Shown one piece after another: positions 1 through 64,000 of a stretch of 64,000 nucleotides of DNA. Position numbers and translations under genes: made by a program. Source of the DNA: a virus; the IMG/VR virus record IMGVR_UViG_3300010049_000014, positions 2,025-66,024 of that record; one strand, written 5' to 3'. Numbering within the stretch: position 1 is the first letter of the stretch; every line of letters begins with the position of its first letter. Under the pieces are notes generated by a model. It did no database searches. It was not told where the DNA came from and saw only the letters and a program-made list of their open reading frames with translations.

Positions 1-2
1 AT

Positions 3-1046
3 GAGAATATATACGATATTGCTGAACAGTACAGTATAATGATGTCCTTGCGTGCTGCAAGAGGCAGGCGTGTAATGATTTCCCAGAAAGAGTGGGACAA
101 AGCACGAAAGAGGCTCATCAATGCGTATAAGCTGGGCGGAGAAGTACAGTTAAACTCTGCTAAGTTTAGGATATTCAAAGAACTAGGACTACGAGAAGAA
201 GACTGTGAGCATATACTTACAAGTAGAACATACACTCCATTTAAGAATATTGACGCGTTGATGCGCAGGGTGCAGACAGTAACAATGACCGTAGAACGGA
301 AAGACATATTTGATATTAAAAACGACAAGTTTGTGTATACGCCTATACAGCGTTACGTGAACATATCTGAAAAAGGAAAGCGGCTAGGTAACGAGCTTGT
401 GAAGGTTGGTTTTACAGACAACATTGTGCTTGGCAAAGCTAAAGCACTAGAGTTGTTATTGCGGTTACAGGATTTGTGCAACGGATTTGAACCTATAGAG
501 AATATTGCTGAAGAAGATGAGTGGGATGAGAACAGAAAACGTAAAATAGAATACGTCCCGTTAGGTGAAAACCCAAAGCTAGACTGTCTTGAGGAATTGC
601 TTGATGAAATAGGGTACATGGATAACCAAATTGTTGTTTGGTGTTCAAGGCGAAATGCTTTTGACAGCATCGAGGCTCGACTTACAAAAATGGGTGTATC
701 ATTTGTGTCTTATTCAGGAAAACAAAATACTGAAGAAAAGAAAGAAGCAGAAGAAAAAGCAAAATCAGGAGAGGCTAGAGTGTTCTTGGCTAACCCAAGA
801 GCAGCAGCGTTTGGGCTTAATTGTTTGAAGGCATTTAACTATATGGTTTGGTACTGTGTTGGGCCATCGGTAGAAGAATATCATCAGGCGCAGCACAGGC
901 TTCTTAGAGGTGAATCTAAAAACCCTAAGTTTGCGTATCAAATTAGTATAAGAAACTCGGTAGAGCAAAAGAATTACCGTACACTAAACGCGGGACAGGA
1001 ATTACTAAGTGCTGCTAATAGCGCAGAAATATTTAAGTTTGGGTAG
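3..1046 (+). CDS. SNF2/SF2 helicase, C-terminal part (5'-truncated by window)
   Basis: Frame is open from the window edge. Helicase-C-like motifs VFLANPRAAAFGLN and QAQHRLLRG. Confidence 0.8.
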   Translation, partial: ENIYDIAEQYSIMMSLRAARGRRVMISQKEWDKARKRLINAYKLGGEVQLNSAKFRIFKELGLREEDCEHILTSRTYTPFKNIDALMRRVQTVTMTVERKDIFDIKNDKFVYTPIQRYVNISEKGKRLGNELVKVGFTDNIVLGKAKALELLLRLQDLCNGFEPIENIAEEDEWDENRKRKIEYVPLGENPKLDCLEELLDEIGYMDNQIVVWCSRRNAFDSIEARLTKMGVSFVSYSGKQNTEEKKEAEEKAKSGEARVFLANPRAAAFGLNCLKAFNYMVWYCVGPSVEEYHQAQHRLLRGESKNPKFAYQISIRNSVEQKNYRTLNAGQELLSAANSAEIFKFG

Positions 1047-1055
1047 GAGGAAACC

Positions 1056-1223
1056 ATGCTGATTATTTATGACACAGAAGACGAAAAGAAAGATGTATTG
1101 GCCAATGCAACAGAAGTGCATAGATGCCTTGCAAACAGGGCTGTAGATGATGAGACTACGAACACACTCATCGCGTTTGAGTACCTGCAAAATAAATTAC
1201 ACATGGGGTTGGTGAAAGCATGA
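1056..1223 (+). CDS. Small hypothetical protein (55 aa, MLIIYDTEDEKK...)
   Basis: AGGAGG SD. Fills the gap between genes, and its stop overlaps the next ATG (ATGA). Not in the ORF track. Confidence 0.55.
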   Translation: MLIIYDTEDEKKDVLANATEVHRCLANRAVDDETTNTLIAFEYLQNKLHMGLVKA

Positions 1224-1465
1224 TAAAGAAAAATGAAGATGGCTTATACGATTTAGTCTGCGACAATTGTGAAGATACACAGGCGGAACTTGATCAGGAT
1301 GCTTCCTTTGATGAGTTTATGGAGGCTGTGGAGTACAAAAAACAAAACAGGGATAGATGGTTCGGCGTAAAATCACGAACGGAGAAAGACCCTAAGAAAG
1401 GCTGGTTTGACCTTTGCTATGTGTGCTATAATGATAAGGATGTTGTAGCGAGGTTTCGTAAATGA
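1220..1465 (+). CDS. Hypothetical zinc-ribbon protein
   Basis: Two CxxC motifs (CDNC, CYVC). Translationally coupled to both neighbours. Confidence 0.7.
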   Translation: MIKKNEDGLYDLVCDNCEDTQAELDQDASFDEFMEAVEYKKQNRDRWFGVKSRTEKDPKKGWFDLCYVCYNDKDVVARFRK

Positions 1466-1758
1466 GAACAAGACCTTACCGATGGCAACAAGAGGCTTTT
1501 GTCTTGTTTAGAGACGTAAAAGCATTTATGCTTAATGTTTGTTGTGGGGCCGGGAAGACGTTTGCGGGAATATGGATAGCAACGCATAAAGCACTTCCAG
1601 TGATTGTTATAGCGCCCAAAACTTTATGCAGCCAATGGAAGGATGAGCTTATGTACGAAGGTATAAAGGAAGACGATATTTTTGTGTTCGACCAACCTAC
1701 ATATTCAAAAAATCCAAAACAATACAGGGAGGCGTTTTCACAATGGCTTCAAAGCTAA
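1462..1758 (+). CDS. Stand-alone SF2 helicase N-terminal fragment (Q motif, Walker A, motif Ia)
   Basis: PYRWQ, CGAGKT, VIVIAPKTLCSQW. Stops after 98 aa, before any Walker B. Confidence 0.75.
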   Translation: MRTRPYRWQQEAFVLFRDVKAFMLNVCCGAGKTFAGIWIATHKALPVIVIAPKTLCSQWKDELMYEGIKEDDIFVFDQPTYSKNPKQYREAFSQWLQS

Positions 1759-3173
1759 TGTATCGTGACACTGGCTTCGAGTACGTCAGAGGTTCGGAGA
1801 AAGTGTTGTTTAGTAACGGCGTATGTATAACAACTATGGAGTATCAAGAGTTTGATAAAAAGAACATAATGGTACACGAGATTCTACAACGCGCAAAAAA
1901 GGGTGTTCAACTGTACGATTTTGCTCATGCAGTTAAAGAAGGACAACTACGGCCTATCAAAGCGAGTATTCCAGAACGACCTGCCATTGCAAGGAAAGAG
2001 AAACCAACACTCTCTACACCTACTGTAGAGAAAGTGGTGTCCGACACAAGAACAGAAGTAGTTAATGTCTCTCATTCTCTTAGTGTATCTGATATTGATG
2101 AACTTCTGTCAGAGGAGCAGAAAGAAAGTACACAAACGGCGGAGCCTGAAGCTGAAAGCTATCCAATGTCAGAGCTTATGAATTATTTTACAAAACAACA
2201 AAAAGAAAACCCAAAGCCTGAAGTCCCGGAGATGTCGTCCTTTGCAGAGAGGCAAAAGGGGCTTGAGATACCACCTATGACATCCAATGTCATACATCCC
2301 AAAGAAAACGATATTCCGTACTGGAAAACAGTTCCGTTTATCGTGGAAGTAATCATGCTTCTTGTAGCAGGCGGTTCTGCTGTGATGTCGGCGTATCATA
2401 CAGTACTGTTTATGTCCGGCGTACTAGGCCGTCCTGAATGGGTGTCTTTATTTATTGGTATCATTCTCATTCTCTTTTCTGCTTCATCTTTTACTGCTTC
2501 AAGGCATTTCTTTATGGAGAAGGGTGTGTCCAGTAAAGTTTTTGGTTCAGCATTTGTGTTTTTAGGCATACTTGTTGTTGTATTTTCCATGTTTTCTACA
2601 ATGGGTGTATCACACCAACAATTTGCATGGCAGGAGAAAGATGCTGCAATGGCGGTGATAGAAGCCCGTACTGAAGCAGCTACAGCGCAGCAGACGCGAG
2701 AGTTTATGGAATTAGAAGTGCGGAGGCTTGACAATGAAATCGCAAGGACGCAGGAAGAAATCAGAACCCATACTACCGACAGTAGAAGCCATACTACAGA
2801 TGAGCATACATACCAAGCGCAAGAATTGTGGGGACTTAGGAACATCGCAAGACAAAACAGAATCACGTCGCAGCGTGAATTATCGCAGGCGCAGGAAAGA
2901 CTATCCGTATTTAATAATCAACGTAACGAAGCGTGGGAAAGTCTCGTTAGTTCCAGTACAACAGGGATTGTTGCATCAAGCATCATTAGTGCGGAACGAG
3001 GCGACATATTTACCATTACAGCCAGTGTACTCAACACTGAAGAAGAAACACTAATGTTTTTCATATACACTTTACCTGCTGTGTTTTTTGACCTTGTTGC
3101 GCCTTTTGGCGTGACCATCATATTACTTTTAGAAGACAGAAGACGAAGGAGAAAATTAAATGAAAGCTGTTAA
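1743..3173 (+). CDS. Multi-pass membrane protein with coiled coil
   Basis: Acidic N-terminus, three hydrophobic helices around aa 200-290, heptad-rich segment, C-terminal TM. Confidence 0.75.
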   Translation: MASKLMYRDTGFEYVRGSEKVLFSNGVCITTMEYQEFDKKNIMVHEILQRAKKGVQLYDFAHAVKEGQLRPIKASIPERPAIARKEKPTLSTPTVEKVVSDTRTEVVNVSHSLSVSDIDELLSEEQKESTQTAEPEAESYPMSELMNYFTKQQKENPKPEVPEMSSFAERQKGLEIPPMTSNVIHPKENDIPYWKTVPFIVEVIMLLVAGGSAVMSAYHTVLFMSGVLGRPEWVSLFIGIILILFSASSFTASRHFFMEKGVSSKVFGSAFVFLGILVVVFSMFSTMGVSHQQFAWQEKDAAMAVIEARTEAATAQQTREFMELEVRRLDNEIARTQEEIRTHTTDSRSHTTDEHTYQAQELWGLRNIARQNRITSQRELSQAQERLSVFNNQRNEAWESLVSSSTTGIVASSIISAERGDIFTITASVLNTEEETLMFFIYTLPAVFFDLVAPFGVTIILLLEDRRRRRKLNESC

Positions 3174-3495
3174 AAGATTTTTTACGCAGGTACTCACAGC
3201 GGCAATTGCTACCATTGTTATCGTTGGCACGCTTGCTATCGTATGCGGACTACTGACACTGGTTGTCATGGGTGGTTTTGTTACGGTAGGTATTATTTTT
3301 GATTTATCGTTGCCATATAAAACTATAGCCGCCTTGACCCTATTAGCTGTCATGGCGGCTATTGGTATCTTAGCCATTAAAAAATATTCAGATGGCAAAA
3401 AGATAATTAAGGCGCAGGCTGGAAACGTGCCTCAAACACCCTCTCCTGCCCAGGGCCAGGAGCAGTCACAACCAACACCGCCGTCAAATCAGTAG
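3160..3495 (+). CDS. Small membrane protein (2 TM)
   Basis: Long hydrophobic N-half. Its 3' end overlaps the convergent minus-strand gene by 89 nt. Confidence 0.6.
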   Translation: MKAVKRFFTQVLTAAIATIVIVGTLAIVCGLLTLVVMGGFVTVGIIFDLSLPYKTIAALTLLAVMAAIGILAIKKYSDGKKIIKAQAGNVPQTPSPAQGQEQSQPTPPSNQ

Positions 3496-3886
3496 ATACC
3501 GGGACAGCAGGGTCGAAGTCAACATCTTCAGGGTAAACAGGGGCAGAAAGGAACCAGCCTGTGAACACAAAGCCAGCGCCTGGCATAGCCTGTGCTACAA
3601 TGCGCCTGCCTGAAGGTATTGTGAACTGTTGTGGCGTAGCAATAGAACCAGCGTCTGCTGCTGCTTGTGGTGTTACTGACATCCTGAAGAACACAGGTGG
3701 TGTTATTTCAGGTATGTTCACGTCAAGACCTGTACGTGTGCGCTGTATCTGATTTATGGGGTTTGTCATGGGGTCATCCATGTCCTCAAAATCTTCAGTC
3801 ACCTGAATTGAATTACTGCGTACCGCAAGTTTTTCCGTACCGTCCTGGTACGTTATGCGATACTCTGACATGATTTTACGTGCCAT
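3407..3886 (-). CDS. Putative virion protein with InlB-B-repeat-like beta domain
   Basis: AGGAGG SD. Motif AMPGAGFVFTGWF...FEARF. Last gene of the structural run. Confidence 0.6.
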   Translation of the reverse strand: MARKIMSEYRITYQDGTEKLAVRSNSIQVTEDFEDMDDPMTNPINQIQRTRTGLDVNIPEITPPVFFRMSVTPQAAADAGSIATPQQFTIPSGRRIVAQAMPGAGFVFTGWFLSAPVYPEDVDFDPAVPVSTDLTAVLVVTAPGPGQERVFEARFQPAP

Positions 3887-3896
3887 AAAAAGCCTC

Positions 3897-4379
3897 CTAA
3901 ATAATTATATCGAGCCACAGCGGTATTATTTTATTTACCGCAGGCTTAATGAATCCCAAAACAATTCGCCCAATTTTTAATATCCACATCGCGATAATCG
4001 CGAACCATAGCCAGAAGTTCATTTGTCTGCTCTTGGCTAACTGTTCCTCTATTATCATTAGCCGCGTTGATAAGTCTATTGACCTCTGCGTCATACTGCT
4101 CAAAGAGGAATATAATCCTGTCAATTCTGTCTGTGATGCTATTCGCTCTTGTTCGGATAGCCTCAAGTCGTTCGACCGTTCCTCCAACAAGGCTATCGTA
4201 TTCACTAAGTCTGCGCTCATAGTCAGCATTTCGCCTTTCAAGGTCTGCAATTCTTCGCGTATACTCGATGCTGTCGATGTCAGCGACTGCGACTGTCCTG
4301 CATCCTGTGATAAAAACAGCAAGCAAGATAATAATAACAAAATAAAACTTCCGCATATACGCCCCCAATTTCTTTTCAT
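3897..4379 (-). CDS. Spanin-like membrane protein (N-terminal hydrophobic segment, coiled coil, C-terminal TM)
   Basis: GGAGGGAG SD. FILLLLSCLLFL N-terminus, heptad repeats, C-terminal FWLWFAIIAMWIL. Confidence 0.65.
   Translation of the reverse strand: MKRNWGRICGSFILLLLSCLLFLSQDAGQSQSLTSTASSIREELQTLKGEMLTMSADLVNTIALLEERSNDLRLSEQERIASQTELTGLYSSLSSMTQRSIDLSTRLMIIEEQLAKSRQMNFWLWFAIIAMWILKIGRIVLGFIKPAVNKIIPLWLDIII
3946..4356 (-). CDS. Nested lipoprotein, o-spanin-like
   Basis: ATG at 4356 with GGGGG SD. Signal MRKFYFVIIILLAVFITG-C, then coiled coil. Lies entirely within 3897-4379 in another frame. Confidence 0.7.
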   Translation of the reverse strand: MRKFYFVIIILLAVFITGCRTVAVADIDSIEYTRRIADLERRNADYERRLSEYDSLVGGTVERLEAIRTRANSITDRIDRIIFLFEQYDAEVNRLINAANDNRGTVSQEQTNELLAMVRDYRDVDIKNWANCFGIH

Positions 4380-4673
4380 TTAATCTCCCTCCGCGCCTTT
4401 TTCCATGTTCACTGCAATACTTCCATCTATTTGAGACACAATATATAAGAGATTACCAAGGTGCATTTCCTCATCGTGCATAATTTCTTCAAGCCTGTTG
4501 ATAACACCTTTCTCATCTTTATACCCACTCTCTTTAAGACAGTCGATTATTTCAGCATAAAGATTTTGCGCTGATAATTCGTCTGCCGCTGCTCCACGTA
4601 ATGCCCGAATAATTTCGGATATTCTCATAAACTTGCCATTACGGGGCAAGCACCGTGTCTCTACCTTCGCCAT
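4380..4673 (-). CDS. Ferritin-like (two-helix, half-ferritin) protein
   Basis: DELSAQNLY and IMHDEEMH (ExxH) di-iron ligand pattern. Confidence 0.7.
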   Translation of the reverse strand: MAKVETRCLPRNGKFMRISEIIRALRGAAADELSAQNLYAEIIDCLKESGYKDEKGVINRLEEIMHDEEMHLGNLLYIVSQIDGSIAVNMEKGAEGD

Positions 4674-4678
4674 ACGCT

Positions 4679-4709
4679 ATTATAACCCCACACCCCTTGT
4701 ATTTGTCAA
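4679..4709 (-). promoter_or_regulatory. sigma70-like promoter TTGACA-N19-TATAAT, 5 nt upstream of the ATG at 4673
   Basis: Both hexamers are perfect consensus, but the spacer is unusually long. No SD before the ATG. Confidence 0.5.
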
Positions 4710-5078
4710 CTCTATAGCGAAACTTGTTCCTTTTGATGTTGGTTGCGGTGTAAGGCGTACAGCAGGCCCTTCAGCGTGTACCGCATCCTGTACCTGCATA
4801 AGTATAACTCCTGCCGGAACTTCACCAAGGATATATTCGCTCCACTGAATACCATCTTCCATATCAACAGGGTCTAAGCCACGCTGCTTTACAATGCTAA
4901 ACATAGCTCTGTCAAGTACTTCCTCACCAGGGTTTGTGATACACTCAATATCTGTTATGATTGTAGGGTCAAAAGGATTCCCGTACACAGGGAACAAATC
5001 AAACACGTCATCAACAAGCACCATCACAGGGCCGCGAGGCTGATACATTTTTTCTTTTCTGCTTACTCTAAAATCCAT
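4680..5078 (-). CDS. Putative baseplate wedge protein (gp25/gp46-like)
   Basis: Size and position in the baseplate module. SIVKQRGLDPVDMEDGIQWSEYILG resembles sheath-initiator proteins. Confidence 0.45.
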   Translation of the reverse strand: MDFRVSRKEKMYQPRGPVMVLVDDVFDLFPVYGNPFDPTIITDIECITNPGEEVLDRAMFSIVKQRGLDPVDMEDGIQWSEYILGEVPAGVILMQVQDAVHAEGPAVRLTPQPTSKGTSFAIELTNTRGVGL

Positions 5079-5081
5079 ATC

Positions 5082-6056
5082 TTACATTCCGTCATAATCC
5101 CACAGCAAATGTCCGTATGTAGGGCTATTTGGGTCTCTGTCTATAAATACCGTAGGGGTATTACTGCCGCCGTAATAAAGTCTAAGATGTCCGTCACTTT
5201 CTACACGGAAAGCCCACATATTAGGCACCGCTATAGCGCCAAATCCAACCGGGTTTTTTGATATGTACCAGTCTTGTATCACATACCACACGTTATCAAT
5301 ACGTTGAAGTGTCCGTGTATACTCTATACCACTATCTATATATTGAAGTTCTTGCGTTGCTATCCAAGCAGGTACTGCTGATGTTAGAGTTTCAGTATTA
5401 CTACGAACAGTAAGAGTAAACTTACCGCTGTCTTGATAGGGTATAGGAGGCCCATTTTGGAATGTTCGACTACCATCTTCCATGACGTACATTCTTGTTC
5501 TAGTATAGGTATTTAGATTTGATGATGCCATTGGCCAAGCCTGCGATGTTCCTTCTCCTACTACGTGCCACGCAGATGAATTGGTGTACGGCATAGGACG
5601 ATTGTTTGTTGTGGCACTAATAGCACATTGGTACCATTGAACTACTAAACCCTCACCGAGTACCCACACAACATCACCAAGATAATAAGTCCTTGTAGAA
5701 TCATACATATTTCCATTACGTCTAAAAAACACGTCTAAAAAGTTGAGAACCCCAATAAGCAAATCCACAACCATATTTAAGTTAAATGATGTACGTCCTG
5801 TGAAGTGATTTTGGAACTCACGCGCAATAGATGCACCTTGTGTTTGTATTCCTTTATCTACCACAACAGGAGCAGTCTCAATATTGTCTTGTATTGGAAT
5901 GTTTTGCTCATTTGCGTAGTCGTAAGACGCAGTGCCTTCAATCATTCTTTGGTTATACGCTTCTTGTGTATAGCCGAAACGAGAAAGACGACCCGCTGGT
6001 GACGCTAAACGATTAAGCAAGGCCAACGCATCATTAAGGGCGTTTACAACAATCAT
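5082..6056 (-). CDS. Tail fibre / receptor-binding protein
   Basis: ChtBD3-like segment YDSTRTYYLGDVV...WYQC and a pyocin-knob-like segment NLNTY...ATQELQY...EYTR. Confidence 0.6.
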   Translation of the reverse strand: MIVVNALNDALALLNRLASPAGRLSRFGYTQEAYNQRMIEGTASYDYANEQNIPIQDNIETAPVVVDKGIQTQGASIAREFQNHFTGRTSFNLNMVVDLLIGVLNFLDVFFRRNGNMYDSTRTYYLGDVVWVLGEGLVVQWYQCAISATTNNRPMPYTNSSAWHVVGEGTSQAWPMASSNLNTYTRTRMYVMEDGSRTFQNGPPIPYQDSGKFTLTVRSNTETLTSAVPAWIATQELQYIDSGIEYTRTLQRIDNVWYVIQDWYISKNPVGFGAIAVPNMWAFRVESDGHLRLYYGGSNTPTVFIDRDPNSPTYGHLLWDYDGM

Positions 6057-6066
6057 ACATACCTCC

Positions 6067-6939
6067 TTATGTCTCTTGTATCACTCTATTAAAAAAAGTA
6101 AACATTGGAAACTTCATGCGCAGGGCAATGAGCCATGCTGCATACCTTCTTGCTCTGTTATAGACTGTCTTAGAATCATCTAAGCTATAGTAGCATATAT
6201 AATGCCAGTTTGTCTGCACAACCTCCAAGTTATATATATACCCTTCGCCCATGACTTGAGTAATATTAAACAATTCCGCTAAGTTAGTACCTTTTCTTCT
6301 GATTCGCTGTAATGCCTCAAAAAGCATTTTGTAAGTCATCACATCAAGCGGCAGTTCTGCATCAAACAGTTCCCGAAAGTGTAAATATTTCAGCCCATAA
6401 AACTCAACGTATGCTGCGTCTTGCGGCGGGGCAGAAAGAATATGCTCTGGAATCAGTGTCCCGTCTTTTTCAAACACATCAACGCCTTCCCTTATGTAGC
6501 CTAGCGGAACTGCTCCGCGCTCAACATAGGTAGTCCTGCGCTCATCATTTGCTAAGGTATTTATGTCTGTATCATAATCATCCTGCGTTGTCCTCACAAA
6601 CATAAAGCTCTCATAAGACATATCCAAAAGTCCTCTTTCTGAACGCTGCACGCCGTTTATCATCTGCCCTTCTGTAAACCAAATAGAGCCTATCGAAGAA
6701 TCAGCCAAAGCACGCGGTTGAAACAATCCACCAATTTTACCTATGTTATAAATATCCTGTGATCTTATCGCTAATCTTTCTGTTGTGTGTTCTTCGTACA
6801 TTATCCACTGAAATTGCGCGTTATACACAAGCTCATCTAACAGCCCTGTGACATGGCAGTACCCATTCAAGAATGTACACAGCGCATTGAGGAAAAACCC
6901 ATTTAGTTCACCGCGAAAAAATCTAAAGAACTGCTTCAT
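6067..6939 (-). CDS. Putative baseplate wedge subunit
   Basis: Long coupled ORF between the baseplate and fibre genes. Assignment by position only. Confidence 0.5.
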   Translation of the reverse strand: MKQFFRFFRGELNGFFLNALCTFLNGYCHVTGLLDELVYNAQFQWIMYEEHTTERLAIRSQDIYNIGKIGGLFQPRALADSSIGSIWFTEGQMINGVQRSERGLLDMSYESFMFVRTTQDDYDTDINTLANDERRTTYVERGAVPLGYIREGVDVFEKDGTLIPEHILSAPPQDAAYVEFYGLKYLHFRELFDAELPLDVMTYKMLFEALQRIRRKGTNLAELFNITQVMGEGYIYNLEVVQTNWHYICYYSLDDSKTVYNRARRYAAWLIALRMKFPMFTFFNRVIQET

Positions 6940-7250
6940 GTTGGCATCCTTAAAGTGGAGCTTGCGGGGAATCTGTCTGCTATTTGAGGAACAGCAGGCA
7001 TACCAGATGGTGGAGATGGTGGGTCTGGTGGGTTTGGAAACGGAAACGGGAACAGCGGCGGAAGTCCTACAGACGCAGACACGCGATTCATACTCAACCT
7101 AAAAAAATTACCTATCTGCCCCAGCGTAGGCATCTTTTCTTTTATATCTATTTCATTTACTGCATTTTGTACCTGTGCGTACATCTCTGCGACATTGGGA
7201 ATGTTGTTTGGCAAGCCCGGATTGTCAGGCAAGGTGGGAAGTGGTATCAT
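6936..7250 (-). CDS. Proline-rich hypothetical protein
   Basis: Coupled to both neighbours. Contains PFPFPNPPDPPSPP. Confidence 0.55.
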   Translation of the reverse strand: MIPLPTLPDNPGLPNNIPNVAEMYAQVQNAVNEIDIKEKMPTLGQIGNFFRLSMNRVSASVGLPPLFPFPFPNPPDPPSPPSGMPAVPQIADRFPASSTLRMPT

Positions 7251-10244
7251 TTATATTACCTCCATCGGCAACATCATAAAGAGTTGAATCATAAACCAGA
7301 CACAGGCATTTGTCCTAATTTGAATAGACTGTCCGTTACGTGAATTGACTATCGTCACAAACCTTGTTTGTGCGTTGTATTGTATATTGATATTGTTACA
7401 GAAGCCTATTGGTGCTTGGGGATTTTGTGCGTTGCGTCCATAATTTATAATCCAATTTTTACTTTCAACAAGTTTACCTGTAGAGAGAAGGCTATCCATT
7501 CTTTTATAACGAAGTCTGCACTGCACAAAACGTGTCCAATAAGCAAGGGCTGGATTTGCGTTAAACGGATTACCGAAGTTTGCTTCTGCGCCTACGTATG
7601 TCAACTCATTTATTGTTTTCCAACGAGAGGCGTAGGTATCAAGCAACGGAGCAGAGAAATGTACCTCCACGTTCGATAGCGGTGTGTCTGCAAGGTCTAC
7701 TACATCCGCTGTGCCATTATAGCTTTTAGTTGCTTGTGCTGGTATTGTGAAAAACGGGTTATCTCTAAGGTCAGAAACATTTATTCTATAGTCTGCACCG
7801 CCAACGCTAAACTGCATCGGTACAAAATTACCAGCAGCGTCATTAAAAAAGTCAGGGCCGTTAGCTACTACGGCAGCATCGGATGTGTTTAGTATGTTTA
7901 CTTCTAAACGGGCTGTACTTCCTTGGCTTGCGCCTGGGTCTGCGCTATTGGTATCTGGAGCGCGTCCTCTATCTGCTACCCTGCGCACTTCTACGCCGAG
8001 CCAAGGATACTTGGACGCAGTCGCAGCACTTATTGTTGTAGTAGCGCCAACTACATCACTAGTAAGTTCACCAATCTGTAACGCTGCGGCTATACGTCCA
8101 TTAAGTTCATCAGCTAAAACTGCTCCGGCTGGTTTGTAATTTGTATATGTGCTTGGAATAGTTCGATGTACCAAAAACGCAGGGGAGCTTTGGCTTGTTA
8201 CACGCAATCTAAAACGTGTTGGTCGTGCTTCTATCTCTCCTTGGGCATCAGCACCATGTGTAAGTCCTACAAGGCGTACAGTACATGATAAACCTATACC
8301 GCTTGGTCGAGGCATATTAAGGTTAAGTGTAGCTCCATAAGTAGTCAACTGCCGTTGTTGCGCAAGTAAATCTTCTCTTGCTCTAGCCAACATCATCGAC
8401 TGATCTGTTACAGCTTGCTCAAGACGCGCTATTTCAGCAGTGTCTTGATCATCAACAGATGTATTATCAAGATACGCAAGCAAATCATTTTCAGCAGTAG
8501 CTAAGCCTGTCGTATATGCGTCTACAGCCGATTCAGATGCCCTTATTTCTGCTTCTAGTGTAGCCACATCATCTACCGCCACTTCAGGAAGTCTGTTTCC
8601 TTGCTCATCTGAAAAATACGGGTCGTACCCTGTACTTTGTGCCTCAAAGGAAATTATTGCCGAAGTAGTATCAAAATTATGCTCAAGGAGCAATCTATCT
8701 CTGCCATCAGCACCGCCTAAACCTTCACCTAACGAATCATCGTCATATCTTGCCCAGACCTGCAATGTTTTTCCGTCAAGTTCACTTGCTCTTGGCAAAG
8801 CCGTAGTAGGCTCGCTCCATTCAGGTTCTTCAAGGTCTGGATTATTGTTCTTTACCCTATAAAAGAACGCGACACGTACACCACAAGCGGTTACGTCACG
8901 CGAAAATGCTGGTGGATGTCGAGGTATCGCATTGACCAGTTCAAGCGCGTTTGTATATACCATTTGACAAAAGTTAATCATAGGTATGTTGTAAAGCGCA
9001 AGAGTGCGCAAGTTCGGTAAAAGGTTTGCGGCTGATCCTTTATTGTTTGTTATTGCGGCTGTTATTGTTGTTGGCGTACCATCAAACACATCTTGACCAT
9101 TCACACTACCATCTGCCCAAGTTAAACTAAACAAAGCTGGATTAAACGACATTCCGGCTGTAAGTGCTGGCGTGCCAGGTATAAAAGTACTACTAAAATT
9201 TGGGTCTTGTCCTGCAATATTGGCGGTCATAGTACCAACCCATTCGTCATTTGGGTAAAGGCGTATACTATCTTGTATTGGTTCTAAAATATAGGTGATA
9301 CTGCCAGAAAAAAATAATAAGTTGATTGATGCGGGTATTTCTACATAACTAGTACCTATACACATAATGCTTAACTTTATCGTAGCAAACGTAGCTTCTT
9401 GTATTGCAGGCTCACCTTGCGTGACCGATACTATATTACACCTAATATCCGCAAAACCAAAACTCGATTCTGAAGGAGTGATAAGCCTTGCTTCTTTAGG
9501 AAGTTCAGTAAGAGTATCATCCGGCCCTGCGGTCGTTGCTGTAGCGGCTACTATCTGCGGCGCAGCACTCGCACCATCCGAAGGCGCGATTTCCATGTCA
9601 TGTGCAAGAGTAAATGTGTATTGTCTTGCCCCATTTGATATTATGTAGGGGATACCTTGCTGAAGTACGGCAGAAAAAAAAGATTGCCCGTTTGAGGCAT
9701 AATTCCCAGGTAACGCAGGTAAGTTTATACCATTCATCGCAAGACCTTCACGCATTTGTGAGTACATCCACTGCACAATATCTTTCGCTGTGGGTGGCTT
9801 GTCAAGGCCGCTGCCTAGTACCTGATTTTCGTGTAACGTACCTTCCATCGCGCCCATGAAGTCCCACGGAATCATCATAAGGAGTTGAAATATGGTAGGG
9901 ATTACAGACTGAACGTCCATCTCCATGCGGTCATCTTTCTGCCCACTCTGTTTATTTGTTTGTATGAATACTTGTGATGTCAGCGCGTTGTATCCTACTG
10001 CCCCTAAAGGTATCATCACCTTTGCTCCCGGATAGAAGGCTGGAGCTACAGCACCATAAACAGCACGTGAATGTTCCGGCGGTTGATGTGGAAGCCAATC
10101 AACAACACCGCGCATGAAATCATAGATAAACTGGCGTACGTCCATAAGCGGAATAAGTCCGCCTGCGAACTGGCTCCATCCATCGAAGTCGAGAAAACCA
10201 CACGTAGCAGCCCACCAATCAGGTGGCCATTTGCCAGTTGCCAC
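7251..10244 (-). CDS. Large baseplate/tail protein (997 aa) with an internal baseplate-J-like segment
   Basis: Follows baseplate J. Segment QYTFTLAHDMEI...ATATTAG...NIVSVTQG, and a coiled coil around aa 555-640. Confidence 0.6.
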   Translation of the reverse strand: MATGKWPPDWWAATCGFLDFDGWSQFAGGLIPLMDVRQFIYDFMRGVVDWLPHQPPEHSRAVYGAVAPAFYPGAKVMIPLGAVGYNALTSQVFIQTNKQSGQKDDRMEMDVQSVIPTIFQLLMMIPWDFMGAMEGTLHENQVLGSGLDKPPTAKDIVQWMYSQMREGLAMNGINLPALPGNYASNGQSFFSAVLQQGIPYIISNGARQYTFTLAHDMEIAPSDGASAAPQIVAATATTAGPDDTLTELPKEARLITPSESSFGFADIRCNIVSVTQGEPAIQEATFATIKLSIMCIGTSYVEIPASINLLFFSGSITYILEPIQDSIRLYPNDEWVGTMTANIAGQDPNFSSTFIPGTPALTAGMSFNPALFSLTWADGSVNGQDVFDGTPTTITAAITNNKGSAANLLPNLRTLALYNIPMINFCQMVYTNALELVNAIPRHPPAFSRDVTACGVRVAFFYRVKNNNPDLEEPEWSEPTTALPRASELDGKTLQVWARYDDDSLGEGLGGADGRDRLLLEHNFDTTSAIISFEAQSTGYDPYFSDEQGNRLPEVAVDDVATLEAEIRASESAVDAYTTGLATAENDLLAYLDNTSVDDQDTAEIARLEQAVTDQSMMLARAREDLLAQQRQLTTYGATLNLNMPRPSGIGLSCTVRLVGLTHGADAQGEIEARPTRFRLRVTSQSSPAFLVHRTIPSTYTNYKPAGAVLADELNGRIAAALQIGELTSDVVGATTTISAATASKYPWLGVEVRRVADRGRAPDTNSADPGASQGSTARLEVNILNTSDAAVVANGPDFFNDAAGNFVPMQFSVGGADYRINVSDLRDNPFFTIPAQATKSYNGTADVVDLADTPLSNVEVHFSAPLLDTYASRWKTINELTYVGAEANFGNPFNANPALAYWTRFVQCRLRYKRMDSLLSTGKLVESKNWIINYGRNAQNPQAPIGFCNNINIQYNAQTRFVTIVNSRNGQSIQIRTNACVWFMIQLFMMLPMEVI

Positions 10245-11449
10245 TAGATTTCCTCCGGGATAAATTGAATATCTATAAGCTCTGGAATCATAAGAAGCGG
10301 TATATCGACTAACGCAACAGAGACCAGAGAACCTTCTATCATTGTTTGTATGTAAATCTTTTTTATACTTACTGTTGGTATGTTGTGGTTTTCAACGTCA
10401 CGATATAACAATGGTTCATTTATCTGATCGATATGCTGTGTCATGTATTTGTACTTTTGAAAAATCGCGCTCAATGCCGCATTACATTGTGTATCTTTTA
10501 TTTTACTTCTATCGAAGCTGTAGTTTATTGTCATATAGAACGGACGTTTTTTATGCTGCATATAGTACACAGGGTATCTGCCGCCTGCTAGAAGCGGGTG
10601 ATCGTACCAAACAACTTCTTCAGGTTTATTCATGTGCGTCTTATAGAATGTATGTGACATGACTACACTTGCGAAGCTAACATCAGGTACACCTGTTATG
10701 ATAATTAAAAGCTCTTTTGGAAGAAGCACAGTACCGTCCTCCAAGGTCATTGGAGATACATTATCAGGATTAAAGATTAAGTTGCACGCAAAAATAGATG
10801 GGATAGCACTTAACGCAAGCTCTAGTTCACGCAAGGTATCTTGCCTGTTGGTGTCAGTAAGTATTCTCTGCCGTACCTCAAAATTAGTTTCAGGCATACG
10901 ACCTAAAGACCCGGAGTTTTCAAGACTTTCAAACGCGAAAAATGTAGTTATTTTTTCTCCGTCTATGCGTACTACAGAAGCACTTACCTGCCCTGTTACG
11001 AGCCATGAGCCTATGTTTCTACTCGCAAACAAGAGTACCTGAAAGCCTAGCGCACCAATAAATAAATCGTCAGGCAATAGACATTCAAACATCTGGCCGC
11101 CGGGGGCGGAATACAGGTATGTACCGGCAGACAAAATATGCCCATCTTTGTCGTCTATGTTAGATATGACAATACGCACAATACTTGCTTTACCGGGGAT
11201 TCTTGTTTCCCCTGTAATATACATCGCGCTTTCAAGATCATCGTCATCACAGTATCGTGGATCAAATCTATATTTTAACGCAAGAACAATGTCGCGTATT
11301 TTTGAAAAGCCAGCAGCAATCGACTTCAAAACGAGAAATATTTTATTATTATCATTACGATGAATAGTGTAGGGCGTTATAGCAGCATCAAAACTATTGC
11401 ATATATCCCTTGTTTCCTCATCAATTGTTTTAGCCTCGAATACCGTCAT
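10244..11449 (-). CDS. Baseplate J-like protein
   Basis: RFDPRYCDDDDLE, GRMPETNFEVRQRIL and typical length (401 aa). Confidence 0.75.
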   Translation of the reverse strand: MTVFEAKTIDEETRDICNSFDAAITPYTIHRNDNNKIFLVLKSIAAGFSKIRDIVLALKYRFDPRYCDDDDLESAMYITGETRIPGKASIVRIVISNIDDKDGHILSAGTYLYSAPGGQMFECLLPDDLFIGALGFQVLLFASRNIGSWLVTGQVSASVVRIDGEKITTFFAFESLENSGSLGRMPETNFEVRQRILTDTNRQDTLRELELALSAIPSIFACNLIFNPDNVSPMTLEDGTVLLPKELLIIITGVPDVSFASVVMSHTFYKTHMNKPEEVVWYDHPLLAGGRYPVYYMQHKKRPFYMTINYSFDRSKIKDTQCNAALSAIFQKYKYMTQHIDQINEPLLYRDVENHNIPTVSIKKIYIQTMIEGSLVSVALVDIPLLMIPELIDIQFIPEEI

Positions 11450-11466
11450 ATTACCATCCTCCTATA

Positions 11467-11496
11467 ATAATACCACTAAAGCAGAAGAAAAATCAA
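11467..11496 (-). promoter_or_regulatory. Candidate sigma70-like promoter TTGATT-N18-TATTAT
   Basis: Intergenic, upstream of the AGGAGG SD of baseplate J. Confidence 0.35.
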
Positions 11497-11500
11497 CCGA

Positions 11501-12115
11501 TTATGCTACATTCCCAGTCCCTACGGCTCCTGCTGCGCCACCTGTTCCCATGTCTGTGACAGGAGTTCCCATAAAAAGCCCATGAATAGCGTCCGCCATT
11601 CCATCTGCCATTACCTTATCGTGGTCTCCGTCCCGTGCCATTCTACCCATGTTGAGGAACACAGCATCCAACGCTTGTGAAAGACCTACGAACACAGGAA
11701 TCATCATTCCTGTGCTGTTGCCCACAAAAGGCACTGGAGACCATCCGACCTGTGCCATCCCTGTTACGGTCTGGTTGATTGTGCCCGGCCCTGCACCCAT
11801 CAATTGTACGCCATTCTGAAGTGCTGTTGATAACAGGCTATTCCCGCCTTTACCTTTCATAGCCTCTGTCGCGGCAAACACCGGGTTTGCCATCAGCGGG
11901 GGCGTGACTGAAGGATTTCCAGTGCCAGTGCCAGAAACAATAGGCCCAATAGGAACAGCACCGCTATACGTTGTAGACACGTCGCCGCCATCCATATATG
12001 TTTTAATAGCTTCAGCAACGCCATCGGCGAAATATCGTTCATCCTTATCCCCTTTCTTCATCTCTTTAAAGCAATTGAGAAGTTCATCTGCTAAAGTACT
12101 TTTTGATAATGGCAT
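11501..12115 (-). CDS. Putative spike-tip protein (non-PAAR)
   Basis: Directly after the spike gene. Gly-rich, with repeated ADG(V/M)A(E/D)AI...GTG. Confidence 0.45.
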   Translation of the reverse strand: MPLSKSTLADELLNCFKEMKKGDKDERYFADGVAEAIKTYMDGGDVSTTYSGAVPIGPIVSGTGTGNPSVTPPLMANPVFAATEAMKGKGGNSLLSTALQNGVQLMGAGPGTINQTVTGMAQVGWSPVPFVGNSTGMMIPVFVGLSQALDAVFLNMGRMARDGDHDKVMADGMADAIHGLFMGTPVTDMGTGGAAGAVGTGNVA

Positions 12116-13191
12116 TACCCTAATACCTGCCCTTGCTTTGCCTTTAACGCAGCTAATTTTCCCATCGCTCCGGGGCCTGTAACATGAGACCCAGGAGAAC
12201 CAACAGTATCGAACCCGGAAAGAATATCGTTGTACTCATCAAAAATATCTTTAAGGGTTGCTGTATCGTTCCCTATTGTTAATTTACCGCTGCCTTGCAC
12301 AAGTAAATCAATACTTGCTTTAGAAACTAGCTCCAACGCACCTTCAAAAATTAGCTCAAACGCTTTTTTAAACGCCATCTTTATTCCGCTATCACTTTCA
12401 ATGTTGATGTCTGCGCTTTCGCCTAACTTTATATTTACAGGAGCGTCTCTATCTCCGTCCTCTCCACCGATAAGAATATCAGTCGCACCTTCGAGCTTTA
12501 GGTCAACAGGCGCTTTATTACTTCTGTGCATACTTAAAGGAGCGTCAACCATATCATCATCAGGGTCTTCAAGCGCTCCTGCCCAGCCAGCTACAACCTC
12601 CTGCGCCGCGCTATGTAAGACCTTATATGGCCTGTTTTTCTCATAAGCAATGTACACTGGAGTTTCTTCTTCTGCTTCGTCAAACGTGACCGACAAACTT
12701 TCAGGTAGATGCGCAAATGTTTTTGCGCTTATGCGTAGATTCATTATAACATCACCATCTTCTCTTGTTGTGTTTGCTTGTATTGCCGATACTGATTTAA
12801 ATGTGGATATTAAAATACCAATCATGGAATGTACAGAGTATCCATTAGTGTTTTGTGAGATTATAACTTCCTCCCCTTCCATCACGTCACGTAACGCTGT
12901 AAACATTCTTGGGTGAAACTTATTTAGGGAAAATAAAAGCACTAAATCATCAAGTTGTGGCTCTACGTTTGCTTCAAAGAGAGCAGAAGAAAGACCAACG
13001 AGTGCCACGTCGTATGTCAATGTGTAATTCTTTGTGCCTTGAATTATTGGTACTACACGCACATTTACGCTGTCTATGATTTCTGTGATGTATCCATACG
13101 ACACTATCGGCAATTCACGAAGCCATCGTCGTTGGTTAGTCCTGTCGTTATTTTTTAATGCTTCAAATGTATCAATAGGTCTATCAGGCAT
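12115..13191 (-). CDS. Central spike protein (OB-fold N-terminus, beta-helix C-terminus)
   Basis: YGYITEIIDSVNVRVVP...PQLDDLVLLF OB-fold pattern, followed by short beta repeats. Confidence 0.65.
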   Translation of the reverse strand: MPDRPIDTFEALKNNDRTNQRRWLRELPIVSYGYITEIIDSVNVRVVPIIQGTKNYTLTYDVALVGLSSALFEANVEPQLDDLVLLFSLNKFHPRMFTALRDVMEGEEVIISQNTNGYSVHSMIGILISTFKSVSAIQANTTREDGDVIMNLRISAKTFAHLPESLSVTFDEAEEETPVYIAYEKNRPYKVLHSAAQEVVAGWAGALEDPDDDMVDAPLSMHRSNKAPVDLKLEGATDILIGGEDGDRDAPVNIKLGESADINIESDSGIKMAFKKAFELIFEGALELVSKASIDLLVQGSGKLTIGNDTATLKDIFDEYNDILSGFDTVGSPGSHVTGPGAMGKLAALKAKQGQVLG

Positions 13192-15313
13192 TAGCTTCTA
13201 CCTCCGTCAATTCAATTATTTGCTGCTCGGTGGTAACTTCTGTATATGGAACATACACGATTTGGCCTTTGTCTTCTGTTGGGTGTATCATTGCTACTGT
13301 ACCCGGTGCTATTTTGCCGCCAAAGCGGTTAATTATTGTCATATCTACTACTGCCGGAGGTCTGCGCTCTATCGGCCCGAACTCTACAAGCCATGCTTCA
13401 TTATTTTCTTTGTTTCTTTCATCAGTATTTATTATCCACATGATGGCCTCGCCTTTAGTGGGAAGTGACCAGCCGCCACTGGCATTTCTTTCAAAGTTTG
13501 GGCCATCAGGCGCGTTATTTACTTGCGGATTTTCTAGCACAAATCGTGTTGCTATCTCCTCCCATGTTGATGCAGTGTCTACTGTATTTGGGTCATCTGG
13601 ATGCAGGCGTACACGCATATTAGATTCTGGCCGACTACGCCACGGCACAATAGCTATTTCACGCCACGCAAGCGTACGTTCTGTTTGTATTATTGTTATT
13701 GTATCTCTACCTCGTATGGGAGGGTCTGTACGCGCAATGTCAGTACATTCTAAGATCATAATGTTTTTATCATCTGTTGTATCAAACTCTATTTCTGCTA
13801 ACAATACTCTATACCACGCAAGATCAGGATGTGGATAGTAAAAGCCTACAAAGTCTCCAATCATGTACCTTGATGAAAACCCAACTATCTGCATAGTTGT
13901 GATGAAGCCAACGAAAGGACATCGGATTGTTCGTAACGCACCAATACTAATGTCGTATACGGCAGGCAAAATTACTGAACGTAGTTGCCGCTGCATAGGT
14001 ATTACTTCTTGTCCTGCTACTAACTCCGGCAAAGTTTCGCGCACATGAAACAGTAAAAAATCACCGTTAGTAGATTGAAAGAATCTTATGTCAGGATATG
14101 TGTCTATAATTCCTATAATCTGCGCACCAATCATATCATGGAACGCTATTGTTGGTGTGTTACGTGTCTGCTCTGGTTCTTCACCTTGCGTGGCTGAAGG
14201 CACCAACATATCTTCAGCGTCCAATGCCAAAAGCCCGTCTGATAATATGCAATGCACACCCAAAACTACTGCGTCCTGTACTCTTAATAGACCATCTTCC
14301 AACGGCACTTCTACCCATCGTGCCTGCGGCACAAGTTTTCCAAAAGTAGGACTTGCTGTATTTTTGTCTACGAGAATTGACGGTGCTGTAGCAAAACGTG
14401 CGGGGTCAGTATTAAAAGTACCCGGCACACCTTCATCTTCGCTAGGAATATAGTCAAGAACAAAAAGTTTCGGTTCGTTGGGGTCACTGTCATCAGTTAT
14501 AGCAAGAACGCCTTTACTACGCAAATAACGCCTTGTGATATACTGAAATAAGATACGTTCAAGATTTGTTAGTGGTAGTGCTTCTCGTCGTGCGGGAAGT
14601 TGCGGAAAATTTTCGTTTGTACGCATATATTCCGCGGCGAAAAAAGCATTGGTACTGCTGCGTTGCCAAACTAAGCCGCGCTGAAGCGTACCAATTATGC
14701 CTTGAACATAGATTACTCTATCAGGAGGCAGGCTTTGCGGCTGAATTGCTAATACTTGTACATTTATTATATTAAGCGCTGTCACCATTTCTTCTCTGGC
14801 ATTAGTTATTGTAAATCCATCTAACTCATAAAACAGCTTTAATCTGTTTTGTGGATGTTCAGGGTCTGCGCTATCTTCAGTGTCATAGTTCATAGGCACT
14901 TGTGTCCAATCTGGAAATTGGTGTCTATAGCCCATTTGTATTGTACAGCTAACAATAGGATTGCCGTGATACTCAAATATTTCCTTTCCTGCCCTTGGGT
15001 TTAGTATGAACAGGTTTGTTATGTGTATGTCTACATTTATCGCTGTGGTGTTTGCTACCTGATTATATTTTATATGAATTGCAGGCTTTTGTTTTATAGG
15101 AATAAATTGCGGTTTCCCGTCAGGGCGAAAAGCTACCTCATAATCACTGCGTATAACAATAGGCTGGCCAAACCTGCGAACAAGTTTTAGATTTATTATC
15201 TTATCTGTAAGAGAAAATTGATTTAAATTCTGTGTTTCCGCACCGCGTAAAACAGCACCACCCATATTGCGTGTATATTGAGGAGGAACAAAAACACTAG
15301 CGTCATCAGACAT
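13184..15313 (-). CDS. Putative baseplate hub protein
   Basis: Position before the spike. TAINVDIHITNL...CTIQMGY resembles hub N-domains. Confidence 0.55.
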   Translation of the reverse strand: MSDDASVFVPPQYTRNMGGAVLRGAETQNLNQFSLTDKIINLKLVRRFGQPIVIRSDYEVAFRPDGKPQFIPIKQKPAIHIKYNQVANTTAINVDIHITNLFILNPRAGKEIFEYHGNPIVSCTIQMGYRHQFPDWTQVPMNYDTEDSADPEHPQNRLKLFYELDGFTITNAREEMVTALNIINVQVLAIQPQSLPPDRVIYVQGIIGTLQRGLVWQRSSTNAFFAAEYMRTNENFPQLPARREALPLTNLERILFQYITRRYLRSKGVLAITDDSDPNEPKLFVLDYIPSEDEGVPGTFNTDPARFATAPSILVDKNTASPTFGKLVPQARWVEVPLEDGLLRVQDAVVLGVHCILSDGLLALDAEDMLVPSATQGEEPEQTRNTPTIAFHDMIGAQIIGIIDTYPDIRFFQSTNGDFLLFHVRETLPELVAGQEVIPMQRQLRSVILPAVYDISIGALRTIRCPFVGFITTMQIVGFSSRYMIGDFVGFYYPHPDLAWYRVLLAEIEFDTTDDKNIMILECTDIARTDPPIRGRDTITIIQTERTLAWREIAIVPWRSRPESNMRVRLHPDDPNTVDTASTWEEIATRFVLENPQVNNAPDGPNFERNASGGWSLPTKGEAIMWIINTDERNKENNEAWLVEFGPIERRPPAVVDMTIINRFGGKIAPGTVAMIHPTEDKGQIVYVPYTEVTTEQQIIELTEVEANA

Positions 15314-15639
15314 TACGCAGCACCATCCTCATAAAGAAGTACCACACATTCAGACATATTGTCTTTGTTTAAGACCTTGCCCCGCAATTCGGGGTTACTC
15401 GACATCACACCAACTATGTTATTACCAAGACCAATAACAGGTGATTGTAATGTCGCGTTAGAATAATTGCTGTCATTTCTTTGTCGTACAAGGATATTGA
15501 TAACATTTACTTTAGCGATGGAGTTTGCTCCTGGAAACTCCTCATCAGCGATCATTATAAACACCGCCTCCATATTATCACCAAAAGAGACAGTGTATCT
15601 GTTATGTACAAAATCACTACTATTCAGTACCAGTCGCAT
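15313..15639 (-). CDS. Small baseplate protein
   Basis: ATG at 15639 with GGAGGAG SD. Position between initiator and hub genes. Confidence 0.55.
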   Translation of the reverse strand: MRLVLNSSDFVHNRYTVSFGDNMEAVFIMIADEEFPGANSIAKVNVINILVRQRNDSNYSNATLQSPVIGLGNNIVGVMSSNPELRGKVLNKDNMSECVVLLYEDGAA

Positions 15640-16678
15640 CTTCTCCTCCTTCACTCGAAGCATTTGCTCCCAACGTATTGTAGTAAGGCATGATAGTCCT
15701 TATATGCCCTTCACCAAACACAGCGCCGTATTTATCAATAACATCTTTAACCCATGTTTGCTCAACTCTACTCACATCACCGACAACAGGATTTAAACTA
15801 AGCACAGGCATTTCTTTAACGGTAAGGCTTACACGCCATATATCATCCTCTGTACCTTTTTTTTCTGCTGTTTTTTCTGTTATCACAACATACTTTTTAT
15901 CGTATCCCATCCATGTCTTAAACTCAAGGATACTTCCTCGCTCAAACATTTGATCAAGAGAGTTCTTGTTTACCATGTCGGTAGGGTTTAGTTCCCCTTT
16001 AAGCGCTGTAGAATTGGCCGGATTCTCTATTCTACGTAATTGCTGTTCTAATGCTACCCCTGCATCATGGCTTTTTTTAAACGCTGCATCAAACTGTCTT
16101 AGTATAAACTCCATGCCAGAGGCTTCAATACCAAAAATAGGAGATTCAGTGCTACTACCATCACTCATTACACCTAACGCTTCTTGAATATATTTTGACA
16201 TCTGTATACCCTGCCGCACAAATCTTCCAAAGGGCTGAAATGGCACAATAATTTCCATTTTATATTCCTTCGGATGGATTACAACATTATCAGTTATTGT
16301 CTGCATCAATCCTTGCCGTACAGGGTTTCTAATATCACCAGCAGCATTAGGATTTGTTTCTTCAGGCGGCTCAAAAAGTATCACACGTTTTTGACTTGTT
16401 TCTGCTCTATGTGTTTCACTGTACTTTACAATTTGGAAAAAGCAGAAAGGAAGCGTAATCTTTTGTGGATCAGGTGCCCACCATTTATTAAAGAAGTACG
16501 TCATGTTTTGCCAATAATTTATACTGTCGCGTGCAATATCTAGCACTGTGCGCACAACAACAGGGTACGGGTCTTGCTCTAGCGTGAACGGGTCAGGCTG
16601 ATCTTGCAGTACAGGGAACATATCACGTGTCTGATCTTGTATTTCTATTCCAGCGTTTATAAGTCCTGATCCTTGCAT
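15620..16678 (-). CDS. Putative tail-tube initiator / baseplate protein
   Basis: Follows the tape measure gene. Contains ITDNVVIHPKEYKMEI. Confidence 0.5.
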   Translation of the reverse strand: MQGSGLINAGIEIQDQTRDMFPVLQDQPDPFTLEQDPYPVVVRTVLDIARDSINYWQNMTYFFNKWWAPDPQKITLPFCFFQIVKYSETHRAETSQKRVILFEPPEETNPNAAGDIRNPVRQGLMQTITDNVVIHPKEYKMEIIVPFQPFGRFVRQGIQMSKYIQEALGVMSDGSSTESPIFGIEASGMEFILRQFDAAFKKSHDAGVALEQQLRRIENPANSTALKGELNPTDMVNKNSLDQMFERGSILEFKTWMGYDKKYVVITEKTAEKKGTEDDIWRVSLTVKEMPVLSLNPVVGDVSRVEQTWVKDVIDKYGAVFGEGHIRTIMPYYNTLGANASSEGGEDATGTE

Positions 16679-19600
16679 TATCGCCCTCCTTCTGATATTT
16701 CGCGTTCTTGAAGTCCGCCACGCGTAGTATAAATTTTCCCTGGTGTTACTTGTACATCGGAACGGTTTTCTATGATGAGTTGGAGATGCGTATTTATGTC
16801 CAAAGACCCAAAATCATTTGAAAGACTTTCGCTTATCGCACGCATATCTCGAAACAATTGTCCTAATGCTTCTTGATTAAAATGCCCTAGTTGTGTGACA
16901 TAATGGTCTCCAAAATCGCCTTCGCGTATAATGCGTTGCGCAAGTGTATTGCGTGTAACAGGTATACCTGCTGCTTCCATTTCTCGCAACTCTTGCGCAA
17001 GCCAATCGGCACTAGTATCCAGCCACCTATTGTTTGCGTTTGCCTGCTCGTTTTGTTGCGTGACCCCACGGTCTGCCCTGCCTAAATTTATAGCTGTGTT
17101 TAGATTGTCGCGCCGTATTTGTGCAGCATTTGGTGCTATCGCCGCACGCGCAATTGGATCACCTATTGTAGTAATAAAGTTAATTACATCCTGAAACTCT
17201 GCTGCTGCATAAGTGCCAAAATTGCGTCCCCGTACTTGACGTGTAACATTACCTAAGTTTTGTGTCGTAAGCGCTATACGATGTGCCTCTATTTGTTGTG
17301 TAATATCACTAGTACGCTGCTGTAAAAGCCTTTGTGCTATAATTTCAGGGGTCATATCAACGCCTCGGCGGCTTAGACGCTGATTCCCTGTCACCTGGCG
17401 TATACGCTCTGCCTCCATTGCTGGGTTTTCAACAAAAAATAGCTCATTAGCTGTCATTTGTGCGATCATCAACCTGGCAAATTCATCACGTGCTTCAAGA
17501 GTGTTTGCAAGCCATACAGGAAATGTCCCTTCATGGAAGTGCCGTTGCATTTCACGCGCCATACTTAGCCTAAATCCTCTTTCTCCTGTAGGGTCTGTCT
17601 GTGATCTAAAGGGTGAATGAGCCATTAAATCTTCGTAAAACCCCTGTGGCATGAGCGCTCGATACCCTGCCGCAGTTCTATCCAGCGTTGCTTCCATAAA
17701 CGCCTTATTATACTCTATCTGGTCTGATAATCTACCCCTTGTTATTATGTTTGTTTCTGCTATCATTGCGCGTGAATCAAACCCAGGAATAAACGACGCA
17801 AAATGCAATGCAAATGCTAAAAGCACATCTTGTATTTTTTCTACAGCATTTATAAGATTTGGGCCAAAAGCGATTGCAAGTTGCCGTCTAAGCCAAGCAA
17901 ATATAGATTCAGTACTGTCTTGTATGGCTCTTATTGCGCGTAACAAATCTCTTGTTGCTGCATCTACCCCACTGTCGTGCAGTGCCATATCTATAACTGT
18001 TTGGTTATAGGAATTACGAATCATGCCATCAATAAAATCACGCGGGTCTAATGTTCCAGCTACCAATGCCGCGTGATTATTTGTTATATACTGCTGCATC
18101 TTACGATCAGCGGCAATAAGCGCATTAAAATTACGATAAACCTCACCACCACCAGGTGCTAAACCTTCGAGAGCAGCCGCATACTCGTTTGGATTTGCAG
18201 CACCTAATAGCCCTTGTCCACGATGTCTTGCACCAACAAGCGCGTGAGCAAGCATTGCCATTGTTACAGTTGAGACATCATGCTCGCCTCTTGTGGCATA
18301 CTCGACTATAGAATCAATTGTTCCACTGCCTGCACCTGCAAGCATTGGTGCAACACTACGTAGTGCATCACGAAGCCCAGCACCCTTGTCTTGTACAAGA
18401 TTGCCAAGTTTACCTGCTGCCGCCATATTCCATGCGTTAAAATCAACAGGAAGATTTGCTTTCTTCGATATTTCGCTAAACGCTGTATATAGCTGTGTAC
18501 GCGGAGCAGACACACCTGTATTTGTGCTTGTCGCAAAACGACTATATGCTTCCGCGCCTTGCTTAACAACTAAATCTGCCGCCTTATCTATTGCTGATAC
18601 TATGAGTTTACCAATAAGTAAAATAGCAGTCACAACACCCATAGCAGCACCAACCTTACCAAAAATACGACCTACTTGTCCTGCTGACCTTGAGCTAAAG
18701 CCCAAGCGCTTTAAAAACCGTCCTGTACGACCACTACCGCGCATATTTTCTGCATCTTCTCTACGCTGCACAGCGTCTCTATATCGTTGTCCACGTATGC
18801 CAGGACTACTTCTTAAATACGCGTCACGTCTTCTTTCTCTATCATCAGCAGCACGTTCATTCCATGTGATACGGTCATCACGTTTCTCTTGTAAATCTTC
18901 CATATCATTGCGCGTGCTAAAAGTAAGCGGCGATACGGTACGTCCTTCTCTAGCAAATTGCCTTGCTAATTTCGGTTCATTAGCGTCAAGGCGTTCTAAA
19001 GCAGAAAGAAACTGCGGCCTGCTCTGCATCATCGTTATATAGTCGTCACGTTCGCCAGCATTATATCGTGCTGCAACGCGGTTAAATTCTTCTTGTTTAA
19101 GTCCTTCTCTCATCTGCACCCTTCGGTGCTTTGGCAGCGCGGCTTCCATGCCTGACGGAAATTGTGCATAATGCCACCAATCATCATTACCTGCTGCTTC
19201 CTCTGCTGTAATTATGGCTTCCCCGGTAAGTTCTTTCATTGACCTTGCGTTCATTGCTGCACGCATCAGTGCGTCTGCAAACACAGGGTCTGCTGCCTGC
19301 TGTTGATTTGCTATTCTTCTTGCTCCGCTCTCAAACATACGCCTGCTGCCCTTTGACGCAGCATCGTAGTCTCTATGGGTGTATCCAACGCCATAAGACG
19401 ACATCATGGTATCTAAATCACTAATACGCGCATCATCCAATTTTTGCATATAAGAAAAAATAGATGTGCTTCGCATAGTTTCCGGGTCTGTAATCATGCT
19501 GCGCATCATACGACCAGGAGCGCTTATTTTGCGTCGGCCACCACGACCAATTTCTTCAGTAATGCCTTGAGCAGTCATTTGTTGTCGCACTTCGCTTGGT

Positions 19601-20055
19601 ATTGTTGTATCACCTCTGAATGTCCTTGAGCGCATAGCAACATCTTCAACACCGAAATAAAAGGCGTTTTTTATTTGCGCAGCCTTAGCTAACTGTGCAG
19701 GAGAAAGTACACGAACACCAGCATCATCTACCGCAGGACTTACCATTGCCTCGATTCGGGAAACAAGAGATGTCTCCATCAAATCCTGAAGCTCATCTGC
19801 CTTCATTTGGGAATCGAAATTGACGTAGGAGGTTCTGCCATTTAGCGTACCCTCAACATTAAATTGTTTTATTGGTGTATTTGATTCTCTTGCTGCACGC
19901 TGCCGTAGTTCTGACGTTACCCGCTGCTGTATTTTTATTATTTCATCTAACGCATTGGGATTGTCATTAAATACGCTTCGTATGGCATCGTAATCAAGAT
20001 GAATAAAACCATGCTGTTTAGGATCACTGCCCCGGTTGCTTAATCGTCTTGGCAT
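16678..20055 (-). CDS. Tape measure protein
   Basis: 1125 aa, Ala/Gly-rich and helical with a central hydrophobic segment. Follows the tube and chaperone genes. Confidence 0.75.
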   Translation of the reverse strand: MPRRLSNRGSDPKQHGFIHLDYDAIRSVFNDNPNALDEIIKIQQRVTSELRQRAARESNTPIKQFNVEGTLNGRTSYVNFDSQMKADELQDLMETSLVSRIEAMVSPAVDDAGVRVLSPAQLAKAAQIKNAFYFGVEDVAMRSRTFRGDTTIPSEVRQQMTAQGITEEIGRGGRRKISAPGRMMRSMITDPETMRSTSIFSYMQKLDDARISDLDTMMSSYGVGYTHRDYDAASKGSRRMFESGARRIANQQQAADPVFADALMRAAMNARSMKELTGEAIITAEEAAGNDDWWHYAQFPSGMEAALPKHRRVQMREGLKQEEFNRVAARYNAGERDDYITMMQSRPQFLSALERLDANEPKLARQFAREGRTVSPLTFSTRNDMEDLQEKRDDRITWNERAADDRERRRDAYLRSSPGIRGQRYRDAVQRREDAENMRGSGRTGRFLKRLGFSSRSAGQVGRIFGKVGAAMGVVTAILLIGKLIVSAIDKAADLVVKQGAEAYSRFATSTNTGVSAPRTQLYTAFSEISKKANLPVDFNAWNMAAAGKLGNLVQDKGAGLRDALRSVAPMLAGAGSGTIDSIVEYATRGEHDVSTVTMAMLAHALVGARHRGQGLLGAANPNEYAAALEGLAPGGGEVYRNFNALIAADRKMQQYITNNHAALVAGTLDPRDFIDGMIRNSYNQTVIDMALHDSGVDAATRDLLRAIRAIQDSTESIFAWLRRQLAIAFGPNLINAVEKIQDVLLAFALHFASFIPGFDSRAMIAETNIITRGRLSDQIEYNKAFMEATLDRTAAGYRALMPQGFYEDLMAHSPFRSQTDPTGERGFRLSMAREMQRHFHEGTFPVWLANTLEARDEFARLMIAQMTANELFFVENPAMEAERIRQVTGNQRLSRRGVDMTPEIIAQRLLQQRTSDITQQIEAHRIALTTQNLGNVTRQVRGRNFGTYAAAEFQDVINFITTIGDPIARAAIAPNAAQIRRDNLNTAINLGRADRGVTQQNEQANANNRWLDTSADWLAQELREMEAAGIPVTRNTLAQRIIREGDFGDHYVTQLGHFNQEALGQLFRDMRAISESLSNDFGSLDINTHLQLIIENRSDVQVTPGKIYTTRGGLQEREISEGGR

Positions 20056-20340
20056 TTACTTTACCCCTGTCTGTTTTCTTTCTGCTTCAGCCTGCGCTCG
20101 TACACGTTCTAGTATTACAGCTTTTGTTTTGCGATAATTTACGAATTCAAAAAGCTCACGCCAGTCTTCAGGACGCAATCCATCTTCTTTACAAAAATCT
20201 CTATAGCAGAAAAGAAGTGTGTTTTTGCCGAAATACCTTTCAACAATGTATTTACTCTGTGCCCCGTCTTTCTCTATCTCTTTGGCTTCGTCTCCGCGGC
20301 CGACGCGGGTGCTTTTCCAGGCCGCGGAAACTTTTTTCCC
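20056..20340 (-). other. -1 programmed frameshift extension of the tail assembly chaperone (gpGT-like)
   Basis: Slippery G GGA AAA AAG at 20331-20340. The -1 frame is open (KVSAAW...RKQTGVK*) and stops at 20056-20058, abutting the tape measure ATG. Confidence 0.8.
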
Positions 20341-20750
20341 AGCTTACCACCCATGAACTCAACAAGCCAATACACAAGCCACGGGTACTCTGACACGCAG
20401 TCCATTTGTCGAAGATCATCATCTTTAGTTTGTACATACATTTGACCAAGGACTGTAGTTTTTCTATCGTCGTCTAGCATCTTAATGCAGATTGTTTTGC
20501 CTGTAAGGTATTGCATCATAAGGTCATACATGACATCAAAGTTTTCAATGTCACATAATGCCCTGCACTCCTCAAGTACAGGGACTTTAGCAAGACCGTC
20601 AGGAAACTCAAATATAATTCGATTGTGCTTTACATAATCTCTAAGGAGATCATCTTCTTCTTTTTCTTCAAGGTCTGCTGCTGACAGTACCAAGAACTGT
20701 GATTTTTTGGGAGTATTAGTACTCCCTACAGCCGTCTTTGTAGGGTTCAT
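20274..20750 (-). CDS. Tail assembly chaperone (gpG-like)
   Basis: Between tube and tape measure genes. Slippery site near the 3' end. Confidence 0.75.
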   Translation of the reverse strand: MNPTKTAVGSTNTPKKSQFLVLSAADLEEKEEDDLLRDYVKHNRIIFEFPDGLAKVPVLEECRALCDIENFDVMYDLMMQYLTGKTICIKMLDDDRKTTVLGQMYVQTKDDDLRQMDCVSEYPWLVYWLVEFMGGKLGKKFPRPGKAPASAAETKPKR

Positions 20751-20761
20751 ACTTTATTCCT

Positions 20762-21613
20762 TTATGCCTGTTGGCCCCAGCCAGGGATTAGCTCATTGCC
20801 TACACGCTGCTCTGCGCCGCTACTGTCAGAAAGATTACCAATACCAAAACCAGGATTAGGCGAAATAACTGGTTGATTTCCAGGTATAGCCACGTCAGCA
20901 TTTGTAGCTGCTGTTGTACCATCAATGTCAGCGTTACCTTGGTTGTATTCTCCACCCTGGTCAACCCTACCAATACCATTGATTTGAAACGGTACGAAAT
21001 TGCCTTCCAAGCCGTGCTGATTACCAACTGCCCACAATACTTTACTGGTTATGCCTGTACCAATTTTTAAACCCTCAATCCAACCAGCATAAAGCATGGT
21101 CATTGAGTATGTCGGCACAGCATTACCTGCATCTACGTCATGCGGAAAGTTCGCCCACGATACACCGTAATAAATACGTGTAAGTGCGCCAGCAGAAGTA
21201 AAACGTCTGCGGCAAAGAACGCCGCCAATGTTGTCTTTACTTGACGCGATAAACGGTGCGATGGCCGTAAGGTCTCCATCACGCACAAGCCCTGTACCTG
21301 GCAGTACAGTGAGTGTTGCAGAGCCATTCATAAGATGGTTTGTAATGGTGATGGTCGAGCCATCAACCATTACTTCCTGCAACGCATTTGCCTGTGCTGG
21401 CGTGGCGTTGAAGAACGTGTCATTCAAGCGCAACGACCGGGAGATATTTACTTCGTTGATGGAGCCGACAAGCGCTTCATCAGCACTAGGTATTGCTACA
21501 CCAGCACCCAACAACTGTCCTGTCAGAAAAGGATGCGCGTAAGTATATAAACTTCCGCCTGCTGTCCTAAATCTTGCGGCAGGCGCTTTACCTGCCCTAT
21601 TATTTGCATACAT
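20762..21613 (-). CDS. Tail tube protein
   Basis: Follows the sheath. Beta-rich core (GSTITITNHLMNGSATLTVL) with a C-terminal extension. Confidence 0.65.
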   Translation of the reverse strand: MYANNRAGKAPAARFRTAGGSLYTYAHPFLTGQLLGAGVAIPSADEALVGSINEVNISRSLRLNDTFFNATPAQANALQEVMVDGSTITITNHLMNGSATLTVLPGTGLVRDGDLTAIAPFIASSKDNIGGVLCRRRFTSAGALTRIYYGVSWANFPHDVDAGNAVPTYSMTMLYAGWIEGLKIGTGITSKVLWAVGNQHGLEGNFVPFQINGIGRVDQGGEYNQGNADIDGTTAATNADVAIPGNQPVISPNPGFGIGNLSDSSGAEQRVGNELIPGWGQQA

Positions 21614-21626
21614 TTATTTCCTCCTG

Positions 21627-23924
21627 TTATTCAGCGACTATGCCGCCAGATACCTCGATCTCATCAAGATCATCTTTGTATGTGGCACGCCATGAAGACG
21701 CTGCTGAGAGCGCAGTGCGAGATTTCCTTGCTTGCGCAAAGTCAGGAAACACCAAAGTGACAGAAGTTAGTCTGCCGTTAGTTCCACTGAATCTGCCAAG
21801 CTGTGTTCGTACAAGCCTTTGTATGTCTCCATACGCAGCTTCATCAGCCATTACAGGGTCTGTCAGTGTACCAGTATTTGTAATCATCTTCGCTGCTTCT
21901 TGCGCACAAGTATAATCTACAAACTTAGAAATCATCAGCATTGATACTGGAAGTCCTTTATCAATGTCACCTACACACCTTGCCATAGTTAAATAACTTT
22001 CTTGCGGTGTGTTATCTGCGATAGTAGCAAGATGTCCTACGTTCATGTCACGTAACTGTTGGTGTCCATCAGCATCATTTTCATTTATAGAGCTGTCTAA
22101 CCATGATGGCCAGCCTAATGGTTTTATTCGTGTGCCGCTTAGACGAAGCAGAGAGAGTTTATTGCCTATGTAGGTGCCTGAACTATTCCGTGCGCCGAAC
22201 CATGCTGCTAGAATGTCAGCAATAATATATTGTGGCTCGCTATGTACTAATACACACGTGTTTTGGCACTCCATCAGATACAACGCTGCCCAATAGTACC
22301 GGGCGCGGTTTCCTATTGCAATATCAGTCATATTCTCTAGTTGTTCTGCACGTTTCGCAAAGCGAATCCAGCATCTATCCTGCATATTGGGCATCTTGTC
22401 TTCATAAGATATTTTAACAAGAGACCACATAAGTGAAAGACTTATGTTGGTTTTGCAAAGATAAGCAAGAGCTAAAGACATATCAAAGAACTGTGACGGT
22501 GCCTGAAGCGGTGTAGTTATTGGTTCAATTCCTTGGGTAGTACCAAGAAGCAATACAGCTATTCCAGAAGGGAACGGAACTGGGAACATACGTGGGTCTA
22601 AGATATTTCCTTCAAGGGTGCCCTGACCAAGATTTGGAGCCACACCATTTATCGTAGCATGGATGCGTACCTGCGATGATACATCATCTGGCCTCATTGT
22701 AAGCGCTGTAGGCATATCAATTATAAATGTTGTAACACCATCAAAATATTGATACGCACCCTGCGCAATTGTTATTTCTTCACCAGTGCCAGGATTAGTA
22801 CCGTCAATAATATTTGTGCTTGTTACAAGCATACCAGCAGGAGGTAATGTTCCATAGAACAGTCCTGTTATATTCATGCCTTCTACAAGCCCAGGAGCTT
22901 CGCCCACTGTTAGTGGTCTTACGTTCGGGAATACAACATTACCGCCGTTAGGTGATAGGACGTACTCCTCATTGACCATGATGTTCCAAATCTTTGATCC
23001 GTCATTATAGGTATAAGTTCCAGGATAAAGAATTAAAGAACCACCTGATATGGCATTTGTACCAGGCACTACATTTTGTATAACATCCAAAGTAAATGCA
23101 CTAAATGTCAGTGAGCCTTGCAGCCAATCTTGTATTGTTGACGCTGATGTGACTAACCCAAACTGCGGGTCTGCGCCAGCGTTATTCGCAACAAAATTAA
23201 GCGTAAATGAAGTATTATCAACAACACTGATAGGAGCAGCGACTACAGCCTGATAAGTTATACCACCACCGCCAGGAATAGAATATGTGTCTGCTGAAAC
23301 ACCAATAGGATTGCCTGTGTTGTTGTCGAGAACAACGTCAAACGAACCTTGTGTCGCAGGAGTAATTGCGCCGGACAATGGATTTGTGAATACCACGTCC
23401 TGTCTTGCGAAAGTTCCGCCTCTTGTTTGGTTGATGAGCCGGATTCTCATTTCCGCAGGTGCCCCTGGGGAAACAGGAATTGTCACATCACGCCCATCAA
23501 AGTGCGGATCAAACATATACTTAAAATATGAGAACGGAAACAACGCGTTAAACGCAGTTGTCAAAGGTTCGTATGTAATCATACGCTCCTGCATTTCCCA
23601 TCCATCAGTAACACCATCATCAAAAACTATGAGGTACATTATCACTGCACCATTTGTGTCTTGCCTAAAAATAGGCTGCCACTGTGCGAGCAAGTTACCC
23701 GTCATAATTTTTGCGTAGTTGTCTACTACCGCTACAAACACCGCAGGGGTTTCTGGCGTAACTAGAGTATCATCCCAACCGATGATATTCTGTGCCGCGA
23801 ACCGCTTTGGTATGTAGATTGATTGTGCGTTAAACAGTTCATTGATGTTATGTACAATAACATCTGTCGTAGAACGAAAACGCATCCTTGCTTGTGCAAG
23901 GCTCCCAACGTAATTCAAATTCAC
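21627..23924 (-). CDS. Tail sheath protein with inserted beta-sandwich repeats
   Basis: 765 aa, GTG start, upstream of the tube gene. Sheath-like C-terminus with an Ig-like insert. Confidence 0.7.
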   Translation of the reverse strand: MNLNYVGSLAQARMRFRSTTDVIVHNINELFNAQSIYIPKRFAAQNIIGWDDTLVTPETPAVFVAVVDNYAKIMTGNLLAQWQPIFRQDTNGAVIMYLIVFDDGVTDGWEMQERMITYEPLTTAFNALFPFSYFKYMFDPHFDGRDVTIPVSPGAPAEMRIRLINQTRGGTFARQDVVFTNPLSGAITPATQGSFDVVLDNNTGNPIGVSADTYSIPGGGGITYQAVVAAPISVVDNTSFTLNFVANNAGADPQFGLVTSASTIQDWLQGSLTFSAFTLDVIQNVVPGTNAISGGSLILYPGTYTYNDGSKIWNIMVNEEYVLSPNGGNVVFPNVRPLTVGEAPGLVEGMNITGLFYGTLPPAGMLVTSTNIIDGTNPGTGEEITIAQGAYQYFDGVTTFIIDMPTALTMRPDDVSSQVRIHATINGVAPNLGQGTLEGNILDPRMFPVPFPSGIAVLLLGTTQGIEPITTPLQAPSQFFDMSLALAYLCKTNISLSLMWSLVKISYEDKMPNMQDRCWIRFAKRAEQLENMTDIAIGNRARYYWAALYLMECQNTCVLVHSEPQYIIADILAAWFGARNSSGTYIGNKLSLLRLSGTRIKPLGWPSWLDSSINENDADGHQQLRDMNVGHLATIADNTPQESYLTMARCVGDIDKGLPVSMLMISKFVDYTCAQEAAKMITNTGTLTDPVMADEAAYGDIQRLVRTQLGRFSGTNGRLTSVTLVFPDFAQARKSRTALSAASSWRATYKDDLDEIEVSGGIVAE

Positions 23925-23976
23925 ACTACACCTCCACGTCGTAGTTTTGTTAGTTCACCCTGCGGCAAACAATATA

Positions 23977-24549
23977 CTAATTTCCCTTTGAGACAATACC
24001 TGCCGCAAAAGATATATACTCTAACACATCCGCGCCACTACCATCGCTAAAATCCAGGATTTCATCGTATTGTAGCTTAAACGTCAGCGTAAAAGCCTTA
24101 GTTGTATTCGCCATCTTAAAGTAGTCTATGTTGCTTGGTATTATAGGACTAACATAGGGCAGCAGCATAGCATTACAATAACTACCAAATATTATGGCAC
24201 AATGCTTGTGCATTGTCAAATGGTGAAAACTCTTTGCCCACTGCTCCGCTCTTGTCCCCAAAAACCGCAATGTAATATTTGCCAATTTATTTGTGGAATT
24301 AAAGTTCTGTACGTTAAAGTCATGCGTCAACCTGTCATCAGAGTTAATCCAGTACTGAATCCATGTATCTTGGCTTCCGGGCTCTATAGGGTTCATAAAG
24401 TTATGCTGCATAGGAACCACAAACCGCTTAGCCTCATTAAACTCCTCTTGCGTCATATCCTTATGTCTGAAATACAAATCTGTAATAGCAGCGCGAACAG
24501 ATTCAAATGTAACACCCTTTATATCTAATTTAGGCCCCGGAACTGTCAT
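23977..24549 (-). CDS. Putative tail terminator/completion protein
   Basis: Position immediately before the sheath. 190 aa. Confidence 0.5.
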   Translation of the reverse strand: MTVPGPKLDIKGVTFESVRAAITDLYFRHKDMTQEEFNEAKRFVVPMQHNFMNPIEPGSQDTWIQYWINSDDRLTHDFNVQNFNSTNKLANITLRFLGTRAEQWAKSFHHLTMHKHCAIIFGSYCNAMLLPYVSPIIPSNIDYFKMANTTKAFTLTFKLQYDEILDFSDGSGADVLEYISFAAGIVSKGN

Positions 24550-25607
24550 TACGCTGCCTCCTGGTCTACATTTATGTATATGTTCATATTGTCAATTAGT
24601 TGTCCTGAAGCATAGAACACATGGTTTATGAAAGGGTCTAATCCCAACTCCCTACGCCTTTCCGCAGTAGCTTCAGTTATAGCACTATAATTAAGGTTTA
24701 TCTCACCTGTAGAAAGCATCACAATAATGTCCTGTCTTATTTCTTCTGCCACACGCTCAAGCTCGGCTTTATAATAAGCATTTCTCCATATAGCAAAATC
24801 GTCAATTCCAAATGTTTGGCCATAGGTAAACTTAATATCTTGCGCCTGCGCCGCAGAAGCAGAAAGAAGCCTGCCGGTTCCGGCCTGCTGGATACGGGCG
24901 CGTGGGTTGTTTTTATACTGCCTGATTGCTTTGTATAAGTCTTCAGACATCGCTTTATTTATTTTATCTTTTACTTCAATAAATGAATGATAACAACCTC
25001 TTTCCCTGAAGTGCTGGTTAAAGTACGTAGTTACAAAATACTCGCCTTCATTAAACCCAAGGCATAAAAACTCGTACAAAAGTCTGAATGTGAACCCGGA
25101 CTTGCCGTATTCACCTACAGAACTTTGTCCAGTTCTGCCGTAGCGCATTTTGTGTATTTGTTCACTCATATTGCCAACCATCGTGAAAAATGTTGTGTTT
25201 GAGAACTTATTATCACGAACAGCATCTGTGAAGTTATAAAGGATTTCAAAATTGGTAAAGCCCATACTGCTGTCCATCATTTCAGCATCCCAATCGAACT
25301 TGCTTTCATCTGTACCAACGTACCATTCATAAAGCGCATCCAAGTGCATTGGCTTTGACGTGCGTGCTACTATGTCTATTTCAGGCATATCTCTAGCCGA
25401 AGTACCACGATACCCACTACCCAAACTTTGCTTTGAAAACTTTTTCTCGTGTGCTGTAAGCTGCATTAGCGCAGCGTCATCAAGATAGCGTGCGAATATC
25501 TCTCTTTCTTCTTCCTCAAACGGGTCGCCTACACTTCTTGTGCGGCGTTGTCTGTACATATTGTGCGGGTCTGAAGATGTGAAAGGAAAATCTCGCCTAG
25601 TACGCAT
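24549..25607 (-). CDS. Neck protein, HK97 gp10-like C-terminus
   Basis: C-terminal AITEATAERRRELG...FYASGQLIDNM. Confidence 0.45.
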   Translation of the reverse strand: MRTRRDFPFTSSDPHNMYRQRRTRSVGDPFEEEEREIFARYLDDAALMQLTAHEKKFSKQSLGSGYRGTSARDMPEIDIVARTSKPMHLDALYEWYVGTDESKFDWDAEMMDSSMGFTNFEILYNFTDAVRDNKFSNTTFFTMVGNMSEQIHKMRYGRTGQSSVGEYGKSGFTFRLLYEFLCLGFNEGEYFVTTYFNQHFRERGCYHSFIEVKDKINKAMSEDLYKAIRQYKNNPRARIQQAGTGRLLSASAAQAQDIKFTYGQTFGIDDFAIWRNAYYKAELERVAEEIRQDIIVMLSTGEINLNYSAITEATAERRRELGLDPFINHVFYASGQLIDNMNIYINVDQEAA

Positions 25608-26004
25608 TAAGAATACGCTCCTCTACCTGCATATTTGGTACTTGTTGGTCGGTTGGGCCTGCCACAATCACCAGCTTGTGTACCGCAAAACCGCCCTCTC
25701 GTGCAAAATTGTTATCCTGCAAAAACTTAAATAACTCTCCGCTGTCCTCTACGTACATACCTTGCCTGATTGTACTGTTCGGTATCTCGTCGAAGCAATA
25801 AAATTTCGCCTGTTGTCCTTCTACAAATGTCCCGTCCGGCGCTGCCGCATCGCCCCCCGTATCCCTGGAGAGGTATGCTCTCATCGTCTTGTAGGGAGTA
25901 CGCGGTGTAAATCCCCCGCCCACCAGTGGTGACATACTGAATACTGTGTACGAACGCAGGAGTTCCGGGAAACTTGTCAGTAAATCGCCATAAACGCCTG
26001 GCAT
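25597..26004 (-). CDS. Putative head-closure protein
   Basis: Likely start MPGVYG at 26004. Position in the neck module. Confidence 0.5.
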   Translation of the reverse strand: MPGVYGDLLTSFPELLRSYTVFSMSPLVGGGFTPRTPYKTMRAYLSRDTGGDAAAPDGTFVEGQQAKFYCFDEIPNSTIRQGMYVEDSGELFKFLQDNNFAREGGFAVHKLVIVAGPTDQQVPNMQVEERILNAY

Positions 26005-26023
26005 TAAACACCGCCTTACCCTA

Positions 26024-26347
26024 TTATTCGACCTTGCCAGGGTTTGGCGCTGGGCTCCAAACAGGGGCGTTGGGAGCTTTGTCTGCTTTAGACGGCGAAG
26101 AAGGAGCGGACACCGCACCGCCAGCCGCCCCCTGTTTCGAGCTTCTCATTGGAAGAATTCTGCCAGTGACAATGCGCACCTCATCCATGAAAACCTGTCC
26201 AAGTTCTTTTTTTACTAAGTCTTCCATACAGTCACGTATAGATTCCAGTATCGGATAGCAAACGCCAGGTCTATATGGCGCTCCTCTGATTGTACATGAT
26301 ACGTGTACAATAAAAAATCGTGGTAAATTTTTGTTTACTTCTCTCAT
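26024..26347 (-). CDS. Hypothetical protein
   Basis: Coupled to the upstream gene. Low-complexity C-terminus. Confidence 0.5.
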   Translation of the reverse strand: MREVNKNLPRFFIVHVSCTIRGAPYRPGVCYPILESIRDCMEDLVKKELGQVFMDEVRIVTGRILPMRSSKQGAAGGAVSAPSSPSKADKAPNAPVWSPAPNPGKVE

Positions 26348-26829
26348 ACTCGCCGTCTCCCTTGTCCGATACGTGTGCGCTTTACAGCGGCACGAATCAT
26401 CATGTATGCTTTGTTACCCCAGGGATTTGATTTAAGCCCCGAAAGTAAATCCTGATAGTCTTTGTTTTGTCCTCTTGTGAAGCTGTCCTGAAACGTAAGT
26501 GTGACTGGCCCAATCTTTTTTGACTTTAAAGGAAGCCCACCCATAACAGGTGTTCCCGCTACAAGCAACGGGTACTGATCTGCAATATACCAACAAACAA
26601 GCAACCTAAACAGAAGAATGGTTTTGTCGTACCACACCTGTTCAGGCTGCATATCAAAAATTGTTTCACAGCCTGTAAACATTCCGTAAACAGCGTCTAT
26701 TGCTTCTTCCATTGTGCGAAGATGCTCGTCGCTTGTAAGATCAGGAAACGAGGCAAGATGCCATCGTCTTATGTCCGCAATCGTTACACGACGAGGAACG
26801 CCGTTTACGAAAATAGCTTCATCAGCCAT
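26344..26829 (-). CDS. Head-tail adaptor (DUF4054-like)
   Basis: VTIADIRR...FPDL, SKKIGPVTLTF, SNPWGNKAYMMI. Confidence 0.65.
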   Translation of the reverse strand: MADEAIFVNGVPRRVTIADIRRWHLASFPDLTSDEHLRTMEEAIDAVYGMFTGCETIFDMQPEQVWYDKTILLFRLLVCWYIADQYPLLVAGTPVMGGLPLKSKKIGPVTLTFQDSFTRGQNKDYQDLLSGLKSNPWGNKAYMMIRAAVKRTRIGQGRRRV

Positions 26830-27404
26830 TAAAACTCCGCTGGCTTTTCTTGCTGCTCTGGAAGCTCTACGCCTTTATCAGTACATAGTTTTTCAAGAAC
26901 CGCAATGTGATCTTTGGCATCATCAAGCTCAACCTGCATTTCAGCAATAATATCGTTTGCTGCCTGTAAGGCTTCATCGTTACCATCACTATCGTAAAAT
27001 GAGGCTTTTGTTTCTTCTACTGCCTTAGCAACAGCAGCGTCAACATCAGCTTGGCTAATGCCTCCGGCAGCTACCGCAGCTTCTGCTGCTGTAAGTTGCT
27101 TTTTTAACTCCGCAATCTGCCTTTCTTTTGCCGCAATTATTGACTGCGGTGTCATGGCTGATGCAGGTAAATCTTCCCGAACAACAAGAAGTTTTTGCTT
27201 AATAAAAGAATTAAACAGTTTACTTCCTGCTTTAAGGGCTTCAAGAGCCTTCTCATCCACAGGAGTAAAACCTGTGTGTGCTGGTTGTCCAGTGTATTTG
27301 TTGATTACAAAAGGGTAGAACTCACCGAGGACTTTCCCTTTTTCATCTTTACACCTAACGAGTGCTGTATGTCGGCACTCAATGTACATTACTTTTTTTG
27401 ACAT
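26829..27404 (-). CDS. Hypothetical protein with coiled coil
   Basis: AAGGAG SD. Follows the capsid gene. Confidence 0.65.
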   Translation of the reverse strand: MSKKVMYIECRHTALVRCKDEKGKVLGEFYPFVINKYTGQPAHTGFTPVDEKALEALKAGSKLFNSFIKQKLLVVREDLPASAMTPQSIIAAKERQIAELKKQLTAAEAAVAAGGISQADVDAAVAKAVEETKASFYDSDGNDEALQAANDIIAEMQVELDDAKDHIAVLEKLCTDKGVELPEQQEKPAEF

Positions 27405-27427
27405 AATTATATGCTCCTTCTTAAATT

Positions 27428-27453
27428 ATAACCGCCCCCGAAAGGGCGGTTAT
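27428..27453 (-). terminator. Hairpin downstream of the major capsid gene
   Basis: 10-bp stem ATAACCGCCC/GGGCGGTTAT with a 6-nt loop. Confidence 0.65.
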
Positions 27454-27458
27454 TCGCC

Positions 27459-28997
27459 TTATGGTGTATACCAGTCGTTAGTACCCATGCCTTCAATGAC
27501 ATGGACTACATTTTCAACAGGCACAAGCAATGAACCAATGCGCTTGAGCGCTGTTCTTACAACACCATCCCTGTATCCAGGAGCAGAAGGAAGAATCATT
27601 TTGTCGATAGGGACAGGAGCGATAATCATATCGGTCATACCACCGTCTAACTCGGACTGAAGGGACGGGAATGTCATAAACATCAAGTCCCAAGGGTTTG
27701 TGTTGAACGGAGTGTTTGGCATCAGCATCGGGTCTGCAACGATTTCAAAAGATTTCCAAAGGCCGTCACCCGACTTATTGACCAATGTTCCTACCAGCTT
27801 GTTGCCGCTTTCGTAAATCGTATTGATTACGGATAACGGGTTATTCTGGTTGAATACTCTTGAAAGTTGGCTGAACTTCAATACTTTGTAAAGAATTGGA
27901 GAACAGCGTACCTTACACTCAACAGGGAGGAAGTTTAACTCCTCCATCTTATTTGCGATGAAGTGTGATAGCTTGACAAGCAAGTCAGCACCAACAGTTG
28001 AGTTACTGCCGTCTGCTTCTTCGTCCCACAACTCTGCCGCAGGTTTTTCTTGGTACTGTTCGATTGTGCCGTCTCGCAGCGCGATCTGATACAGACCTTC
28101 AAATCCTGTTTCATCGTGTCCGAAGTAGTAGAGGACGTTCATCAACTGTTCGAGCATAAGGTTCGCATAAGCGTCCCTTGAGCCGATGGTTGCGTTTGTA
28201 AGCCAGTTACCGGGCATAGCTCCAATTGCCTGCTCTTGTACCTGCGGACTTTCGTAATCAATAACAAGATTGATTACTTCAGAAAGCATTGTACCAGTGC
28301 GGTTTTTCGCAGCGATGCTGGTATTAAACGTAGTCATGGTCTTCGCTACATTCGATACTCTTGCGTAACCTTCAAAGGTTTCGGTGAATATCTGTACGAG
28401 GTCAGCCCATACGTTCGGCAAGCCCACTTTATTGACCATGCCGTCGGCATAGCCTCTCAAGAAAGGCTGTCTGAAAATCTTCTGGATAACGGCTATATCC
28501 CAGTGCGGGGTTGTCATACCCTGCAAGATACTGTCGTTGACACGCTTCTGGATGCGCTCAATAACGAACTGTCCAGTCTTGTTGTCAAAGTAACCGTACC
28601 TTGATATACCGTCAGAAACACGTTTCTGTGCTTCTTTAATATCCATGCCCTTCTCAACAAGGTTCTGTACAGCGGTTGAGGCCGCAGTCATAACCGCGTC
28701 GGAAGCGCGTGTTGAAATCATTTGCTGTTTGTTAGTGTGTTCCGCTAACAACTCATTAGAGATTTGACGTGACGGAGCTTCAAAGTATAAAGCTGCGCCC
28801 ATAGTGGCATGATTGCCTCTTACGCGATGACCACCGCGATTGGCAATACCACCGTCAGTATTTCTACCGACATAGACTGTATCAAAGTGTCCGCCTTCTA
28901 CTAGTGTAGGAAAGCGCTGCACCATGAGTTCTTCAGCCTTTCTTCCCCAACTTTCAAAGGGGCCGCTTGCGCTGATAAGTGATGATCTTCCACCCAT
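27459..28997 (-). CDS. Major capsid protein (DUF2184-like) with ~155-aa N-terminal extension
   Basis: Position after DUF2213 and decoration genes. NVLYYFGHDETGFEGL motif. Followed by a hairpin. Confidence 0.8.
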   Translation of the reverse strand: MGGRSSLISASGPFESWGRKAEELMVQRFPTLVEGGHFDTVYVGRNTDGGIANRGGHRVRGNHATMGAALYFEAPSRQISNELLAEHTNKQQMISTRASDAVMTAASTAVQNLVEKGMDIKEAQKRVSDGISRYGYFDNKTGQFVIERIQKRVNDSILQGMTTPHWDIAVIQKIFRQPFLRGYADGMVNKVGLPNVWADLVQIFTETFEGYARVSNVAKTMTTFNTSIAAKNRTGTMLSEVINLVIDYESPQVQEQAIGAMPGNWLTNATIGSRDAYANLMLEQLMNVLYYFGHDETGFEGLYQIALRDGTIEQYQEKPAAELWDEEADGSNSTVGADLLVKLSHFIANKMEELNFLPVECKVRCSPILYKVLKFSQLSRVFNQNNPLSVINTIYESGNKLVGTLVNKSGDGLWKSFEIVADPMLMPNTPFNTNPWDLMFMTFPSLQSELDGGMTDMIIAPVPIDKMILPSAPGYRDGVVRTALKRIGSLLVPVENVVHVIEGMGTNDWYTP

Positions 28998-29010
28998 AGT
29001 TTACCCCCTA

Positions 29011-29703
29011 TTAAAGACCGAAAGTCAAGAAAACGGCTTCGTTTTCAGGCTCGAATATTTCGACAAAACCGCCGAAAGTTGCACCAGTCATAGTTGGTGC
29101 GGCTTGATTTGCTGCTGCAATAACACTCATGATCGGGAATCCCGAAAGGTTGTCAAAGAAGATGCCAAGTTTAGCACCATCACCAGCAGCAATGTATAAT
29201 TCCATCCAGTCAGAGTAAACCTGACGAGTGGTTTCTACGTCTTGGGTATTATCACCCTGAAGGTATGCAAGGTAATCCTCTGCCAAGCCTACGCCTGTCA
29301 TAGTTACCTTATACCCGACATAACCCTTACGAATCATGTCTGCGCGTCCGAATGTCGGAACGCCCCATCCCTGTACGGGATGCCCTGTCTGCCAGCCCTG
29401 GTTAAACTCGGCAATGCCGACCAGAATACCAACATCAGGTTTTTCTGTCTTAACGACACCGGGGTCTACATTCATTCTGGATATATCCCGCCAAAGGCCG
29501 TTACCGTAGGGAACCGCACCCGCTGTTTCGAGTACGTTAGCCACGCCAATATCGACACGGCTAAAACTTTCTTTGAGTGCCGGGACGCGACCGTCCACGT
29601 TCCTCATAAGGAAGCCATTCGTTTTGCCCTTACCACGCCAGATTTGATCTTGACCAATCCTTAGTGGAGAGTTTGGGCCGTATGTTGCGCTAACACCTGC
29701 CAT
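29011..29703 (-). CDS. Putative head decoration protein
   Basis: Between scaffold/protease and capsid genes. Gly-rich beta protein. Confidence 0.55.
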   Translation of the reverse strand: MAGVSATYGPNSPLRIGQDQIWRGKGKTNGFLMRNVDGRVPALKESFSRVDIGVANVLETAGAVPYGNGLWRDISRMNVDPGVVKTEKPDVGILVGIAEFNQGWQTGHPVQGWGVPTFGRADMIRKGYVGYKVTMTGVGLAEDYLAYLQGDNTQDVETTRQVYSDWMELYIAAGDGAKLGIFFDNLSGFPIMSVIAAANQAAPTMTGATFGGFVEIFEPENEAVFLTFGL

Positions 29704-29712
29704 GTCAACCTC

Positions 29713-30936
29713 CTACGAATTAAAGGCGCTGTCTAAAAGGAACGCACCTTCTTCCCTTGTGATTACATCCGCACTGTCTTCAGTGCGTCCGTCATCTTTT
29801 TTCTTGCCGTCTTTTGCTTCAGTTTTTACACCTAACACTTCGGCAACCTTTTTATCAATCATGTCACCAATACTATCAGTGACTTTTGATAACACAGTTT
29901 CAGCAGTCTTTGCAACTGCCTTGTCGATAATAGCATCCATGCTATCTTTGGTTTCTTTGCCGTCTTCGCTGTCATCACCATCCTTGGTTTCCTTGCCAGC
30001 ATCGACTTTGCCGCCATCAGCTTTAACTGCGTCCTTGGTCTTACCTTCAGCCATAGCTGCAAGGTCTTCCTGTGACACATCTGCTGCATTATCAACACAG
30101 GCTTGATAAAGTCCGTCGATTACGCGAGAGACTTGTTCTTCCTGCTTTGCCGCATCTGTCGGATTCATAAGACTGTCTTTGACAGCACCGATAAGAAGTT
30201 CTTTGTTCTTACCATCCGACAGGTCTGTTACGTGTGCCATGATGTCGCCAGCAAGTTTTTCTTTGCCTGCGGCATCCAAAGTATGCAGTGTCTTAATTCC
30301 GTCAAAGACTACCTTTGACATTTTAAAACTTGCGTCTTTGGAGCGGCCTACGTTTAAGAAACTCAATACGCCTTTCCTTCCCGCCATATTGATACCTCCA
30401 AATATATTTCTGCCCGCATCCATGACACGAACATCCGCCCCGCCTCGTCCGCGTTGCGTTATGACAACACCATTAACAGATAGTATGTCTTGTAAAACAA
30501 AATCATATTTTCCTGTAGCGTCTGGTTTGATAATACTTCTATAATCGGCTGACGTTTCTTTACCGCCAGACCTATAATACTCATAACCATCTTTAGTGTA
30601 AAATGCCATTTTACCAAAGATACCTATTTCATCACCACCCGGCATACGTTTTATGACAAGGTTATCCCCTATCACACCAACAGCCTGATCATGAAAATTA
30701 CCTTCATGCGTCTCGTCTAAAGTATGCTCGACAGTTACGGCGGTAAGACCAAACTTATCTTTGCATCGTTCTATTACTTCCGCAGGTCTATACTCCGTAT
30801 AGTATGGTTTTTTTATCGCTGGCGTATACCCACGCGCAATCATTTCGTCATACGAATACTCATACACGCCGGAACGTGCCAAGCAAGCATCTTTAATTGC
30901 GATAGCTGGGTGCCTGTCTGTTACTCTTACTGCCAT
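29713..30936 (-). CDS. DUF2213 head maturation protease/scaffold
   Basis: LARSGVYEY...EYRPAEVI...VTVEH, followed by an acidic/Lys-rich scaffold tail. Confidence 0.8.
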   Translation of the reverse strand: MAVRVTDRHPAIAIKDACLARSGVYEYSYDEMIARGYTPAIKKPYYTEYRPAEVIERCKDKFGLTAVTVEHTLDETHEGNFHDQAVGVIGDNLVIKRMPGGDEIGIFGKMAFYTKDGYEYYRSGGKETSADYRSIIKPDATGKYDFVLQDILSVNGVVITQRGRGGADVRVMDAGRNIFGGINMAGRKGVLSFLNVGRSKDASFKMSKVVFDGIKTLHTLDAAGKEKLAGDIMAHVTDLSDGKNKELLIGAVKDSLMNPTDAAKQEEQVSRVIDGLYQACVDNAADVSQEDLAAMAEGKTKDAVKADGGKVDAGKETKDGDDSEDGKETKDSMDAIIDKAVAKTAETVLSKVTDSIGDMIDKKVAEVLGVKTEAKDGKKKDDGRTEDSADVITREEGAFLLDSAFNS

Positions 30937-30942
30937 ACTTCT

Positions 30943-30973
30943 ATTATTACTCCATTAGCATAGTTATTGTCAA
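30943..30973 (-). promoter_or_regulatory. Candidate promoter TTGACA-N19-AATAAT, 6 nt upstream of the DUF2213 ATG
   Basis: Perfect -35 overlapping the portal stop codon. Same geometry as 4679-4709. Confidence 0.4.
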
Positions 30974-32925
30974 CCGACAATTTTATTTCGGGCTTTTTTA
31001 ATTCCCTGCTTTTTTGTGCCTGCCCCGCCTACCTTCTCATGTTTTCTCTGTTCCATTGGGTCAGCATAAGAATTGCCCTGGTTTTCCCCAGAAGCAGAAG
31101 AAAGAACCTTATGCTTACGCTGGTTCGTTTTTTTAGTCACGGTTTTCTTTCCGTCCGCGCCTGTAGAGGTACTTTCAGAAGTCTCTGTTCCATCATCAGC
31201 AATAAGCGCAGCCTGTGTTGTTGCGTTTATCGAGGCTATATTTGCTTCATGCTCCTCTGTTTCTCTCTGGTCTATGATTTCCTGCCGCTCCTCAAGTCTT
31301 CTTCGCAGGTCTGCGTCTATGTTGAATAGTCCGCCTGAAAGTTGGCTTACCATGTCGGCAGCATCCTGAAGCGGCATACCTCCGGCAACAGCGTCAAAGA
31401 AGCCCTTTGTGGTGGCTTCAGTAACTTTTACCTTGTCTTCTACGTCTGTTATCTTCTGCTCATCAAAGCATATTTCGGTATACTCAAGAGCCTGCATAAC
31501 ATCCCTATCCAGACCTAAAGTATTTATAATATGTAACATAGCAACAGGCTTTAGCTGCTGCTGTATCTTTGAATACATTATACGATTTGTTTCTTCCTGG
31601 CGTGTCCACGGTTGTTTTTTATCATTACCACCACCCATCCCGGACTTCTTAATGGTGAACAATCCTTCCTCAAGAAAGCCTGCTTTCGCTGCCAAGTCCT
31701 GCCGGATAAATGTTAGCAGTTCAGGAACCTCACTAAAGTTACGTTCTATAGCTTTTAACTCGCCGACAACATCAAGATTTATAGGATTGAGTACAGAAGC
31801 GTTTCGCACGCGTATTGTGTCTTCATCAGCCATTTGATCGAGTAGCATTGACCCTTCCATAGCAAGCGGGCCATCTACGTTAAATGTCCTTGCAAGTAAT
31901 GACATCTGCTGTATCATGGTCGGAATCGCACGCATCGTATTCATATAATTAAAAACAGCTTCAATCCAGCCTACAATATCAGACACACCCCAGCCCATTG
32001 TCATCATCACGCCCCAATAACCTCTTTGCGGAGAAGGTACAATACGCGCAATGCGTGAGGAGTTTACGTCTGTTCCCATAAACGGAATATAGAAATATTT
32101 AGGTTTAAGGAAATCTTCACTTGTTGGATTCCAGTTCGGGAAATGCACTGTGTTCCAGCGGTCAAGTTTTACCCAACGCTCGATACAGTTTTTCTTTACT
32201 ACCCCTGCACGTGCCAATGTAGGTACATCCAGCGTCATTGTTATAGGATTATCACCCCTGAACATGGGAAATAGAATAGAACCTGAATAAACAAGCGCAT
32301 CAGCAAGAGCATCAGCCATCGCAATATGCAAGCCTGTTTTTACCATAGCATCGTTTATTTTCTCAAGTTGTTCTGGGGACAATTTTTTGTTTTTAATTTT
32401 TACACCATTTAATATCATCGACCTCGATTTCTTGTCAATGATGATTTCAGGTAATCCTTTATTTGAGTATATACTTGTAGCTTCTCCTGGTGTAAGATAA
32501 AGATTGGGGGAAGCCATGTTGTTCATGCTTGGGTCTTGACCATTTACCCCGGTCATCCATGACATATTAGACATTCCGCCCATACGTCCCTGACCACTAC
32601 CGCCAAAGTCTCTGAAGCCTATAGCATCAGAAACTCTTTCAACTAACGATGCCGGGCCATTTACATTATTAAGAATCGCAGGAACTATTTTTCCTGAGCG
32701 TTCCTGCATTTGATTTAGTGTTTCATAAGGTCTTTGCGTTGCGTCATGGCATCTAATGAACTGTTCCCGGCACTCATTTTCAATAATGTCATTCACTTCT
32801 TTTTGTACGGACATTGGTAAACCCTTAAAGCGGCGTGTTTCATGTATTTGAACACTGCCGTCTGTTGCGCGAGTTGTTGATGTGTTTACACGTCTAAGCC
32901 GTGCCGCTACTCTTTTCCACCACAT
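30970..32925 (-). CDS. Portal protein (DUF1073-like)
   Basis: YSNKGLPEIIIDKKSRSM, ALVYSGSILF, WGVSDI motifs. Upstream of DUF2213. Confidence 0.8.
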   Translation of the reverse strand: MWWKRVAARLRRVNTSTTRATDGSVQIHETRRFKGLPMSVQKEVNDIIENECREQFIRCHDATQRPYETLNQMQERSGKIVPAILNNVNGPASLVERVSDAIGFRDFGGSGQGRMGGMSNMSWMTGVNGQDPSMNNMASPNLYLTPGEATSIYSNKGLPEIIIDKKSRSMILNGVKIKNKKLSPEQLEKINDAMVKTGLHIAMADALADALVYSGSILFPMFRGDNPITMTLDVPTLARAGVVKKNCIERWVKLDRWNTVHFPNWNPTSEDFLKPKYFYIPFMGTDVNSSRIARIVPSPQRGYWGVMMTMGWGVSDIVGWIEAVFNYMNTMRAIPTMIQQMSLLARTFNVDGPLAMEGSMLLDQMADEDTIRVRNASVLNPINLDVVGELKAIERNFSEVPELLTFIRQDLAAKAGFLEEGLFTIKKSGMGGGNDKKQPWTRQEETNRIMYSKIQQQLKPVAMLHIINTLGLDRDVMQALEYTEICFDEQKITDVEDKVKVTEATTKGFFDAVAGGMPLQDAADMVSQLSGGLFNIDADLRRRLEERQEIIDQRETEEHEANIASINATTQAALIADDGTETSESTSTGADGKKTVTKKTNQRKHKVLSSASGENQGNSYADPMEQRKHEKVGGAGTKKQGIKKARNKIVG

Positions 32926-32928
32926 ACA

Positions 32929-33678
32929 TTACCCCGGAAATACTACCCACATACAATTTTCTAGCATCTGCCATACTGGCACAGTTGACGGATAAGACAG
33001 TCCGGCTGTCTGCGCAGTAATTTGCGCACCACCCTTACGGAACTGCCTTATCCCAGTGCTGACATAATCTTTTACAATACCTTCTGCGTTACCTGATACA
33101 TTTATTATAGTAGAAATCCAGTCTTGTACAAAAAGATCATCTGCTTGCCAAAAAACATGAAAATTAGCGCTACGCATACGTATCGGGCCACTGTTAAACA
33201 CCATAGACCCGGCATGAATTGCACTTCTGGAGTTACCTCCATCTAAAACCCATGAACGTCTTGTACTCTCCTGTGCTGGTATCGTAGTAAGATTATATAT
33301 TGCTGTCACAAGCTCTGGTGTTATCGCATCATAATCACCCACAACATACGCGCCATTAAGCACATCTCCATTCTGAAGCTCGGCAAACCTTTTTCTAGTG
33401 CCTGCTGGTATTTTTGGAGGTCGCCAAGTACTGCCGCCAGTACCACCCCACTCATTAGAAATCATAATGTCAATTTCTGATATGTCAACATCCACACCAG
33501 CAAGAGACGCAAGTTTTCTAAATAACGTAAAATCATCAAAATGTGTCTTCGCTCCGGCTATCTTAAATGCCCTGTCATAGAATGTCTTTAAAAACAATTC
33601 ATCAAAAAAATCATCGTTAAAAGGACAACCGATAGTTTTGCAAAGTTCATGTACAAATATATGAAATCTTGACTGCAT
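32929..33678 (-). CDS. Hypothetical, probably virion-associated protein
   Basis: 249-aa ORF. N-terminal ~80 aa resemble those of 33680-34795. Confidence 0.7.
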   Translation of the reverse strand: MQSRFHIFVHELCKTIGCPFNDDFFDELFLKTFYDRAFKIAGAKTHFDDFTLFRKLASLAGVDVDISEIDIMISNEWGGTGGSTWRPPKIPAGTRKRFAELQNGDVLNGAYVVGDYDAITPELVTAIYNLTTIPAQESTRRSWVLDGGNSRSAIHAGSMVFNSGPIRMRSANFHVFWQADDLFVQDWISTIINVSGNAEGIVKDYVSTGIRQFRKGGAQITAQTAGLSYPSTVPVWQMLENCMWVVFPG

Positions 33679-33679
33679 C

Positions 33680-34795
33680 CTAATCCCCCCAATATGCTAT
33701 TGCAATATGCGGAACCAGTAAATCAATCCACGCATCAGTATGACCGCTTTCTTTAAACCCATTTGTCATTACATAAACAGGTGTTAAAGTAGCGCTCCAA
33801 GGAGTATTTACTATTATGGTCGGCCCATGCAAACCATTTATACTCATTATATTTTCATTCTCGGCATTTAAACTGCCTCCGCGCATATTAAACATCCATG
33901 CAGCATTGTCTATCTGGCTTGATGTTATTGAAATCAAATGTTGTAGTGTACTCGCAACAATTAACGCTCCAGGGCCAGATGCCTTTATACCATTTGCAAT
34001 ATCTACCAACACAGCATCTGTCAGTGCATCTCTATCAATTGTAACGACACAATCGCCAAGATCAGCACCTACAGGTATCTCGTGCAATCTGACAACCTTA
34101 CGCTGTCCAAACTGTAGTTGTATGCCACCTAAAAGTTCCACTAACGCAGCAGTTCCTGTTAAATTTCCGCTTGTTATGATTTGACTTACAACCATGCTGG
34201 TATTGCCAAAAGTTGTGCTTGTGTTTTGTACATTACTTCCAGGCTTCAACGTACCATCATCGTTTACATGGACACCAAAAATAGAAACATTATTTATAAA
34301 AACACTAGAGTACCCGCCGTTGTTTGCCATATCCTGACTTTGCTTATCTATTTCTATATAAATACTTACACGGCCAATAAAACCATCTTGCGCAACAAAC
34401 GAGTAATCCTGCCACTGGCCATAAGGAACACTATCATATATCCTTTTCATCAGCGCACGAATAGCATTAACATTTAAAGATAATGTCACAGTAGCATTAC
34501 GCAACTGATCACCAACTTTTAAATCTGTAACAGCAAAACCTTGTCCACCGTCAATATTACGCACAAGTGCAGCCATATCTGCATCGGATATTGCAAGACC
34601 TGAAAAATGTCTTACATTGCGTATAATGGTTTCTAATCTTCCTTGATGCTTCCAATCACCTACGCTATAATTGATGCCTACGTACTTTGCCGCCTCACTA
34701 AAAAAAGTTTCTTTGTATGAGGCAGAAGAAATGTCTACGGCGACGTTTTGTCCGATGATGGCACCTACCGCCCTAAAAAACGATCTTACATTCAT
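33680..34795 (-). CDS. Hypothetical, probably virion-associated protein
   Basis: 371-aa ORF with AGGAG SD. Beta-rich C-terminus. Confidence 0.7.
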   Translation of the reverse strand: MNVRSFFRAVGAIIGQNVAVDISSASYKETFFSEAAKYVGINYSVGDWKHQGRLETIIRNVRHFSGLAISDADMAALVRNIDGGQGFAVTDLKVGDQLRNATVTLSLNVNAIRALMKRIYDSVPYGQWQDYSFVAQDGFIGRVSIYIEIDKQSQDMANNGGYSSVFINNVSIFGVHVNDDGTLKPGSNVQNTSTTFGNTSMVVSQIITSGNLTGTAALVELLGGIQLQFGQRKVVRLHEIPVGADLGDCVVTIDRDALTDAVLVDIANGIKASGPGALIVASTLQHLISITSSQIDNAAWMFNMRGGSLNAENENIMSINGLHGPTIIVNTPWSATLTPVYVMTNGFKESGHTDAWIDLLVPHIAIAYWGD

Positions 34796-34804
34796 TTTTA
34801 TCTC

Positions 34805-36373
34805 CTAGATAAAACGCCAACCGCCCTGGGTCAGTATCATATACTGTTTTGCGGTAGGATTATACCAATACTGGTTTAGTTGCGCGTTTCGATCTGATGT
34901 AGCAATAGTGGAGCCTGATGTTGGGTATCTTCCTGTGTCTGAAAACTGTAGCCCTGACGGTGCACTGCTCATACGTACTTCGCGTAACACAAGCCAACCT
35001 AGTAGCCCTGTGTATATTGTTTTGCGTTCTGTAAGCCCTTTCATGTCACCAATGCTGACATCACGCTTGTCATTTCTGAATCCATCCTGTTCAAGTAACG
35101 CAAGTAATGTTTGCGTACTTCCTTCATCTGCGATAGCTACATGACCAAAACTGTTGTTTGCTGTAGCGCCCCAAATAAGTTTTGCGCCTTCAGGCGGTAT
35201 AAGCCCTTCCTGATATTGTATACGAAAATACGCTGCGCTTAGTTTTGGTAAGTATTCATACCTTGTGTATAACTCATGTGCGCCACCTACACTTTCAAGG
35301 TCTGTAATGAAGTCTACGCTGGCACAATGATCACGAAAAACATCAACGCAATTATGTACGTAATAGTTATTAACTGTGTACGTATGATCGCCTGTAACGG
35401 ACAAATGATAGACAGTTTTAATACCTGCTGATTCCGTGTCTAATACATAATTACCTACAAAAGCATTTTTATTATTTCTTGCAAGTGTAAGTGTATATAA
35501 ATCTTTTTTCCTAGTACCATGCTTTCTTCCACCACTGCCATCAGGAAAAGTTGTAGGAGTTCCTGCAATTGACTTCAATCGCAGCGCAGCAGTTGAAAAC
35601 CCACAGCGTAATGCGGCTGCCTGTACTGCTAATAATAATCCTAGCGATGTATTACATATCACATCACTTTTATGTTTTGTACTGCCATCAGCGGCAATAA
35701 GACCCTCAATAATCAGTAAACATTCACGATTAGTATATTTTCCAACTAAAATTTTATTCCTTGCACTGTCGTAACATTGTCTTATAACCGACGCAAGGCG
35801 CTCATGCTTAGCTGCGTAAAGCCTAGATACACACGCATTTTCACATTCGTGGTGTTCCTTTGTTTTAAGTGATATGTTCAAACTATCTAAAAACATCACA
35901 TCCTTTCGCCTGTTATGCGTTACTATTATTTCATCATTGCGACAATCATGGTGTATACGCAAACTACCATCGCCTAACCAAAACCCAAGAAATAACAATT
36001 CGCTATCTGTTAAACCACTTTCCTCTGTAACCTTCTCTGTGAACACCTCCGGCTTTTCTCCAGTTTTTGTTGCTGTAGCAATAGGTTTAAATGCGCCAGA
36101 CTTCATAAGATACGGATGCTCTGGCGTAACAATAATGTCGCTAAGATGCGTTCTATAAAGCACACATTCAGCTTCTCTTTGTGTTTTTCCTATTACCGTA
36201 TTGTTTCCATAAAAGCCAACAACACTATCTCCTTCTTTTATATTTTCTATTGCCTTGTACGTACCATCAGCAAGAAGTACCATTGCGCCTGCTGGATGGC
36301 ACTGCCCGCCATATTTTTTATCATAATCTATAATAGTTCCTAATTTTCTATCCCGCCATTGCCTGTGTGTCAT
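34805..36373 (-). CDS. CHAP-domain endolysin interrupted by an intein
   Basis: Exteins join as DYDKKYGGQ|CVDVF, and later ANNSFGHVAI and LEQD (CHAP Cys/His motifs). Spliced length 205 aa. Confidence 0.9.
   Translation of the reverse strand: MTHRQWRDRKLGTIIDYDKKYGGQCHPAGAMVLLADGTYKAIENIKEGDSVVGFYGNNTVIGKTQREAECVLYRTHLSDIIVTPEHPYLMKSGAFKPIATATKTGEKPEVFTEKVTEESGLTDSELLFLGFWLGDGSLRIHHDCRNDEIIVTHNRRKDVMFLDSLNISLKTKEHHECENACVSRLYAAKHERLASVIRQCYDSARNKILVGKYTNRECLLIIEGLIAADGSTKHKSDVICNTSLGLLLAVQAAALRCGFSTAALRLKSIAGTPTTFPDGSGGRKHGTRKKDLYTLTLARNNKNAFVGNYVLDTESAGIKTVYHLSVTGDHTYTVNNYYVHNCVDVFRDHCASVDFITDLESVGGAHELYTRYEYLPKLSAAYFRIQYQEGLIPPEGAKLIWGATANNSFGHVAIADEGSTQTLLALLEQDGFRNDKRDVSIGDMKGLTERKTIYTGLLGWLVLREVRMSSAPSGLQFSDTGRYPTSGSTIATSDRNAQLNQYWYNPTAKQYMILTQGGWRFI
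35351..36301 (-). mobile_element. Intein (317 aa) with LAGLIDADG homing endonuclease
   Basis: Block A CHPAGAMVLLADG, block B VTPEHPY, LGFWLGDGS and EGLIAADGS, block F VYHLSV, block G VHN/C. Confidence 0.95.
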
Positions 36374-36786
36374 ACTTTCACTCCTTGAAATAATTTCTCA
36401 CCTAAGCCACCAATACCCTTATAAATAACATCATAAGCAATGGTAGCAAGAGCAACAATAAGCCCTAAGAAGAAATACATGGCAGTAACAACAGCAGGAA
36501 CTAGTGGACTTATAAATATAGTCGTTATTATACTAATAAGCAAGATGGTAATTTTCTTTTTTCGTTTATGTTTTTTATATTCTTTTGTGTGCGCTCTTAC
36601 AGGCGCTTCTTTAAGTAAAGGACATTCGCTTTTTTCTTCAGGAGTTTCGTGATATTTCTTAATATTACTGCCTTTCCCACAAATGAAGTTCGTCCAGCCC
36701 ACAACTACAATGGCACCCATTAGACATAAAAGCCATATTACGTTAGGGTCTGTCGCAAGTAACGCACCCATATCTGCTATGTTCAT
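36370..36786 (-). CDS. Holin candidate
   Basis: About three TM helices with a basic loop. Coupled (ATGA) to the endolysin. Confidence 0.6.
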   Translation of the reverse strand: MNIADMGALLATDPNVIWLLCLMGAIVVVGWTNFICGKGSNIKKYHETPEEKSECPLLKEAPVRAHTKEYKKHKRKKKITILLISIITTIFISPLVPAVVTAMYFFLGLIVALATIAYDVIYKGIGGLGEKLFQGVKV

Positions 36787-37334
36787 ATTAAATCAAAGCC
36801 TCCCCCTGCAATTGCTTTTTCTACCTGCGGTATCTTCCAATCCGGCACTGCAAGCGTAAGACTTTTATATATTACCGGGTACTCAATGCAAAAAGACACA
36901 CAATCGTTCTTCATTGTGTGATTAAAGCCTTCATGGACATATTTAAGACCCGCACACATACGCTCCTCATTATCTAGTGTGGGTGAATAAAACATCATTT
37001 TTAAATGGTCAACAAAAATGCCATCGACCTTTTTAACGATGGCATTGATAAGTTCTGTTTGTTCCATTAAGTCTTTTTTATTCTGTAATGCAATCTCTTT
37101 GTACTGCACCTTACTTTCATTTATTGATTCTTTAAGCTCATCAAATCTGCCCCAAAGTGTCTTAAAAGTCTGTGCTGTCTGTTCATCCATGCCTTCCATT
37201 GATAATTCAACCCCAGCAGCACCTGCCTTTAGTGTTTTTACTTTTCTCCCACGACGCAAAAATACGATGAGTGAAATTATAAGCGCGACAATCACCGCGG
37301 CATCTAGTATGATTTTTATGTATTCGTGCATCAT
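36783..37334 (-). CDS. Single-TM coiled-coil protein (holin/antiholin-like)
   Basis: N-terminal TM then a helical domain. Lies within the lysis cassette. Confidence 0.55.
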   Translation of the reverse strand: MMHEYIKIILDAAVIVALIISLIVFLRRGRKVKTLKAGAAGVELSMEGMDEQTAQTFKTLWGRFDELKESINESKVQYKEIALQNKKDLMEQTELINAIVKKVDGIFVDHLKMMFYSPTLDNEERMCAGLKYVHEGFNHTMKNDCVSFCIEYPVIYKSLTLAVPDWKIPQVEKAIAGGGFDLI

Positions 37335-37339
37335 TCCTC

Positions 37340-37822
37340 CTAAACTTTTGGATATACCGCATTAGGTGGTCTTAGTATACCACGCAATTGCGCTATTCTG
37401 TCAACTCCACCTAATTCATCTGCCCACTTTTCCCACCATTGTGTGATGTAGTAATGATAAATATTGTCGTACCGACAATCAATTTTACCTTCCTGTATGA
37501 GCTTTCGATGTTTAAGGTTGCCCCTCGCTGAAGGGATACCGATTACAAACAAATAGAGCGGCCCCAATATTTGCGACTGTTTATAATGCCCATATTCATG
37601 TTTTATAGTTATGAGGTCTTCTCTCTTTAATAACGTGAACATTGCCAGAGAAACCCCGGAAATAAACTTTTTAAACTTTGTATCTTCACTAAACCAATAC
37701 CAAGTATAATTACCGCACAATGTCTTTCTCTTTTTCGCTCCGAGAACAAGCACCATAAAAGCACCTGCAAGTACTTGAGGAAATTGCCAAAGCAGAAGAA
37801 AAAATCCTGGTATTTGTTCCAT
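37340..37822 (-). CDS. Membrane zincin-like (HExxH) protein
   Basis: IKHEYGHYKQSQILGPLYLFVIG...WWEKWADELGG with hydrophobic segments. Likely start MEQIPG. Confidence 0.7.
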   Translation of the reverse strand: MEQIPGFFLLLWQFPQVLAGAFMVLVLGAKKRKTLCGNYTWYWFSEDTKFKKFISGVSLAMFTLLKREDLITIKHEYGHYKQSQILGPLYLFVIGIPSARGNLKHRKLIQEGKIDCRYDNIYHYYITQWWEKWADELGGVDRIAQLRGILRPPNAVYPKV

Positions 37823-37827
37823 GCTAT

Positions 37828-39153
37828 TTACCCTGATACGTCTAGCTGAAAACACGGTACGTATGCAGCGTGTAGTTGCGGCTCATAAACGTCTACACGT
37901 CCTGCACCCGTAAAGACAATCCAACCAGCACCTGATAAACTGTTGGAACCAGACCACCAATTTATAGTACTTCCATTACCGCCGCTGCGCTTTTGTGCTC
38001 TACGCACAATAGAGTTTTGGTATGCTGGGAATTGAAGCTCTATTGTGTTTGCATTGCCAGAAGCATCTGGTAGCTTTGGTGCAGACCACACATACCTGCC
38101 ACTTACCTCATACTCCGTCGGTAGCCATAGAGCATCAAATACTGTTGCGGTTCCACTAGGCATTAAAATACTTCTGGCTGTTTCAAAAAGAAAATCTGTT
38201 TCCCCTGCGTTACTTGGCGCAAATGGCCTTCCAGGATTTGCCAACATAGTCCTAAGTTGACTGTTAAGCCATGCTCTTGCCGCACAATCTCGCCATCCCC
38301 CAACGGTTGTGTTAGTTGTATTTATGGCACCTAAACCCACAGAATTTCTAAACTGAAATAAAAGACAATCTTGGGAGCTTGGGTCGAACACGGTCGCACC
38401 ATTATATACGTTCATTCCCACGATGTCTACATAGCAATTGTCTAGGTACGCCGTATCGTACCCTCCTGCTGCGCCTGGTGGTACTATACTTGTTGGTTGT
38501 AAACTTAGTAGAAAATAGTCACCGATCCGTATACCATCAAATCTATTTGCCCTTGGCCTTGCACGTAATGTGCGCAGCACATCTGCTGGCGTATTACCTA
38601 AGCCCAGTTCCATCAAATTGCGCCCTGCTGGAGGATGCACATCTGCATTACTCAACATTGCCTCCGGCCCTCGGATATTCCCGCGACCAGCAACACTAAT
38701 GCCTGCGCCATCCGAACTTGGTATCGTATTTATCATTTTTATATCGCCAAGAAAAAGATTGATTCCTGGGCTATCGTGATCTCCAACCCGTGTAACATTA
38801 GGTGACGCGACAAGCAACAAATCCCCTACACGCGCACCTGTAGGCAATGTTTCCCTGCCAATAACATTAGTTGTAATGCTGAATATCTGCGTACCCACAG
38901 GGCCAATACCACCACGCAAAGTCCCTTCCACACGTACTGTGAAAGGCTCCATAACTATAATTGCACATAACGCACCGGGGTCTACTGCATTTAAGTTTCC
39001 TATACGAATGGTTTCCCCGGATACATTTAATATAAAATCACCTAACACAGCATCCACAGGAGGCGCTGTTACATCTTCTGTTACAGAGTGAATCCACCTG
39101 CCACGTGAGCCTGGAGGCCCGATTACATTTCCTAAATCCAATCTTGCGGCCAT
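37828..39153 (-). CDS. Tail fibre-like protein: collagen-linker repeats plus DUF6273/C-type-lectin-like C-terminus
   Basis: GPPG/GTLRGGIGP/GNIRGP linkers, GGWRDCAARAWLN, NWWSGS...YVPCF. Confidence 0.7.
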   Translation of the reverse strand: MAARLDLGNVIGPPGSRGRWIHSVTEDVTAPPVDAVLGDFILNVSGETIRIGNLNAVDPGALCAIIVMEPFTVRVEGTLRGGIGPVGTQIFSITTNVIGRETLPTGARVGDLLLVASPNVTRVGDHDSPGINLFLGDIKMINTIPSSDGAGISVAGRGNIRGPEAMLSNADVHPPAGRNLMELGLGNTPADVLRTLRARPRANRFDGIRIGDYFLLSLQPTSIVPPGAAGGYDTAYLDNCYVDIVGMNVYNGATVFDPSSQDCLLFQFRNSVGLGAINTTNTTVGGWRDCAARAWLNSQLRTMLANPGRPFAPSNAGETDFLFETARSILMPSGTATVFDALWLPTEYEVSGRYVWSAPKLPDASGNANTIELQFPAYQNSIVRRAQKRSGGNGSTINWWSGSNSLSGAGWIVFTGAGRVDVYEPQLHAAYVPCFQLDVSG

Positions 39154-39305
39154 AAAATATTACCTCCTTTTCCTTTAATCTGCGCAGGTATATAATTTAT
39201 CGTGTGCGTTGTCTGTACTTCCTGCTGTACCGCAGGTTCGTGCGCAATAGTTATCGGTTCACACACTAAGATATTTTCTTTCCAATAAATCGTTTCTTTT
39301 TGCAT
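39132..39305 (-). CDS. Small hypothetical protein (57 aa, MQKETIYWKEN...)
   Basis: AAGGAG SD. Fills the gap between the two fibre genes. Not in the ORF track. Confidence 0.4.
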   Translation of the reverse strand: MQKETIYWKENILVCEPITIAHEPAVQQEVQTTHTINYIPAQIKGKGGNILWPQDWI

Positions 39306-39318
39306 TTTTTCTCCTTAA

Positions 39319-40608
39319 TTATAGTCCACTCACTCGTACTGCGTGTGCTAAACATATACCACCACCCACCGAATCCGGCGACATTCCCAGTGGCTGTGCT
39401 GACGCATTAAGCATTACAAAGTTAGTACCATTTGTGCCAGTAGTCCAAACAGGTCGAGACGTTGTGCCAGTAAGTCTTAACCTATTACGTGTTGTGTGAA
39501 AATAAGGCAGATGTACGTCAATATAATCATTAGGCGTACCACTGTAGAAGTAACGGCCAAGCACCTCAAAGTCTGACAGCATAAAAACATCTTCTGATGT
39601 TATAATTGTTGTGTTTGGTACCCTTGGTTGCGCTCTTGCTATATTAGCATTATTAACCAGAGCACCACTATTTGTTATATTATATGCCATAAGTAAATTG
39701 CGCCACGATGACACTACCTGTGTATAAATTAGGCTTCCTGTCCAGCCACCACTAGCAGGAGCAAAATTAAATAATTGCCCAGAAGCCAAGCACTGTATAG
39801 GCTGAATTATAAGAAAATCATACGGCCTTGGTGTGTATAAACCGCCTGTAACTATATCATAGGTGTTTATACCAACAACAACAAATCTGTATGTGTTCAT
39901 ACCAAATACAGTTGAGCCTGAACCCAACATAGTCCACGGGCTTAAAAAATCCCTTGGGTCTAGCTCTACGTCCATATAATCACCAATGGCAAGACCTGCA
40001 AACCGTGTTTCCGATGGTCTTGTACTAAGGTAAGATGCTAAGGTATGAAAGTCCGGGCTAGCAATTTCTGGAATAGAAGCTATACTTCTTGGTCGCATAA
40101 CAACAGAACTAGACCCTGTTGGCCCAGCAGGCCCACGTAAATTTCCTTGTACCTGTAAATTAAATGGAGACAACGACATAATACGGCAAAGACTTCCAGA
40201 GGCAACATTAAATAAATTACCAACATTTATAGTACCTATTGATGTGTTAAGTATAAAATCACCATCTATAGCTCCCACAGGAGGCGTAGTTATGGTTGTT
40301 TGTACCGGGAAGAACCTTTCTCCTCGTAGTCCTGGAGCCCCAGAAGGCCCGCGCAATGATCCCATTTGTTGTACAACTAACGGGACTACAGACACAATCT
40401 GACACATCGCACCCGCAGGAGCGATAATATCCCCAGTAAGATTTCCAATCTCAAGCGGTGTAGAAGATACATTTAATAAAAAGTCATTTACTATAGCTTC
40501 TGGCGGAGCCGTTTGTACTGGCTCGCTCACAGGGAATATCCACCTACCACGAGCCCCAGGAGGTCCAACTACACTCCCTAAATCTATTACTCCAGATTGC
40601 CCTGCCAT
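39319..40608 (-). CDS. Tail fibre-like protein, paralogue of 37828-39153
   Basis: Same N-terminal repeat (IDLGSVVGPPGARGRWI...GSLRGP) and lectin-like C-terminus (GGWTGSLIY, FMLSDFEV). Confidence 0.7.
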   Translation of the reverse strand: MAGQSGVIDLGSVVGPPGARGRWIFPVSEPVQTAPPEAIVNDFLLNVSSTPLEIGNLTGDIIAPAGAMCQIVSVVPLVVQQMGSLRGPSGAPGLRGERFFPVQTTITTPPVGAIDGDFILNTSIGTINVGNLFNVASGSLCRIMSLSPFNLQVQGNLRGPAGPTGSSSVVMRPRSIASIPEIASPDFHTLASYLSTRPSETRFAGLAIGDYMDVELDPRDFLSPWTMLGSGSTVFGMNTYRFVVVGINTYDIVTGGLYTPRPYDFLIIQPIQCLASGQLFNFAPASGGWTGSLIYTQVVSSWRNLLMAYNITNSGALVNNANIARAQPRVPNTTIITSEDVFMLSDFEVLGRYFYSGTPNDYIDVHLPYFHTTRNRLRLTGTTSRPVWTTGTNGTNFVMLNASAQPLGMSPDSVGGGICLAHAVRVSGL

Positions 40609-40631
40609 AAAAAATCTCCTTTCATCCTTTC

Positions 40632-40661
40632 ATTTTACACACAAAGGGATTCACTTTGCAA
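40632..40661 (-). promoter_or_regulatory. Candidate promoter TTGCAA-N18-TAAAAT
   Basis: Intergenic between terL and the fibre gene, upstream of an AAGGAG SD. Confidence 0.4.
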
Positions 40662-40675
40662 GCAGAAAAGAGTGC

Positions 40676-42049
40676 TTATAGTGCGGATGGGTTTATTGAT
40701 ACGTACCCATTTGACATCTCTGTGACCGCTGGCTCATCTTCCTCATAGGCAAGGTGTCTTTCAACTGTTGCCCTTTTTATGTCTAAAAAAGCTCTTTGAG
40801 TGACAGTAATAAAATAACACAACATTCGCACTCCGTCTACTCTATGTATTACCGACAATTTTCCAACTCCTTTAGGGATGGCACCATTCTTATCTCTTAC
40901 CGCAAGAGAGCAATCACTGGCTGTATCCACAGCGGCTTCAGTAAATATAAGCCGTTGGCAGTAAAGAAGTTTATTTGTGATAAAAGCGGAATCTTCAACA
41001 TTCGGATTCTTGCCTCTTGTAATCCACCATATCCCATGTTTATGCAGTTCTCTTGTGAATGTTTTTATTTCATCCTTCGCTGTTGTATCTGGTATCCATA
41101 AAATCTTATTCCGGGGGAAATCAAAGCGCAGCACCTTCGGAGCCTCCCTAATGTCAGGAAACTCATAGTCTTTTATTATATATATTATATTTCCTCTAAC
41201 AACAGCAGCACAACCTCTGTGGTATCCTTGGTTAAAGTCCTGCGCCCAGTAAATTGTTTCTTCCTGCGACACCTCTCTATCCATCGCAACCTTTACGAAG
41301 TTCTTTTCCCAGTCAAAGTCACCTAACACACGCCCTTGCGCGAGCGCTACGAACTCTCCTTCAAGGAATACGCGGCGTTCGTCAGGTGAATATATCTTAA
41401 AGAGTGATTTAACGTAATCTTGATCAAGGTATGTATTATCTATAGTCCTACCGCGTATTAAATTAAACCCTGTCCCGGATTTACGGAAATTAGTTATAAC
41501 CCTATACAAACCTTTTTGGCCTTGCGCTGTTGAAAAGAAAGATAGAAATGGTTTCCTAAATCCCGGTATTATTTGTCTGCACCTTTCATTTACTGCTTTC
41601 ACCGCCTCAAACGTAACATCATCACTTCTTGCGACAGACCCTAAGTCATCAATTTCGTCAGCTAACGCGCAACAAGCATCAAACCCCATAATACTTTCTG
41701 GAGCAGAAAGGGGTACTAAGATGGTCGTCACATCTCCTACAATGAGCCTGTTATCTTTTTTATCGTGTATGAAATCTGTATTGCTTTGTTCAAGTAATTC
41801 TTTTATGTACGCGAGTGTTGTTTTTACAAGGTGCCCAAGAGTTACACCGCCTAAAAGAACACGGGGTTTATGTCCTTCTTTACTTTTCTTACCTTGGAGC
41901 ATCGAGACATACTTTAACCATGAATACGCAAGGCTTGATGTTTTTCCGCAACCATAACCCCCTACAAGAAAGTGGTAGCGCAATTCCGGGAACAGTAGAG
42001 GTGATTGTATTATCGCTCCCTGATGTGGGAGCATAAATCTTTTTTTCAA
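40676..42049 (-). CDS. terL: Terminase large subunit
   Basis: PHQ adenine-binding motif, Walker A GGYGCGKT, Walker B CALADEID, nuclease motif AQDFN, HRVDGVR. Confidence 0.9.
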   Translation of the reverse strand: MKKRFMLPHQGAIIQSPLLFPELRYHFLVGGYGCGKTSSLAYSWLKYVSMLQGKKSKEGHKPRVLLGGVTLGHLVKTTLAYIKELLEQSNTDFIHDKKDNRLIVGDVTTILVPLSAPESIMGFDACCALADEIDDLGSVARSDDVTFEAVKAVNERCRQIIPGFRKPFLSFFSTAQGQKGLYRVITNFRKSGTGFNLIRGRTIDNTYLDQDYVKSLFKIYSPDERRVFLEGEFVALAQGRVLGDFDWEKNFVKVAMDREVSQEETIYWAQDFNQGYHRGCAAVVRGNIIYIIKDYEFPDIREAPKVLRFDFPRNKILWIPDTTAKDEIKTFTRELHKHGIWWITRGKNPNVEDSAFITNKLLYCQRLIFTEAAVDTASDCSLAVRDKNGAIPKGVGKLSVIHRVDGVRMLCYFITVTQRAFLDIKRATVERHLAYEEDEPAVTEMSNGYVSINPSAL

Positions 42050-42073
42050 GACCGCCGTCTTCCTTCCTTTATA

Positions 42074-42463
42074 CTATAACCACGCCTCTCTACGGAACAC
42101 GCCGTTATTTCTATACACTATTTCTGCTCGTTGTGATACTTTTGGCGTAGGACATACGTGGCGACACAGTTTTGCAGGGATTGACACTTCAAGCACTTTG
42201 GTCTTATTGATGTTTGTATACCGAAGTTTCCACAGAGTTGTTTGCAGTTTTCGGCGTATGTTTGCGTGCAACGGTAGAGATGCGAGCATTTGTCGCAACG
42301 CAGTCCACGAGTAGGTTTCATCGAACCTAAACATTGAGGAAAATCCATAAGTCACCTCCCTGCCAAAAGCAAAAATTCTTGTGCCGCTTGAGCGCAACAC
42401 CCGTAAAACCCACATCCCATCTGTCATTGTTGCTATGTCAATTTGTTTTAAAACTTGCATCAC
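42074..42463 (-). CDS. Hypothetical basic protein
   Basis: GGAGG SD, GTG start. Between terS-like and terL. Confidence 0.55.
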   Translation of the reverse strand: MMQVLKQIDIATMTDGMWVLRVLRSSGTRIFAFGREVTYGFSSMFRFDETYSWTALRQMLASLPLHANIRRKLQTTLWKLRYTNINKTKVLEVSIPAKLCRHVCPTPKVSQRAEIVYRNNGVFRREAWL

Positions 42464-42472
42464 TATGCCTCC

Positions 42473-43117
42473 CTACCAGTCTTCAACAGTACCATCACTG
42501 TTTATTTTATATCCGCCTAATACTTCGTCCTTAGTATTATCATATAGCATTGTCTTCGCAGAAGCAACAACAGGTTTTGCTTTTTCACCATCAGCAAACG
42601 GGTCATCATCACTTTCAAAACCCTCAAACACTTCATGCTCTTTTATCGCCGCAAACTCCTCTTTTGTAAGAGCTACGAAAAATATGTTAAGAGCGTCTGC
42701 TTCTTCTTTTTCATCGTCTGCTTTTGTCATCTTCAGAAGGTCTCTGCGCATTTCTGCCGCTTTCATCTTCATCGCAAACCAGTCTTTGTACTGTATATTG
42801 TATTCTTTCTCCGGGTCGTTTGCTTCTCTTATGTCTTCATCACCTTCATCCGGCTCCGCTCCACGTAACGCCTGTGACAGTTCCTCTACCTCATCTATCT
42901 CATCAAGGTACTTTTCTGCCCGTATTGTCCGGGTCATACGTTTGTAATCTTTATTGTCGAGTATTAGCGCTCTTTGTTTCCCTGTTATTCCACAGTAATC
43001 CAGCGACATACTATCACTAAGAAAGCGGCGGTATGCAGTTATACAATTAGCCAAAACTGTATCAAAATATTGCGGGTCATCTTTTTTTGGTACGTCTTGC
43101 AGATTTATTTGTGCCAT
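42473..43117 (-). CDS. Putative terminase small subunit
   Basis: First gene of the virion operon, two genes upstream of terL. Helical and acidic. Assignment by position. Confidence 0.55.
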   Translation of the reverse strand: MAQINLQDVPKKDDPQYFDTVLANCITAYRRFLSDSMSLDYCGITGKQRALILDNKDYKRMTRTIRAEKYLDEIDEVEELSQALRGAEPDEGDEDIREANDPEKEYNIQYKDWFAMKMKAAEMRRDLLKMTKADDEKEEADALNIFFVALTKEEFAAIKEHEVFEGFESDDDPFADGEKAKPVVASAKTMLYDNTKDEVLGGYKINSDGTVEDW

Positions 43118-43123
43118 ACAAAA

Positions 43124-43152
43124 ATCATAGCATATATTTTAATTTTTTACAA
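43124..43152 (-). promoter_or_regulatory. sigma70-like promoter TTGTAA-N17-TATGAT with extended -10 TG, 6 nt before the terS-like ATG
   Basis: Canonical spacing and no SD, so a leaderless transcript is predicted. Confidence 0.65.
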
Positions 43153-43161
43153 GTGGGTAAA

Positions 43162-43206
43162 TAAAAACCCCCCGGTGTTGATTTGGAAATGGCTGATAAC
43201 ACCGGG
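43162..43206 (-). terminator. Candidate intrinsic terminator upstream of the late promoter
   Basis: 9-bp stem CCCGGTGTT/AACACCGGG followed by a T tract on the minus strand. The loop is large (18 nt). Confidence 0.45.
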
Positions 43207-43555
43207 AGGAAGGAGGAGAAGAAGCTAAACACAATGCCATGAGCTTGTAACATCATGCTTAGGGGAATCTGCAAAACCCCATTCGCTGCAACTCTCTTAC
43301 AAATTACCACAAAACATTATAAATATCAAGTGGATTAGTGCATCATTTTCGCAAATCAATACAGTGAAAATTCCCTAGTGACGAAGGTGTGTTTGAGGGT
43401 GTAGGTGGATAAAGGGGGCAAGGCTGACCTGTATTTTTGTGTGCTTGATTTGTGCGGATTTATCCGTTATTAACCAAACCAAAAACATAAAGGTTATTAG
43501 CTGGCAGGAATTATCATAAACAGATAATTACTACCAACCAATAAAATAAATAATA

Positions 43556-44347
43556 CTAACCATGTGCATAAAACAGATCATAAGTACCGGAGCAAAAAAC
43601 ATCAACGGACATACTATGCTGATCGGCAAATTTGCAAATACTCTGGTATTGCCTATTGCCGTATTGCTTGTACGCTGGCAATTGTGGATCGTATGATGTA
43701 GTTATTAACTGGATCATCTTAATTTCTCTGTCTGTTGCTGTTTTTAAAAACTGTTTAATTGCAAATTTTTTCTCTGCCTCCCGCTCTGCACGATAAAAAC
43801 TATTTTTACGGACGGTCTCCGCTCCTCTATGGATCATACTATAGATACGATCATTATCAATCTGTCTTGCTGTCGTTGTGTATCTTGGCGTATGATAACC
43901 ATAATAATTAACAATGTAAGTCTGCCTGTATTGCTCCGCTTGATCTGTAGTTGTACTAATTGGTAACGCATAATTATTGATAGTCTCAATCCGCTCCGCC
44001 TCTATTGCTACATCTGATCTCTGGTTGCGGTCTCTGCGATTAGCCGGATCAATAATTGCATCTTGTGCATCAATGCCGTATTTGCTCGTATGCCTACCAG
44101 TGCGATACTGTCTCTTATGCTCGGCAAATACCCTCTTGGTTGCACATAACAGATCAATCTGTTTGTCGTCCGCTAATATCATCGCTGTTGCGATTATATG
44201 ACTACTTATTTGATCTCCCATCTTGGGTAATAGATCAAAATAGGCATTTACCGCCGTCTTGTCACTGGCATTGTCAATAATTTGATCTTTTGCCTTGATA
44301 ATGCCATTTTCATAATCTTTTTTTGCTTGTCTTTCTGTTTTTTTCAT
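43556..44347 (-). CDS. Hypothetical protein, possible divergent sigma-factor-like regulator
   Basis: 263 aa, AGGGG SD. IKQFLKTATDREIKMIQL resembles sigma region 4.1. The function call is weak. Confidence 0.6.
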   Translation of the reverse strand: MKKTERQAKKDYENGIIKAKDQIIDNASDKTAVNAYFDLLPKMGDQISSHIIATAMILADDKQIDLLCATKRVFAEHKRQYRTGRHTSKYGIDAQDAIIDPANRRDRNQRSDVAIEAERIETINNYALPISTTTDQAEQYRQTYIVNYYGYHTPRYTTTARQIDNDRIYSMIHRGAETVRKNSFYRAEREAEKKFAIKQFLKTATDREIKMIQLITTSYDPQLPAYKQYGNRQYQSICKFADQHSMSVDVFCSGTYDLFYAHG

Positions 44348-44378
44348 TTTTTATCCCCTATTATAATAATATAATATA

Positions 44379-44406
44379 ATATTAGCATTTTTTGAAAAAT
44401 AGTCAA
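44379..44406 (-). promoter_or_regulatory. Candidate promoter TTGACT-N16-TAATAT with extended -10 TG for 43556-44347
   Basis: The -35 lies in the outer end of the left inverted-repeat arm. Confidence 0.45.
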
Positions 44407-44834
44407 GTAGTTATTTTTTATTTTTACGTTTTTTTTGGCTATTATCTACTATATATTAGCGGTTTGTAGGGCAGAAAAAAAGCCGGTTTTTACCGTATTA
44501 TAATAATATCCGTCTATATATAGATCAATAGTTTTTGATTTTAGAATTAAAAAGATAAATAGTAAGTGACTGATATTTTGGTATCATTGGTATTTTTTAG
44601 AAAAATACCAAAAAATCTTATCATATTATTATAATAGATTATTATAATAATATATGTATTGTATCATACCAAATAAACAAATAATTTTTAAAACTAAAAA
44701 CTATTGATCTATATATAGACGGATATTATTATAATACCGGCAAAATGCCCGTTTTTTTGCCCGTACAAATTACTTATATATAGTAGATAATAGCCAAAAA
44801 AACCGCAAAAACAAAAAATAACTACTTGACTATT
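44398..44834. repeat. ~150-bp imperfect inverted repeat with ~140-bp AT-rich spacer
   Basis: Perfect blocks of 22 bp (44398-44419/44813-44834), 27 bp (44430-44456/44776-44802) and 42 bp (44495-44536/44696-44737). Confidence 0.95.
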
Positions 44835-44903
44835 AGTGCAAAATGTACAAAAAAATAGGCATATAACCGTTAAGATTATATGCCTATTATAAAAATTGTA
44901 TTA

Positions 44904-45218
44904 CTATTTATTGTCTTTTTTGGAGCCGATAACGATAAATTGTAGGTTGCTGGTACACCGTATACCGCCAATATCCACTTTGGGACTGGCAAAATAGCCG
45001 ATACTGCCCGTGGCAAATTCACGGCTGTTAAGGATTATTTTGTATTGGCTTTCTGTTTCGGGATCGATTATCGGTGCGTTATCTTGGTCTACAAGTAATA
45101 GTTTGATCTTGCTAATTGGTAGCCTAGCAAGCCTATCAATGCTTGTATTCTGCGCTTGCGCTGTTGCGCTTGCATTGTCAATTTTTTCTACTTTTTTACT
45201 CATCTTTTTAATCTCCAT
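44904..45218 (-). CDS. Hypothetical early protein
   Basis: C-terminal REFATGSIGYFA...VIGSK. The start may be 45203 (GGAG SD). Confidence 0.65.
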   Translation of the reverse strand: MEIKKMSKKVEKIDNASATAQAQNTSIDRLARLPISKIKLLLVDQDNAPIIDPETESQYKIILNSREFATGSIGYFASPKVDIGGIRCTSNLQFIVIGSKKDNK

Positions 45219-45281
45219 TATAAGTGATTTTTTTTATCGGTATAATTGCCGATTCAATCCTGCCTGAGTATAATTTGTCAA

Positions 45282-45374
45282 TTAACAATTGGCAAAATAC
45301 TCGATGATAGCGTCTAACTCTTCTTGCGACAATGTGTCTTTGATTGCTGCATCTACCATTTTTTCGATGTCCAT
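45282..45374 (-). CDS. 30-aa acidic peptide MDIEKMVDAAIKDTLSQEELDAIIEYFANC
   Basis: AAGGAG SD and its own GATCTA-N14-TTTGCC motif. Not in the ORF track. Confidence 0.55.
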   Translation of the reverse strand: MDIEKMVDAAIKDTLSQEELDAIIEYFANC

Positions 45375-45401
45375 TTTTTCTCCTTTATTTGTTTATTTAT
45401 T

Positions 45402-45427
45402 GGCAAATAGATTGCATTTTTTAGATC
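45402..45427 (-). promoter_or_regulatory. Bipartite motif GATCTA-N14-TTTGCC, copy 1
   Basis: Ends 27 nt upstream of the ATG at 45374. Confidence 0.7.
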
Positions 45428-45432
45428 ACATT

Positions 45433-45654
45433 TCAAATATTTTTTAATATTTGGATCATGTGATATTTGCCGATAATTAGTATAGATACTAATGATCTGT
45501 AGTATCTATATAATACTTTTTTTTCCGCCTTGATCTCTTGGATACTTGCGTTATTACGTTTTTTCCAGCGTATTAACTGTTGTATCAGTTTAATCATTGT
45601 CTTATAGTGCATAATACGATTTCTAATCAGTATGCGCATTGATTTTTTATCCAT
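45433..45654 (-). CDS. Small basic hypothetical protein (73 aa)
   Basis: ATG at 45654 with AAGGAG SD. Confidence 0.6.
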   Translation of the reverse strand: MDKKSMRILIRNRIMHYKTMIKLIQQLIRWKKRNNASIQEIKAEKKVLYRYYRSLVSILIIGKYHMIQILKNI

Positions 45655-45680
45655 TTTTTCTCCTTTATTGTTTTTGTATT

Positions 45681-45706
45681 GGCAAATAGATCGCATTTTT
45701 TAGATC
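45681..45706 (-). promoter_or_regulatory. Bipartite motif GATCTA-N14-TTTGCC, copy 2
   Basis: Ends 26 nt upstream of the ATG at 45654. Back-to-back with copy 3. Confidence 0.7.
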
Positions 45707-45736
45707 ACATTTTTTAATATTTTTATTTTTTGCTAT

Positions 45737-45762
45737 GATCTATTTTGCGTGCTTTTTTTGCC
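45737..45762 (+). promoter_or_regulatory. Bipartite motif GATCTA-N14-TTTGCC, copy 3
   Basis: Faces the first plus-strand gene at the strand switch. Confidence 0.65.
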
Positions 45763-45809
45763 TTGTTTTTAGATTTTTAAAACTACTACACAAGCGTATA
45801 GGGGGATAT

Positions 45810-45986
45810 ATGAATAATAAAATAATAATTGCCGACATATTACGCGACACAATAACGCAATATTATAATGGGAATTATACGCAATGGCATAATATACTAG
45901 CAATAGATAAGCTACGTATTATGCAAATAGTAAACAAGCGCATACGGGATTTGCGAGATAAAACAAACAATAGGGGGAAAAAATGA
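45810..45986 (+). CDS. Hypothetical protein
   Basis: GGGGG SD before the ATG at 45810. Coupled to the next gene. Confidence 0.6.
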   Translation: MNNKIIIADILRDTITQYYNGNYTQWHNILAIDKLRIMQIVNKRIRDLRDKTNNRGKK

Positions 45987-46270
45987 CAAGTAATAAACCT
46001 ACAGTATTGTATATGGCAAGCCTAGAGGGTAATCCTGTACATAACCAGAAAGTATATAGCACGTCTTCAGGGCTATATCTGGTATCTTATGATGTATTTG
46101 TGGCGTACAAGCCGCATACGGGCTCTGTGGGGGCTTGTAGGGGCATTAAATGGGACTATAGCAAGACAACAGCGCGTTATGTCCGCCTGTTTCTACACGG
46201 CTATAGTGTGGACACATTGCCAATAAATGACATACAGGCAATGTATGAACATGATGTTAAAGGGGGTTGA
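45983..46270 (+). CDS. Hypothetical protein
   Basis: Coupled ORF. Contains WDYSKTTARYVRLFL. Confidence 0.7.
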   Translation: MTSNKPTVLYMASLEGNPVHNQKVYSTSSGLYLVSYDVFVAYKPHTGSVGACRGIKWDYSKTTARYVRLFLHGYSVDTLPINDIQAMYEHDVKGG

Positions 46271-46271
46271 T

Positions 46272-46490
46272 ATGTATATATTGGACATTGCATCGGATGG
46301 CGTGATAACGCTTGTATTTCGCAGTTACGCATGGGCAAAAGAAGTAGTACTCTCCCCCATGCAGTCTGCTGTATTACGTGCTAAACTGTCTATGGCTGGT
46401 AAGTATATATCGGGCGATAGGAAGGATGTGATCACTATCGCAGGACAAACAACACTGGGGGCGATATGCAGGTCGTTCCTCATATACTAA
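46272..46490 (+). CDS. Hypothetical protein
   Basis: AGGGGG SD before the ATG at 46272. Confidence 0.55.
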   Translation: MYILDIASDGVITLVFRSYAWAKEVVLSPMQSAVLRAKLSMAGKYISGDRKDVITIAGQTTLGAICRSFLIY

Positions 46491-46536
46491 AAGCAGGTCT
46501 GTAGTGACAGGCTTATTAAACAAGGGAGCGTATTTT

Positions 46537-47307
46537 ATGTTTGAAAACAGGGTCTTACGACAAAGGACTGTCGATGTGACAGTACAGGATTATCTTAACA
46601 AGGATAATTTATTCCATGCGCAGTTTACAACCAAGGCAGGAAACCCAGCACTTGTACAGGTGATGCAGGACAATGACACAGGGTACTATGACAGTCCGCG
46701 TGAATGGGATAATTTGTGGACATGGGTAACGTCTGACAGAGCAGGATACTCTGATATTGATTTCCGAGGCACAAAGGAAAACAATTTTCGTGACAGGACA
46801 CACCACAATGTCGATGACTATGTGGGTGAAACAAGAAGGCTTTCAAAAGATTTCTTGAAACACAATGTAGTAGTTAAGCTCTACCTGTACCGGCACTCTG
46901 GGGATTACATCTATTCTGCCCGCTCTGTAAATCTTCCCTGCAATGTGACTTGTAAATGGGATTCAGGGTGTATGGGATTCGCTTTTGTATCAAAGGAAAA
47001 AATCAGGAAGGAATATGGTACACATAAATGGGAAGACGGCAAGGACATTGGCGTGCCGTTAAAGCGCATATCGAAGCAGGTCATGGAAGAAGCGTACGCC
47101 TGCCTTGAAGGTGAGATACAAACAATGAATATGCTTAACGCTGGGGAGGTTTACTGGTTTAAGGTTGTGGACATGATGACCGATGAAGAAGATTCATGTG
47201 GTGGAAATTACGCAGGCAGCAGAAAGGAAATTGCGCAGCAGGTAGCAGACTTCTTGCATGGTTGGTGTGACAACCCAAGTGATGTCGCACAGGAGATGGT
47301 AGCATGA
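46537..47307 (+). CDS. Hypothetical early protein
   Basis: GGGAG SD. Contains SPREWDNL, WDSGCMGF, GEVYWF...DSCGGNY. Confidence 0.75.
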   Translation: MFENRVLRQRTVDVTVQDYLNKDNLFHAQFTTKAGNPALVQVMQDNDTGYYDSPREWDNLWTWVTSDRAGYSDIDFRGTKENNFRDRTHHNVDDYVGETRRLSKDFLKHNVVVKLYLYRHSGDYIYSARSVNLPCNVTCKWDSGCMGFAFVSKEKIRKEYGTHKWEDGKDIGVPLKRISKQVMEEAYACLEGEIQTMNMLNAGEVYWFKVVDMMTDEEDSCGGNYAGSRKEIAQQVADFLHGWCDNPSDVAQEMVA

Positions 47308-47489
47308 AAAAGAGGATGTGGGCGTTATGGTCAACGCAACTAGACGGAAAGCGGGACGTTATTGCGTTGTACGACACTGTCGAGTATAGCTACGATGATG
47401 TGAAGTATATTGCTGCCGAAAGGCAGGGTGCTGTAGGGGAGGAACATGACTTCTCCCACAACATAAACTTGAGGGAGGTAGAGTTCTAA
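47304..47489 (+). CDS. Hypothetical protein
   Basis: Coupled ORF. Confidence 0.55.
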   Translation: MKKRMWALWSTQLDGKRDVIALYDTVEYSYDDVKYIAAERQGAVGEEHDFSHNINLREVEF

Positions 47490-47812
47490 TGGCATTAAAG
47501 CAAACAATTCAATTTACCGTTATATCAGAAAACGGTATAGCACTGGAGATGGAAGACATCCAGAGCAGGCTGCTTGACCATCAGCAGGTCTCATGGGTGG
47601 ATTTTGAGGTTGTGAAAGAGGAGGAAACGAAGTATACTGATGAAGATAAGGTCTTTGAAAGACAGGACTTCGTTGATAACACAATAATGGACATGGCACG
47701 TGCCTTAGTGCCGGATGCAAAGCATCAAATGCACTTCATAGCAGAGGTGCGAGAGGCACTTATTCGAGAGTTTAATCTCGATGAGAATGAGTTTTATCCG
47801 TCGTTGACGTGA
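47489..47812 (+). CDS. Acidic hypothetical protein
   Basis: Coupled ORF, followed by a hairpin. Confidence 0.65.
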   Translation: MALKQTIQFTVISENGIALEMEDIQSRLLDHQQVSWVDFEVVKEEETKYTDEDKVFERQDFVDNTIMDMARALVPDAKHQMHFIAEVREALIREFNLDENEFYPSLT

Positions 47813-47814
47813 TG

Positions 47815-47852
47815 AAATACCCTACTTACCACTGTGTAGGGAACTATTTAAG
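47815..47852 (+). terminator. Candidate terminator hairpin
   Basis: AAATA-CCCTAC...GTAGGG-AAC-TATTT right after the stop codon. Confidence 0.45.
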
Positions 47853-47902
47853 TTTTAAATAGTATTTATTGAATGATTAAAACTAATTGTTATTGATACT
47901 CT

Positions 47903-48051
47903 AGTCCTGTAGCGTCGTTGACGAGCAGGATTTGAGGCTGTGATTCGTGTTCCATGTCTCGGACACACTTATAACCAACAGTGGATTCGCAAGTGATGCC
48001 TGATGTAGTCCCCGCAATATGGGTAGAGGATCAACTTCACTTGCGTTTTTC
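47903..48051 (+). ncRNA. Candidate structured small RNA (no family recognised)
   Basis: Three successive hairpins. The last has a 9-bp stem CGCAAGTGA/TCACTTGCG followed by TTTTT. Confidence 0.35.
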
Positions 48052-48069
48052 TAAAGGCAGAAGAAAACC

Positions 48070-48176
48070 AACGGCTATTTACTGCCGCGCTATTTATTGC
48101 CGACAGCACAGTATATACCTAGCAGTATGCTGTGCCTCCCAACGGCTATTTACTACCGCGGCTATTTATTGCCGAC
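48070..48176. repeat. Duplicated ~35-bp unit AACGGCTATTTACT(G/A)CCGC(G)GCTATTTATTGCCGAC flanking a hairpin
   Basis: Copies at 48070-48104 and 48141-48176. GCACAGTATA...TATGCTGTGC stem lies between them. Confidence 0.85.
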
Positions 48177-48233
48177 GGCTTTTCTTCTGCCTTTAAAAAT
48201 ATTTAATAAAAATAAACTTGTTTATTGCCGAGT

Positions 48234-48259
48234 GATCTAAAAATCAAAAGTTCTTTGCC
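48234..48259 (+). promoter_or_regulatory. Bipartite motif GATCTA-N14-TTTGCC, copy 4
   Basis: 28 nt upstream of the ATG at 48288, with AAGGAGG SD. Confidence 0.7.
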
Positions 48260-48287
48260 AAGTAATAAATAAAAAAGGAGGGCTATA

Positions 48288-48509
48288 ATGCCTAACGAAC
48301 GACTATTTACCGCCAATTTGCAGGTAACGGTTATGTATGATCCGTGTAAAATACAACAGTCGCTAATTGTGGATTTAGTACAGCACAATTTGGAAAACGT
48401 ATTTGATTCTTCCTGTCCAGAAGTAATAATCCGACAGGAAAGTAGACAATGCTTGTCATGTATCAACAGGGAAGAACAGCCGCCGTTGACAGTAATAAGG
48501 AATAAATAA
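48288..48509 (+). CDS. Hypothetical protein
   Basis: Strong SD and promoter-like motif. Confidence 0.55.
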   Translation: MPNERLFTANLQVTVMYDPCKIQQSLIVDLVQHNLENVFDSSCPEVIIRQESRQCLSCINREEQPPLTVIRNK

Positions 48510-48742
48510 TGGGAGTACGATGGTCAACAACTCACAGGGGTGTGAAGATACACAGGGTGTACTATCAAGGATGTATAAACTACAAAGTAGATGGTACACA
48601 AGAGCTTGCTTGTAGTTTATATCAAGCAAAGAAATGGATCGATGCGCGTATACTAGAGTGTTTTGATAACAAAACACTACCTGTTTCACATCATGTGAAA
48701 TCAGGGCTACGCCAGTCGTTAATATCTATCGGCAATAAATAG
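48509..48742 (+). CDS. Hypothetical protein
   Basis: Coupled (TAATG) to the previous ORF. Confidence 0.5.
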   Translation: MGVRWSTTHRGVKIHRVYYQGCINYKVDGTQELACSLYQAKKWIDARILECFDNKTLPVSHHVKSGLRQSLISIGNK

Positions 48743-48767
48743 CCGTTTGACGAATAGGGGGATAATT

Positions 48768-49682
48768 ATGAAGTACAATGCACGTTTTGAAATGGGATCA
48801 AGGTTGTTTCATCTTGCACAACCAGACATTTATTATGAGTTTGCAGGTCTTGTAAACTCACTTGAGGAAGGTGAAACAGAATATTATATGGACACAAAAA
48901 AAGAACACGAACCTTCAGGGCAATACTTTGTGCATGGGCACATGGTGCGTGATGTAATCGCTAAAGCATGGGTACAGGCGTTCGCATGGAAACTATCAAC
49001 TAATGAGCTTACAAAGGACATAAAGGTAGTATATGAGGATGCTGGGTCTCCGAAGGAGTACAACTACGGAGGTGATTGGGCAAACTTCTACCTTCTTATC
49101 TCACAGAAAAACTATAAAGCACTTATTGAGAGTGTAATTGAAGAAGGTATAGACGACTGGCTATACAACAATTACAAGTCTTACGATGGCTTCTGGTCTT
49201 ATATGCCGGACAACCTTGATGAGTATATGGAGCAAGCCGAATGTGATAAATGGCGTGTCAGTAAGGAAAGGAATGGTTATGCTTTGGCACAGGCGATACA
49301 GTATACGCTGTTTAGAACAGACCTTGAAATTGGTGCGTGGAATGATAGTCTGCACTATGATGTGGAAGAAATTGAGTTTTCGCATGATACTTTCTACTTT
49401 GAACCAGAGGAAGTGCAGTACGGTGTGACGTGCATGGACTGTGGAAAACAAGCTCCTGATGCGCAGGATTGCGCAGCGAAGTTTAACGGCTGGTTTAGGG
49501 ACATGGGGGAAAATAAGTACTGCTGCGCTCGATGTGCCTATGTGCGTGACAGGCGTGCGGAAGAAGAACAGAAGAAAAAAGAAAATAAAAATCTTGCAAA
49601 GATGCGATCTAAAATCGTAAAGTTCTTTGCCAATTCAATAACAAAACTTAGGAGGAAATATGAAGAAGCAATATACCGTTAG
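48768..49682 (+). CDS. Acidic hypothetical early protein with C-terminal Cys cluster
   Basis: AGGGGG SD. Contains SPKEYNYGGD, KSYDGFWSY, CxxC. Confidence 0.75.
   Translation: MKYNARFEMGSRLFHLAQPDIYYEFAGLVNSLEEGETEYYMDTKKEHEPSGQYFVHGHMVRDVIAKAWVQAFAWKLSTNELTKDIKVVYEDAGSPKEYNYGGDWANFYLLISQKNYKALIESVIEEGIDDWLYNNYKSYDGFWSYMPDNLDEYMEQAECDKWRVSKERNGYALAQAIQYTLFRTDLEIGAWNDSLHYDVEEIEFSHDTFYFEPEEVQYGVTCMDCGKQAPDAQDCAAKFNGWFRDMGENKYCCARCAYVRDRRAEEEQKKKENKNLAKMRSKIVKFFANSITKLRRKYEEAIYR
49606..49631 (+). promoter_or_regulatory. Bipartite motif GATCTA-N14-TTTGCC, copy 5
   Basis: Inside the 3' end of the upstream gene. 28 nt before the ATG at 49660 with AGGAGG SD. Confidence 0.7.
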
Positions 49683-50463
49683 TCTTGCGTTTGTGGACTG
49701 GGAAACAATGATCATAGAAGCAGACAGTCCTGAAGAAGCTCTTGCTATCGCAAGAGAGAGTGAATTAGAAGGTACATGGGATGCGCCGAGTACCTGTAGA
49801 GAACGCATGGAAGAAGATGATACTGTCTACGGTGTTGGCGGCACAGAAACAAGTACCAAAGTTATGACATACATACGCAGAAAAAGAGAAAGCATCGAGC
49901 GTAGTATCGTGCCCAATTTTGACAACACAAGGCAGATTGCTATTATTTGGGACATAGATGATGTACGGCACGAAAGACCGTACCTGACAAAAGCGCAGGC
50001 GATGGAAGTTCTTGAGAATGTACATCGTAAACATGATGCTACATTAGGTGTATCATGGGAAACACTACAGATTCATTCAGATATGATGTTCTCATTCGAC
50101 CCGCCATGCGCAGAAGAATCGTTCTTAGACTGCCAGCACAAAGTGATGCACAAGGACTGGGAATGTAATCCACTGAAGTGTCCATCAAGAGGTGCGCCGC
50201 GTCTTGTGTTCTACGCATACGATGTGTGGGGAAACAGGGAAGATGGCTGGGAAGTAAATGACAGGCAGCAAGTAGGTGCAGCGACAATTTATGCTTTCAC
50301 AGACGGCAATGAAGACGACAAAATACTTGAGAGTGTGCGTAAATTGTATGGCTTTGATGTCAAGGAAATTGAGATTTTCGAGAACAGTGACGAACACGTC
50401 ATCATGTTTCAAAACAAAGAAACCAAAAAGCCGTTAGGTGAATATGTGGTGGAGGAAGTATGA
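49660..50463 (+). CDS. Mosaic hypothetical protein (several small phage domains)
   Basis: Segments IIEADSPEEAL, IIWDIDDV...HDATLGVSW, YDVWGNREDGWEVND. Confidence 0.75.
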   Translation: MKKQYTVSLAFVDWETMIIEADSPEEALAIARESELEGTWDAPSTCRERMEEDDTVYGVGGTETSTKVMTYIRRKRESIERSIVPNFDNTRQIAIIWDIDDVRHERPYLTKAQAMEVLENVHRKHDATLGVSWETLQIHSDMMFSFDPPCAEESFLDCQHKVMHKDWECNPLKCPSRGAPRLVFYAYDVWGNREDGWEVNDRQQVGAATIYAFTDGNEDDKILESVRKLYGFDVKEIEIFENSDEHVIMFQNKETKKPLGEYVVEEV

Positions 50464-50642
50464 TTTATGTAGATAATAAACAGGACAAGATGTGGGATGC
50501 ACTCATGGAATGTGATACTGAAATGGTAATGATGGCGTTTACAAACTATCACGGTATGCAGCTTTTAAACGATGGATTCTATAAGTTCCTCATAGAAGAA
50601 GGAATCATGGAAGGCGATGGTGAGGAGGAAGACAATGAATGA
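50460..50642 (+). CDS. Small acidic hypothetical protein
   Basis: Coupled ORF with GGAGG SD. Confidence 0.6.
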   Translation: MIYVDNKQDKMWDALMECDTEMVMMAFTNYHGMQLLNDGFYKFLIEEGIMEGDGEEEDNE

Positions 50643-51081
50643 GCTAATCATACCAGAAAGCCTTGCGTCTATTACTATTCCCAAGTGGCGTGACACAGCA
50701 AAGCTCCTTGAAGGATTCAAAGTCATCGCCTTTAACCCCAACCACACTCCGGCAGGGGATTGGGATTACTCTCCCGCAAGGGAAATCATTGATGTGCGCA
50801 CATTTGTTCTGGGAGGTAAACGCAGCGAAGGTAGTAACGGAGTGCTAGTGTGGATTCATAGTCCCACGCATCACGGACACGCGCATGGCAGGGCTGGAGG
50901 TTGTGGATACCACAGACCTTCGGCTGCTTTTTCTTCTGCCTTACTCGCAATGGGTATCACGTTAGGTGAACATGAGTGTCATGGCAGAGGAGATTCTGCG
51001 ATGTACGACACAGCCCTTGCGATAGCTCAAAAGTTGGGGTATGAACAAAAGTATTTGCATATTGCAAAGTTCTTTAGGTAA
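50635..51081 (+). CDS. Hypothetical early protein
   Basis: GRAGGCGYHRPSAA...LAIAQKLG pattern, which I recall from phage early proteins. Confidence 0.7.
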   Translation: MNELIIPESLASITIPKWRDTAKLLEGFKVIAFNPNHTPAGDWDYSPAREIIDVRTFVLGGKRSEGSNGVLVWIHSPTHHGHAHGRAGGCGYHRPSAAFSSALLAMGITLGEHECHGRGDSAMYDTALAIAQKLGYEQKYLHIAKFFR

Positions 51082-51111
51082 ATCGGCAATAAATAGCCAA
51101 GGAGAAAAATT

Positions 51112-51651
51112 ATGGTGTTTATAAATTATGATGGTATCGGTTTTGATGATTACCATGTTGATGATGATGACGGGCATATTTGGTCACAAGTATGTGAAAA
51201 ACACGCAAAATGTATGCAGATTGATCAGCCAATGATTTCTCACGTAGCGTGCAAGGATTTAATATGTGGTGTGGCAGGCTGTGAAGAAATCGCAGAGTAT
51301 TACATCGACTTTCCTGTAATATGGTGCGGCGAGTGTGGGGCAGAAATAAACTTCGAGGAATGGGCAGAAAACGGAAAGCCTGCGTGTGGTTACATCACCT
51401 GCCAAAAGCCGTTGTGTCCTTCGTGCGATAACAAAATGCACGAAAGAATGGACAATGGTGAGCTTCCGATATGCAGCGAGTGTGCGGAAGAAAACAAGAA
51501 AGATCGTATCATTGGGGATGAGTGTGACACTTGCCAAAAGATAGATGATTGTAACACAACAGAAAAGGGTGTAGGGTCTCTATATCACGGCGATGCTGAT
51601 GGTAGATGTAGAAACTACCTATGCAGCAATGTTCCGCGTAAGGAGGGATGA
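51112..51651 (+). CDS. Cys-rich multi-zinc-finger protein
   Basis: AAGGAG SD and many CxxC motifs. Confidence 0.7.
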   Translation: MVFINYDGIGFDDYHVDDDDGHIWSQVCEKHAKCMQIDQPMISHVACKDLICGVAGCEEIAEYYIDFPVIWCGECGAEINFEEWAENGKPACGYITCQKPLCPSCDNKMHERMDNGELPICSECAEENKKDRIIGDECDTCQKIDDCNTTEKGVGSLYHGDADGRCRNYLCSNVPRKEG

Positions 51652-51654
51652 GGG

Positions 51655-52044
51655 ATGGGCGATAAACACATAGATATGATGCAGTGTGCGCCACGGCATC
51701 TGCGGATATACAGAACAAAACGAAAACCTATGCCTGTTGATGATACCTGTGCTGTGTTCACTAAGGCAAATTGTTTTGGTGGAGAGCGATATAGAGGAAA
51801 GGTGTATTTTGTTTCGTGTAACGACAGACCATACACTTCTTTCTATCAGCATGGAGAAGCAGACCGCTGGCAGTTCTCTCCAATGGGCAGCAGAATTAAA
51901 TGGGCGGATATATCAACGCAGTTGCGCAGGTGCTTAATGAATGAGTACGAGGACTTATGGCAAATAAGGTTTTCTCACGACAGCGAATACTTTATATCAA
52001 GTTGGCGACCAATGACACAGGAGGAGATAAATGAGATCAAATAA
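51655..52044 (+). CDS. Hypothetical protein
   Basis: GAGGG SD. In the operon. Confidence 0.55.
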   Translation: MGDKHIDMMQCAPRHLRIYRTKRKPMPVDDTCAVFTKANCFGGERYRGKVYFVSCNDRPYTSFYQHGEADRWQFSPMGSRIKWADISTQLRRCLMNEYEDLWQIRFSHDSEYFISSWRPMTQEEINEIK

Positions 52045-52231
52045 CGAAAAACCACAAGAGTGCAGGTATACACACCAGCACTGTCAGCACGCAAGTATCA
52101 TGGGTGATTGTCTTGCTAATCCTGAAAAATGCAAGGATAAAATAGAGATGGACAAAGCGTTCGCCGCGAAAATCAAAACGGTATCTGTATCGGCAGCAGC
52201 AATGCCAACAAGAAAGGGGAGAATAAAATGA
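52031..52231 (+). CDS. Small Cys-containing hypothetical protein
   Basis: GGAG SD. Coupled. Confidence 0.55.
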   Translation: MRSNNEKPQECRYTHQHCQHASIMGDCLANPEKCKDKIEMDKAFAAKIKTVSVSAAAMPTRKGRIK

Positions 52232-52536
52232 AAAAGTTATGGGAGGGAATACGACCGTATGTAGTTGTCGCTTTATTTACGCTATTTGGTTTTGGTGCTG
52301 CGTACACACTGGTATCTGTTGGTAGGGTTATTGAGGAAAAGGCACACACCTGCGAAGTTCCAGTAATAGAAACACCCGGAGTATACATAATAGATGTAGA
52401 GCAGATGACATTTGGTCGTACTAACCACGACAATAAATGGATGGTACATTATGCCTATCAAGGTGTGCCGCATACAGCGTTTTTGCCGTGTAATGACAGT
52501 TTAGCCGAGTTCCTTGCGTACTTGGCATTATTTTAA
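52228..52536 (+). CDS. Hypothetical protein with N-terminal TM
   Basis: Hydrophobic aa 10-31. Coupled. Confidence 0.6.
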   Translation: MKKLWEGIRPYVVVALFTLFGFGAAYTLVSVGRVIEEKAHTCEVPVIETPGVYIIDVEQMTFGRTNHDNKWMVHYAYQGVPHTAFLPCNDSLAEFLAYLALF

Positions 52537-52548
52537 TAAGGAGTAATT

Positions 52549-52779
52549 ATGATAGTCGTAAAACCAGTAGATATGGAAGTTATTTACAATGGGAAGGTGT
52601 TAGACGCAGGTTGTGTAGAATTATCGTTTAATTCTGTTGATGTTCACCCTTCGCAAGCGTTTGCTTATGGATTATATAATTGCATAGATGGTGTGGATGA
52701 CTGGGTTGCTGATTTCGCAAATGCGCAGGTGGCGCAACGTGTTGCAGACCTTCTAAACACACATGGGGGTGCAAGATGA
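52549..52779 (+). CDS. Hypothetical protein
   Basis: AAGGAG SD. Confidence 0.6.
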   Translation: MIVVKPVDMEVIYNGKVLDAGCVELSFNSVDVHPSQAFAYGLYNCIDGVDDWVADFANAQVAQRVADLLNTHGGAR

Positions 52780-53681
52780 AAGGAAGTACAGTAGTAGTTA
52801 CCAAGAAGGAAAACAGAACCTTATTTAATCTAATGACATTTTTATGCGTCATATCAAAAACATTAAATAAGGTGACAAAAGAAAGGCGTTACGCGAAAGC
52901 AATACGATTTATAAAAGGAATCACAAATCCTGACGTAATGTTCGCCTATGCTACTGATGGACAAAGACTGCACTGCGTTCCGTTCTTTTCTGCTAAGTTG
53001 CAAAAAGAATTACGGAGGGAACTTGAGTGGAGTATAGTCAGTGCTACAAAGGATGTTATTACACTTACCGAGTACACAGGGGATGGAGAGAAGTTTCCTG
53101 TTGATGGTGTGCGTGATGTGTTACCTGAAGATATTGCTTTATGCGAGCAGATACCTGATAACAACAAAGAGTATTGGCGGTTGTCGCACAAAATGTCTGG
53201 TGTGTGGATAACCGAAAACGCGGTTGGGGATATTTTATTTTATCTTGCGCGTAACAATGTAGCGGTGGACATTACGTATCTACAGGCATTGCACGTTGCG
53301 GAAGGAATAAATGAGTTTCATGTTTGGCAGAAGGATAAAACAAAAGATTTAAATATTCCCAAAGGAATAGAAGATGTTATCGCGTACATAGCTAACAAGC
53401 TAGACGCTGTGTTTGAGGGTACGTTGGTTTTTAAGGTGTCGCACCCACACAGCGCTTGCGGAGGTTTGGCGGCATCTGCTATTGCTTTAATACAACCAAG
53501 GGTACAGACTAACCGGATGTCGTATGTAGAGCTAACTAATGAAATGGTATCGGAGAAAGGACTTTCCATACTCGCAAATCGTTTTGCAAAAACAAAGAAA
53601 ATAACAGTGGAAGATGCGACAGAGGCACTACGGTATAGTAATAATTTTAATGTAAGAAGGTCAAGATGCAAGGAAACATAA
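52776..53681 (+). CDS. Hypothetical protein with a sliding-clamp (DnaN) domain-like segment
   Basis: YATDGQRL and GEKFPVDGVRDVLP resemble DnaN ATDGHRL / GxFPDYxRVIP. Confidence 0.55.
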   Translation: MKGSTVVVTKKENRTLFNLMTFLCVISKTLNKVTKERRYAKAIRFIKGITNPDVMFAYATDGQRLHCVPFFSAKLQKELRRELEWSIVSATKDVITLTEYTGDGEKFPVDGVRDVLPEDIALCEQIPDNNKEYWRLSHKMSGVWITENAVGDILFYLARNNVAVDITYLQALHVAEGINEFHVWQKDKTKDLNIPKGIEDVIAYIANKLDAVFEGTLVFKVSHPHSACGGLAASAIALIQPRVQTNRMSYVELTNEMVSEKGLSILANRFAKTKKITVEDATEALRYSNNFNVRRSRCKET

Positions 53682-54586
53682 TAAGACATGAAGACTATCT
53701 TAGCCCTACAGCGGCTATATTTTTGATGACACAGCACAACATGGTGTTGCGTGACTACAATGCGTTTGAGGAAGATGATGTTACTTTGGTGTGGTGGTCT
53801 TCAAGATGCCATGTTTTTCATTATTGGAGTAACGGCACATTAAAAGGTATCTGGAATAACGGATTCATAAACAAACGTGCGTATTTTCCAATGCCTAAAA
53901 GTCCGCACATTTTACGAGATATATTATTTACTAAAGATTTTGAAAAATCCGAAGCAGGGGAGTACAGGAGTAACACTGCGATATGTGAAATCATGGAATT
54001 GACTGCACAAAGTCACTTTGAGTGTGAGGACATTTTCCATGTTGGAAACCACCTTGTCCACGTAAGTGAGAGACCTGACCTTATGAATTGCCACAATACA
54101 CCAATAAAGAGTACACTACAAGAGGAGGCACAAGCCTCTCTTGCAGAAGAAACAGCAAAAACAACAACTAAAGAGCAATGCTGGAATTGTAGAACTGTAG
54201 GTTTAACGTGTATTCCTTTTATTACTCCTATGGGGAACAGTATTTATGTGTGTCTACGGTGCCATGAGGCTCTTACGGAGCTTATAACAACAAAAGAAGA
54301 ACAAGGCAGAAAGTATGACAGTGAAAAACTGCGGTGGTACTTGTTGCCGTGGGATGCGCTTGAGGAAGTAGTCAGGGTGCTAACGTATGGAGCGCAAAAG
54401 TACGCACCCAACAACTGGAAGAAGGTCGAACCATTTTATGACAGGTATTCCGCGGCACTAATGAGGCACTTTAAAGCAGATCAGGTAGGAGAGATTTGCG
54501 ATGAGGAAAGCGGCCTACACCACATGGCACAAGTAGCCTGCAATGCGCTTTTTCTACTTTGGTTTTCACTACAGGAGGAAAGATAG
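53666..54586 (+). CDS. Fusion protein with C-terminal DUF5664 dATP/dGTP diphosphohydrolase domain
   Basis: GRKYDSEKLRWYLLP...YGAQKYAPNNW...ESGLHHMAQVACNALFL. Confidence 0.85.
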   Translation: MQGNIIRHEDYLSPTAAIFLMTQHNMVLRDYNAFEEDDVTLVWWSSRCHVFHYWSNGTLKGIWNNGFINKRAYFPMPKSPHILRDILFTKDFEKSEAGEYRSNTAICEIMELTAQSHFECEDIFHVGNHLVHVSERPDLMNCHNTPIKSTLQEEAQASLAEETAKTTTKEQCWNCRTVGLTCIPFITPMGNSIYVCLRCHEALTELITTKEEQGRKYDSEKLRWYLLPWDALEEVVRVLTYGAQKYAPNNWKKVEPFYDRYSAALMRHFKADQVGEICDEESGLHHMAQVACNALFLLWFSLQEER

Positions 54587-54724
54587 ATGTTATACACATA
54601 TATATGCGTAGTTCTTACTGTTGTTGTGTCTTTTATTTTGCTGTACGTACTGTGTGTGCCTGGGTTAATGCTTATGCAGAAGTGGAGCGAGTTTTGTGAA
54701 AAGCACATTAAGAAGGAGCTATAA
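54587..54724 (+). CDS. 45-aa single-TM protein
   Basis: GGAGG SD. Fills the gap exactly. Not in the ORF track. Confidence 0.55.
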   Translation: MLYTYICVVLTVVVSFILLYVLCVPGLMLMQKWSEFCEKHIKKEL

Positions 54725-54936
54725 TGCCGCAGACAAGAATATTGGTTGAGATAGTGTGTGATTTTGTCCATGCAATATCGGTAATACCGCTGGATGAAAA
54801 CTGCCCAAAGTGCGCGTGCCGCATAGATGGGCATTGTATAAGGGCAAGACAGAATGTAGATACAGTACATTGCGACTATGGGCGCAAGGGCTACTATAGC
54901 CTTCAGGCAAAGGGTATGCGAGAAGTAACAGCATGA
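54724..54936 (+). CDS. Cys-rich hypothetical protein
   Basis: Coupled, with AAGGAG SD. Confidence 0.55.
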   Translation: MPQTRILVEIVCDFVHAISVIPLDENCPKCACRIDGHCIRARQNVDTVHCDYGRKGYYSLQAKGMREVTA

Positions 54937-55238
54937 CAAGTAAAGGAGGCTTGGTGGAAGATTTATTGGAAGGCGATGTAGGAATATGTCTTGGGCTATA
55001 TGAAGAATACCCTGTACTCAAACCGTTGTTTGAGCGGGGTGTTTGTCAAATAAGAGAAGTAGGCATGGTTGCATCGCGTGCGTGCCTTTTAACTAATAAG
55101 TATTTAGCTACGGAAGGATGCAAGCCTCTGTTCTTACAGGATGCTACGATGTATACTGTAAGAATGACCCGCTGGCATGAGAATCTGTTCGGAGCTATGG
55201 GCGAAATCGCAGAATACGAAAAAAGAAAAAATAATTAA
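54933..55238 (+). CDS. Hypothetical protein
   Basis: Coupled ORF. Confidence 0.55.
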   Translation: MTSKGGLVEDLLEGDVGICLGLYEEYPVLKPLFERGVCQIREVGMVASRACLLTNKYLATEGCKPLFLQDATMYTVRMTRWHENLFGAMGEIAEYEKRKNN

Positions 55239-55245
55239 AAATCTC

Positions 55246-55274
55246 TTGACAAGTTATACAAAACATAGTAATCT
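55246..55274 (+). promoter_or_regulatory. sigma70-like promoter TTGACA-N17-TAATCT
   Basis: Canonical spacing, upstream of the AAGGAG SD and the ATG at 55300. Confidence 0.65.
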
Positions 55275-55299
55275 CAAATCTAGCGAAGAAGGAGCAATA

Positions 55300-55863
55300 A
55301 TGAAAGAAAAATTAGTATTGGCGAAAGGGGTTACTTTTGAGAGTGAACCCCACAAATACTACATCAACGGAAAAGAACTCTCCGGCATAACAAAACTAAT
55401 CGCAAAACGAATGAATATACGGATGCCGGAGGAGTTTGCCGGGGAGGCACGCAATGAAGGACTACACATCCATAGTGCTGTTGAGCAGTGGCTCGATGGT
55501 AGTGAGTTTCCTTCTATCCATCCGGGTGCGGTGTGGATAAAAGGTATCCTTGAAAGACAGTGGCATAAGCCACAAGAGCAATGCCATAGTGAAGTGTTGG
55601 TGTCGGATTTAAAGCAATTTGCATCGAGTGTGGATATAGTTGGCGTATATCCTGATGGCACAGTGGTTTTATACGATATAAAAAGGTCATTTAAGCGGGT
55701 TTATGTGAGTTGGCAGTTGTCTATATACCAATACTTTATCGAAAAATACACAAAATACCGTGTGGCAGGGCTTAATTGCTTGTCTGTTAAAGATAGAACA
55801 ATGTTTCCTATCTTCGCGCACTCAAAACATGACGTGGAAGAACTGCTGTATGGGTCGAAGTGA
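55300..55863 (+). CDS. PD-(D/E)XK (Cas4/RecB-like) exonuclease
   Basis: GLHIHSAVE, SEVLV, ASSVDIV, YDIK, WQLSIY. Confidence 0.8.
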   Translation: MKEKLVLAKGVTFESEPHKYYINGKELSGITKLIAKRMNIRMPEEFAGEARNEGLHIHSAVEQWLDGSEFPSIHPGAVWIKGILERQWHKPQEQCHSEVLVSDLKQFASSVDIVGVYPDGTVVLYDIKRSFKRVYVSWQLSIYQYFIEKYTKYRVAGLNCLSVKDRTMFPIFAHSKHDVEELLYGSK

Positions 55864-56317
55864 AAAGCAAAAGGCAGAAGATGCCATTAGAATAGATGTA
55901 GTCAGGCAACTAGTACGTGCCGGATTTTTGAATGATTACATCGCAAGACTTCTTGGCATTAAAGTTTCTTGTCTGCGCGTATTTCTGTATCGTCATAAGG
56001 TGCCGAGCAATCCGGGATTGGGCGGTAAACGTAATCATGCGAGGTATAAAGGCGGAAGGATTGTACGGAAGGATGGGTATGTCTATCTATCTGGTATGCA
56101 ACATCACCCAAGACACTATAAAGGGGAAGTGCTAGAACATAGGGTTGTTATGGAAACAAAACTCGGTCGTTTCCTGACAGCAGAGGAAGTAGTACATCAT
56201 ATTGACTATAATAAACAAAATAACGATATAAACAACCTGATGCTGTTTAAATCACAGAAGGCGCATTTTTTTTATGAAAAAAATATTTGTGTGCATCCGA
56301 ATAATCCGAGAAACTGA
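55850..56317 (+). CDS. HNH endonuclease
   Basis: EHRVVMETKLGR...VVHHIDYNKQNNDINNL. Confidence 0.9.
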   Translation: MGRSEKQKAEDAIRIDVVRQLVRAGFLNDYIARLLGIKVSCLRVFLYRHKVPSNPGLGGKRNHARYKGGRIVRKDGYVYLSGMQHHPRHYKGEVLEHRVVMETKLGRFLTAEEVVHHIDYNKQNNDINNLMLFKSQKAHFFYEKNICVHPNNPRN

Positions 56318-56341
56318 TCTAAAATAAGATTTTATTTTGCC
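56316..56341 (+). promoter_or_regulatory. Bipartite motif GATCTA-N14-TTTGCC, copy 6
   Basis: 19 nt before the ATG at 56361 with AGGAGG SD. Confidence 0.65.
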
Positions 56342-56360
56342 TAAAGGCAAAGGAGGAAAA

Positions 56361-56972
56361 ATGCAACTAGGACAGCATGATAAATTACAACTTATGTACG
56401 CATTATTTGGTGCGCACATGATGCCAAAGCTGAAAGAACAATGGGAGGTGGTGCGTAAAGAAATAACATCTATTGTGGCTGCATACTGGCAAGACTTTGA
56501 CTTTGACGGCGCACAGAAGTTTGAGAGATACATCAACTTTCACACCTATGTGCGCATACACGGTGGCCCGGTACTATTTTGGGATCACCCTTTAGTTAAG
56601 TATTTCGGACTAGAGGCAGGTGCTAAGGTAGTATTGGTTGATTTCAAATTTCCGTGGACAGATGGTAGCACTGTATATATAAGCGAATTAGGAGATGATA
56701 TTAGCAGTAAAGCGATTAAAATAATAAAAACGTATACATCATCGTTTGATAAAATTGCGGCGTTGTGGGACACAACAAAAGAAGCACTTGCATCTATTCG
56801 TACAACAGGGCAGCTAGAGGAACGACTACCAGAGCTTGCGAATTATTTACCGCCATCAGTGACAAAACAAACTACCGCTGTGCTACCTGTAGAGACATAT
56901 AAAAAAGTGCGCATGATGTTTTCTTCTGCTAGTACAGAAAAGAAGGTGGATAATGTCGCAGAAAAGAAGTGA
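56361..56972 (+). CDS. Nmad5-like (nucleotide-modification-associated) protein
   Basis: C-terminal LASIRTTGQLEERLPELANYLP...LPV. Confidence 0.6.
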   Translation: MQLGQHDKLQLMYALFGAHMMPKLKEQWEVVRKEITSIVAAYWQDFDFDGAQKFERYINFHTYVRIHGGPVLFWDHPLVKYFGLEAGAKVVLVDFKFPWTDGSTVYISELGDDISSKAIKIIKTYTSSFDKIAALWDTTKEALASIRTTGQLEERLPELANYLPPSVTKQTTAVLPVETYKKVRMMFSSASTEKKVDNVAEKK

Positions 56973-57291
56973 ACGGCGTAAACAACAGCGTCTATTTAAG
57001 AAAGAAGAAAAGGCGCGTGTCGGGTACAACAGGCACGCAAATCTTACACACCTTCAACAAGCGATGGCAGAAGGTAAAGTAAATGTAGTAAATATCAATG
57101 ACCCTGCGGTACAGCGGGTTGCAAAAATACAAGGAGAGAAAAATATATGGCGAAGGAAAAAGCTGCGAGCGCAAAGAAAAGTAATGGTGCGGTTGTATCT
57201 GATATTCGTGTTACCGATTCAAAAGGTAATCAATTGGATGTTCAGGAAGTCACAGACCTCGTTATCACATCAGAAAAACCAGCAAAAGTAA
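56953..57291 (+). CDS. Basic hypothetical protein
   Basis: Coupled to the previous gene, but overlaps the next gene by 145 nt. Confidence 0.45.
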   Translation: MSQKRSERRKQQRLFKKEEKARVGYNRHANLTHLQQAMAEGKVNVVNINDPAVQRVAKIQGEKNIWRRKKLRAQRKVMVRLYLIFVLPIQKVINWMFRKSQTSLSHQKNQQK

Positions 57292-58160
57292 AATCAAATG
57301 TCGAGCAGATGCGACTGTATTTGGAGTTTGTGACAAACAAGTATTCCAAGATGCAATTCACAACAGCGAATCTGCCGGAGGTCACAAAAACAAAAGCAGC
57401 GATGCGTTCGTTACGCGTGGCAGTCGAGAAGTCAGAAAAGGAAGTCAAGAACGTATTCTTTGACGCGCCTAAGAAGGCTTTCATTGCGGATGTCGCACCA
57501 CTCTACTCTCTTATAGCTAATATTGAAAACAAATGTGACGATGTGCTTGAACAAGAAGACCAGAAGCGCATTGATGGAATAAATAAGGCTATCGACGCGT
57601 ATATCGAGGAGTTCACAGCAGAAGACAGCCTTGGGCAATTATACATGGACAAGTTCGAGCGCAAGAAAATGTACTATAACAAAACGCAGGATGAAACAGA
57701 TACACGTAACGACATTCAGGCACAGATTATCGCGCTACAGAAGATGCAGAAGGCTTATGAGAAATCAAAAGCTGCGATACAAAAAGCCTGTGCAAAAAAT
57801 AAACTCATCAATGAACTTACATACATTAAAATGTTAAATGATGATGAAGACCTAGCGACCATTTTGGAAGCGATAGAAGAAGAACTGGAGAGGTTGGAGA
57901 ATGTCAAACAGGTACAGCAGAGTAACGCGGAGACAAGCGCAACGCAGGGGCAAGAATACGCGGTTCAGTACACAGAAGATGATACAGACTATACAGAAGC
58001 CGCTGAAGGAGTTGATTTCACATCAGACCTGCCTGAAAGAACTAAAACAGTTTTAGTTGAAATCACATACCCTGCTGATGCCAGTAAGGCGTTATCAGAG
58101 TTGTTTGCGATGCTTTGGACTAAAGGCATAAAATCCAAAATAGTCAGTGGAGGTGAATAG
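57147..58160 (+). CDS. DUF1351-like coiled-coil protein
   Basis: AGGAG SD. KYSKMQFTTANLPEVTKTKAAMRSLR...KEVKNVF. Confidence 0.7.
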   Translation: MAKEKAASAKKSNGAVVSDIRVTDSKGNQLDVQEVTDLVITSEKPAKVKSNVEQMRLYLEFVTNKYSKMQFTTANLPEVTKTKAAMRSLRVAVEKSEKEVKNVFFDAPKKAFIADVAPLYSLIANIENKCDDVLEQEDQKRIDGINKAIDAYIEEFTAEDSLGQLYMDKFERKKMYYNKTQDETDTRNDIQAQIIALQKMQKAYEKSKAAIQKACAKNKLINELTYIKMLNDDEDLATILEAIEEELERLENVKQVQQSNAETSATQGQEYAVQYTEDDTDYTEAAEGVDFTSDLPERTKTVLVEITYPADASKALSELFAMLWTKGIKSKIVSGGE

Positions 58161-58390
58161 TGGGCGCGATACTGTTTCTTATGTTCCTAGGGGTGCTTGG
58201 ATTTATATTCCTTGTTGTTGTAGTGCTTTCGCTCTTGTTTGGTGGCGAAGACCCCTATGAAAGAGAGTTACGAGCATACGACAGAAATGACGAACTTTGT
58301 GATTCTATTCGCAGTACTAAACGTGGGAAATCTACACACTACCACATTACAGACGGACGTTCCGTGCATCTGCACGAACATCATAAATAA
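58160..58390 (+). CDS. Small membrane protein
   Basis: N-terminal TM, GGAGG SD. Confidence 0.55.
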   Translation: MGAILFLMFLGVLGFIFLVVVVLSLLFGGEDPYERELRAYDRNDELCDSIRSTKRGKSTHYHITDGRSVHLHEHHK

Positions 58391-58410
58391 CCTTTGCAAA
58401 GGAGAAGATT

Positions 58411-59376
58411 ATGGCTACAGCAAAAAAACCTGCGGGTAAAGTATCCGCTCCTGTGAAGAAGGCATCTGCACCGACAAAAGCGGTTGCGAAGTCTTCAGGC
58501 AGGCTTGCCTCGCTGAACGAAAAGGTCGCACAGACCGTACGGTATGAGCAAGAAAATCGTGACGTTTCAGGTCGTCAGTATAACTACCTGAAAATTATCG
58601 GAAACTCCGCGAATGATCCGATAACCAAAGAAGGAAAGCCCGAATACATAAAGGGTGCAAAAGAAGGTGTTTGGGTAATTCCTTCACAGAAGTTACTCCT
58701 CGGAAAAGCAGTAACACTCTCTATTAAGGGAATGTTTAAGGTTTACGAAGACAGTATTCCTGGACAGAAGAAAGACCCAAAATCAAAACAAGAGCCAATG
58801 AGACAGGTTATCGCCTATTGGCTACCCCAAGACGCGGAGCAGATTCCGCTTGAGGGTATTTTTGAACGCCCTTATCGCGGAAAGGATGGCGTTGATCACA
58901 TACTCAAGCCTGTACATTGGATGTTTGTATATCTACATGAACATCCAGAAATCGAAGATGCCGTTATTACCTTCAGGTCAACAGGCAATCGTATCTACAA
59001 AGAGGTACAGAAACTTATTGCGGCTAACGCGACAACGGCAACAGAACTTCGCTTCACAATGACGCATCAGGAAATCGCTGCCGAAGGGTGGGACAAAGAT
59101 TACCTGTATCCGCTGTTTGAAATCGACGGACGAAATTACGACTACGAAGATGAAAAAATCTCGTTGTGTAAGGGCGGAATGGATGAGGACGAACTTGCGG
59201 ACTTCATCGAAGCATCCTTCAAGGTAAATGAAGACTATGCTTTGGCGAAAATCGTCACCAGAAAAGGCAACATCGCTGCCATGATCGCTGGCTATACCGC
59301 ACCTGCTCTTGAAGACAAGACAGGGTGGAAAAAGGGCTACGAGGATGACGGAGACGCAAAGCCTGCGAAGTTTTAG
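58411..59376 (+). CDS. Putative single-stranded DNA-binding protein
   Basis: YLKII...YIKGAKEG...AVITFRSTG OB-fold-like pattern, acidic tail ending in Phe. Confidence 0.55.
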   Translation: MATAKKPAGKVSAPVKKASAPTKAVAKSSGRLASLNEKVAQTVRYEQENRDVSGRQYNYLKIIGNSANDPITKEGKPEYIKGAKEGVWVIPSQKLLLGKAVTLSIKGMFKVYEDSIPGQKKDPKSKQEPMRQVIAYWLPQDAEQIPLEGIFERPYRGKDGVDHILKPVHWMFVYLHEHPEIEDAVITFRSTGNRIYKEVQKLIAANATTATELRFTMTHQEIAAEGWDKDYLYPLFEIDGRNYDYEDEKISLCKGGMDEDELADFIEASFKVNEDYALAKIVTRKGNIAAMIAGYTAPALEDKTGWKKGYEDDGDAKPAKF

Positions 59377-59384
59377 CATAGGCA

Positions 59385-59495
59385 CTGGTCACGTATAGGT
59401 GGGACGGTAGGCTCCCGTGACCAGCAAGCTGGAGGCAGAAAAAGAAGCGGAAGCGAAGTGGGTGACGAAAATCCACCCGTTTTTTCTTCTGCCTC
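59385..59495 (+). terminator. Structured intergenic element including a terminator hairpin
   Basis: CTGGTCACG/CGTGACCAG stem; GGGTG/CACCC followed by a T tract; GAGGCAGAA/TTCTGCCTC stem. Confidence 0.55.
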
Positions 59496-59516
59496 AAATC
59501 TTTAAGGAAGTAAATT

Positions 59517-59972
59517 ATGGCTTATTATACTGTCGCTTTTGAAGGCGGCACATATATTTCACCAGAAATGGCAGGAGCAGTTTTAGGATTTTGGGGTATT
59601 GCGCCTAACACATTACGGCGTTCAAGGTTAATCTTGAATACCCCGGTATTCGGGCCACTCACAGATGATGAGATAAAAAAATGCAATAACGCTGTATCCA
59701 CAATTCAGGATTTTGAAGCACAGCATGAATCGCTAACAAAATGGAATCCTGCGTCGGCAGGGCAAGAAATGCGTGTAAAGTTAGATGCTGCTGATATTGT
59801 AGAATACAAAAAGAAGCGTTATACGCTATTTAAAAATCTTATGCTGGGCACAAAGCGTTCAAGTCAGGCAAAGCGATTTGCTATTGTACGTGTTTGTGGA
59901 AGGGGTAGCTATGTTGTTCTTGATCATAAAAATAAGGATATACATGACCCAATTATTGTTACCTGCAAATAA
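59517..59972 (+). CDS. Hypothetical protein
   Basis: AAGGAAG SD. 151 aa. Confidence 0.6.
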   Translation: MAYYTVAFEGGTYISPEMAGAVLGFWGIAPNTLRRSRLILNTPVFGPLTDDEIKKCNNAVSTIQDFEAQHESLTKWNPASAGQEMRVKLDAADIVEYKKKRYTLFKNLMLGTKRSSQAKRFAIVRVCGRGSYVVLDHKNKDIHDPIIVTCK

Positions 59973-59990
59973 TAACAAAAGGGGACTTTC

Positions 59991-61796
59991 ATGTCTGAAA
60001 AATCCGCCGACCTATTGTCGGAGTTTAAGAGAATATTTTACGGCGGACAAGACAGGTTTGTAATCCATGTTCCGCCATTCGCCTATGGTGCAGGCGAAAA
60101 ACAACATAAGTACACAGCGCAGACATTTGTAGGGTTTGCAAAGTACGGCACAGCAAGTTTCCCGGAAATAGATGATGGTTTTGAGAAGGGAGATTATGTA
60201 CCATGCACCACAGAAAACTACAGGAACCACCTAAACGGTTCGTGTGGCCTTGCTTTGTCACCGCTGATACCAGAATACACCACAAAGAAAAGTAAAAAAC
60301 AAAACTGCTGCGTATATGCTGTAATTGACATTGACACATACAATGTGAATTTCACACAGCTTATAAATCGACTGTATACAGATGGATTTAAGTTTGGTGC
60401 GTTTCAGTCCAAATCAGGTGGTCTTCACATTTACTTTTTCTTTACCGGGTATGAGCCTGCTATAGATGTAAGAGCAGTGCTGCACAAGATTGTAAATCTT
60501 TACGGTCTTGGGAAAATGTTTAAAGATGAAAAAGGAGCATCTAAAGTAGAGGTATTCCCTGAACATGATGAACACAAGCCAGGGCGTAAAGGAGTTAAAG
60601 ATAAAGGTGTGTTCTTGCCATTTTATAATATGGCAGACCCAAAAGAATGTCCGAACAAAATGATAACAGCAGAAGGAAAATTGTTAGGGCTTGAGAAAGC
60701 AATACCAATGATTAAGGAACAGTTTACATCACTAGAGGAAATGAAAGCTATACTCAATGCACTTCCTTATGCCGATGCACCGTACTGTATACAAGCTGCA
60801 CTGTTGTCAGGTGAACTGTACGATGGTTCACACAGGAACGATTTTATATTTACTGTTGCTCTGTATCTTAAAATGAAGCATGGTAAAGATGCGTTTACTG
60901 TAGATATGCTGCGCGAAGCTAATGAGCGATTTGCAGAACCGCTGGAAGACAAGCACGTAGAAAACACATACGCTTCAGCAATCGCAGGGGATTTTCCCAT
61001 ACTTGGGCAGTGCAAAAAAGAGCCGATGGCTTCTTTCTGCGATAAGAAGGAGTGTAAAGAGCGACAGTTCGCGGCAATTAAAAAAGACAAAAATAATGTC
61101 GCATCTAACTTTGAGTTTAGGCAAATGTACCGAATGAAAGCAGAGACACCCTATTATCTTATTGAAGCACGATTAGCTGGCACAGAAGATGAGTTTAAAA
61201 TGTTACGAATAGATGCGGCAGAAAATATACTGAATCAACGAACCATACAAAAAGAAGGTGTTGATAAGCTCGGACAGATTATGTGGACAGTGAAACAACA
61301 GGTTTGGGAGGAGAGAATAAATGAAATCATGGCAACAATGGTGGAGAAAGAAGTTCCCAAAGAAACAGACACAACAGAATTATCAGACCTGCGACAGCTA
61401 TTTAATCGTTATCTCACACATAGACAGGTGCAGTCTTCATCGCCGTTTCGTATCACGCTTAAACAAGTCTATATGGCTAACGAGACTTTCTATTTTCAAA
61501 CAGATGGTCTTAAAGATTATCTACGGATCGCCAAGTTTAACCTGCAAGGCAAAAACCTGCGAGAGTATTTACTATCATACGGCTGCACCGAAGGCATGGT
61601 TGAGTACGATAAACGAGATGGGCAAAAAGGACAGATAAAATGTTGGCTTAAAAGTAATGATGATACATTACGCGAAATGTTGACGTATTTTGATGAAGTG
61701 GTTGACCAGGACGCGCAAGTTCTGGAAAATAACAAATTAAATAAAAAGGACAGTAAGGATGAGGGCGCGGAGGCAGGGGAAGACCGCAGGTTCTAG
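59991..61796 (+). CDS. AEP-family primase-polymerase with PriCT-like domain
   Basis: VIDID, QSKSGGLHIYFF, HRNDFIF...YL. Confidence 0.8.
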   Translation: MSEKSADLLSEFKRIFYGGQDRFVIHVPPFAYGAGEKQHKYTAQTFVGFAKYGTASFPEIDDGFEKGDYVPCTTENYRNHLNGSCGLALSPLIPEYTTKKSKKQNCCVYAVIDIDTYNVNFTQLINRLYTDGFKFGAFQSKSGGLHIYFFFTGYEPAIDVRAVLHKIVNLYGLGKMFKDEKGASKVEVFPEHDEHKPGRKGVKDKGVFLPFYNMADPKECPNKMITAEGKLLGLEKAIPMIKEQFTSLEEMKAILNALPYADAPYCIQAALLSGELYDGSHRNDFIFTVALYLKMKHGKDAFTVDMLREANERFAEPLEDKHVENTYASAIAGDFPILGQCKKEPMASFCDKKECKERQFAAIKKDKNNVASNFEFRQMYRMKAETPYYLIEARLAGTEDEFKMLRIDAAENILNQRTIQKEGVDKLGQIMWTVKQQVWEERINEIMATMVEKEVPKETDTTELSDLRQLFNRYLTHRQVQSSSPFRITLKQVYMANETFYFQTDGLKDYLRIAKFNLQGKNLREYLLSYGCTEGMVEYDKRDGQKGQIKCWLKSNDDTLREMLTYFDEVVDQDAQVLENNKLNKKDSKDEGAEAGEDRRF

Positions 61797-61815
61797 CATC
61801 TATGAAGGTGTTGGT

Positions 61816-61947
61816 ATGACCATTGGTAATGTGCAAGAAATGTGCGAACTTCGGCAGTACTATAACATGGGCTGTCGCACCTGCATTGCGCATGGGCATC
61901 CGAAATGTCCGAAGGAGAAAGAGAAAAATGTTGATAAAGATAAATGA
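61816..61947 (+). CDS. Small Cys-rich hypothetical protein
   Basis: Gap-filling ORF with CRTC...CP. Confidence 0.4.
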   Translation: MTIGNVQEMCELRQYYNMGCRTCIAHGHPKCPKEKEKNVDKDK

Positions 61948-62125
61948 TAATGCGTATGTGCGTACAAGCGCAATAGTTTCTATCACAACGGAAGAAAGTG
62001 CTGGTAACAATGAGGTTAGGCTGTGGCAGCAAAATGGCGAATACCATAAAATAGTATGTCAGGATAAAGAACTTTTCTACACGAGATTGGCGGAGATACT
62101 AAATGCACTTGGAGGTTATATATGA
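61928..62125 (+). CDS. Hypothetical protein
   Basis: MLIKIND... with AGGAG upstream. Coupled to the next gene. Confidence 0.6.
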   Translation: MLIKINDNAYVRTSAIVSITTEESAGNNEVRLWQQNGEYHKIVCQDKELFYTRLAEILNALGGYI

Positions 62126-62790
62126 AAATGACAAACACGCTGCTCATGGCTTATGAGTGGTACAGAAACTGTCCGAAAACATGGAAGGATAGGGCGCTTG
62201 ACAGCATTAAAAACACGCTTACAGGCGAATTCACAGGAACCGTAGCGACAGCAAGAGGTGACAGATTCGAGGAATTTGTTAATAATATAATAAACAAAAA
62301 CCTAAAGTTTCACAAACCTCTTAGGGATTGTAATCTGCTTCGAGGACTGCGCCAACAGGTATGGCTTGACCCGCTGACAATTACACTAGATAGTGAGATG
62401 TCGTTCACATTCAGAGGAAAGATGGACTACTACGGAACCCTACTTGCTAACGAACATCCTGTTCTTGAGAGGTACGCAAAGCAAAAAATAATCTGTGATC
62501 TGAAGACTACAGGAACTACAATTAAGCAAGATAAATACATGGACAGTTGGCAGCACGTTATCTATTGTCTTGCGATGAAAGTTCCGCATTTTGCGTATTT
62601 TGTTTTTCAATTTCCAGACGACCACGGGCTTGAACCATCCGACAGCAGAATTATATTTTTAGATTGCGAAGAAGAATTGGATGCGCAGAGAAAAATGCTT
62701 ACCGACCGTATCGGCGATTTAGTGAAGTTCTTAAAGGACTTCAACTTATGGAACGATTACTTCCACAAGTTTAACCAGGGGAAACCATGA
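62122..62790 (+). CDS. PD-(D/E)XK exonuclease-like protein
   Basis: ARGDRFEE, FRGKMD, CDLKTT, WQHVIY. Confidence 0.75.
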   Translation: MKMTNTLLMAYEWYRNCPKTWKDRALDSIKNTLTGEFTGTVATARGDRFEEFVNNIINKNLKFHKPLRDCNLLRGLRQQVWLDPLTITLDSEMSFTFRGKMDYYGTLLANEHPVLERYAKQKIICDLKTTGTTIKQDKYMDSWQHVIYCLAMKVPHFAYFVFQFPDDHGLEPSDSRIIFLDCEEELDAQRKMLTDRIGDLVKFLKDFNLWNDYFHKFNQGKP

Positions 62791-63221
62791 TTGAATTGAC
62801 ACACACTATTATAACAGTACCGAAGCACGCGCTGGACGCAGAAGCACACATAAGAAACGGGCTGAAGCCTTTTGTCGAGGAAAACAAGCATATCATCGAC
62901 AACGGATGTATGATTCGTGTAGCACTGGTACACCGCGTAAACAAAAAAAGGTCTAGTGCAGTAACAAACGAGACCGCACTACAGACACTTCTTTCTGCTT
63001 CCGGGAAGGATGTGATCACATACACTGAAGGTGATATTATACTCAATTTCAGACAAAATCTTTTTACGAACAAAAAGAAACCTTTTCACCTTACAGCGCA
63101 GGAGAAGCTCATGCTTTATAAAAAGATATTTATGCAGGCTGAAAATATTCCGTATTACGCGCAAATTGTAGGAAATCTGCGAAAAAGGCTAGGGAAAGAT
63201 TTTCTTGCAGGCGTAATATGA
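62787..63221 (+). CDS. Hypothetical protein
   Basis: Coupled on both sides. Confidence 0.6.
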   Translation: MIELTHTIITVPKHALDAEAHIRNGLKPFVEENKHIIDNGCMIRVALVHRVNKKRSSAVTNETALQTLLSASGKDVITYTEGDIILNFRQNLFTNKKKPFHLTAQEKLMLYKKIFMQAENIPYYAQIVGNLRKRLGKDFLAGVI

Positions 63222-64000
63222 ATGTGACGTTTAATACAGAAGATGTTACGGTCTACATTGCTGGTGCAGGTAGTGGTAAAACAACTGCTCTTATGGGTGA
63301 ATTGACCTCCATGCTTAAAGAGTATCGCCCTGATGAGATAGCTTTTACCACCTTCACCCGTAAAGGTGTCTTGACAGGAATAGAAAGGGCGCTAAATACT
63401 AATGCCTCTCTTAATCCCGAAGACCTTATCTATTTTCAAACACTGCATCGTATGTGTTTTCACGAAAGCAAATTAAAACGAAAAAATATAATAGAGCCAA
63501 GGGATATTGTAAAGTTTAATCGTTTGCTTGGATTTAATCTTTCAGCTAGTGCAATGGCAAACACATTTGGTAATCACACAGAAGACGATAAAATGCTACA
63601 GCGTTATGATGCTATACGTTCAGAGGCAGACACAGGTATTTTTATTCATTCTATGTATGATGAGGAGCGATATAATAGGCTCGTTAATGCGTATGAGGTG
63701 TTTAAAAAGGAGAATGACCTTGTTGATTTTTATGACTGTTTACTTCGGTACAGGGAAATCGGAAAACCACTTCCTGTTGCTGCCTTTTTTCTTGATGAAG
63801 CCCAGGACGTTACGCCCCTTCAGTGGGAAGTCGTGCAAATGGCTTCTCGCAATGCAGAAAAGATACGTATTGGAGGCGACCCGGCACAAAGTATATTCTC
63901 CTATCAAGGTGCTGTTCCCGCAACACTCATATCGCTTGCGAAGCGACATACGACAGTGGAACTTAATAGTACTTATCGCCTACCTGAAAAGATATGTAAG
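63218..64000 (+). CDS. UvrD/Rep SF1 helicase (3'-truncated by window)
   Basis: Translated by hand: AGAGSGKT, AFTTFTRK, FQTLH, FLDEAQD, GGDPAQSIF, STYRLP. Not in the ORF track. Confidence 0.9.
   Translation, partial: MNVTFNTEDVTVYIAGAGSGKTTALMGELTSMLKEYRPDEIAFTTFTRKGVLTGIERALNTNASLNPEDLIYFQTLHRMCFHESKLKRKNIIEPRDIVKFNRLLGFNLSASAMANTFGNHTEDDKMLQRYDAIRSEADTGIFIHSMYDEERYNRLVNAYEVFKKENDLVDFYDCLLRYREIGKPLPVAAFFLDEAQDVTPLQWEVVQMASRNAEKIRIGGDPAQSIFSYQGAVPATLISLAKRHTTVELNSTYRLPEKICK

Follow-up and report, generated by a model that had tools for sequence, protein, structure and literature searches.

A stretch of about 480 bases on the minus strand of the DNA of an uncultured gut phage codes for two different envelope proteins in two reading frames. 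The DNA analyzed is a stretch of 64,000 nucleotides, here called the window, and all coordinates refer to it unless a relative is named. Both frames are genuine genes under purifying selection, and the stretch is truly dual coding. The pair most likely forms a two-component, spanin-like disruptor of the outer membrane, in which an inverted inner-membrane partner with a C-terminal anchor would work together with a long helical lipoprotein. For the pair, we infer the lysis function, the lipidation, the topology, and the binding of the two products to each other. Such a pair probably represents a novel means of disrupting the outer membrane of the host at lysis.

Layout of the two reading frames

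The outer open reading frame (ORF) extends from position 3897 to position 4379 on the minus strand and encodes a protein of 160 amino acids. This protein opens with a signal-like segment, continues as a helical rod of about 95 residues, and ends in a membrane segment followed by a short conserved tail. The inner ORF (3946 to 4356, minus strand) is in a frame offset by 2 and encodes a lipoprotein precursor of 136 amino acids whose mature part is helical. The initial annotation had placed a lipoprotein ORF within a 160-amino-acid ORF in another frame, and the ORF coordinates on the minus strand confirmed this layout. The open run in the same-strand alternative frame was 143 codons, or 0.89 of the gene, which was the largest among the 65 primary ORFs of the window; for these ORFs, the median was 0.23 and the 95th percentile was 0.59 of the gene length. 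ORFs in a same-strand alternative frame were also seen inside longer ORFs at 25727 to 26011 (94 codons, within 25597 to 26118, minus strand) and at 63528 to 63998 (157 codons, within 63218 to 64000, plus strand). A second copy of the pair near the endolysin gene of the window was ruled out, since the window has one copy only.

The ATG of the outer ORF (4379 to 4377) is preceded by a Shine-Dalgarno (SD) sequence, GGAGGGAG, read from the sequence at 4385 to 4392 on the minus strand. The TAA of an upstream ORF of 97 amino acids (4382 to 4380) sits between the two, with the ATG immediately 3' of the TAA. The ATG of the inner ORF (4356 to 4354) has a weak SD-like run, GGGGG (4362 to 4366, minus strand), 5 nt on its 5' side, and an alternative TTG start for the same ORF is found at 4368 (minus strand).

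The inner product begins with M-R-K, followed by a hydrophobic core and then by F-I-T-G-C, which is a standard lipoprotein signal. The lipobox I-T-G-C occupies positions 4300 to 4311 (minus strand), with the codon of Cys19 at 4302 to 4300. The same bases code for S-Q-D-A in the outer frame, where the motif is variable (SQDA, SQAV, SLDA, or SADV). The mature part of the lipoprotein, about 115 residues long, is helical and contains no proline, and no Asp follows the Cys.

In the outer product, residues 1 to 24 (4308 to 4379, minus strand) form a putative cleavable signal peptide with a basic n-region and a hydrophobic core of 14 to 16 residues, which would end before a conserved Gln. In the window, this N-terminal hydrophobic stretch contains L-L-S-C. 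The middle of the protein is long, polar, and heptad rich. Residues from about 120 to 144 (3948 to 4022, minus strand) make up the C-terminal membrane segment, with a conserved internal Lys/Arg; the C-terminal transmembrane segment reported by the initial annotation is present as a hydrophobic segment. Past the inner stop codon, an outer-only tail of 16 residues (3897 to 3945, minus strand) codes for the conserved end N-K-I-I-P-L-W-L-D-I-I-I. No Cys is found in the mature outer protein of the window, and the inner product has the lipobox Cys and a nonconserved Cys132.

Conservation of the two proteins among relatives

The comparison was based on 22 distinct loci, namely, the window, 12 close relatives, and 9 distant relatives, all relatives being metagenomic; the window and the 12 close relatives are the 13 close sequences referred to below. 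The DNA of the loci was obtained by look-ups of the encoding contigs, by a metagenome scan, and by a scan of IMG/VR with distant family members. Both frames were open at all 22 loci, with identities down to 23 to 29% for the outer protein and about 30% for the inner one. The F-I-T-G-C lipobox proposed earlier for the 136-amino-acid product was verified, and its Cys was found in 22/22 loci; it was also near invariant in the wider family of the inner protein. At the 13 close loci, the lipobox took the form [F/I/L/V]-[T/S/G]-[G/S]-C, as judged from the motif only. The outer proteins of the 22 loci had in common a signal-like N terminus ending in S/A-Q, a helical middle part, and a C-terminal hydrophobic segment with an internal Lys/Arg; their tails ended in P-x-W-L-D-I-I-I or a similar sequence. 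One conserved Cys was found in the outer rod of the distant relatives.

Called proteins for the family were found in a large protein collection, nine from the inner frame and three from the outer frame, showing that gene callers choose one frame or the other. With a profile of the inner protein, 267 clusters (at the 50% identity level) were detected at an E value of ≤1e-3 among 1.84 billion representatives; 124 of these had an E value of ≤1e-10, and most were lipoproteins of 105 to 125 amino acids. Neither frame belonged to a PHROGs or Pfam family. No match was obtained by blastn and tblastn against 50,697 phage records, by scans of IMG/VR with single proteins and with one protein alignment, or among 185,579 species genomes. 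A Foldseek search of the PDB with the inner model gave no match at an E value of ≤0.001, the matches returned being generic helices.

Evidence that both frames are coding

We considered the explanation that one frame is the gene and the other a shadow ORF driven by composition, or that a programmed frameshift fuses the two frames. First, synonymous codons were shuffled with one of the two proteins kept fixed. In the window, the other frame was open in 1.3% (inner) or 4.6% (outer) of the trials. Across the close loci, the probability that the inner frame was open with the outer protein fixed was 0.0006 to 0.065 per locus, and that of an open outer frame with the inner protein fixed was 0.009 to 0.11, with one locus at 0.60. 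At the nine distant loci, the inner frame was open in 0 to 2 and the outer frame in 0 to 21 of 100 trials. Profiles built from the 13 close sequences were then compared with 406 six-frame ORFs of the nine distant loci, and each matched its own frame only (E values of 1e-9 to 1e-59). The profile score of each frame was higher than those of all 100 synonymous shuffles of the other frame, in both directions and at 9/9 distant loci.

The substitution pattern also carried the mark of two proteins. The mean pairwise identities at the first, second, and third codon positions were 0.73, 0.73, and 0.55 for the outer frame and 0.58, 0.75, and 0.72 for the inner frame; the wobble position of the inner frame is the second position of the outer frame. 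The 4-fold-degenerate sites of both frames were counted under conserved residues. At those of the outer frame, 0.60 to 0.62 of the bases were identical where the inner protein is conserved, versus 0.34 to 0.40 in the membrane segment and the tail. At those of the inner frame, the identity was 0.69 to 0.85 throughout. By column, the fraction of outer-frame positions with the same codon was 0.69 in the part where the inner protein is conserved and 0.42 in the rest (Mann-Whitney test, p = 2e-9). In the outer-only tail (3897 to 3945), the protein was conserved while the 4-fold sites were near saturation (identity of 0.34), which is the signature of single-frame coding. The drop in the identity of the outer-frame 4-fold sites sets in where the conserved lipoprotein region ends, and in two relatives (L015 and L019) the inner frame stops there. 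Therefore, the last 25 to 35 residues of the inner product of the window are probably dispensable. The constraint is mutual: among the homologues, where the conservation of only one frame would have spoken for a single gene, both frames were kept open in 22/22 loci and each limited the synonymous sites of the other.

Two observations spoke for a single gene. A codon model trained on the long genes of the window called the inner frame coding and the outer frame off-frame, so that composition alone would have discarded the outer ORF. Such an off-frame score is expected for an overprinted gene, but it gives the outer frame no support by itself. The other observation concerned the opposite strand, where an antisense ORF of 144 amino acids (3949 to 4383, plus strand) covers the whole pair and shows about 70% identity between loci by BLAST. 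Conservation in BLAST searches is therefore weak proof of coding on this DNA, and the further tests described above were needed. The antisense frame, used as a negative control, is poor in stop codons; it was open at 6/13 close loci, the window among them, but it had gained 1 to 4 stops at 7/13. A third, antisense coding frame was rejected because of these stops; the antisense ORF is a shadow ORF that owes its existence to the dual-coding constraint. A frameshift fusion was also rejected: the two frames possess separate start codons and separate N-terminal targeting signals, which makes a frameshift unnecessary. Given the open frames at every locus, the reciprocal constraint on synonymous sites, and profile scores above those of every shuffle, we regard a single coding frame, or a frameshift product, as highly improbable.

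Start codons of the two frames

At 21/22 loci, the start codons of the two frames were only 2 to 5 nt apart behind a single SD sequence, for example, TAAGGAG or GGAGG. Three arrangements were found. In ATGTG, the ATG starts the outer frame and the GTG at +2 starts the inner frame; in ATGnATG, the inner ATG is placed 4 nt before the outer one; in ATGnnATG, the outer ATG comes first and the inner ATG is at +5. All twin starts were at a distance of 5 to 10 nt from the SD sequence. The usual layout of the family is thus a near-total, colinear overlap of 350 to 460 nt from one start site.

The window is the exception. It has GAA as the codon at +2, and its lipoprotein begins at an in-frame ATG farther downstream, 23 nt after the outer start. 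The separate inner start with its GGGGG run is specific to the window, whereas the relatives have twin starts and one SD sequence. The initial annotation had described a nested inner ORF with an SD sequence of its own; this description holds for the window, with its 23-nt offset and GGGGG, but not for the family. Since the window alone differs from 21 loci with twin starts, the nested layout with its own SD sequence is a derived state.

Predicted structures and topology

The structures of the two proteins were predicted with AlphaFold2. The model of the inner protein had helices at residues 27 to 72, 77 to 102, and 108 to 132, with a mean pLDDT of 82. The outer protein was modeled as one helix from residue 5 to residue 144, with a mean pLDDT of 79 and values of 80 to 93 over residues 40 to 140. 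Co-folding of the two periplasmic parts gave a score of 0.04, which was counted neither for nor against binding.

The N-terminal hydrophobic segment of the outer protein is short (14 to 16 residues) and signal peptide-like, and the long anchor is at the C terminus (residues 120 to 144, approximately). The signal is predicted to be cleaved before the conserved Gln. Cleavage is supported by the short hydrophobic core and by the shape of the model, since a single straight helix from residue 5 to residue 144 cannot have both ends in one membrane. It is nevertheless uncertain, because Phe or Leu at position -3 before the Gln is a poor match to the usual signal peptidase I site.

Genomic context of the pair

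In the relatives, the gene directly upstream of the pair ends 0 to 11 nt before it and usually encodes a small cell wall hydrolase. These neighboring hydrolases are single-domain proteins of 130 to 220 amino acids, and their types differ from locus to locus. The upstream gene encodes a CHAP protein in L006, L013, and L020, in L002 by homology, and weakly in L016; a Peptidase_M15_4 protein in L017 and L023; a DUF261 protein in L015 and L019, with DUF261 located downstream instead in L007; a C39-like peptidase in L012; and a class 3 lipase (Lipase_3) in L014 (920 to 1588 of that locus). In L025, a lipase gene (2921 to 3556) is found two genes upstream. A member of a holin family (Dp-1 type) is encoded 2.3 kb upstream of the pair in L007. 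A constant pair beside interchangeable, unrelated wall hydrolases is typical of the mosaic of lysis cassettes and implies late expression.

Several other genes were observed near the pair in the relatives. The Lipase_3 genes inside the lysis cassettes of L014 and L025 may encode a lipid-attacking lysis enzyme. Just downstream of the pair, many relatives encode a conserved protein of about 110 amino acids with a signal peptide, an H-P-P-G motif, and the C terminus D-Y-x-L-R-L (L002, 6671 to 7003; L008, 1158 to 1457; L014, 2146 to 2460; L016, 6216 to 6545; L017, 1104 to 1457; L020, 4554 to 4886). This protein may add another envelope component to the cassette; in the window, the pair has no copy of it alongside. 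On the 155-kb contig of L002, a reverse transcriptase gene (RVT_1, 2433 to 3578) is located about 2.4 kb upstream of the pair and a tyrosine integrase gene 1.8 kb downstream, which may together represent a diversity-generating element in a temperate relative.

In the window, the pair ends the tail gene operon and is located outside the lysis cassette, 30 kb from the endolysin gene. The latter is an ORF of 522 amino acids (34805 to 36373, minus strand) whose product is an intein-interrupted endolysin of the CHAP type. In relatives, its orthologue comes directly before the pair; the identity to the CHAP proteins of L013 and L002 is 43 to 49% over both exteins, and the distance of about 30 kb between pair and endolysin noted from the beginning still holds. 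Another ORF (36783 to 37334, minus strand) matches a cassette gene of the same two relatives. As judged from these homologies, the lysis cassette of the window phage is split, with the CHAP endolysin and the cassette gene 30 kb away from the pair. The 97-amino-acid ORF that abuts the pair, its TAA followed directly by the ATG of the outer frame (4380 to 4673, minus strand), occupies the slot of the endolysin gene of the relatives and had a weak, subthreshold Pfam match to rubrerythrin/ferritin-like proteins (E value of 0.013). Two convergent ORFs for membrane proteins (1743 to 3495, plus strand) face the end of the late operon; one encodes 476 amino acids with several hydrophobic segments and a coiled-coil part, the other encodes 111 amino acids with three hydrophobic segments and a Q/P-rich tail, and neither had a family match.

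Among 72,556 plasmids, homologues of the DUF261 neighbor were found only in Borreliella, on lp54-type plasmids. Together with the short endolysins, this hints that the host is possibly a two-membraned gut bacterium, perhaps a spirochaete.

A spanin-like role and its alternatives

The position of the pair directly after unrelated types of endolysin genes in the relatives supports a spanin-like role. The initial annotation had proposed a new spanin architecture in two versions, an inverted i-spanin with an o-spanin or a unimolecular spanin (u-spanin) with a nested o-spanin. What stands of this reading is the dual coding, the presence of a lipoprotein, the C-terminal anchor, and, as a prediction, a spanin-like role; the first version fits the anchor at the C terminus of the outer protein and the lipobox Cys of the inner protein in 22/22 loci. 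The second version does not, since the Cys of the outer protein is absent or misplaced at most of the 22 loci.

We propose the following mechanism for the spanin-like pair. The inner product, in which no Asp follows the Cys, would be acylated at this Cys and routed to the outer membrane. Export of the outer product would rely on a short Sec-type signal, which would then be removed before the conserved Gln. The mature outer product would be a type I inner-membrane protein, held by its C-terminal segment and with its N terminus toward the outer membrane. Its rod of about 95 residues, modeled as an uninterrupted helix (approximately 14 nm), would reach outward. Combined with the modeled lipoprotein, which has a helix of 46 residues and two shorter ones, the rod would have a length adequate to bridge the periplasm. 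Once the endolysin has removed the wall, the two rods could draw the membranes toward each other. In the layout common to the family, two starts 2 to 5 nt apart are fed by a single ribosome-binding site, which would keep the two proteins at a fixed ratio; in the window, the lipoprotein start would have slipped 23 nt downstream. The pair could equally be viewed as a T1-like unimolecular spanin that has handed its lipid anchor over to another protein.

Alternatively, both proteins could be real and serve another task in the envelope: superinfection exclusion or a block of DNA entry, as with lipoproteins such as Llp, Cor, or Ltp; the timing of lysis by an antiholin-like periplasmic sensor pair; or remodeling of the envelope. 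Phage lipoproteins with roles in exclusion are known, the pair of the window comes after tail genes and far from the endolysin gene, and binding between the two products is a prediction. In most relatives, however, the pair is translationally joined, across a gap of 9 to 11 nt, to endolysin-type genes of at least four unrelated families, and a separate holin candidate is present in L007. Moreover, two complementary anchors on long rods suit the bridging of the periplasm better than the blocking of a receptor. We consider such another task rather unlikely.

It is extremely unlikely that the outer protein belongs with T1 gp11 among the unimolecular spanins, the inner ORF being an accessory or a second o-spanin: L-L-S-C near the N terminus together with the C-terminal membrane segment suggests this in the window, but the reading fails and was rejected because the lipobox-like Cys is not conserved across loci, being missing in L006, L008, L014, and L015 and in a nonlipobox context in L007 and L017, with L-L-G-C in only a few loci against an inner-frame Cys in 22/22, and because the conserved S/A-Q at the end of the outer hydrophobic core fits signal peptidase I and not signal peptidase II.

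Comparison with known lysis proteins

Rz of phage lambda is a type II protein with an N-terminal membrane segment, and its partner Rz1 is a proline-rich lipoprotein of about 40 mature residues. As in Rz/Rz1, the same DNA specifies two envelope proteins through two frames, one a lipoprotein of the outer-membrane type and the other a membrane-anchored protein with a helical periplasmic rod. In most relatives, unlike in the window, the pair also follows the endolysin gene as the last element of the lysis cassette, as Rz/Rz1 does. The differences are as follows. The anchor of Rz is N terminal, while that of the outer protein is C terminal, behind a signal-like N terminus. The lipoprotein has about 115 mature residues and is helical and proline free, compared with about 40 residues and a proline-rich composition in Rz1. 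Disulfide links of the Rz-Rz1 type are impossible in the window, because the mature outer protein is without Cys; the pair thus lacks Cys residues for intermolecular disulfides. In embedded spanins, the o-spanin gene starts at 0.4 to 0.5 of the i-spanin length (Kongari et al. 2018, PMC6139136), as Rz1 does within Rz, whereas the two starts are 2 to 23 nt apart here, with an overlap of 350 to 460 nt. There is no sequence similarity between the pair and Rz/Rz1. Because the partner is not of type II, because the lipoprotein is long, helical, and proline free, because the pair of the window lacks the Cys for disulfides, and because the layout is not the embedded type, the pair is outside the known spanin families as defined.

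The outer protein has the same end-to-end plan as T1 gp11, with an N-terminal export signal and a C-terminal inner-membrane anchor. The difference is that gp11 carries the lipobox itself, whereas here the lipid anchor is on a separate protein from another frame and the Cys of the outer protein is not conserved. The twin starts resemble the dual starts of lambda S105/S107, which share a reading frame, so that a single protein is made in two forms. In both cases, one ribosome-binding site with two close starts would set a fixed ratio of two lysis proteins, but the starts of the pair are in different frames and lead to two unrelated proteins.

Implications for spanin diversity

To our knowledge, overlaps of about 140 codons with both products folded and conserved are very rare in cellular and phage genomes, and we found no paper describing a pair arranged in this way. 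Since a large family has retained this overlap, it offers a clean natural example for studying how one sequence can encode two helical proteins. The chances seem to us evenly balanced that the pair is the founding example of a large undescribed class of spanins (at least 267 lipoprotein clusters at 50% identity), carried by phages of gut spirochaetes or of similar two-membraned hosts. In this class, a type I rod and a long helical lipoprotein would be encoded by the same DNA over essentially the full length of both proteins, with twin starts served by one ribosome-binding site that would lock in their stoichiometry.

Known searches for spanins look for a type II protein with a short embedded lipoprotein. 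As these searches are based on the type II topology and gene callers report one frame, such pairs are invisible to standard annotation, and they may explain some of the phages listed as "spanin-less." The ATGTG and ATGnATG twin starts offer a model, open to direct testing, of how initiation can set the ratio of two proteins. If the role in lysis is true, either end of the inner-membrane spanin partner can carry the anchor, which would constrain models of membrane fusion.

Follow-up and report, generated by a model that had tools for sequence, protein, structure and literature searches.

In the inteins PI-SceI (from yeast VMA1), TliVMA, PhoVMA and PI-PfuI, a double-motif LAGLIDADG endonuclease is nested within a HINT fold, class 1 splicing residues are present and position +1 is occupied by a Cys. 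All these features recur in the element described here. Yet, the hosts of PI-SceI and of the archaeal inteins are ATPases or replication enzymes, whereas the present host is a phage CHAP peptidoglycan hydrolase. Actinobacteriophage inteins, surveyed in 2016 and in a more recent preprint (10.1101/2025.01.02.630785), are likewise mobile and sporadic in phage genes, and the words lysin, endolysin, CHAP, amidase and hydrolase appear nowhere in the 2025 survey (10.1101/2025.01.02.630785). None of 224 mycobacteriophage Lysin A genes was interrupted by an intron or intein (Payne and Hatfull, PMC3314691). Full-text literature searches retrieved no description of an intein in a lysin, endolysin, CHAP or peptidoglycan hydrolase gene, in line with an earlier note on this DNA, according to which no characterised intein is known in a CHAP endolysin. 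As for the enzyme, mutagenesis and the crystal structure of LysK assigned catalysis to Cys54, His117 and Glu134, and the binding of calcium through side chains to Asp45, Asp47 and Asp56 (PMC4126393).

The window, i.e. the whole stretch of 64,000 nucleotides analysed here, belongs to a 69.5-kb IMG/VR virus record with an estimated completeness of about 80%, in which a single intein was found. The precursor ORF (34805..36373, minus strand, as for all features of the window given below; 522 aa and 58.1 kDa, stop codon included in the coordinates) is composed of an N-extein, an intein and a C-extein. The N-extein (24 aa, 36302..36373) ends with IDYDKKYGGQ, part of the LysK-type loop preceding the catalytic Cys, and the C-extein (181 aa, 34808..35350) encompasses most of the CHAP domain plus a C-terminal module of ~60 aa. 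Between them, the class 1 intein with its nested LAGLIDADG endonuclease (317 aa, 34.9 kDa, 35351..36301) occupies precursor residues 25-341; it starts with CHPAGAMV, ends with NNYYVHN and is followed by CVDVFRDHC. Its Cys1 corresponds to Cys25 of the precursor, the insertion being in frame between Gln24 and Cys342. Block A (CHPAGAMVLLADG, 36263..36301) contains Cys1, block B (IIVTPEHPY, 36110..36136) contains Thr59 and His62 of the intein, and blocks F and G (TVYHLSVTGDHTYTV and NNYYVHN, 35351..35416) carry the penultimate His316 and the terminal Asn317. All class 1 splicing residues were present (Cys1, TxxH and VHN/C, where the slash marks the junction), as were two LAGLIDADG motifs with an acidic residue in each: motif 1 (ELLFLGFWLGDGS, 35963..36001), where LGFWLGDG includes catalytic Asp111, and motif 2 (CLLIIEGLIAADGS, 35681..35722), where LIAADG includes catalytic Asp205.

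In an alignment of 34 such inserts, Cys1, block B His62 (TPEH) and Asn317 were invariant, and Asp111, Asp205 and His316 nearly so. Blocks A, B, F and G and the two LAGLIDADG motifs, previously noted as intact, all matched conserved columns of this alignment. Taken as a single sequence, the intein matched the Pfam models Vint, Hom_end_hint, LAGLIDADG_3 and Intein_splicing with scores below their curated cut-offs. Since phmmer with the intein alone found no match in the PDB, a family profile was used for this comparison, and it matched the solved inteins gp41-1 (E 4e-12) and PI-SceI (E 3e-9), as well as the DnaB, DnaX and PRP8 inteins. An AF2 model of the precursor built from 45 sequences reached a mean pLDDT of 86 and a pTM of 0.71 (an earlier model from 6 sequences only, with a pLDDT of 49, was unusable). 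Its best Foldseek matches were PI-SceI (E 1e-13), TliVMA (TM 0.53), PhoVMA, PI-PfuI and I-DmoI. The LAGLIDADG fold was recognised through I-DmoI (TM about 0.6 by target) and through the endonuclease domains of PI-SceI and PI-PfuI; this fold evidence covers the intein part of the model, the list being filled by intein matches in which the CHAP part is not represented. Judged from profile and Foldseek matches, the resemblance to inteins is far beyond chance. Sequence and model together identify the insert as a canonical class 1 intein with a double-motif LAGLIDADG homing endonuclease, for which both splicing and cleavage are predicted. The full-length LAGLIDADG intein announced in the earlier note was therefore borne out by conserved columns, profile matches and the Foldseek comparison of the model.

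In silico excision of the intein yielded a product of 205 aa that was colinear across the junction with an intein-less metagenomic protein of 194 aa, P0004 (42% identity, E 1e-55). The junction DYDKKYGGQ/CVDV of the spliced product paired with DFDGVYGAQCADV in P0004, and the longer stretch IDYDKKYGGQ/CVDV with VDFDGVYGAQCADV. The boundaries proposed beforehand, i.e. a 317-aa intein at 35351-36301 splitting DYDKKYGGQ/CVDV, were thus exact.

A profile of 16 intein-less homologues matched CHAP endolysin structures (E 1e-12 to 3e-10), namely 8h1i and 8xyf (both E 1e-12), LysK (4csh, E 2e-10) and LysGH15 (4olk). The Pfam CHAP model (PF05257) was matched by 15 of these 16 homologues, P0004 scoring 26.9 bits. 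The precursor alone scored 13.8 bits for a cut-off of 26, because its CHAP domain is split by the intein, and a search of the six-frame translated genome with the same model gave no match. Among 45 aligned sequences, the only invariant columns were those of Cys342 (codon at 35348..35350) and His411 (within FGHVAIAD, 35126-35149). Asp344 and Gln429 were nearly invariant, the latter being flanked by Glu428 and Asp430 in the window protein (LEQDG, 35081-35098). The QC pair of the family aligned onto Gln53-Cys54 of LysK, making Cys342 the equivalent of Cys54, and the catalytic residues of the window protein aligned to C54, H117 and E134. Likewise, D16 and D18 of the N-extein and D344 of the C-extein corresponded to the three Asp calcium ligands. 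The host protein is, by these alignments, a small LysK-type CHAP peptidoglycan hydrolase with predicted activity.

The claim that the intein lies directly before the CHAP nucleophile agrees with the alignment of Cys342 onto LysK Cys54. Because this residue also occupies position +1, one and the same Cys should act both as splicing nucleophile and as catalytic thiol, and the proposal that a single thiol serves splicing and peptidoglycan hydrolysis is therefore supported by the LysK alignment. The loop bearing the first two Asp ligands is parted by the intein from the third one and from the catalytic Cys; since Cys342 and D344 are cut off from D16 and D18 in this way, it is plausible that the precursor is inactive until spliced.

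The C-terminal module of the host protein (34808-35000, precursor residues about 460-522, ...SDRNAQLNQYWYNPTAKQYMILTQGGWRFI) was common only to the window protein, P0004, P0014 and P0020. It displayed no family match, was missing from the CHAP proteins of ~135 aa found in Treponema prophages, and may be a wall-binding module.

On the minus strand, genes succeed one another in the order terminase, 429-aa ORF, 441-aa ORF, 171-aa membrane protein, 183-aa protein, 138-aa protein, lysin, two unknown ORFs, portal and protease. Directly upstream of the lysin, the 138-aa protein (36370..36786) displays two or three hydrophobic segments and is a holin-like candidate; it is preceded by the 183-aa protein (36783..37334), which has an N-terminal transmembrane segment. 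The lysin start is provided with an AAGGAG Shine-Dalgarno sequence and its ATG overlaps the upstream stop codon as ATGA. The lysin itself displays neither a signal peptide nor a hydrophobic segment. Small membrane-protein genes were found directly upstream of the lysin here and in contigs L002, L004 and L007. Those of L002 showed no similarity to the window's, and only L007 was syntenic: its lysin has no intein, and the gene at the position of the 183-aa protein (L007:702-1280) encodes a product 60% identical to it. This membrane-anchored protein, for which no known family was matched, appears as a conserved and so far undescribed partner of this lysin type.

Among about 25 neighbouring ORFs, only terminase, portal, protease and primase were recognised by PHROG and Pfam. 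The 171-aa ORF (37340-37855), which lies two genes upstream of the pair of membrane proteins before the lysin, displayed an HEYGH (HExxH) motif and a single membrane segment at its N-terminus. Neither Pfam nor PHROG gave a match for it, and its product may be a small membrane protein resembling metalloproteases. Short contigs of a termite-gut metatranscriptome matched 34640-34891 and 36383-36569 at 100%, the former covering the lysin gene at its 3' end and the latter lying in the membrane-protein gene upstream of it, but DNA carry-over is possible and these matches are not proof of transcription. Finally, a sister phage whose lysin carries an intein encodes, downstream of that lysin, a 139-aa protein (L004:1995-2414, L133:4602-5024) in which a long coiled coil accompanies a signal-like N-terminus and a membrane anchor at the C-terminus. 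Together with the 72-aa membrane protein that precedes it, it looks like a spanin-type or other envelope-disruption pair.

The window DNA was present in termite-gut metagenomes from several studies. Relatives of the CHAP gene in species-representative genomes came mostly from Treponema or Treponemataceae assemblies (25 of 33), and of the three genome alleles that carried an intein, two were likewise in Treponema. The host of this uncultured termite-gut phage is thus probably a Treponema-like spirochaete. A small CHAP lysin subfamily with the YGAQCVDLFRQY motif was also concentrated in Treponema assemblies (L092-L124), which originated from rumen, horse, goat, oral and termite samples; its members are apparently prophage lysins.

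When 1.8 billion cluster representatives were searched exhaustively with phmmer, 792 matches were obtained, about 45 of which spanned both junctions, i.e. about 45 protein clusters (at 50% identity) with an intein at the same CHAP site. This occupancy was nonetheless sporadic, as none of the best 80 IMG/VR relatives of the CHAP gene and none of the 33 genome relatives carried the intein. These empty alleles kept a strongly conserved site, YGAQ^CVDLFRQY (the caret marking the insertion point). An intein-based scan of IMG/VR recovered only two further occupied CHAP genes. As to known phages, 50,697 phage records contained no megablast match to the region, and tblastn of the C-extein against phage records retrieved one distant Arthrobacter phage endolysin only.

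In the extein tree, the window protein belonged to a clade with three intein-less proteins (96% support), itself nested in a clade with two more of them (95% support), and at least 7-9 changes of intein presence were required over the whole tree. AU tests rejected both a single clade of intein-bearing exteins (p 6e-5) and a clade uniting the window extein with those carrying the closest inteins (p 2e-4), with p-values somewhat weakened by the fact that these groups were chosen after a first look at the tree. The intein also differed in composition (GC 38.5% and GC3 26.5%, versus 43.5% and 34.5% for the exteins), its lower GC3 being read as foreign.

The search for intein-less alleles with the same exteins, suggested in the earlier note, uncovered exact-indel pairs in three sister lineages, with none for the window's own phage. 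Within three protein clusters of 90% identity, occupied and empty forms coexisted (761/465, 953/652 and 438/131 aa), and conceptual splicing of the long form reproduced the natural short protein at 452/465, 638/652 and 131/131 residues, respectively. For the 438/131-aa pair, DNA flanks were 92-97% identical and the sole large difference was an exact indel of 921 bp corresponding to the intein. The nearest intein-less extein of the window's phage was about 45-50% identical, a near-identical empty allele not being found. Contigs from four termite-gut runs bridged both junctions with the intein present; absence of the empty allele among them is a weak result, since these contigs are assembled and rare variants are dropped. 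Sister-lineage polymorphism and distribution indicate that the homing cycle is active or was so recently. Because no near-identical empty allele was found in the window's lineage, recent homing there is inferred from these sister lineages.

Some variation was observed among inteins occupying the same CHAP site. Those of P0034, P0042, P0043 and P0055 started with Ala instead of Cys and lacked a Cys in block F; they are possibly class 2-like (KlbA-type), unless their boundary has been shifted by the alignment. Those of P0051 and P0053 started with Ser. Relatives of the intein were also seen immediately in front of the catalytic Cys in other enzymes with a Cys nucleophile (P0075, P0079, P0080, P0110 and P0096). 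Reading the exteins from motifs only, the GGFP/C...HN/CQ junction resembles motif IV of C5-cytosine methyltransferases and the PP/C...HN/CH junction resembles thymidylate synthase. An endonuclease part was further detected in a viral contig of 225 kb, within an ORF resembling DNA methyltransferases (L091:3001-3378).

The reading that we favour, with a probability of roughly 85%, is that of a selfish homing class 1 intein placed in front of the catalytic Cys of a LysK-type CHAP hydrolase, likely the endolysin of a termite-gut phage. The anatomy, family, fold and insertion point of the element were shown by the analysis, as was the precise presence/absence polymorphism of sister lineages. A 58-kDa precursor would be made late in infection, coupled to the upstream holin-like membrane-protein genes. 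This intein copy, carrying all the required residues, would excise itself through an N-S acyl shift at Cys1, transesterification to Cys342, cyclisation of Asn317 and an S-N shift, releasing a 23-kDa CHAP enzyme and a free 35-kDa endonuclease. In the ligated enzyme, Cys342 would be the nucleophile beside His411, and splicing would probably be needed for lysin activity. The endonuclease is predicted to cut intein-less ...YGxQ^CVD... sites in co-infecting phages or resident prophages, into which the element would then be copied by homing. The intein would be a selfish passenger, as suggested by its rare and sporadic occurrence, its conserved endonuclease residues and the exact indels of sister lineages, and it would persist because the codons it occupies are those of the lysin gene that are best conserved and can least be deleted.

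Three other explanations were considered. One of them leaves the intein reading unchanged and makes the CHAP protein another cell-wall or peptide hydrolase, e.g. a virion-associated entry lysin. The gene indeed lies between terminase and portal genes, an unusual position for a lysis cassette; a putative spanin-like pair is located about 31 kb away; and PHROG and Pfam matched no holin family among the upstream membrane proteins. Against this, the gene directly follows small membrane-protein genes in four independent contigs and is translationally coupled to one of them here, its product is a small single-domain protein with homologues in prophage lysis-type cassettes, and PHROG matches of the lysin ORF were to endolysin and amidase families. 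The split CHAP gene was also the only peptidoglycan-hydrolase candidate found in the record, about 80% complete: no match was obtained with models of four other common lysin families (Amidase_2, Phage_lysozyme and SLT among them) or with the CHAP model, although the latter also misses the split lysin itself. Another type of hydrolase is accordingly unlikely, and translational coupling to the upstream membrane-protein genes leads us to read the CHAP gene, with moderate confidence, as a phage endolysin. A second idea is that of a splicing-dead intein and an effectively pseudogenised lysin gene, in favour of which could be cited the subthreshold Pfam scores of the single intein sequence. A dead intein would leave the record without its only hydrolase candidate, and it fits poorly with a frame open across 522 codons, with class 1 residues that all agree with invariant family columns and with the finding of the identical sequence in several termite-gut runs; it appears most improbable.

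The third alternative, put forward in the earlier note, views the intein as exapted into a conditional-splicing switch, sensitive to redox, metals or temperature, which would gate the endolysin as a lysis checkpoint or timer. The spirochaete-phage endolysin would then be a true zymogen, the thiol-based splicing of which lets redox or metal state decide the moment of lysis. Several observations are compatible with it: the precursor is probably inactive, its catalytic Cys being apart from the loop with two of the three Asp calcium ligands; both splicing nucleophile positions are Cys; and many lineages have an intein at this same site. Among other inteins, those of RadA, DnaB and RecA are documented to splice conditionally. 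Yet, close relatives do without the intein (the best 80 IMG/VR loci, all 33 genome loci and syntenic L007), near-identical phages with and without it coexist as exact presence/absence pairs, and its composition is foreign. Domesticated inteins tend to lose their endonuclease, whereas the endonuclease residues are conserved here. Moreover, the holin sets timing in a holin-endolysin cassette, and since the present lysin has no export signal and lies downstream of holin-like genes, timing is expected from the holin. The lysis timer thus found no support and both it and the zymogen are considered improbable. Less radical than the zymogen is the possibility that the endonuclease serves as a weapon, directed at the highly conserved lysin gene carried by competitor phages or by resident prophages.

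With the selfish homing intein retained as the best explanation, what is new about this textbook intein is the class of its host protein. It leaves the understanding of intein mechanism unchanged, with no new mechanism, but adds a lysis enzyme to a range of intein hosts made up of DNA metabolism proteins, ATPases and packaging enzymes. The same intein family was repeatedly placed before a catalytic Cys, i.e. in CHAP proteins and, judging from motifs, in a C5-methyltransferase and a thymidylate synthase. Splitting of the gene defeats the Pfam CHAP model, which explains why such lysins escape annotation. The occupied and empty pairs of near-identical phages amount to a natural experiment on the cost and effect of an intein in a lysis gene, and a naturally split, splicing-activated lysin could be a scaffold for conditionally active lysins.

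Compared with PI-SceI and the archaeal inteins, the window intein displays an identity of about 13-15%, and its 317 aa make it smaller than PI-SceI. On the host side, the window protein shares the xDxDGxYxxQC-D loop-Cys motif with LysK and LysGH15 (4csh and 4olk), 8h1i, 8xyf and 6ist, and, like LysK-type CHAP domains, it has a GH[VI] histidine and an EQ[ND] acidic residue. It differs from LysK in having just one small domain and a short C-terminal module, in lacking amidase and SH3b domains, in being interrupted by an intein, and in the likely host of its phage, a spirochaete instead of Staphylococcus. The nearest published parallel is provided by the group I introns of lysin genes in staphylococcal phages (K, G1, ISP and A5W), which are likewise selfish, self-splicing elements associated with a homing endonuclease. 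Those introns are removed from RNA and no interrupted precursor protein arises, whereas removal of the window intein would be post-translational and would make use of the enzyme's own catalytic Cys.

Follow-up and report, generated by a model that had tools for sequence, protein, structure and literature searches.

Promoters that are private to a phage and served by its own sigma factor are already well known. In SPO1, the middle-gene sigma gp28 is itself the product of an early gene with a sigma-A promoter, and it retargets RNA polymerase to bipartite promoters that lie before replication-type genes. Among host factors, flagellar sigma-28 (FliA/SigD/WhiG) has the consensus TAAA-N15-GCCGATAA, in which the CGA core is weighty, and transcription starts about 7 nt beyond the 8-nt -10 element. 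Podophages 7-11 and phiEco32 have phage-sigma promoters, with gp47 of 7-11 serving eight promoters of the form GTAAtg-N16-aCTA and gp36 of phiEco32 recognizing tAATGTAtA; in both, the phage factor works with host core polymerase, starts fall 6-9 bp past the element, and the differing promoter consensus matches diverged factors (PMC8948821). T4 middle promoters rely on sigma appropriation, with a MotA box at -30 and AsiA (PMC6755090, PMC2988021).

The phage analyzed here is an uncultured virus of the termite gut, and its 69,507-bp record is about 80% complete. Like 7-11 and phiEco32, it has a few rigid, phage-private candidate promoters at the heads of operons, and their consensus differs among related phages; the motif by itself would be another such case. 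The window, which is the whole 64,000-nucleotide stretch of the record that was analyzed, holds exactly six exact matches to GATCTA-N14-TTTGCC. These are the six copies of the original prediction, all recovered at their positions and strands, and they are listed here with a neighboring element.

45402..45427, minus strand: site 1, GATCTA-N14-TTTGCC; heads a 30-aa ORF (45374-45282) and a 99-aa ORF (45203-44904)
45681..45706, minus strand: site 2; heads a 73-aa ORF (45654-45433); forms a back-to-back pair with site 3
45737..45762, plus strand: site 3, the first to point rightward; heads 45811-45986 (58 aa) and small genes to about 47812
48234..48259, plus strand: site 4; heads 48288-48509, 48509-48742 and the next ORF
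49606..49631, plus strand: site 5; heads 49660-50463 and a long gene run up to the HNH gene
56316..56341, plus strand: site 6; heads 56361-56972 (weak Nmad5 match), a DUF1351 gene, an AEP primase and a UvrD-type helicase
44854..44888, minus strand: terminator-like element, a 15-bp stem followed by a T run; closes the site 1 unit, before the inverted-repeat region

On the questions of significance and further copies that the original prediction had raised, the mean expectation in 100 dinucleotide-preserving shuffles was 0.01, six was never reached, and the count in the whole 69,507-bp record is the same as in the window. Allowing up to two mismatches added 9 matches against 5.5 expected, which is chance level. 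All six copies are confined to the early/replication arm. Each is co-oriented with the next gene, and A/T-rich DNA lies upstream of every one. Between TTTGCC and the ATG lie 27, 26, 48, 28, 28 and 19 nt at sites 1 to 6; five copies therefore lie 19-28 nt before an ATG, as had been claimed, and the claimed AGGAG-type Shine-Dalgarno sequence (SD) is AAGGAG or AGGAGG at five sites and GGGGG at site 3. The back-to-back pair at the strand switch, sites 2 and 3, was found as described, with 30 bp between its members. The conserved block proved broader than first described, tGATCTAaaa ... T-TTGCC-aa, and its most deviant upstream part is that of site 3 (GATCTATTT). Site 5 sits inside the final 77 nt of an unannotated ORF (48747-49682), and the gene run that it heads includes a dATP/dGTP diphosphohydrolase-like gene (53666-54586). 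Site 6 and the HNH gene (55760-56317) overlap at the gene's stop codon, and the SD of this site begins 9 nt past TTTGCC. Sites 1-3 adjoin a GATC island as well as a large inverted repeat.

Equivalent arrays, with 4-9 sites in the same layout, are present in the early arms of four related uncultured phages (L180, G001, G008 and L181), against a chance expectation of 0.01-0.02 for each. They read CACTT-N11-ATTGCG in L180 (9 copies), TATCCGGTTT-N11-TTGCC in G001 (6-8 copies), TAGCA-N12-ATTGC in G008 (7-9 copies) and TGTGTTTTT-N10/11-TTAT(T/C)G(C/T)CTAT in L181 (4 copies). The downstream block, (c/t)ATTGCC or ATTGCG, is common to the arrays. The upstream block differs phage by phage, with CACTT, TATCCGGTTT, AGTAGCAAA or TGTGTTTTT replacing CTAAA at the same position, about -23 to -13 relative to TTGCC in all of the phages. 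In this the group departs from 7-11 and phiEco32: here the upstream block alone varies among relatives, and the -10 block is kept. Across the subject phage and its relatives, the SD starts as few as 8-9 nt past TTGCC. The start site would have to fall in that gap, and by this spacing argument TTGCC would occupy the -10 region.

Could the sites be something other than promoters, such as operators, replication- or partition-type boxes, or RNA-level signals beside ribosome-binding sites? A TTGCC-N4/5-GGCAA palindrome at site 6 and at many G001 and G008 sites could serve as a dimer's binding site or form a structure in RNA, and the GATC island and inverted repeat beside sites 1-3 would suit such a role. 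However, the palindrome is missing from sites 1-5 and from all L180 sites, and the motif is not symmetrical: its two blocks stand a constant distance apart, and the spacer between them varies in sequence. Every site points the same way as the gene that follows, the divergent pair at the strand switch is preceded by no transcript on which it could act, and no other promoter candidates were found for the motif-headed operons. We regard a non-promoter role as highly improbable. The six sites are probably early/middle-gene promoters that host RNA polymerase reads only after a phage factor has redirected it; the genes that they would serve comprise small host-takeover-type genes, nucleotide metabolism and replication.

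Which factor might read these promoters? The original prediction had observed TAAA-N15-GCC in five copies and, as the first of two alternatives, proposed host flagellar sigma-28 (FliA/SigD) as the reader, which would link infection to motile cells. Five of the six sites indeed read CTAAA-N15-GCC(A/T)A, with the 15-nt spacing of sigma-28 promoters, site 3 being the exception; from GCC onward the six sites have GCCAA, GCCTA or GCCTT. The family-wide downstream block, GCCnATAA, is one base off GCCGATAA, and FliA and WhiG are encoded by termite-gut treponemes. The record itself has no recognizable sigma gene: six-frame searches with sigma domains PF04542 and PF04545 gave no match. But the CGA core occurs in none of the six downstream sequences (GCCAATAA, GCCAATAC, GCCAAGTA, GCCAATTC, GCCTAAAG and GCCTTGTT), in line with the deviation of the -10 part already seen in the original prediction. 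The TAAA is not kept in the relatives, whose arrays carry CACTT, TCCGG, TAGCA or TGTGT in its place. The SD geometry is a misfit as well, since an 8-nt sigma-28 -10 element with a start about 7 nt beyond it would place starts inside the SD at site 6, where the SD is too close at 9 nt, and at several of the relatives' sites. In one termite Treponema MAG, a count of the sigma-28 pattern was uninformative, with 3 matches versus 7 for the control. Reading by the host flagellar sigma is distinctly unlikely, and on the comparison of arrays the sigma-28 resemblance is an accident of the subject phage's upstream block.

A further proposal, potential gating by GATC methylation, gained no support either, though such gating may still apply to the subject phage. 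GATC lies inside the upstream element of all six sites, but the upstream blocks of the relatives do not contain it. Searches of the record for a Dam-type methylase found none: PF02086 gave a sub-threshold match inside the primase ORF only, and PF01555 gave no match. What stands of the original interpretation, on comparative and in silico grounds, is that the sites are likely promoters served by a sigma-like phage factor of distinct specificity, for which the product of 43556-44347 remains the candidate. This gene and its promoter are as follows.

43556..44347, minus strand: 263-aa ORF from a small family that evolves fast; candidate sigma-like specificity factor
44379..44406, minus strand: promoter of host type for the 263-aa gene, TTGACT-N16-TAATAT preceded by TGc (extended -10)

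Each of the five phages that carry the motif also has a member of the 263-aa ORF family. The family is missing from five complete or near-complete relatives (CheckV 92-100%), and no such motif was found in these either. G002 has the protein family, though k-mer and bipartite searches found no matching motif in it. The co-occurrence of motif and family could stem merely from phage relatedness. In all six genomes with the family, its gene or small operon is the early-arm unit that has a host-type promoter before it, TTGnnn-N15-18-TAnnnT, and a TGn extension is found in five of the six. The arrangement differs from that of 7-11 and phiEco32, where the sigma can be recognized from its sequence and acts on middle/late genes; in the present case the candidate, with no sigma domains detected, is under a host-type promoter and would serve the early/replication arm. 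Sequence profiles did not place the family: Pfam searches with nine members and a PDB sequence profile search gave no match, and comparison by hhalign with a FliA profile from Treponema showed no similarity (probability 0.25%).

We then considered predicted structures. The AlphaFold2 model of the window's own protein is poor (pLDDT 61), Foldseek found no match for this protein in the PDB, and ESM Atlas look-ups gave no usable result. The model of the G008 homologue (pLDDT 72) shows two helical domains and a linker. Among AFDB clusters, sigma factors made up 7 of the top 30 matches, aligned over their full length, with a best E of 0.2 and none individually significant. VIA-align gave five sigma2-type matches, to the PhyR sigma-like domain (Z 6.2), SigH (5.1), sigma domain 2 (5.0), HrdB (4.8) and RpoE (4.3), all of them within what the tool counts as noise for helical folds. 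The fold matches are thus weak, and they are enriched for sigma factors.

Docking gave a sharper prediction. In three runs, the N-terminal domain of the G008 homologue (15% identity to the window's own protein) was placed on residues 270-295 (the clamp helices) of beta' from E. coli, rather than from the phage's host, with ipSAE 0.71-0.73. The best of three controls scored 0.00. Of 80 solved complexes, 58 attain this docking mark, as do 2 of 110 mismatched pairs. The runs have at least 66% of contacts in common, and partner pLDDT is at least 74. No segment of the 263-aa family is better conserved than the predicted contact helix, which corresponds to residues 20-34 in the G008 homologue and to about 46-61 in the window's protein. 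By this prediction, the family's N-terminal domain would bind the beta' clamp helices.

This predicted contact bears on another reading, which keeps the sites as promoters and makes the 263-aa protein a MotA/AsiA-like activator or sigma-appropriating partner that acts with the host primary sigma, or else makes some other phage factor the reader, possibly one in the missing ~20% of the genome. There is a likeness to T4 middle promoters: a phage element at about -30, located like the MotA box, replaces the -35 hexamer and, as proposed here, would be read by an early-made phage protein. An A/T-rich, loosely -10-like block (TATAAG, TAATAG, AATAAA) follows TTGCC, sigma domains are undetectable by sequence, and since the record is only about 80% complete, the missing part may hold the gene for a further factor. 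However, T4 retains the host sigma-70 -10 (TAnnnT), whereas the -10 region here would be (A/T)TTGCC; the conserved T at -7 is missing past TTGCC, and a -10 hexamer in that position would put starts inside the SD. The docking prediction also differs, with the beta' clamp helices, the sigma2 site, in place of sigma region 4 or the flap. An activator or a different phage factor is rather unlikely in our judgment.

It is possible, and we suggest it tentatively, that the 263-aa family is an unrecognized minimal sigma-type initiation factor that docks on the beta' clamp helices, has no detectable sigma-70 sequence similarity, and whose upstream specificity diversifies fast among sister phages with the -10 specificity (ATTGCC) fixed. 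The order of events that we consider probable under the main, promoter reading is as follows. Unmodified host holoenzyme would transcribe the 263-aa gene (43556-44347) from TTGACT-N16-TGcTAATAT. The N-terminal helical domain of the protein would then dock on the beta' clamp helices, like sigma region 2, and the C-terminal helix-turn-helix-like domain would read the private upstream block tGATCTAAAA, at about -34 to -24. The family-conserved (T/A)TTGCC would occupy the -10 region, and transcription would start about 6-8 nt past TTTGCC, just before the SD. The proposed scheme is like that of SPO1 gp28, in that an early gene with a host promoter retargets polymerase to bipartite promoters. Unlike the 263-aa family, gp28 is a recognizable sigma-70 member, and the promoter sequences are unrelated.

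Less ordinary than the motif is that its likely reader escapes sequence profiles. If the 263-aa protein is a true initiation factor, a cryptic family joins the highly divergent phage sigmas (T4 gp55, phiEco32 gp36), and genomes reported without a sigma gene can still hide one. Also less ordinary is that five sister phages have one kept -10 block and each its own -35-type block. Such arrays are material for the co-evolution of promoter specificity and DNA-reading domains and for orthogonal expression pairs; should the family be a cryptic sigma, they would be a natural set of orthogonal sigma/promoter pairs.

Several other promoter identities were rejected. In a Bacteroidota-type promoter (TAnnTTTG at -7), TA would stand four bases before TTTG, which is the case at none of the sites, and the genes have strong SDs. 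For sigma-54 (GG-N10-GC), GG is missing at the required distance. With TTGCCA as a -35 hexamer, the remaining distance to the ATG is just 19-28 nt. A search for a T7-type RNA polymerase (PF00940) gave no match in the record, a weak result since the control search matched no genome either. The exact motif is, by pattern scans, not common to anything outside the subject phage: exact scans with GATCTAAAA-N11-TTTGCCAA gave 14 matches in viral contigs and at least 119 in genome contigs, all single, scattered and at chance level. Separately, a blastn search of GenBank phages with the motif region returned nothing. Neither tRNA genes nor Rfam families were found in the window. A search of IMG/VR with the terminase as a single protein returned no relative. 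Among the public sequencing runs listed as containing this DNA, not one is an RNA run. Relatives of the portal protein occur on short MAG contigs labeled Clostridiales, Lachnospiraceae and Treponema.

The window covers bases 2025-66024 of a 69,507-bp IMG/VR virus record, which is linear and about 80% complete (CheckV). Termite-gut metagenome runs of four studies contain near-identical DNA; two of these runs may be the source sample, and none of the public runs listed as containing this DNA is RNA. GC content is 42%, and nearly every gene carries a strong AGGAG-type Shine-Dalgarno (SD) sequence. The structural genes (terminase, portal, DUF2213, and an intein-containing CHAP protein) are oriented leftward from about 43,100. 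Early genes and those for nucleotide metabolism and replication, here called the early arm, run rightward from about 45,800; among them are a dATP/dGTP diphosphohydrolase-like domain, an HNH endonuclease, DUF1351, an AEP primase, a UvrD-type helicase, and a weak PD-(D/E)XK nuclease match. No close relative was found among GenBank phages; portal homologues are 36-63% identical, and distant ones come from short MAG contigs with the labels Clostridiales, Lachnospiraceae, and Treponema. The intein is in the CHAP protein, instead of at the terminase position as in L055, the closest long relative, where the ORF in the terminase large-subunit position (4304-8557) is 1417 aa long and has intein-type domains.

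The motif GATCTA-N14-TTTGCC is present in six copies, exactly where predicted, from site 1 (45402-45427) to site 6 (56316-56341), with sites 1 and 2 on the minus strand and sites 3 to 6 on the plus strand. Shuffled sequences averaged 0.01 copies and never reached six. The whole virus record holds no further exact copy, and a search allowing two mismatches added matches at chance level only. Aligned, the sites read as A/T-rich DNA, tGATCTAaaa, about 10 variable nt, and T-TTGCC-aa. The predicted arrangement was borne out as well: all six face the next gene, sites 2 and 3 stand back to back where the strand switches, and five lie 19-28 nt upstream of an ATG with AAGGAG or AGGAGG. Site 3 is the exception, 48 nt upstream of its ATG with the SD GGGGG. 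Six plausible transcription units result when the early arm is divided at these sites, and that of site 1 ends in a terminator with a 15-bp stem (44888-44854).

We counted 5-mer/gap/5-mer pairs in each genome as an unbiased form of motif discovery; in the window genome, the top family was this same motif. The early arms of two closer relatives, L180 (an NCBI metagenome contig with 55% portal identity) and L181 (an ENA contig with 57%), were reached by walking, and ten IMG/VR relatives were taken whole for comparison. Arrays of the same architecture were found in four relatives, three by pair count and L181 by inspecting upstream regions, against 0.01-0.02 copies expected where tested.

Motif arrays in relatives
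L180: tttttgCACTT-N11-ATTGCGAATAaaaa, 9 copies
G001: ttTATCCGGTTT-N11-TTGCCTATa, 6-8 copies
G008: tAGTAGCAaa-N-ctcATTGCCTaAT, 7-9 copies
L181: aTGTGTTTTT-N10/11-TTAT(T/C)G(C/T)CTAT, 4 copies

Every motif-bearing genome has the upstream block at about -23 to -13 from the T of TTGCC, A/T-rich DNA ahead of it, and sites aimed at genes; L180 also has back-to-back pairs at the strand switch. Given these equivalent arrays, the phages share the downstream (c/t)ATTGC(C/G) as a family trait, and each has its own, private upstream block. In six more distant relatives (G003, G004, G005, G006, G007, and G009), no such motif was found.

Sigma-28 (FliA) promoters have a characteristic consensus and geometry, and the original prediction considered that the host factor might read the sites. 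The likeness is real, since CTAAA-N15-GCC occurs at five of the six sites and GCCnATAA throughout the family. However, three points speak against it: the CGA core is absent from every copy, the sister phages have unrelated sequences at the position of TAAA, and a sigma-28-type 8-nt -10 element at the usual distance would make starts land in the SD at site 6 and others. Sigma-54, Bacteroidota-type, and TTGCCA-as--35 readings were ruled out on spacing or sequence. The proposed gating by GATC methylation is not supported either: among the motif arrays, GATC is peculiar to the private block of the window phage, and a search for a Dam-type methylase found none. GATC is depleted genome-wide (108 found versus 259 expected). 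An island of 24 copies in 2.2 kb (window 43576-45740), 13 of them within the 263-aa ORF described below, has the GATCTA context in a minority of copies and is a feature separate from the promoter motif.

At site 6 and several G001 and G008 sites, only 8-9 nt separate TTGCC from the SD. Because the start must fit in this gap, provided that the mRNA includes those SDs, TTGCC would lie in the -10 region, which would put the private block at about -34 to -24.

The other candidate reader was a phage sigma-like factor, the 263-aa ORF at 43556-44347 (minus strand). It was an orphan in a word-indexed search, and neither Pfam nor PHROG gave a match. When the early arms of the relatives were searched by BLAST, it proved homologous to the gene in the equivalent position (window versus L180, 26% identity, E 1e-10; L180 versus L181, 25%, E 5e-12). 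A profile search of 1.8 billion representatives added just three real members. In six-frame searches, the family turned up in G001, G008, and G002 and partially in G010, and not in G003, G004, G006, G007, or G009. The family thus accompanies the motif in all five motif-bearing phages and is missing from five complete or near-complete relatives in which no such motif was found, but G002 carries the family and the motif was not found there. A host-type promoter precedes the gene or its small operon in all six family-bearing genomes.

Host-type promoters of the 263-aa family gene or operon
Window: TTGACT-N16-TGcTAATAT
L180: TTGCGT-N17-TGcTACAAT
L181: TTGCAA-N17-TATACT
G001: TTGACA-N18-TAGGGT, TGa in front
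G008: TTGACA-N15-TGcTACTAT
G002: TTGTTA-N17-TGcTATATT

Because of this promoter, the 263-aa gene should be the only early-arm gene read by unmodified host polymerase.

By sequence, the family has no likeness to sigma. Sigma70_r2 and r4 are absent from the virus record, Pfam gave no signal on nine members, a PDB sequence search gave no match, and hhalign against a termite-Treponema FliA profile returned a probability of 0.25%. Structural likeness is suggestive only. The window protein model is poor (pLDDT 61); that of the G008 homologue (pLDDT 72) has helical domains at 4-81 and 148-215 with a weak linker between, and Foldseek against the PDB found nothing significant for it. VIA-align matches of both domains all fell short of the noise bar that the tool states for helical folds. 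Below that bar, the N-domain was nearest to a designed protein, then to the PhyR sigma-like domain (Z 6.2, rmsd 3.2 Å, 65 aligned), ECF SigH (Z 5.1), sigma domain 2 on -10 DNA (Z 5.0), HrdB (Z 4.8), and RpoE (Z 4.3), and the C-domain to LuxR-type and homeodomain helix-turn-helix folds (Z 4.3-4.8). Among AFDB clusters, the sigma-70 family gave the top match and 7 of the 30 best (190-260 aa, whole model aligned, best E 0.2).

Predicted docking supports binding of the N-domain to the beta' clamp helices, the dock of sigma region 2. With beta' 235-345 from E. coli, which may not match that of the phage host, the G008 N-domain gave an ipSAE of 0.71-0.73 in three runs, versus 0.00 for all three controls; 58 of 80 solved complexes reached that mark, as did 2 of 110 mismatched pairs. 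The runs had at least 66% of contacts in common, and partner pLDDT was at least 74. The predicted interface is beta' 270-295, and no other stretch of the family is as well conserved as the contacting helix. Likeness to solved sigma-core complexes, the very point at issue, may also explain such a pass.

We propose that host holoenzyme would make the 263-aa protein, which would take the sigma2 site on core polymerase. Its C-domain would read the private -30 block, with ATTGCC in the -10 region, and the six units would thereby be switched on. The closest systems on record are phage 7-11 gp47, with eight GTAAtg-N16-aCTA promoters, and phiEco32 gp36 (tAATGTAtA); in this group, sigmas have diverged between related phages, their promoters differ too, and starts lie 6-9 bp past the promoter element (PMC8948821). 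SPO1 gp28 is similar in that a host-read early gene turns on a replication class. Unlike in these systems, the candidate factor here is unrecognisable by sequence and would serve the early arm, and drift in the window phage and its relatives is in upstream specificity only.

The late genes appear to be served by host-type promoters of their own.

Putative late host-type promoters
43152-43124, minus strand: TTGTAA-N17-TATGAT, TGc in front, just before a 214-aa gene
37404-37374: host-type promoter

The first of these ends only 6 nt before the ATG (43117) of the 214-aa gene, so the first late-strand gene may have little or no leader.

Site 6 alone among the window sites has a palindrome, TTTGCC-TAAA-GGCAAA (56336-56355), which resembles TTGCCTATAAGGCAA of many G001 and G008 sites and hints at recombination with a relative or a second function. 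The HNH endonuclease gene (55760-56317) ends inside this site. A strong match to the dATP/dGTP diphosphohydrolase N-domain (PF18909, E 2e-32) at 53666-54586 and a weak Nmad5 match at 56361-56972 suggest a DNA-base-modification module in the unit that sites 5 and 6 would drive. L180 has neither the HNH nor the Nmad5-like gene between its PD-(D/E)XK and DUF1351 neighbours, and because both are missing there, the pair looks like an inserted cassette.

Other repeats occur in the relatives. G010 (L200-L201), where the 263-aa family match is partial only, has six copies of a rigid host-type extended -10 promoter, TATTGACT-N13-TGGTA, instead of the family motif (6218, 22880, 24169, 29077, 34078, and 35230). 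Long tandem arrays of 21-, 9-, and 15-bp units (700-1310, 1720-2250, and 4560-4830) fill the early arm of G002 (L185), a complete relative. G003, G004, G005, and G006 lack the promoter motif and have iteron-like clusters of TAACT-N9-TAGTT palindromes (e.g., L196 2198-2530). Finally, a 1.6-kb stretch of L180 without a called gene (10250-11870) contains four promoter-type sites, of which two are back to back, along with 11-bp tandem boxes of the GTGGATAA type; the stretch may serve as an origin or encode a non-coding RNA.
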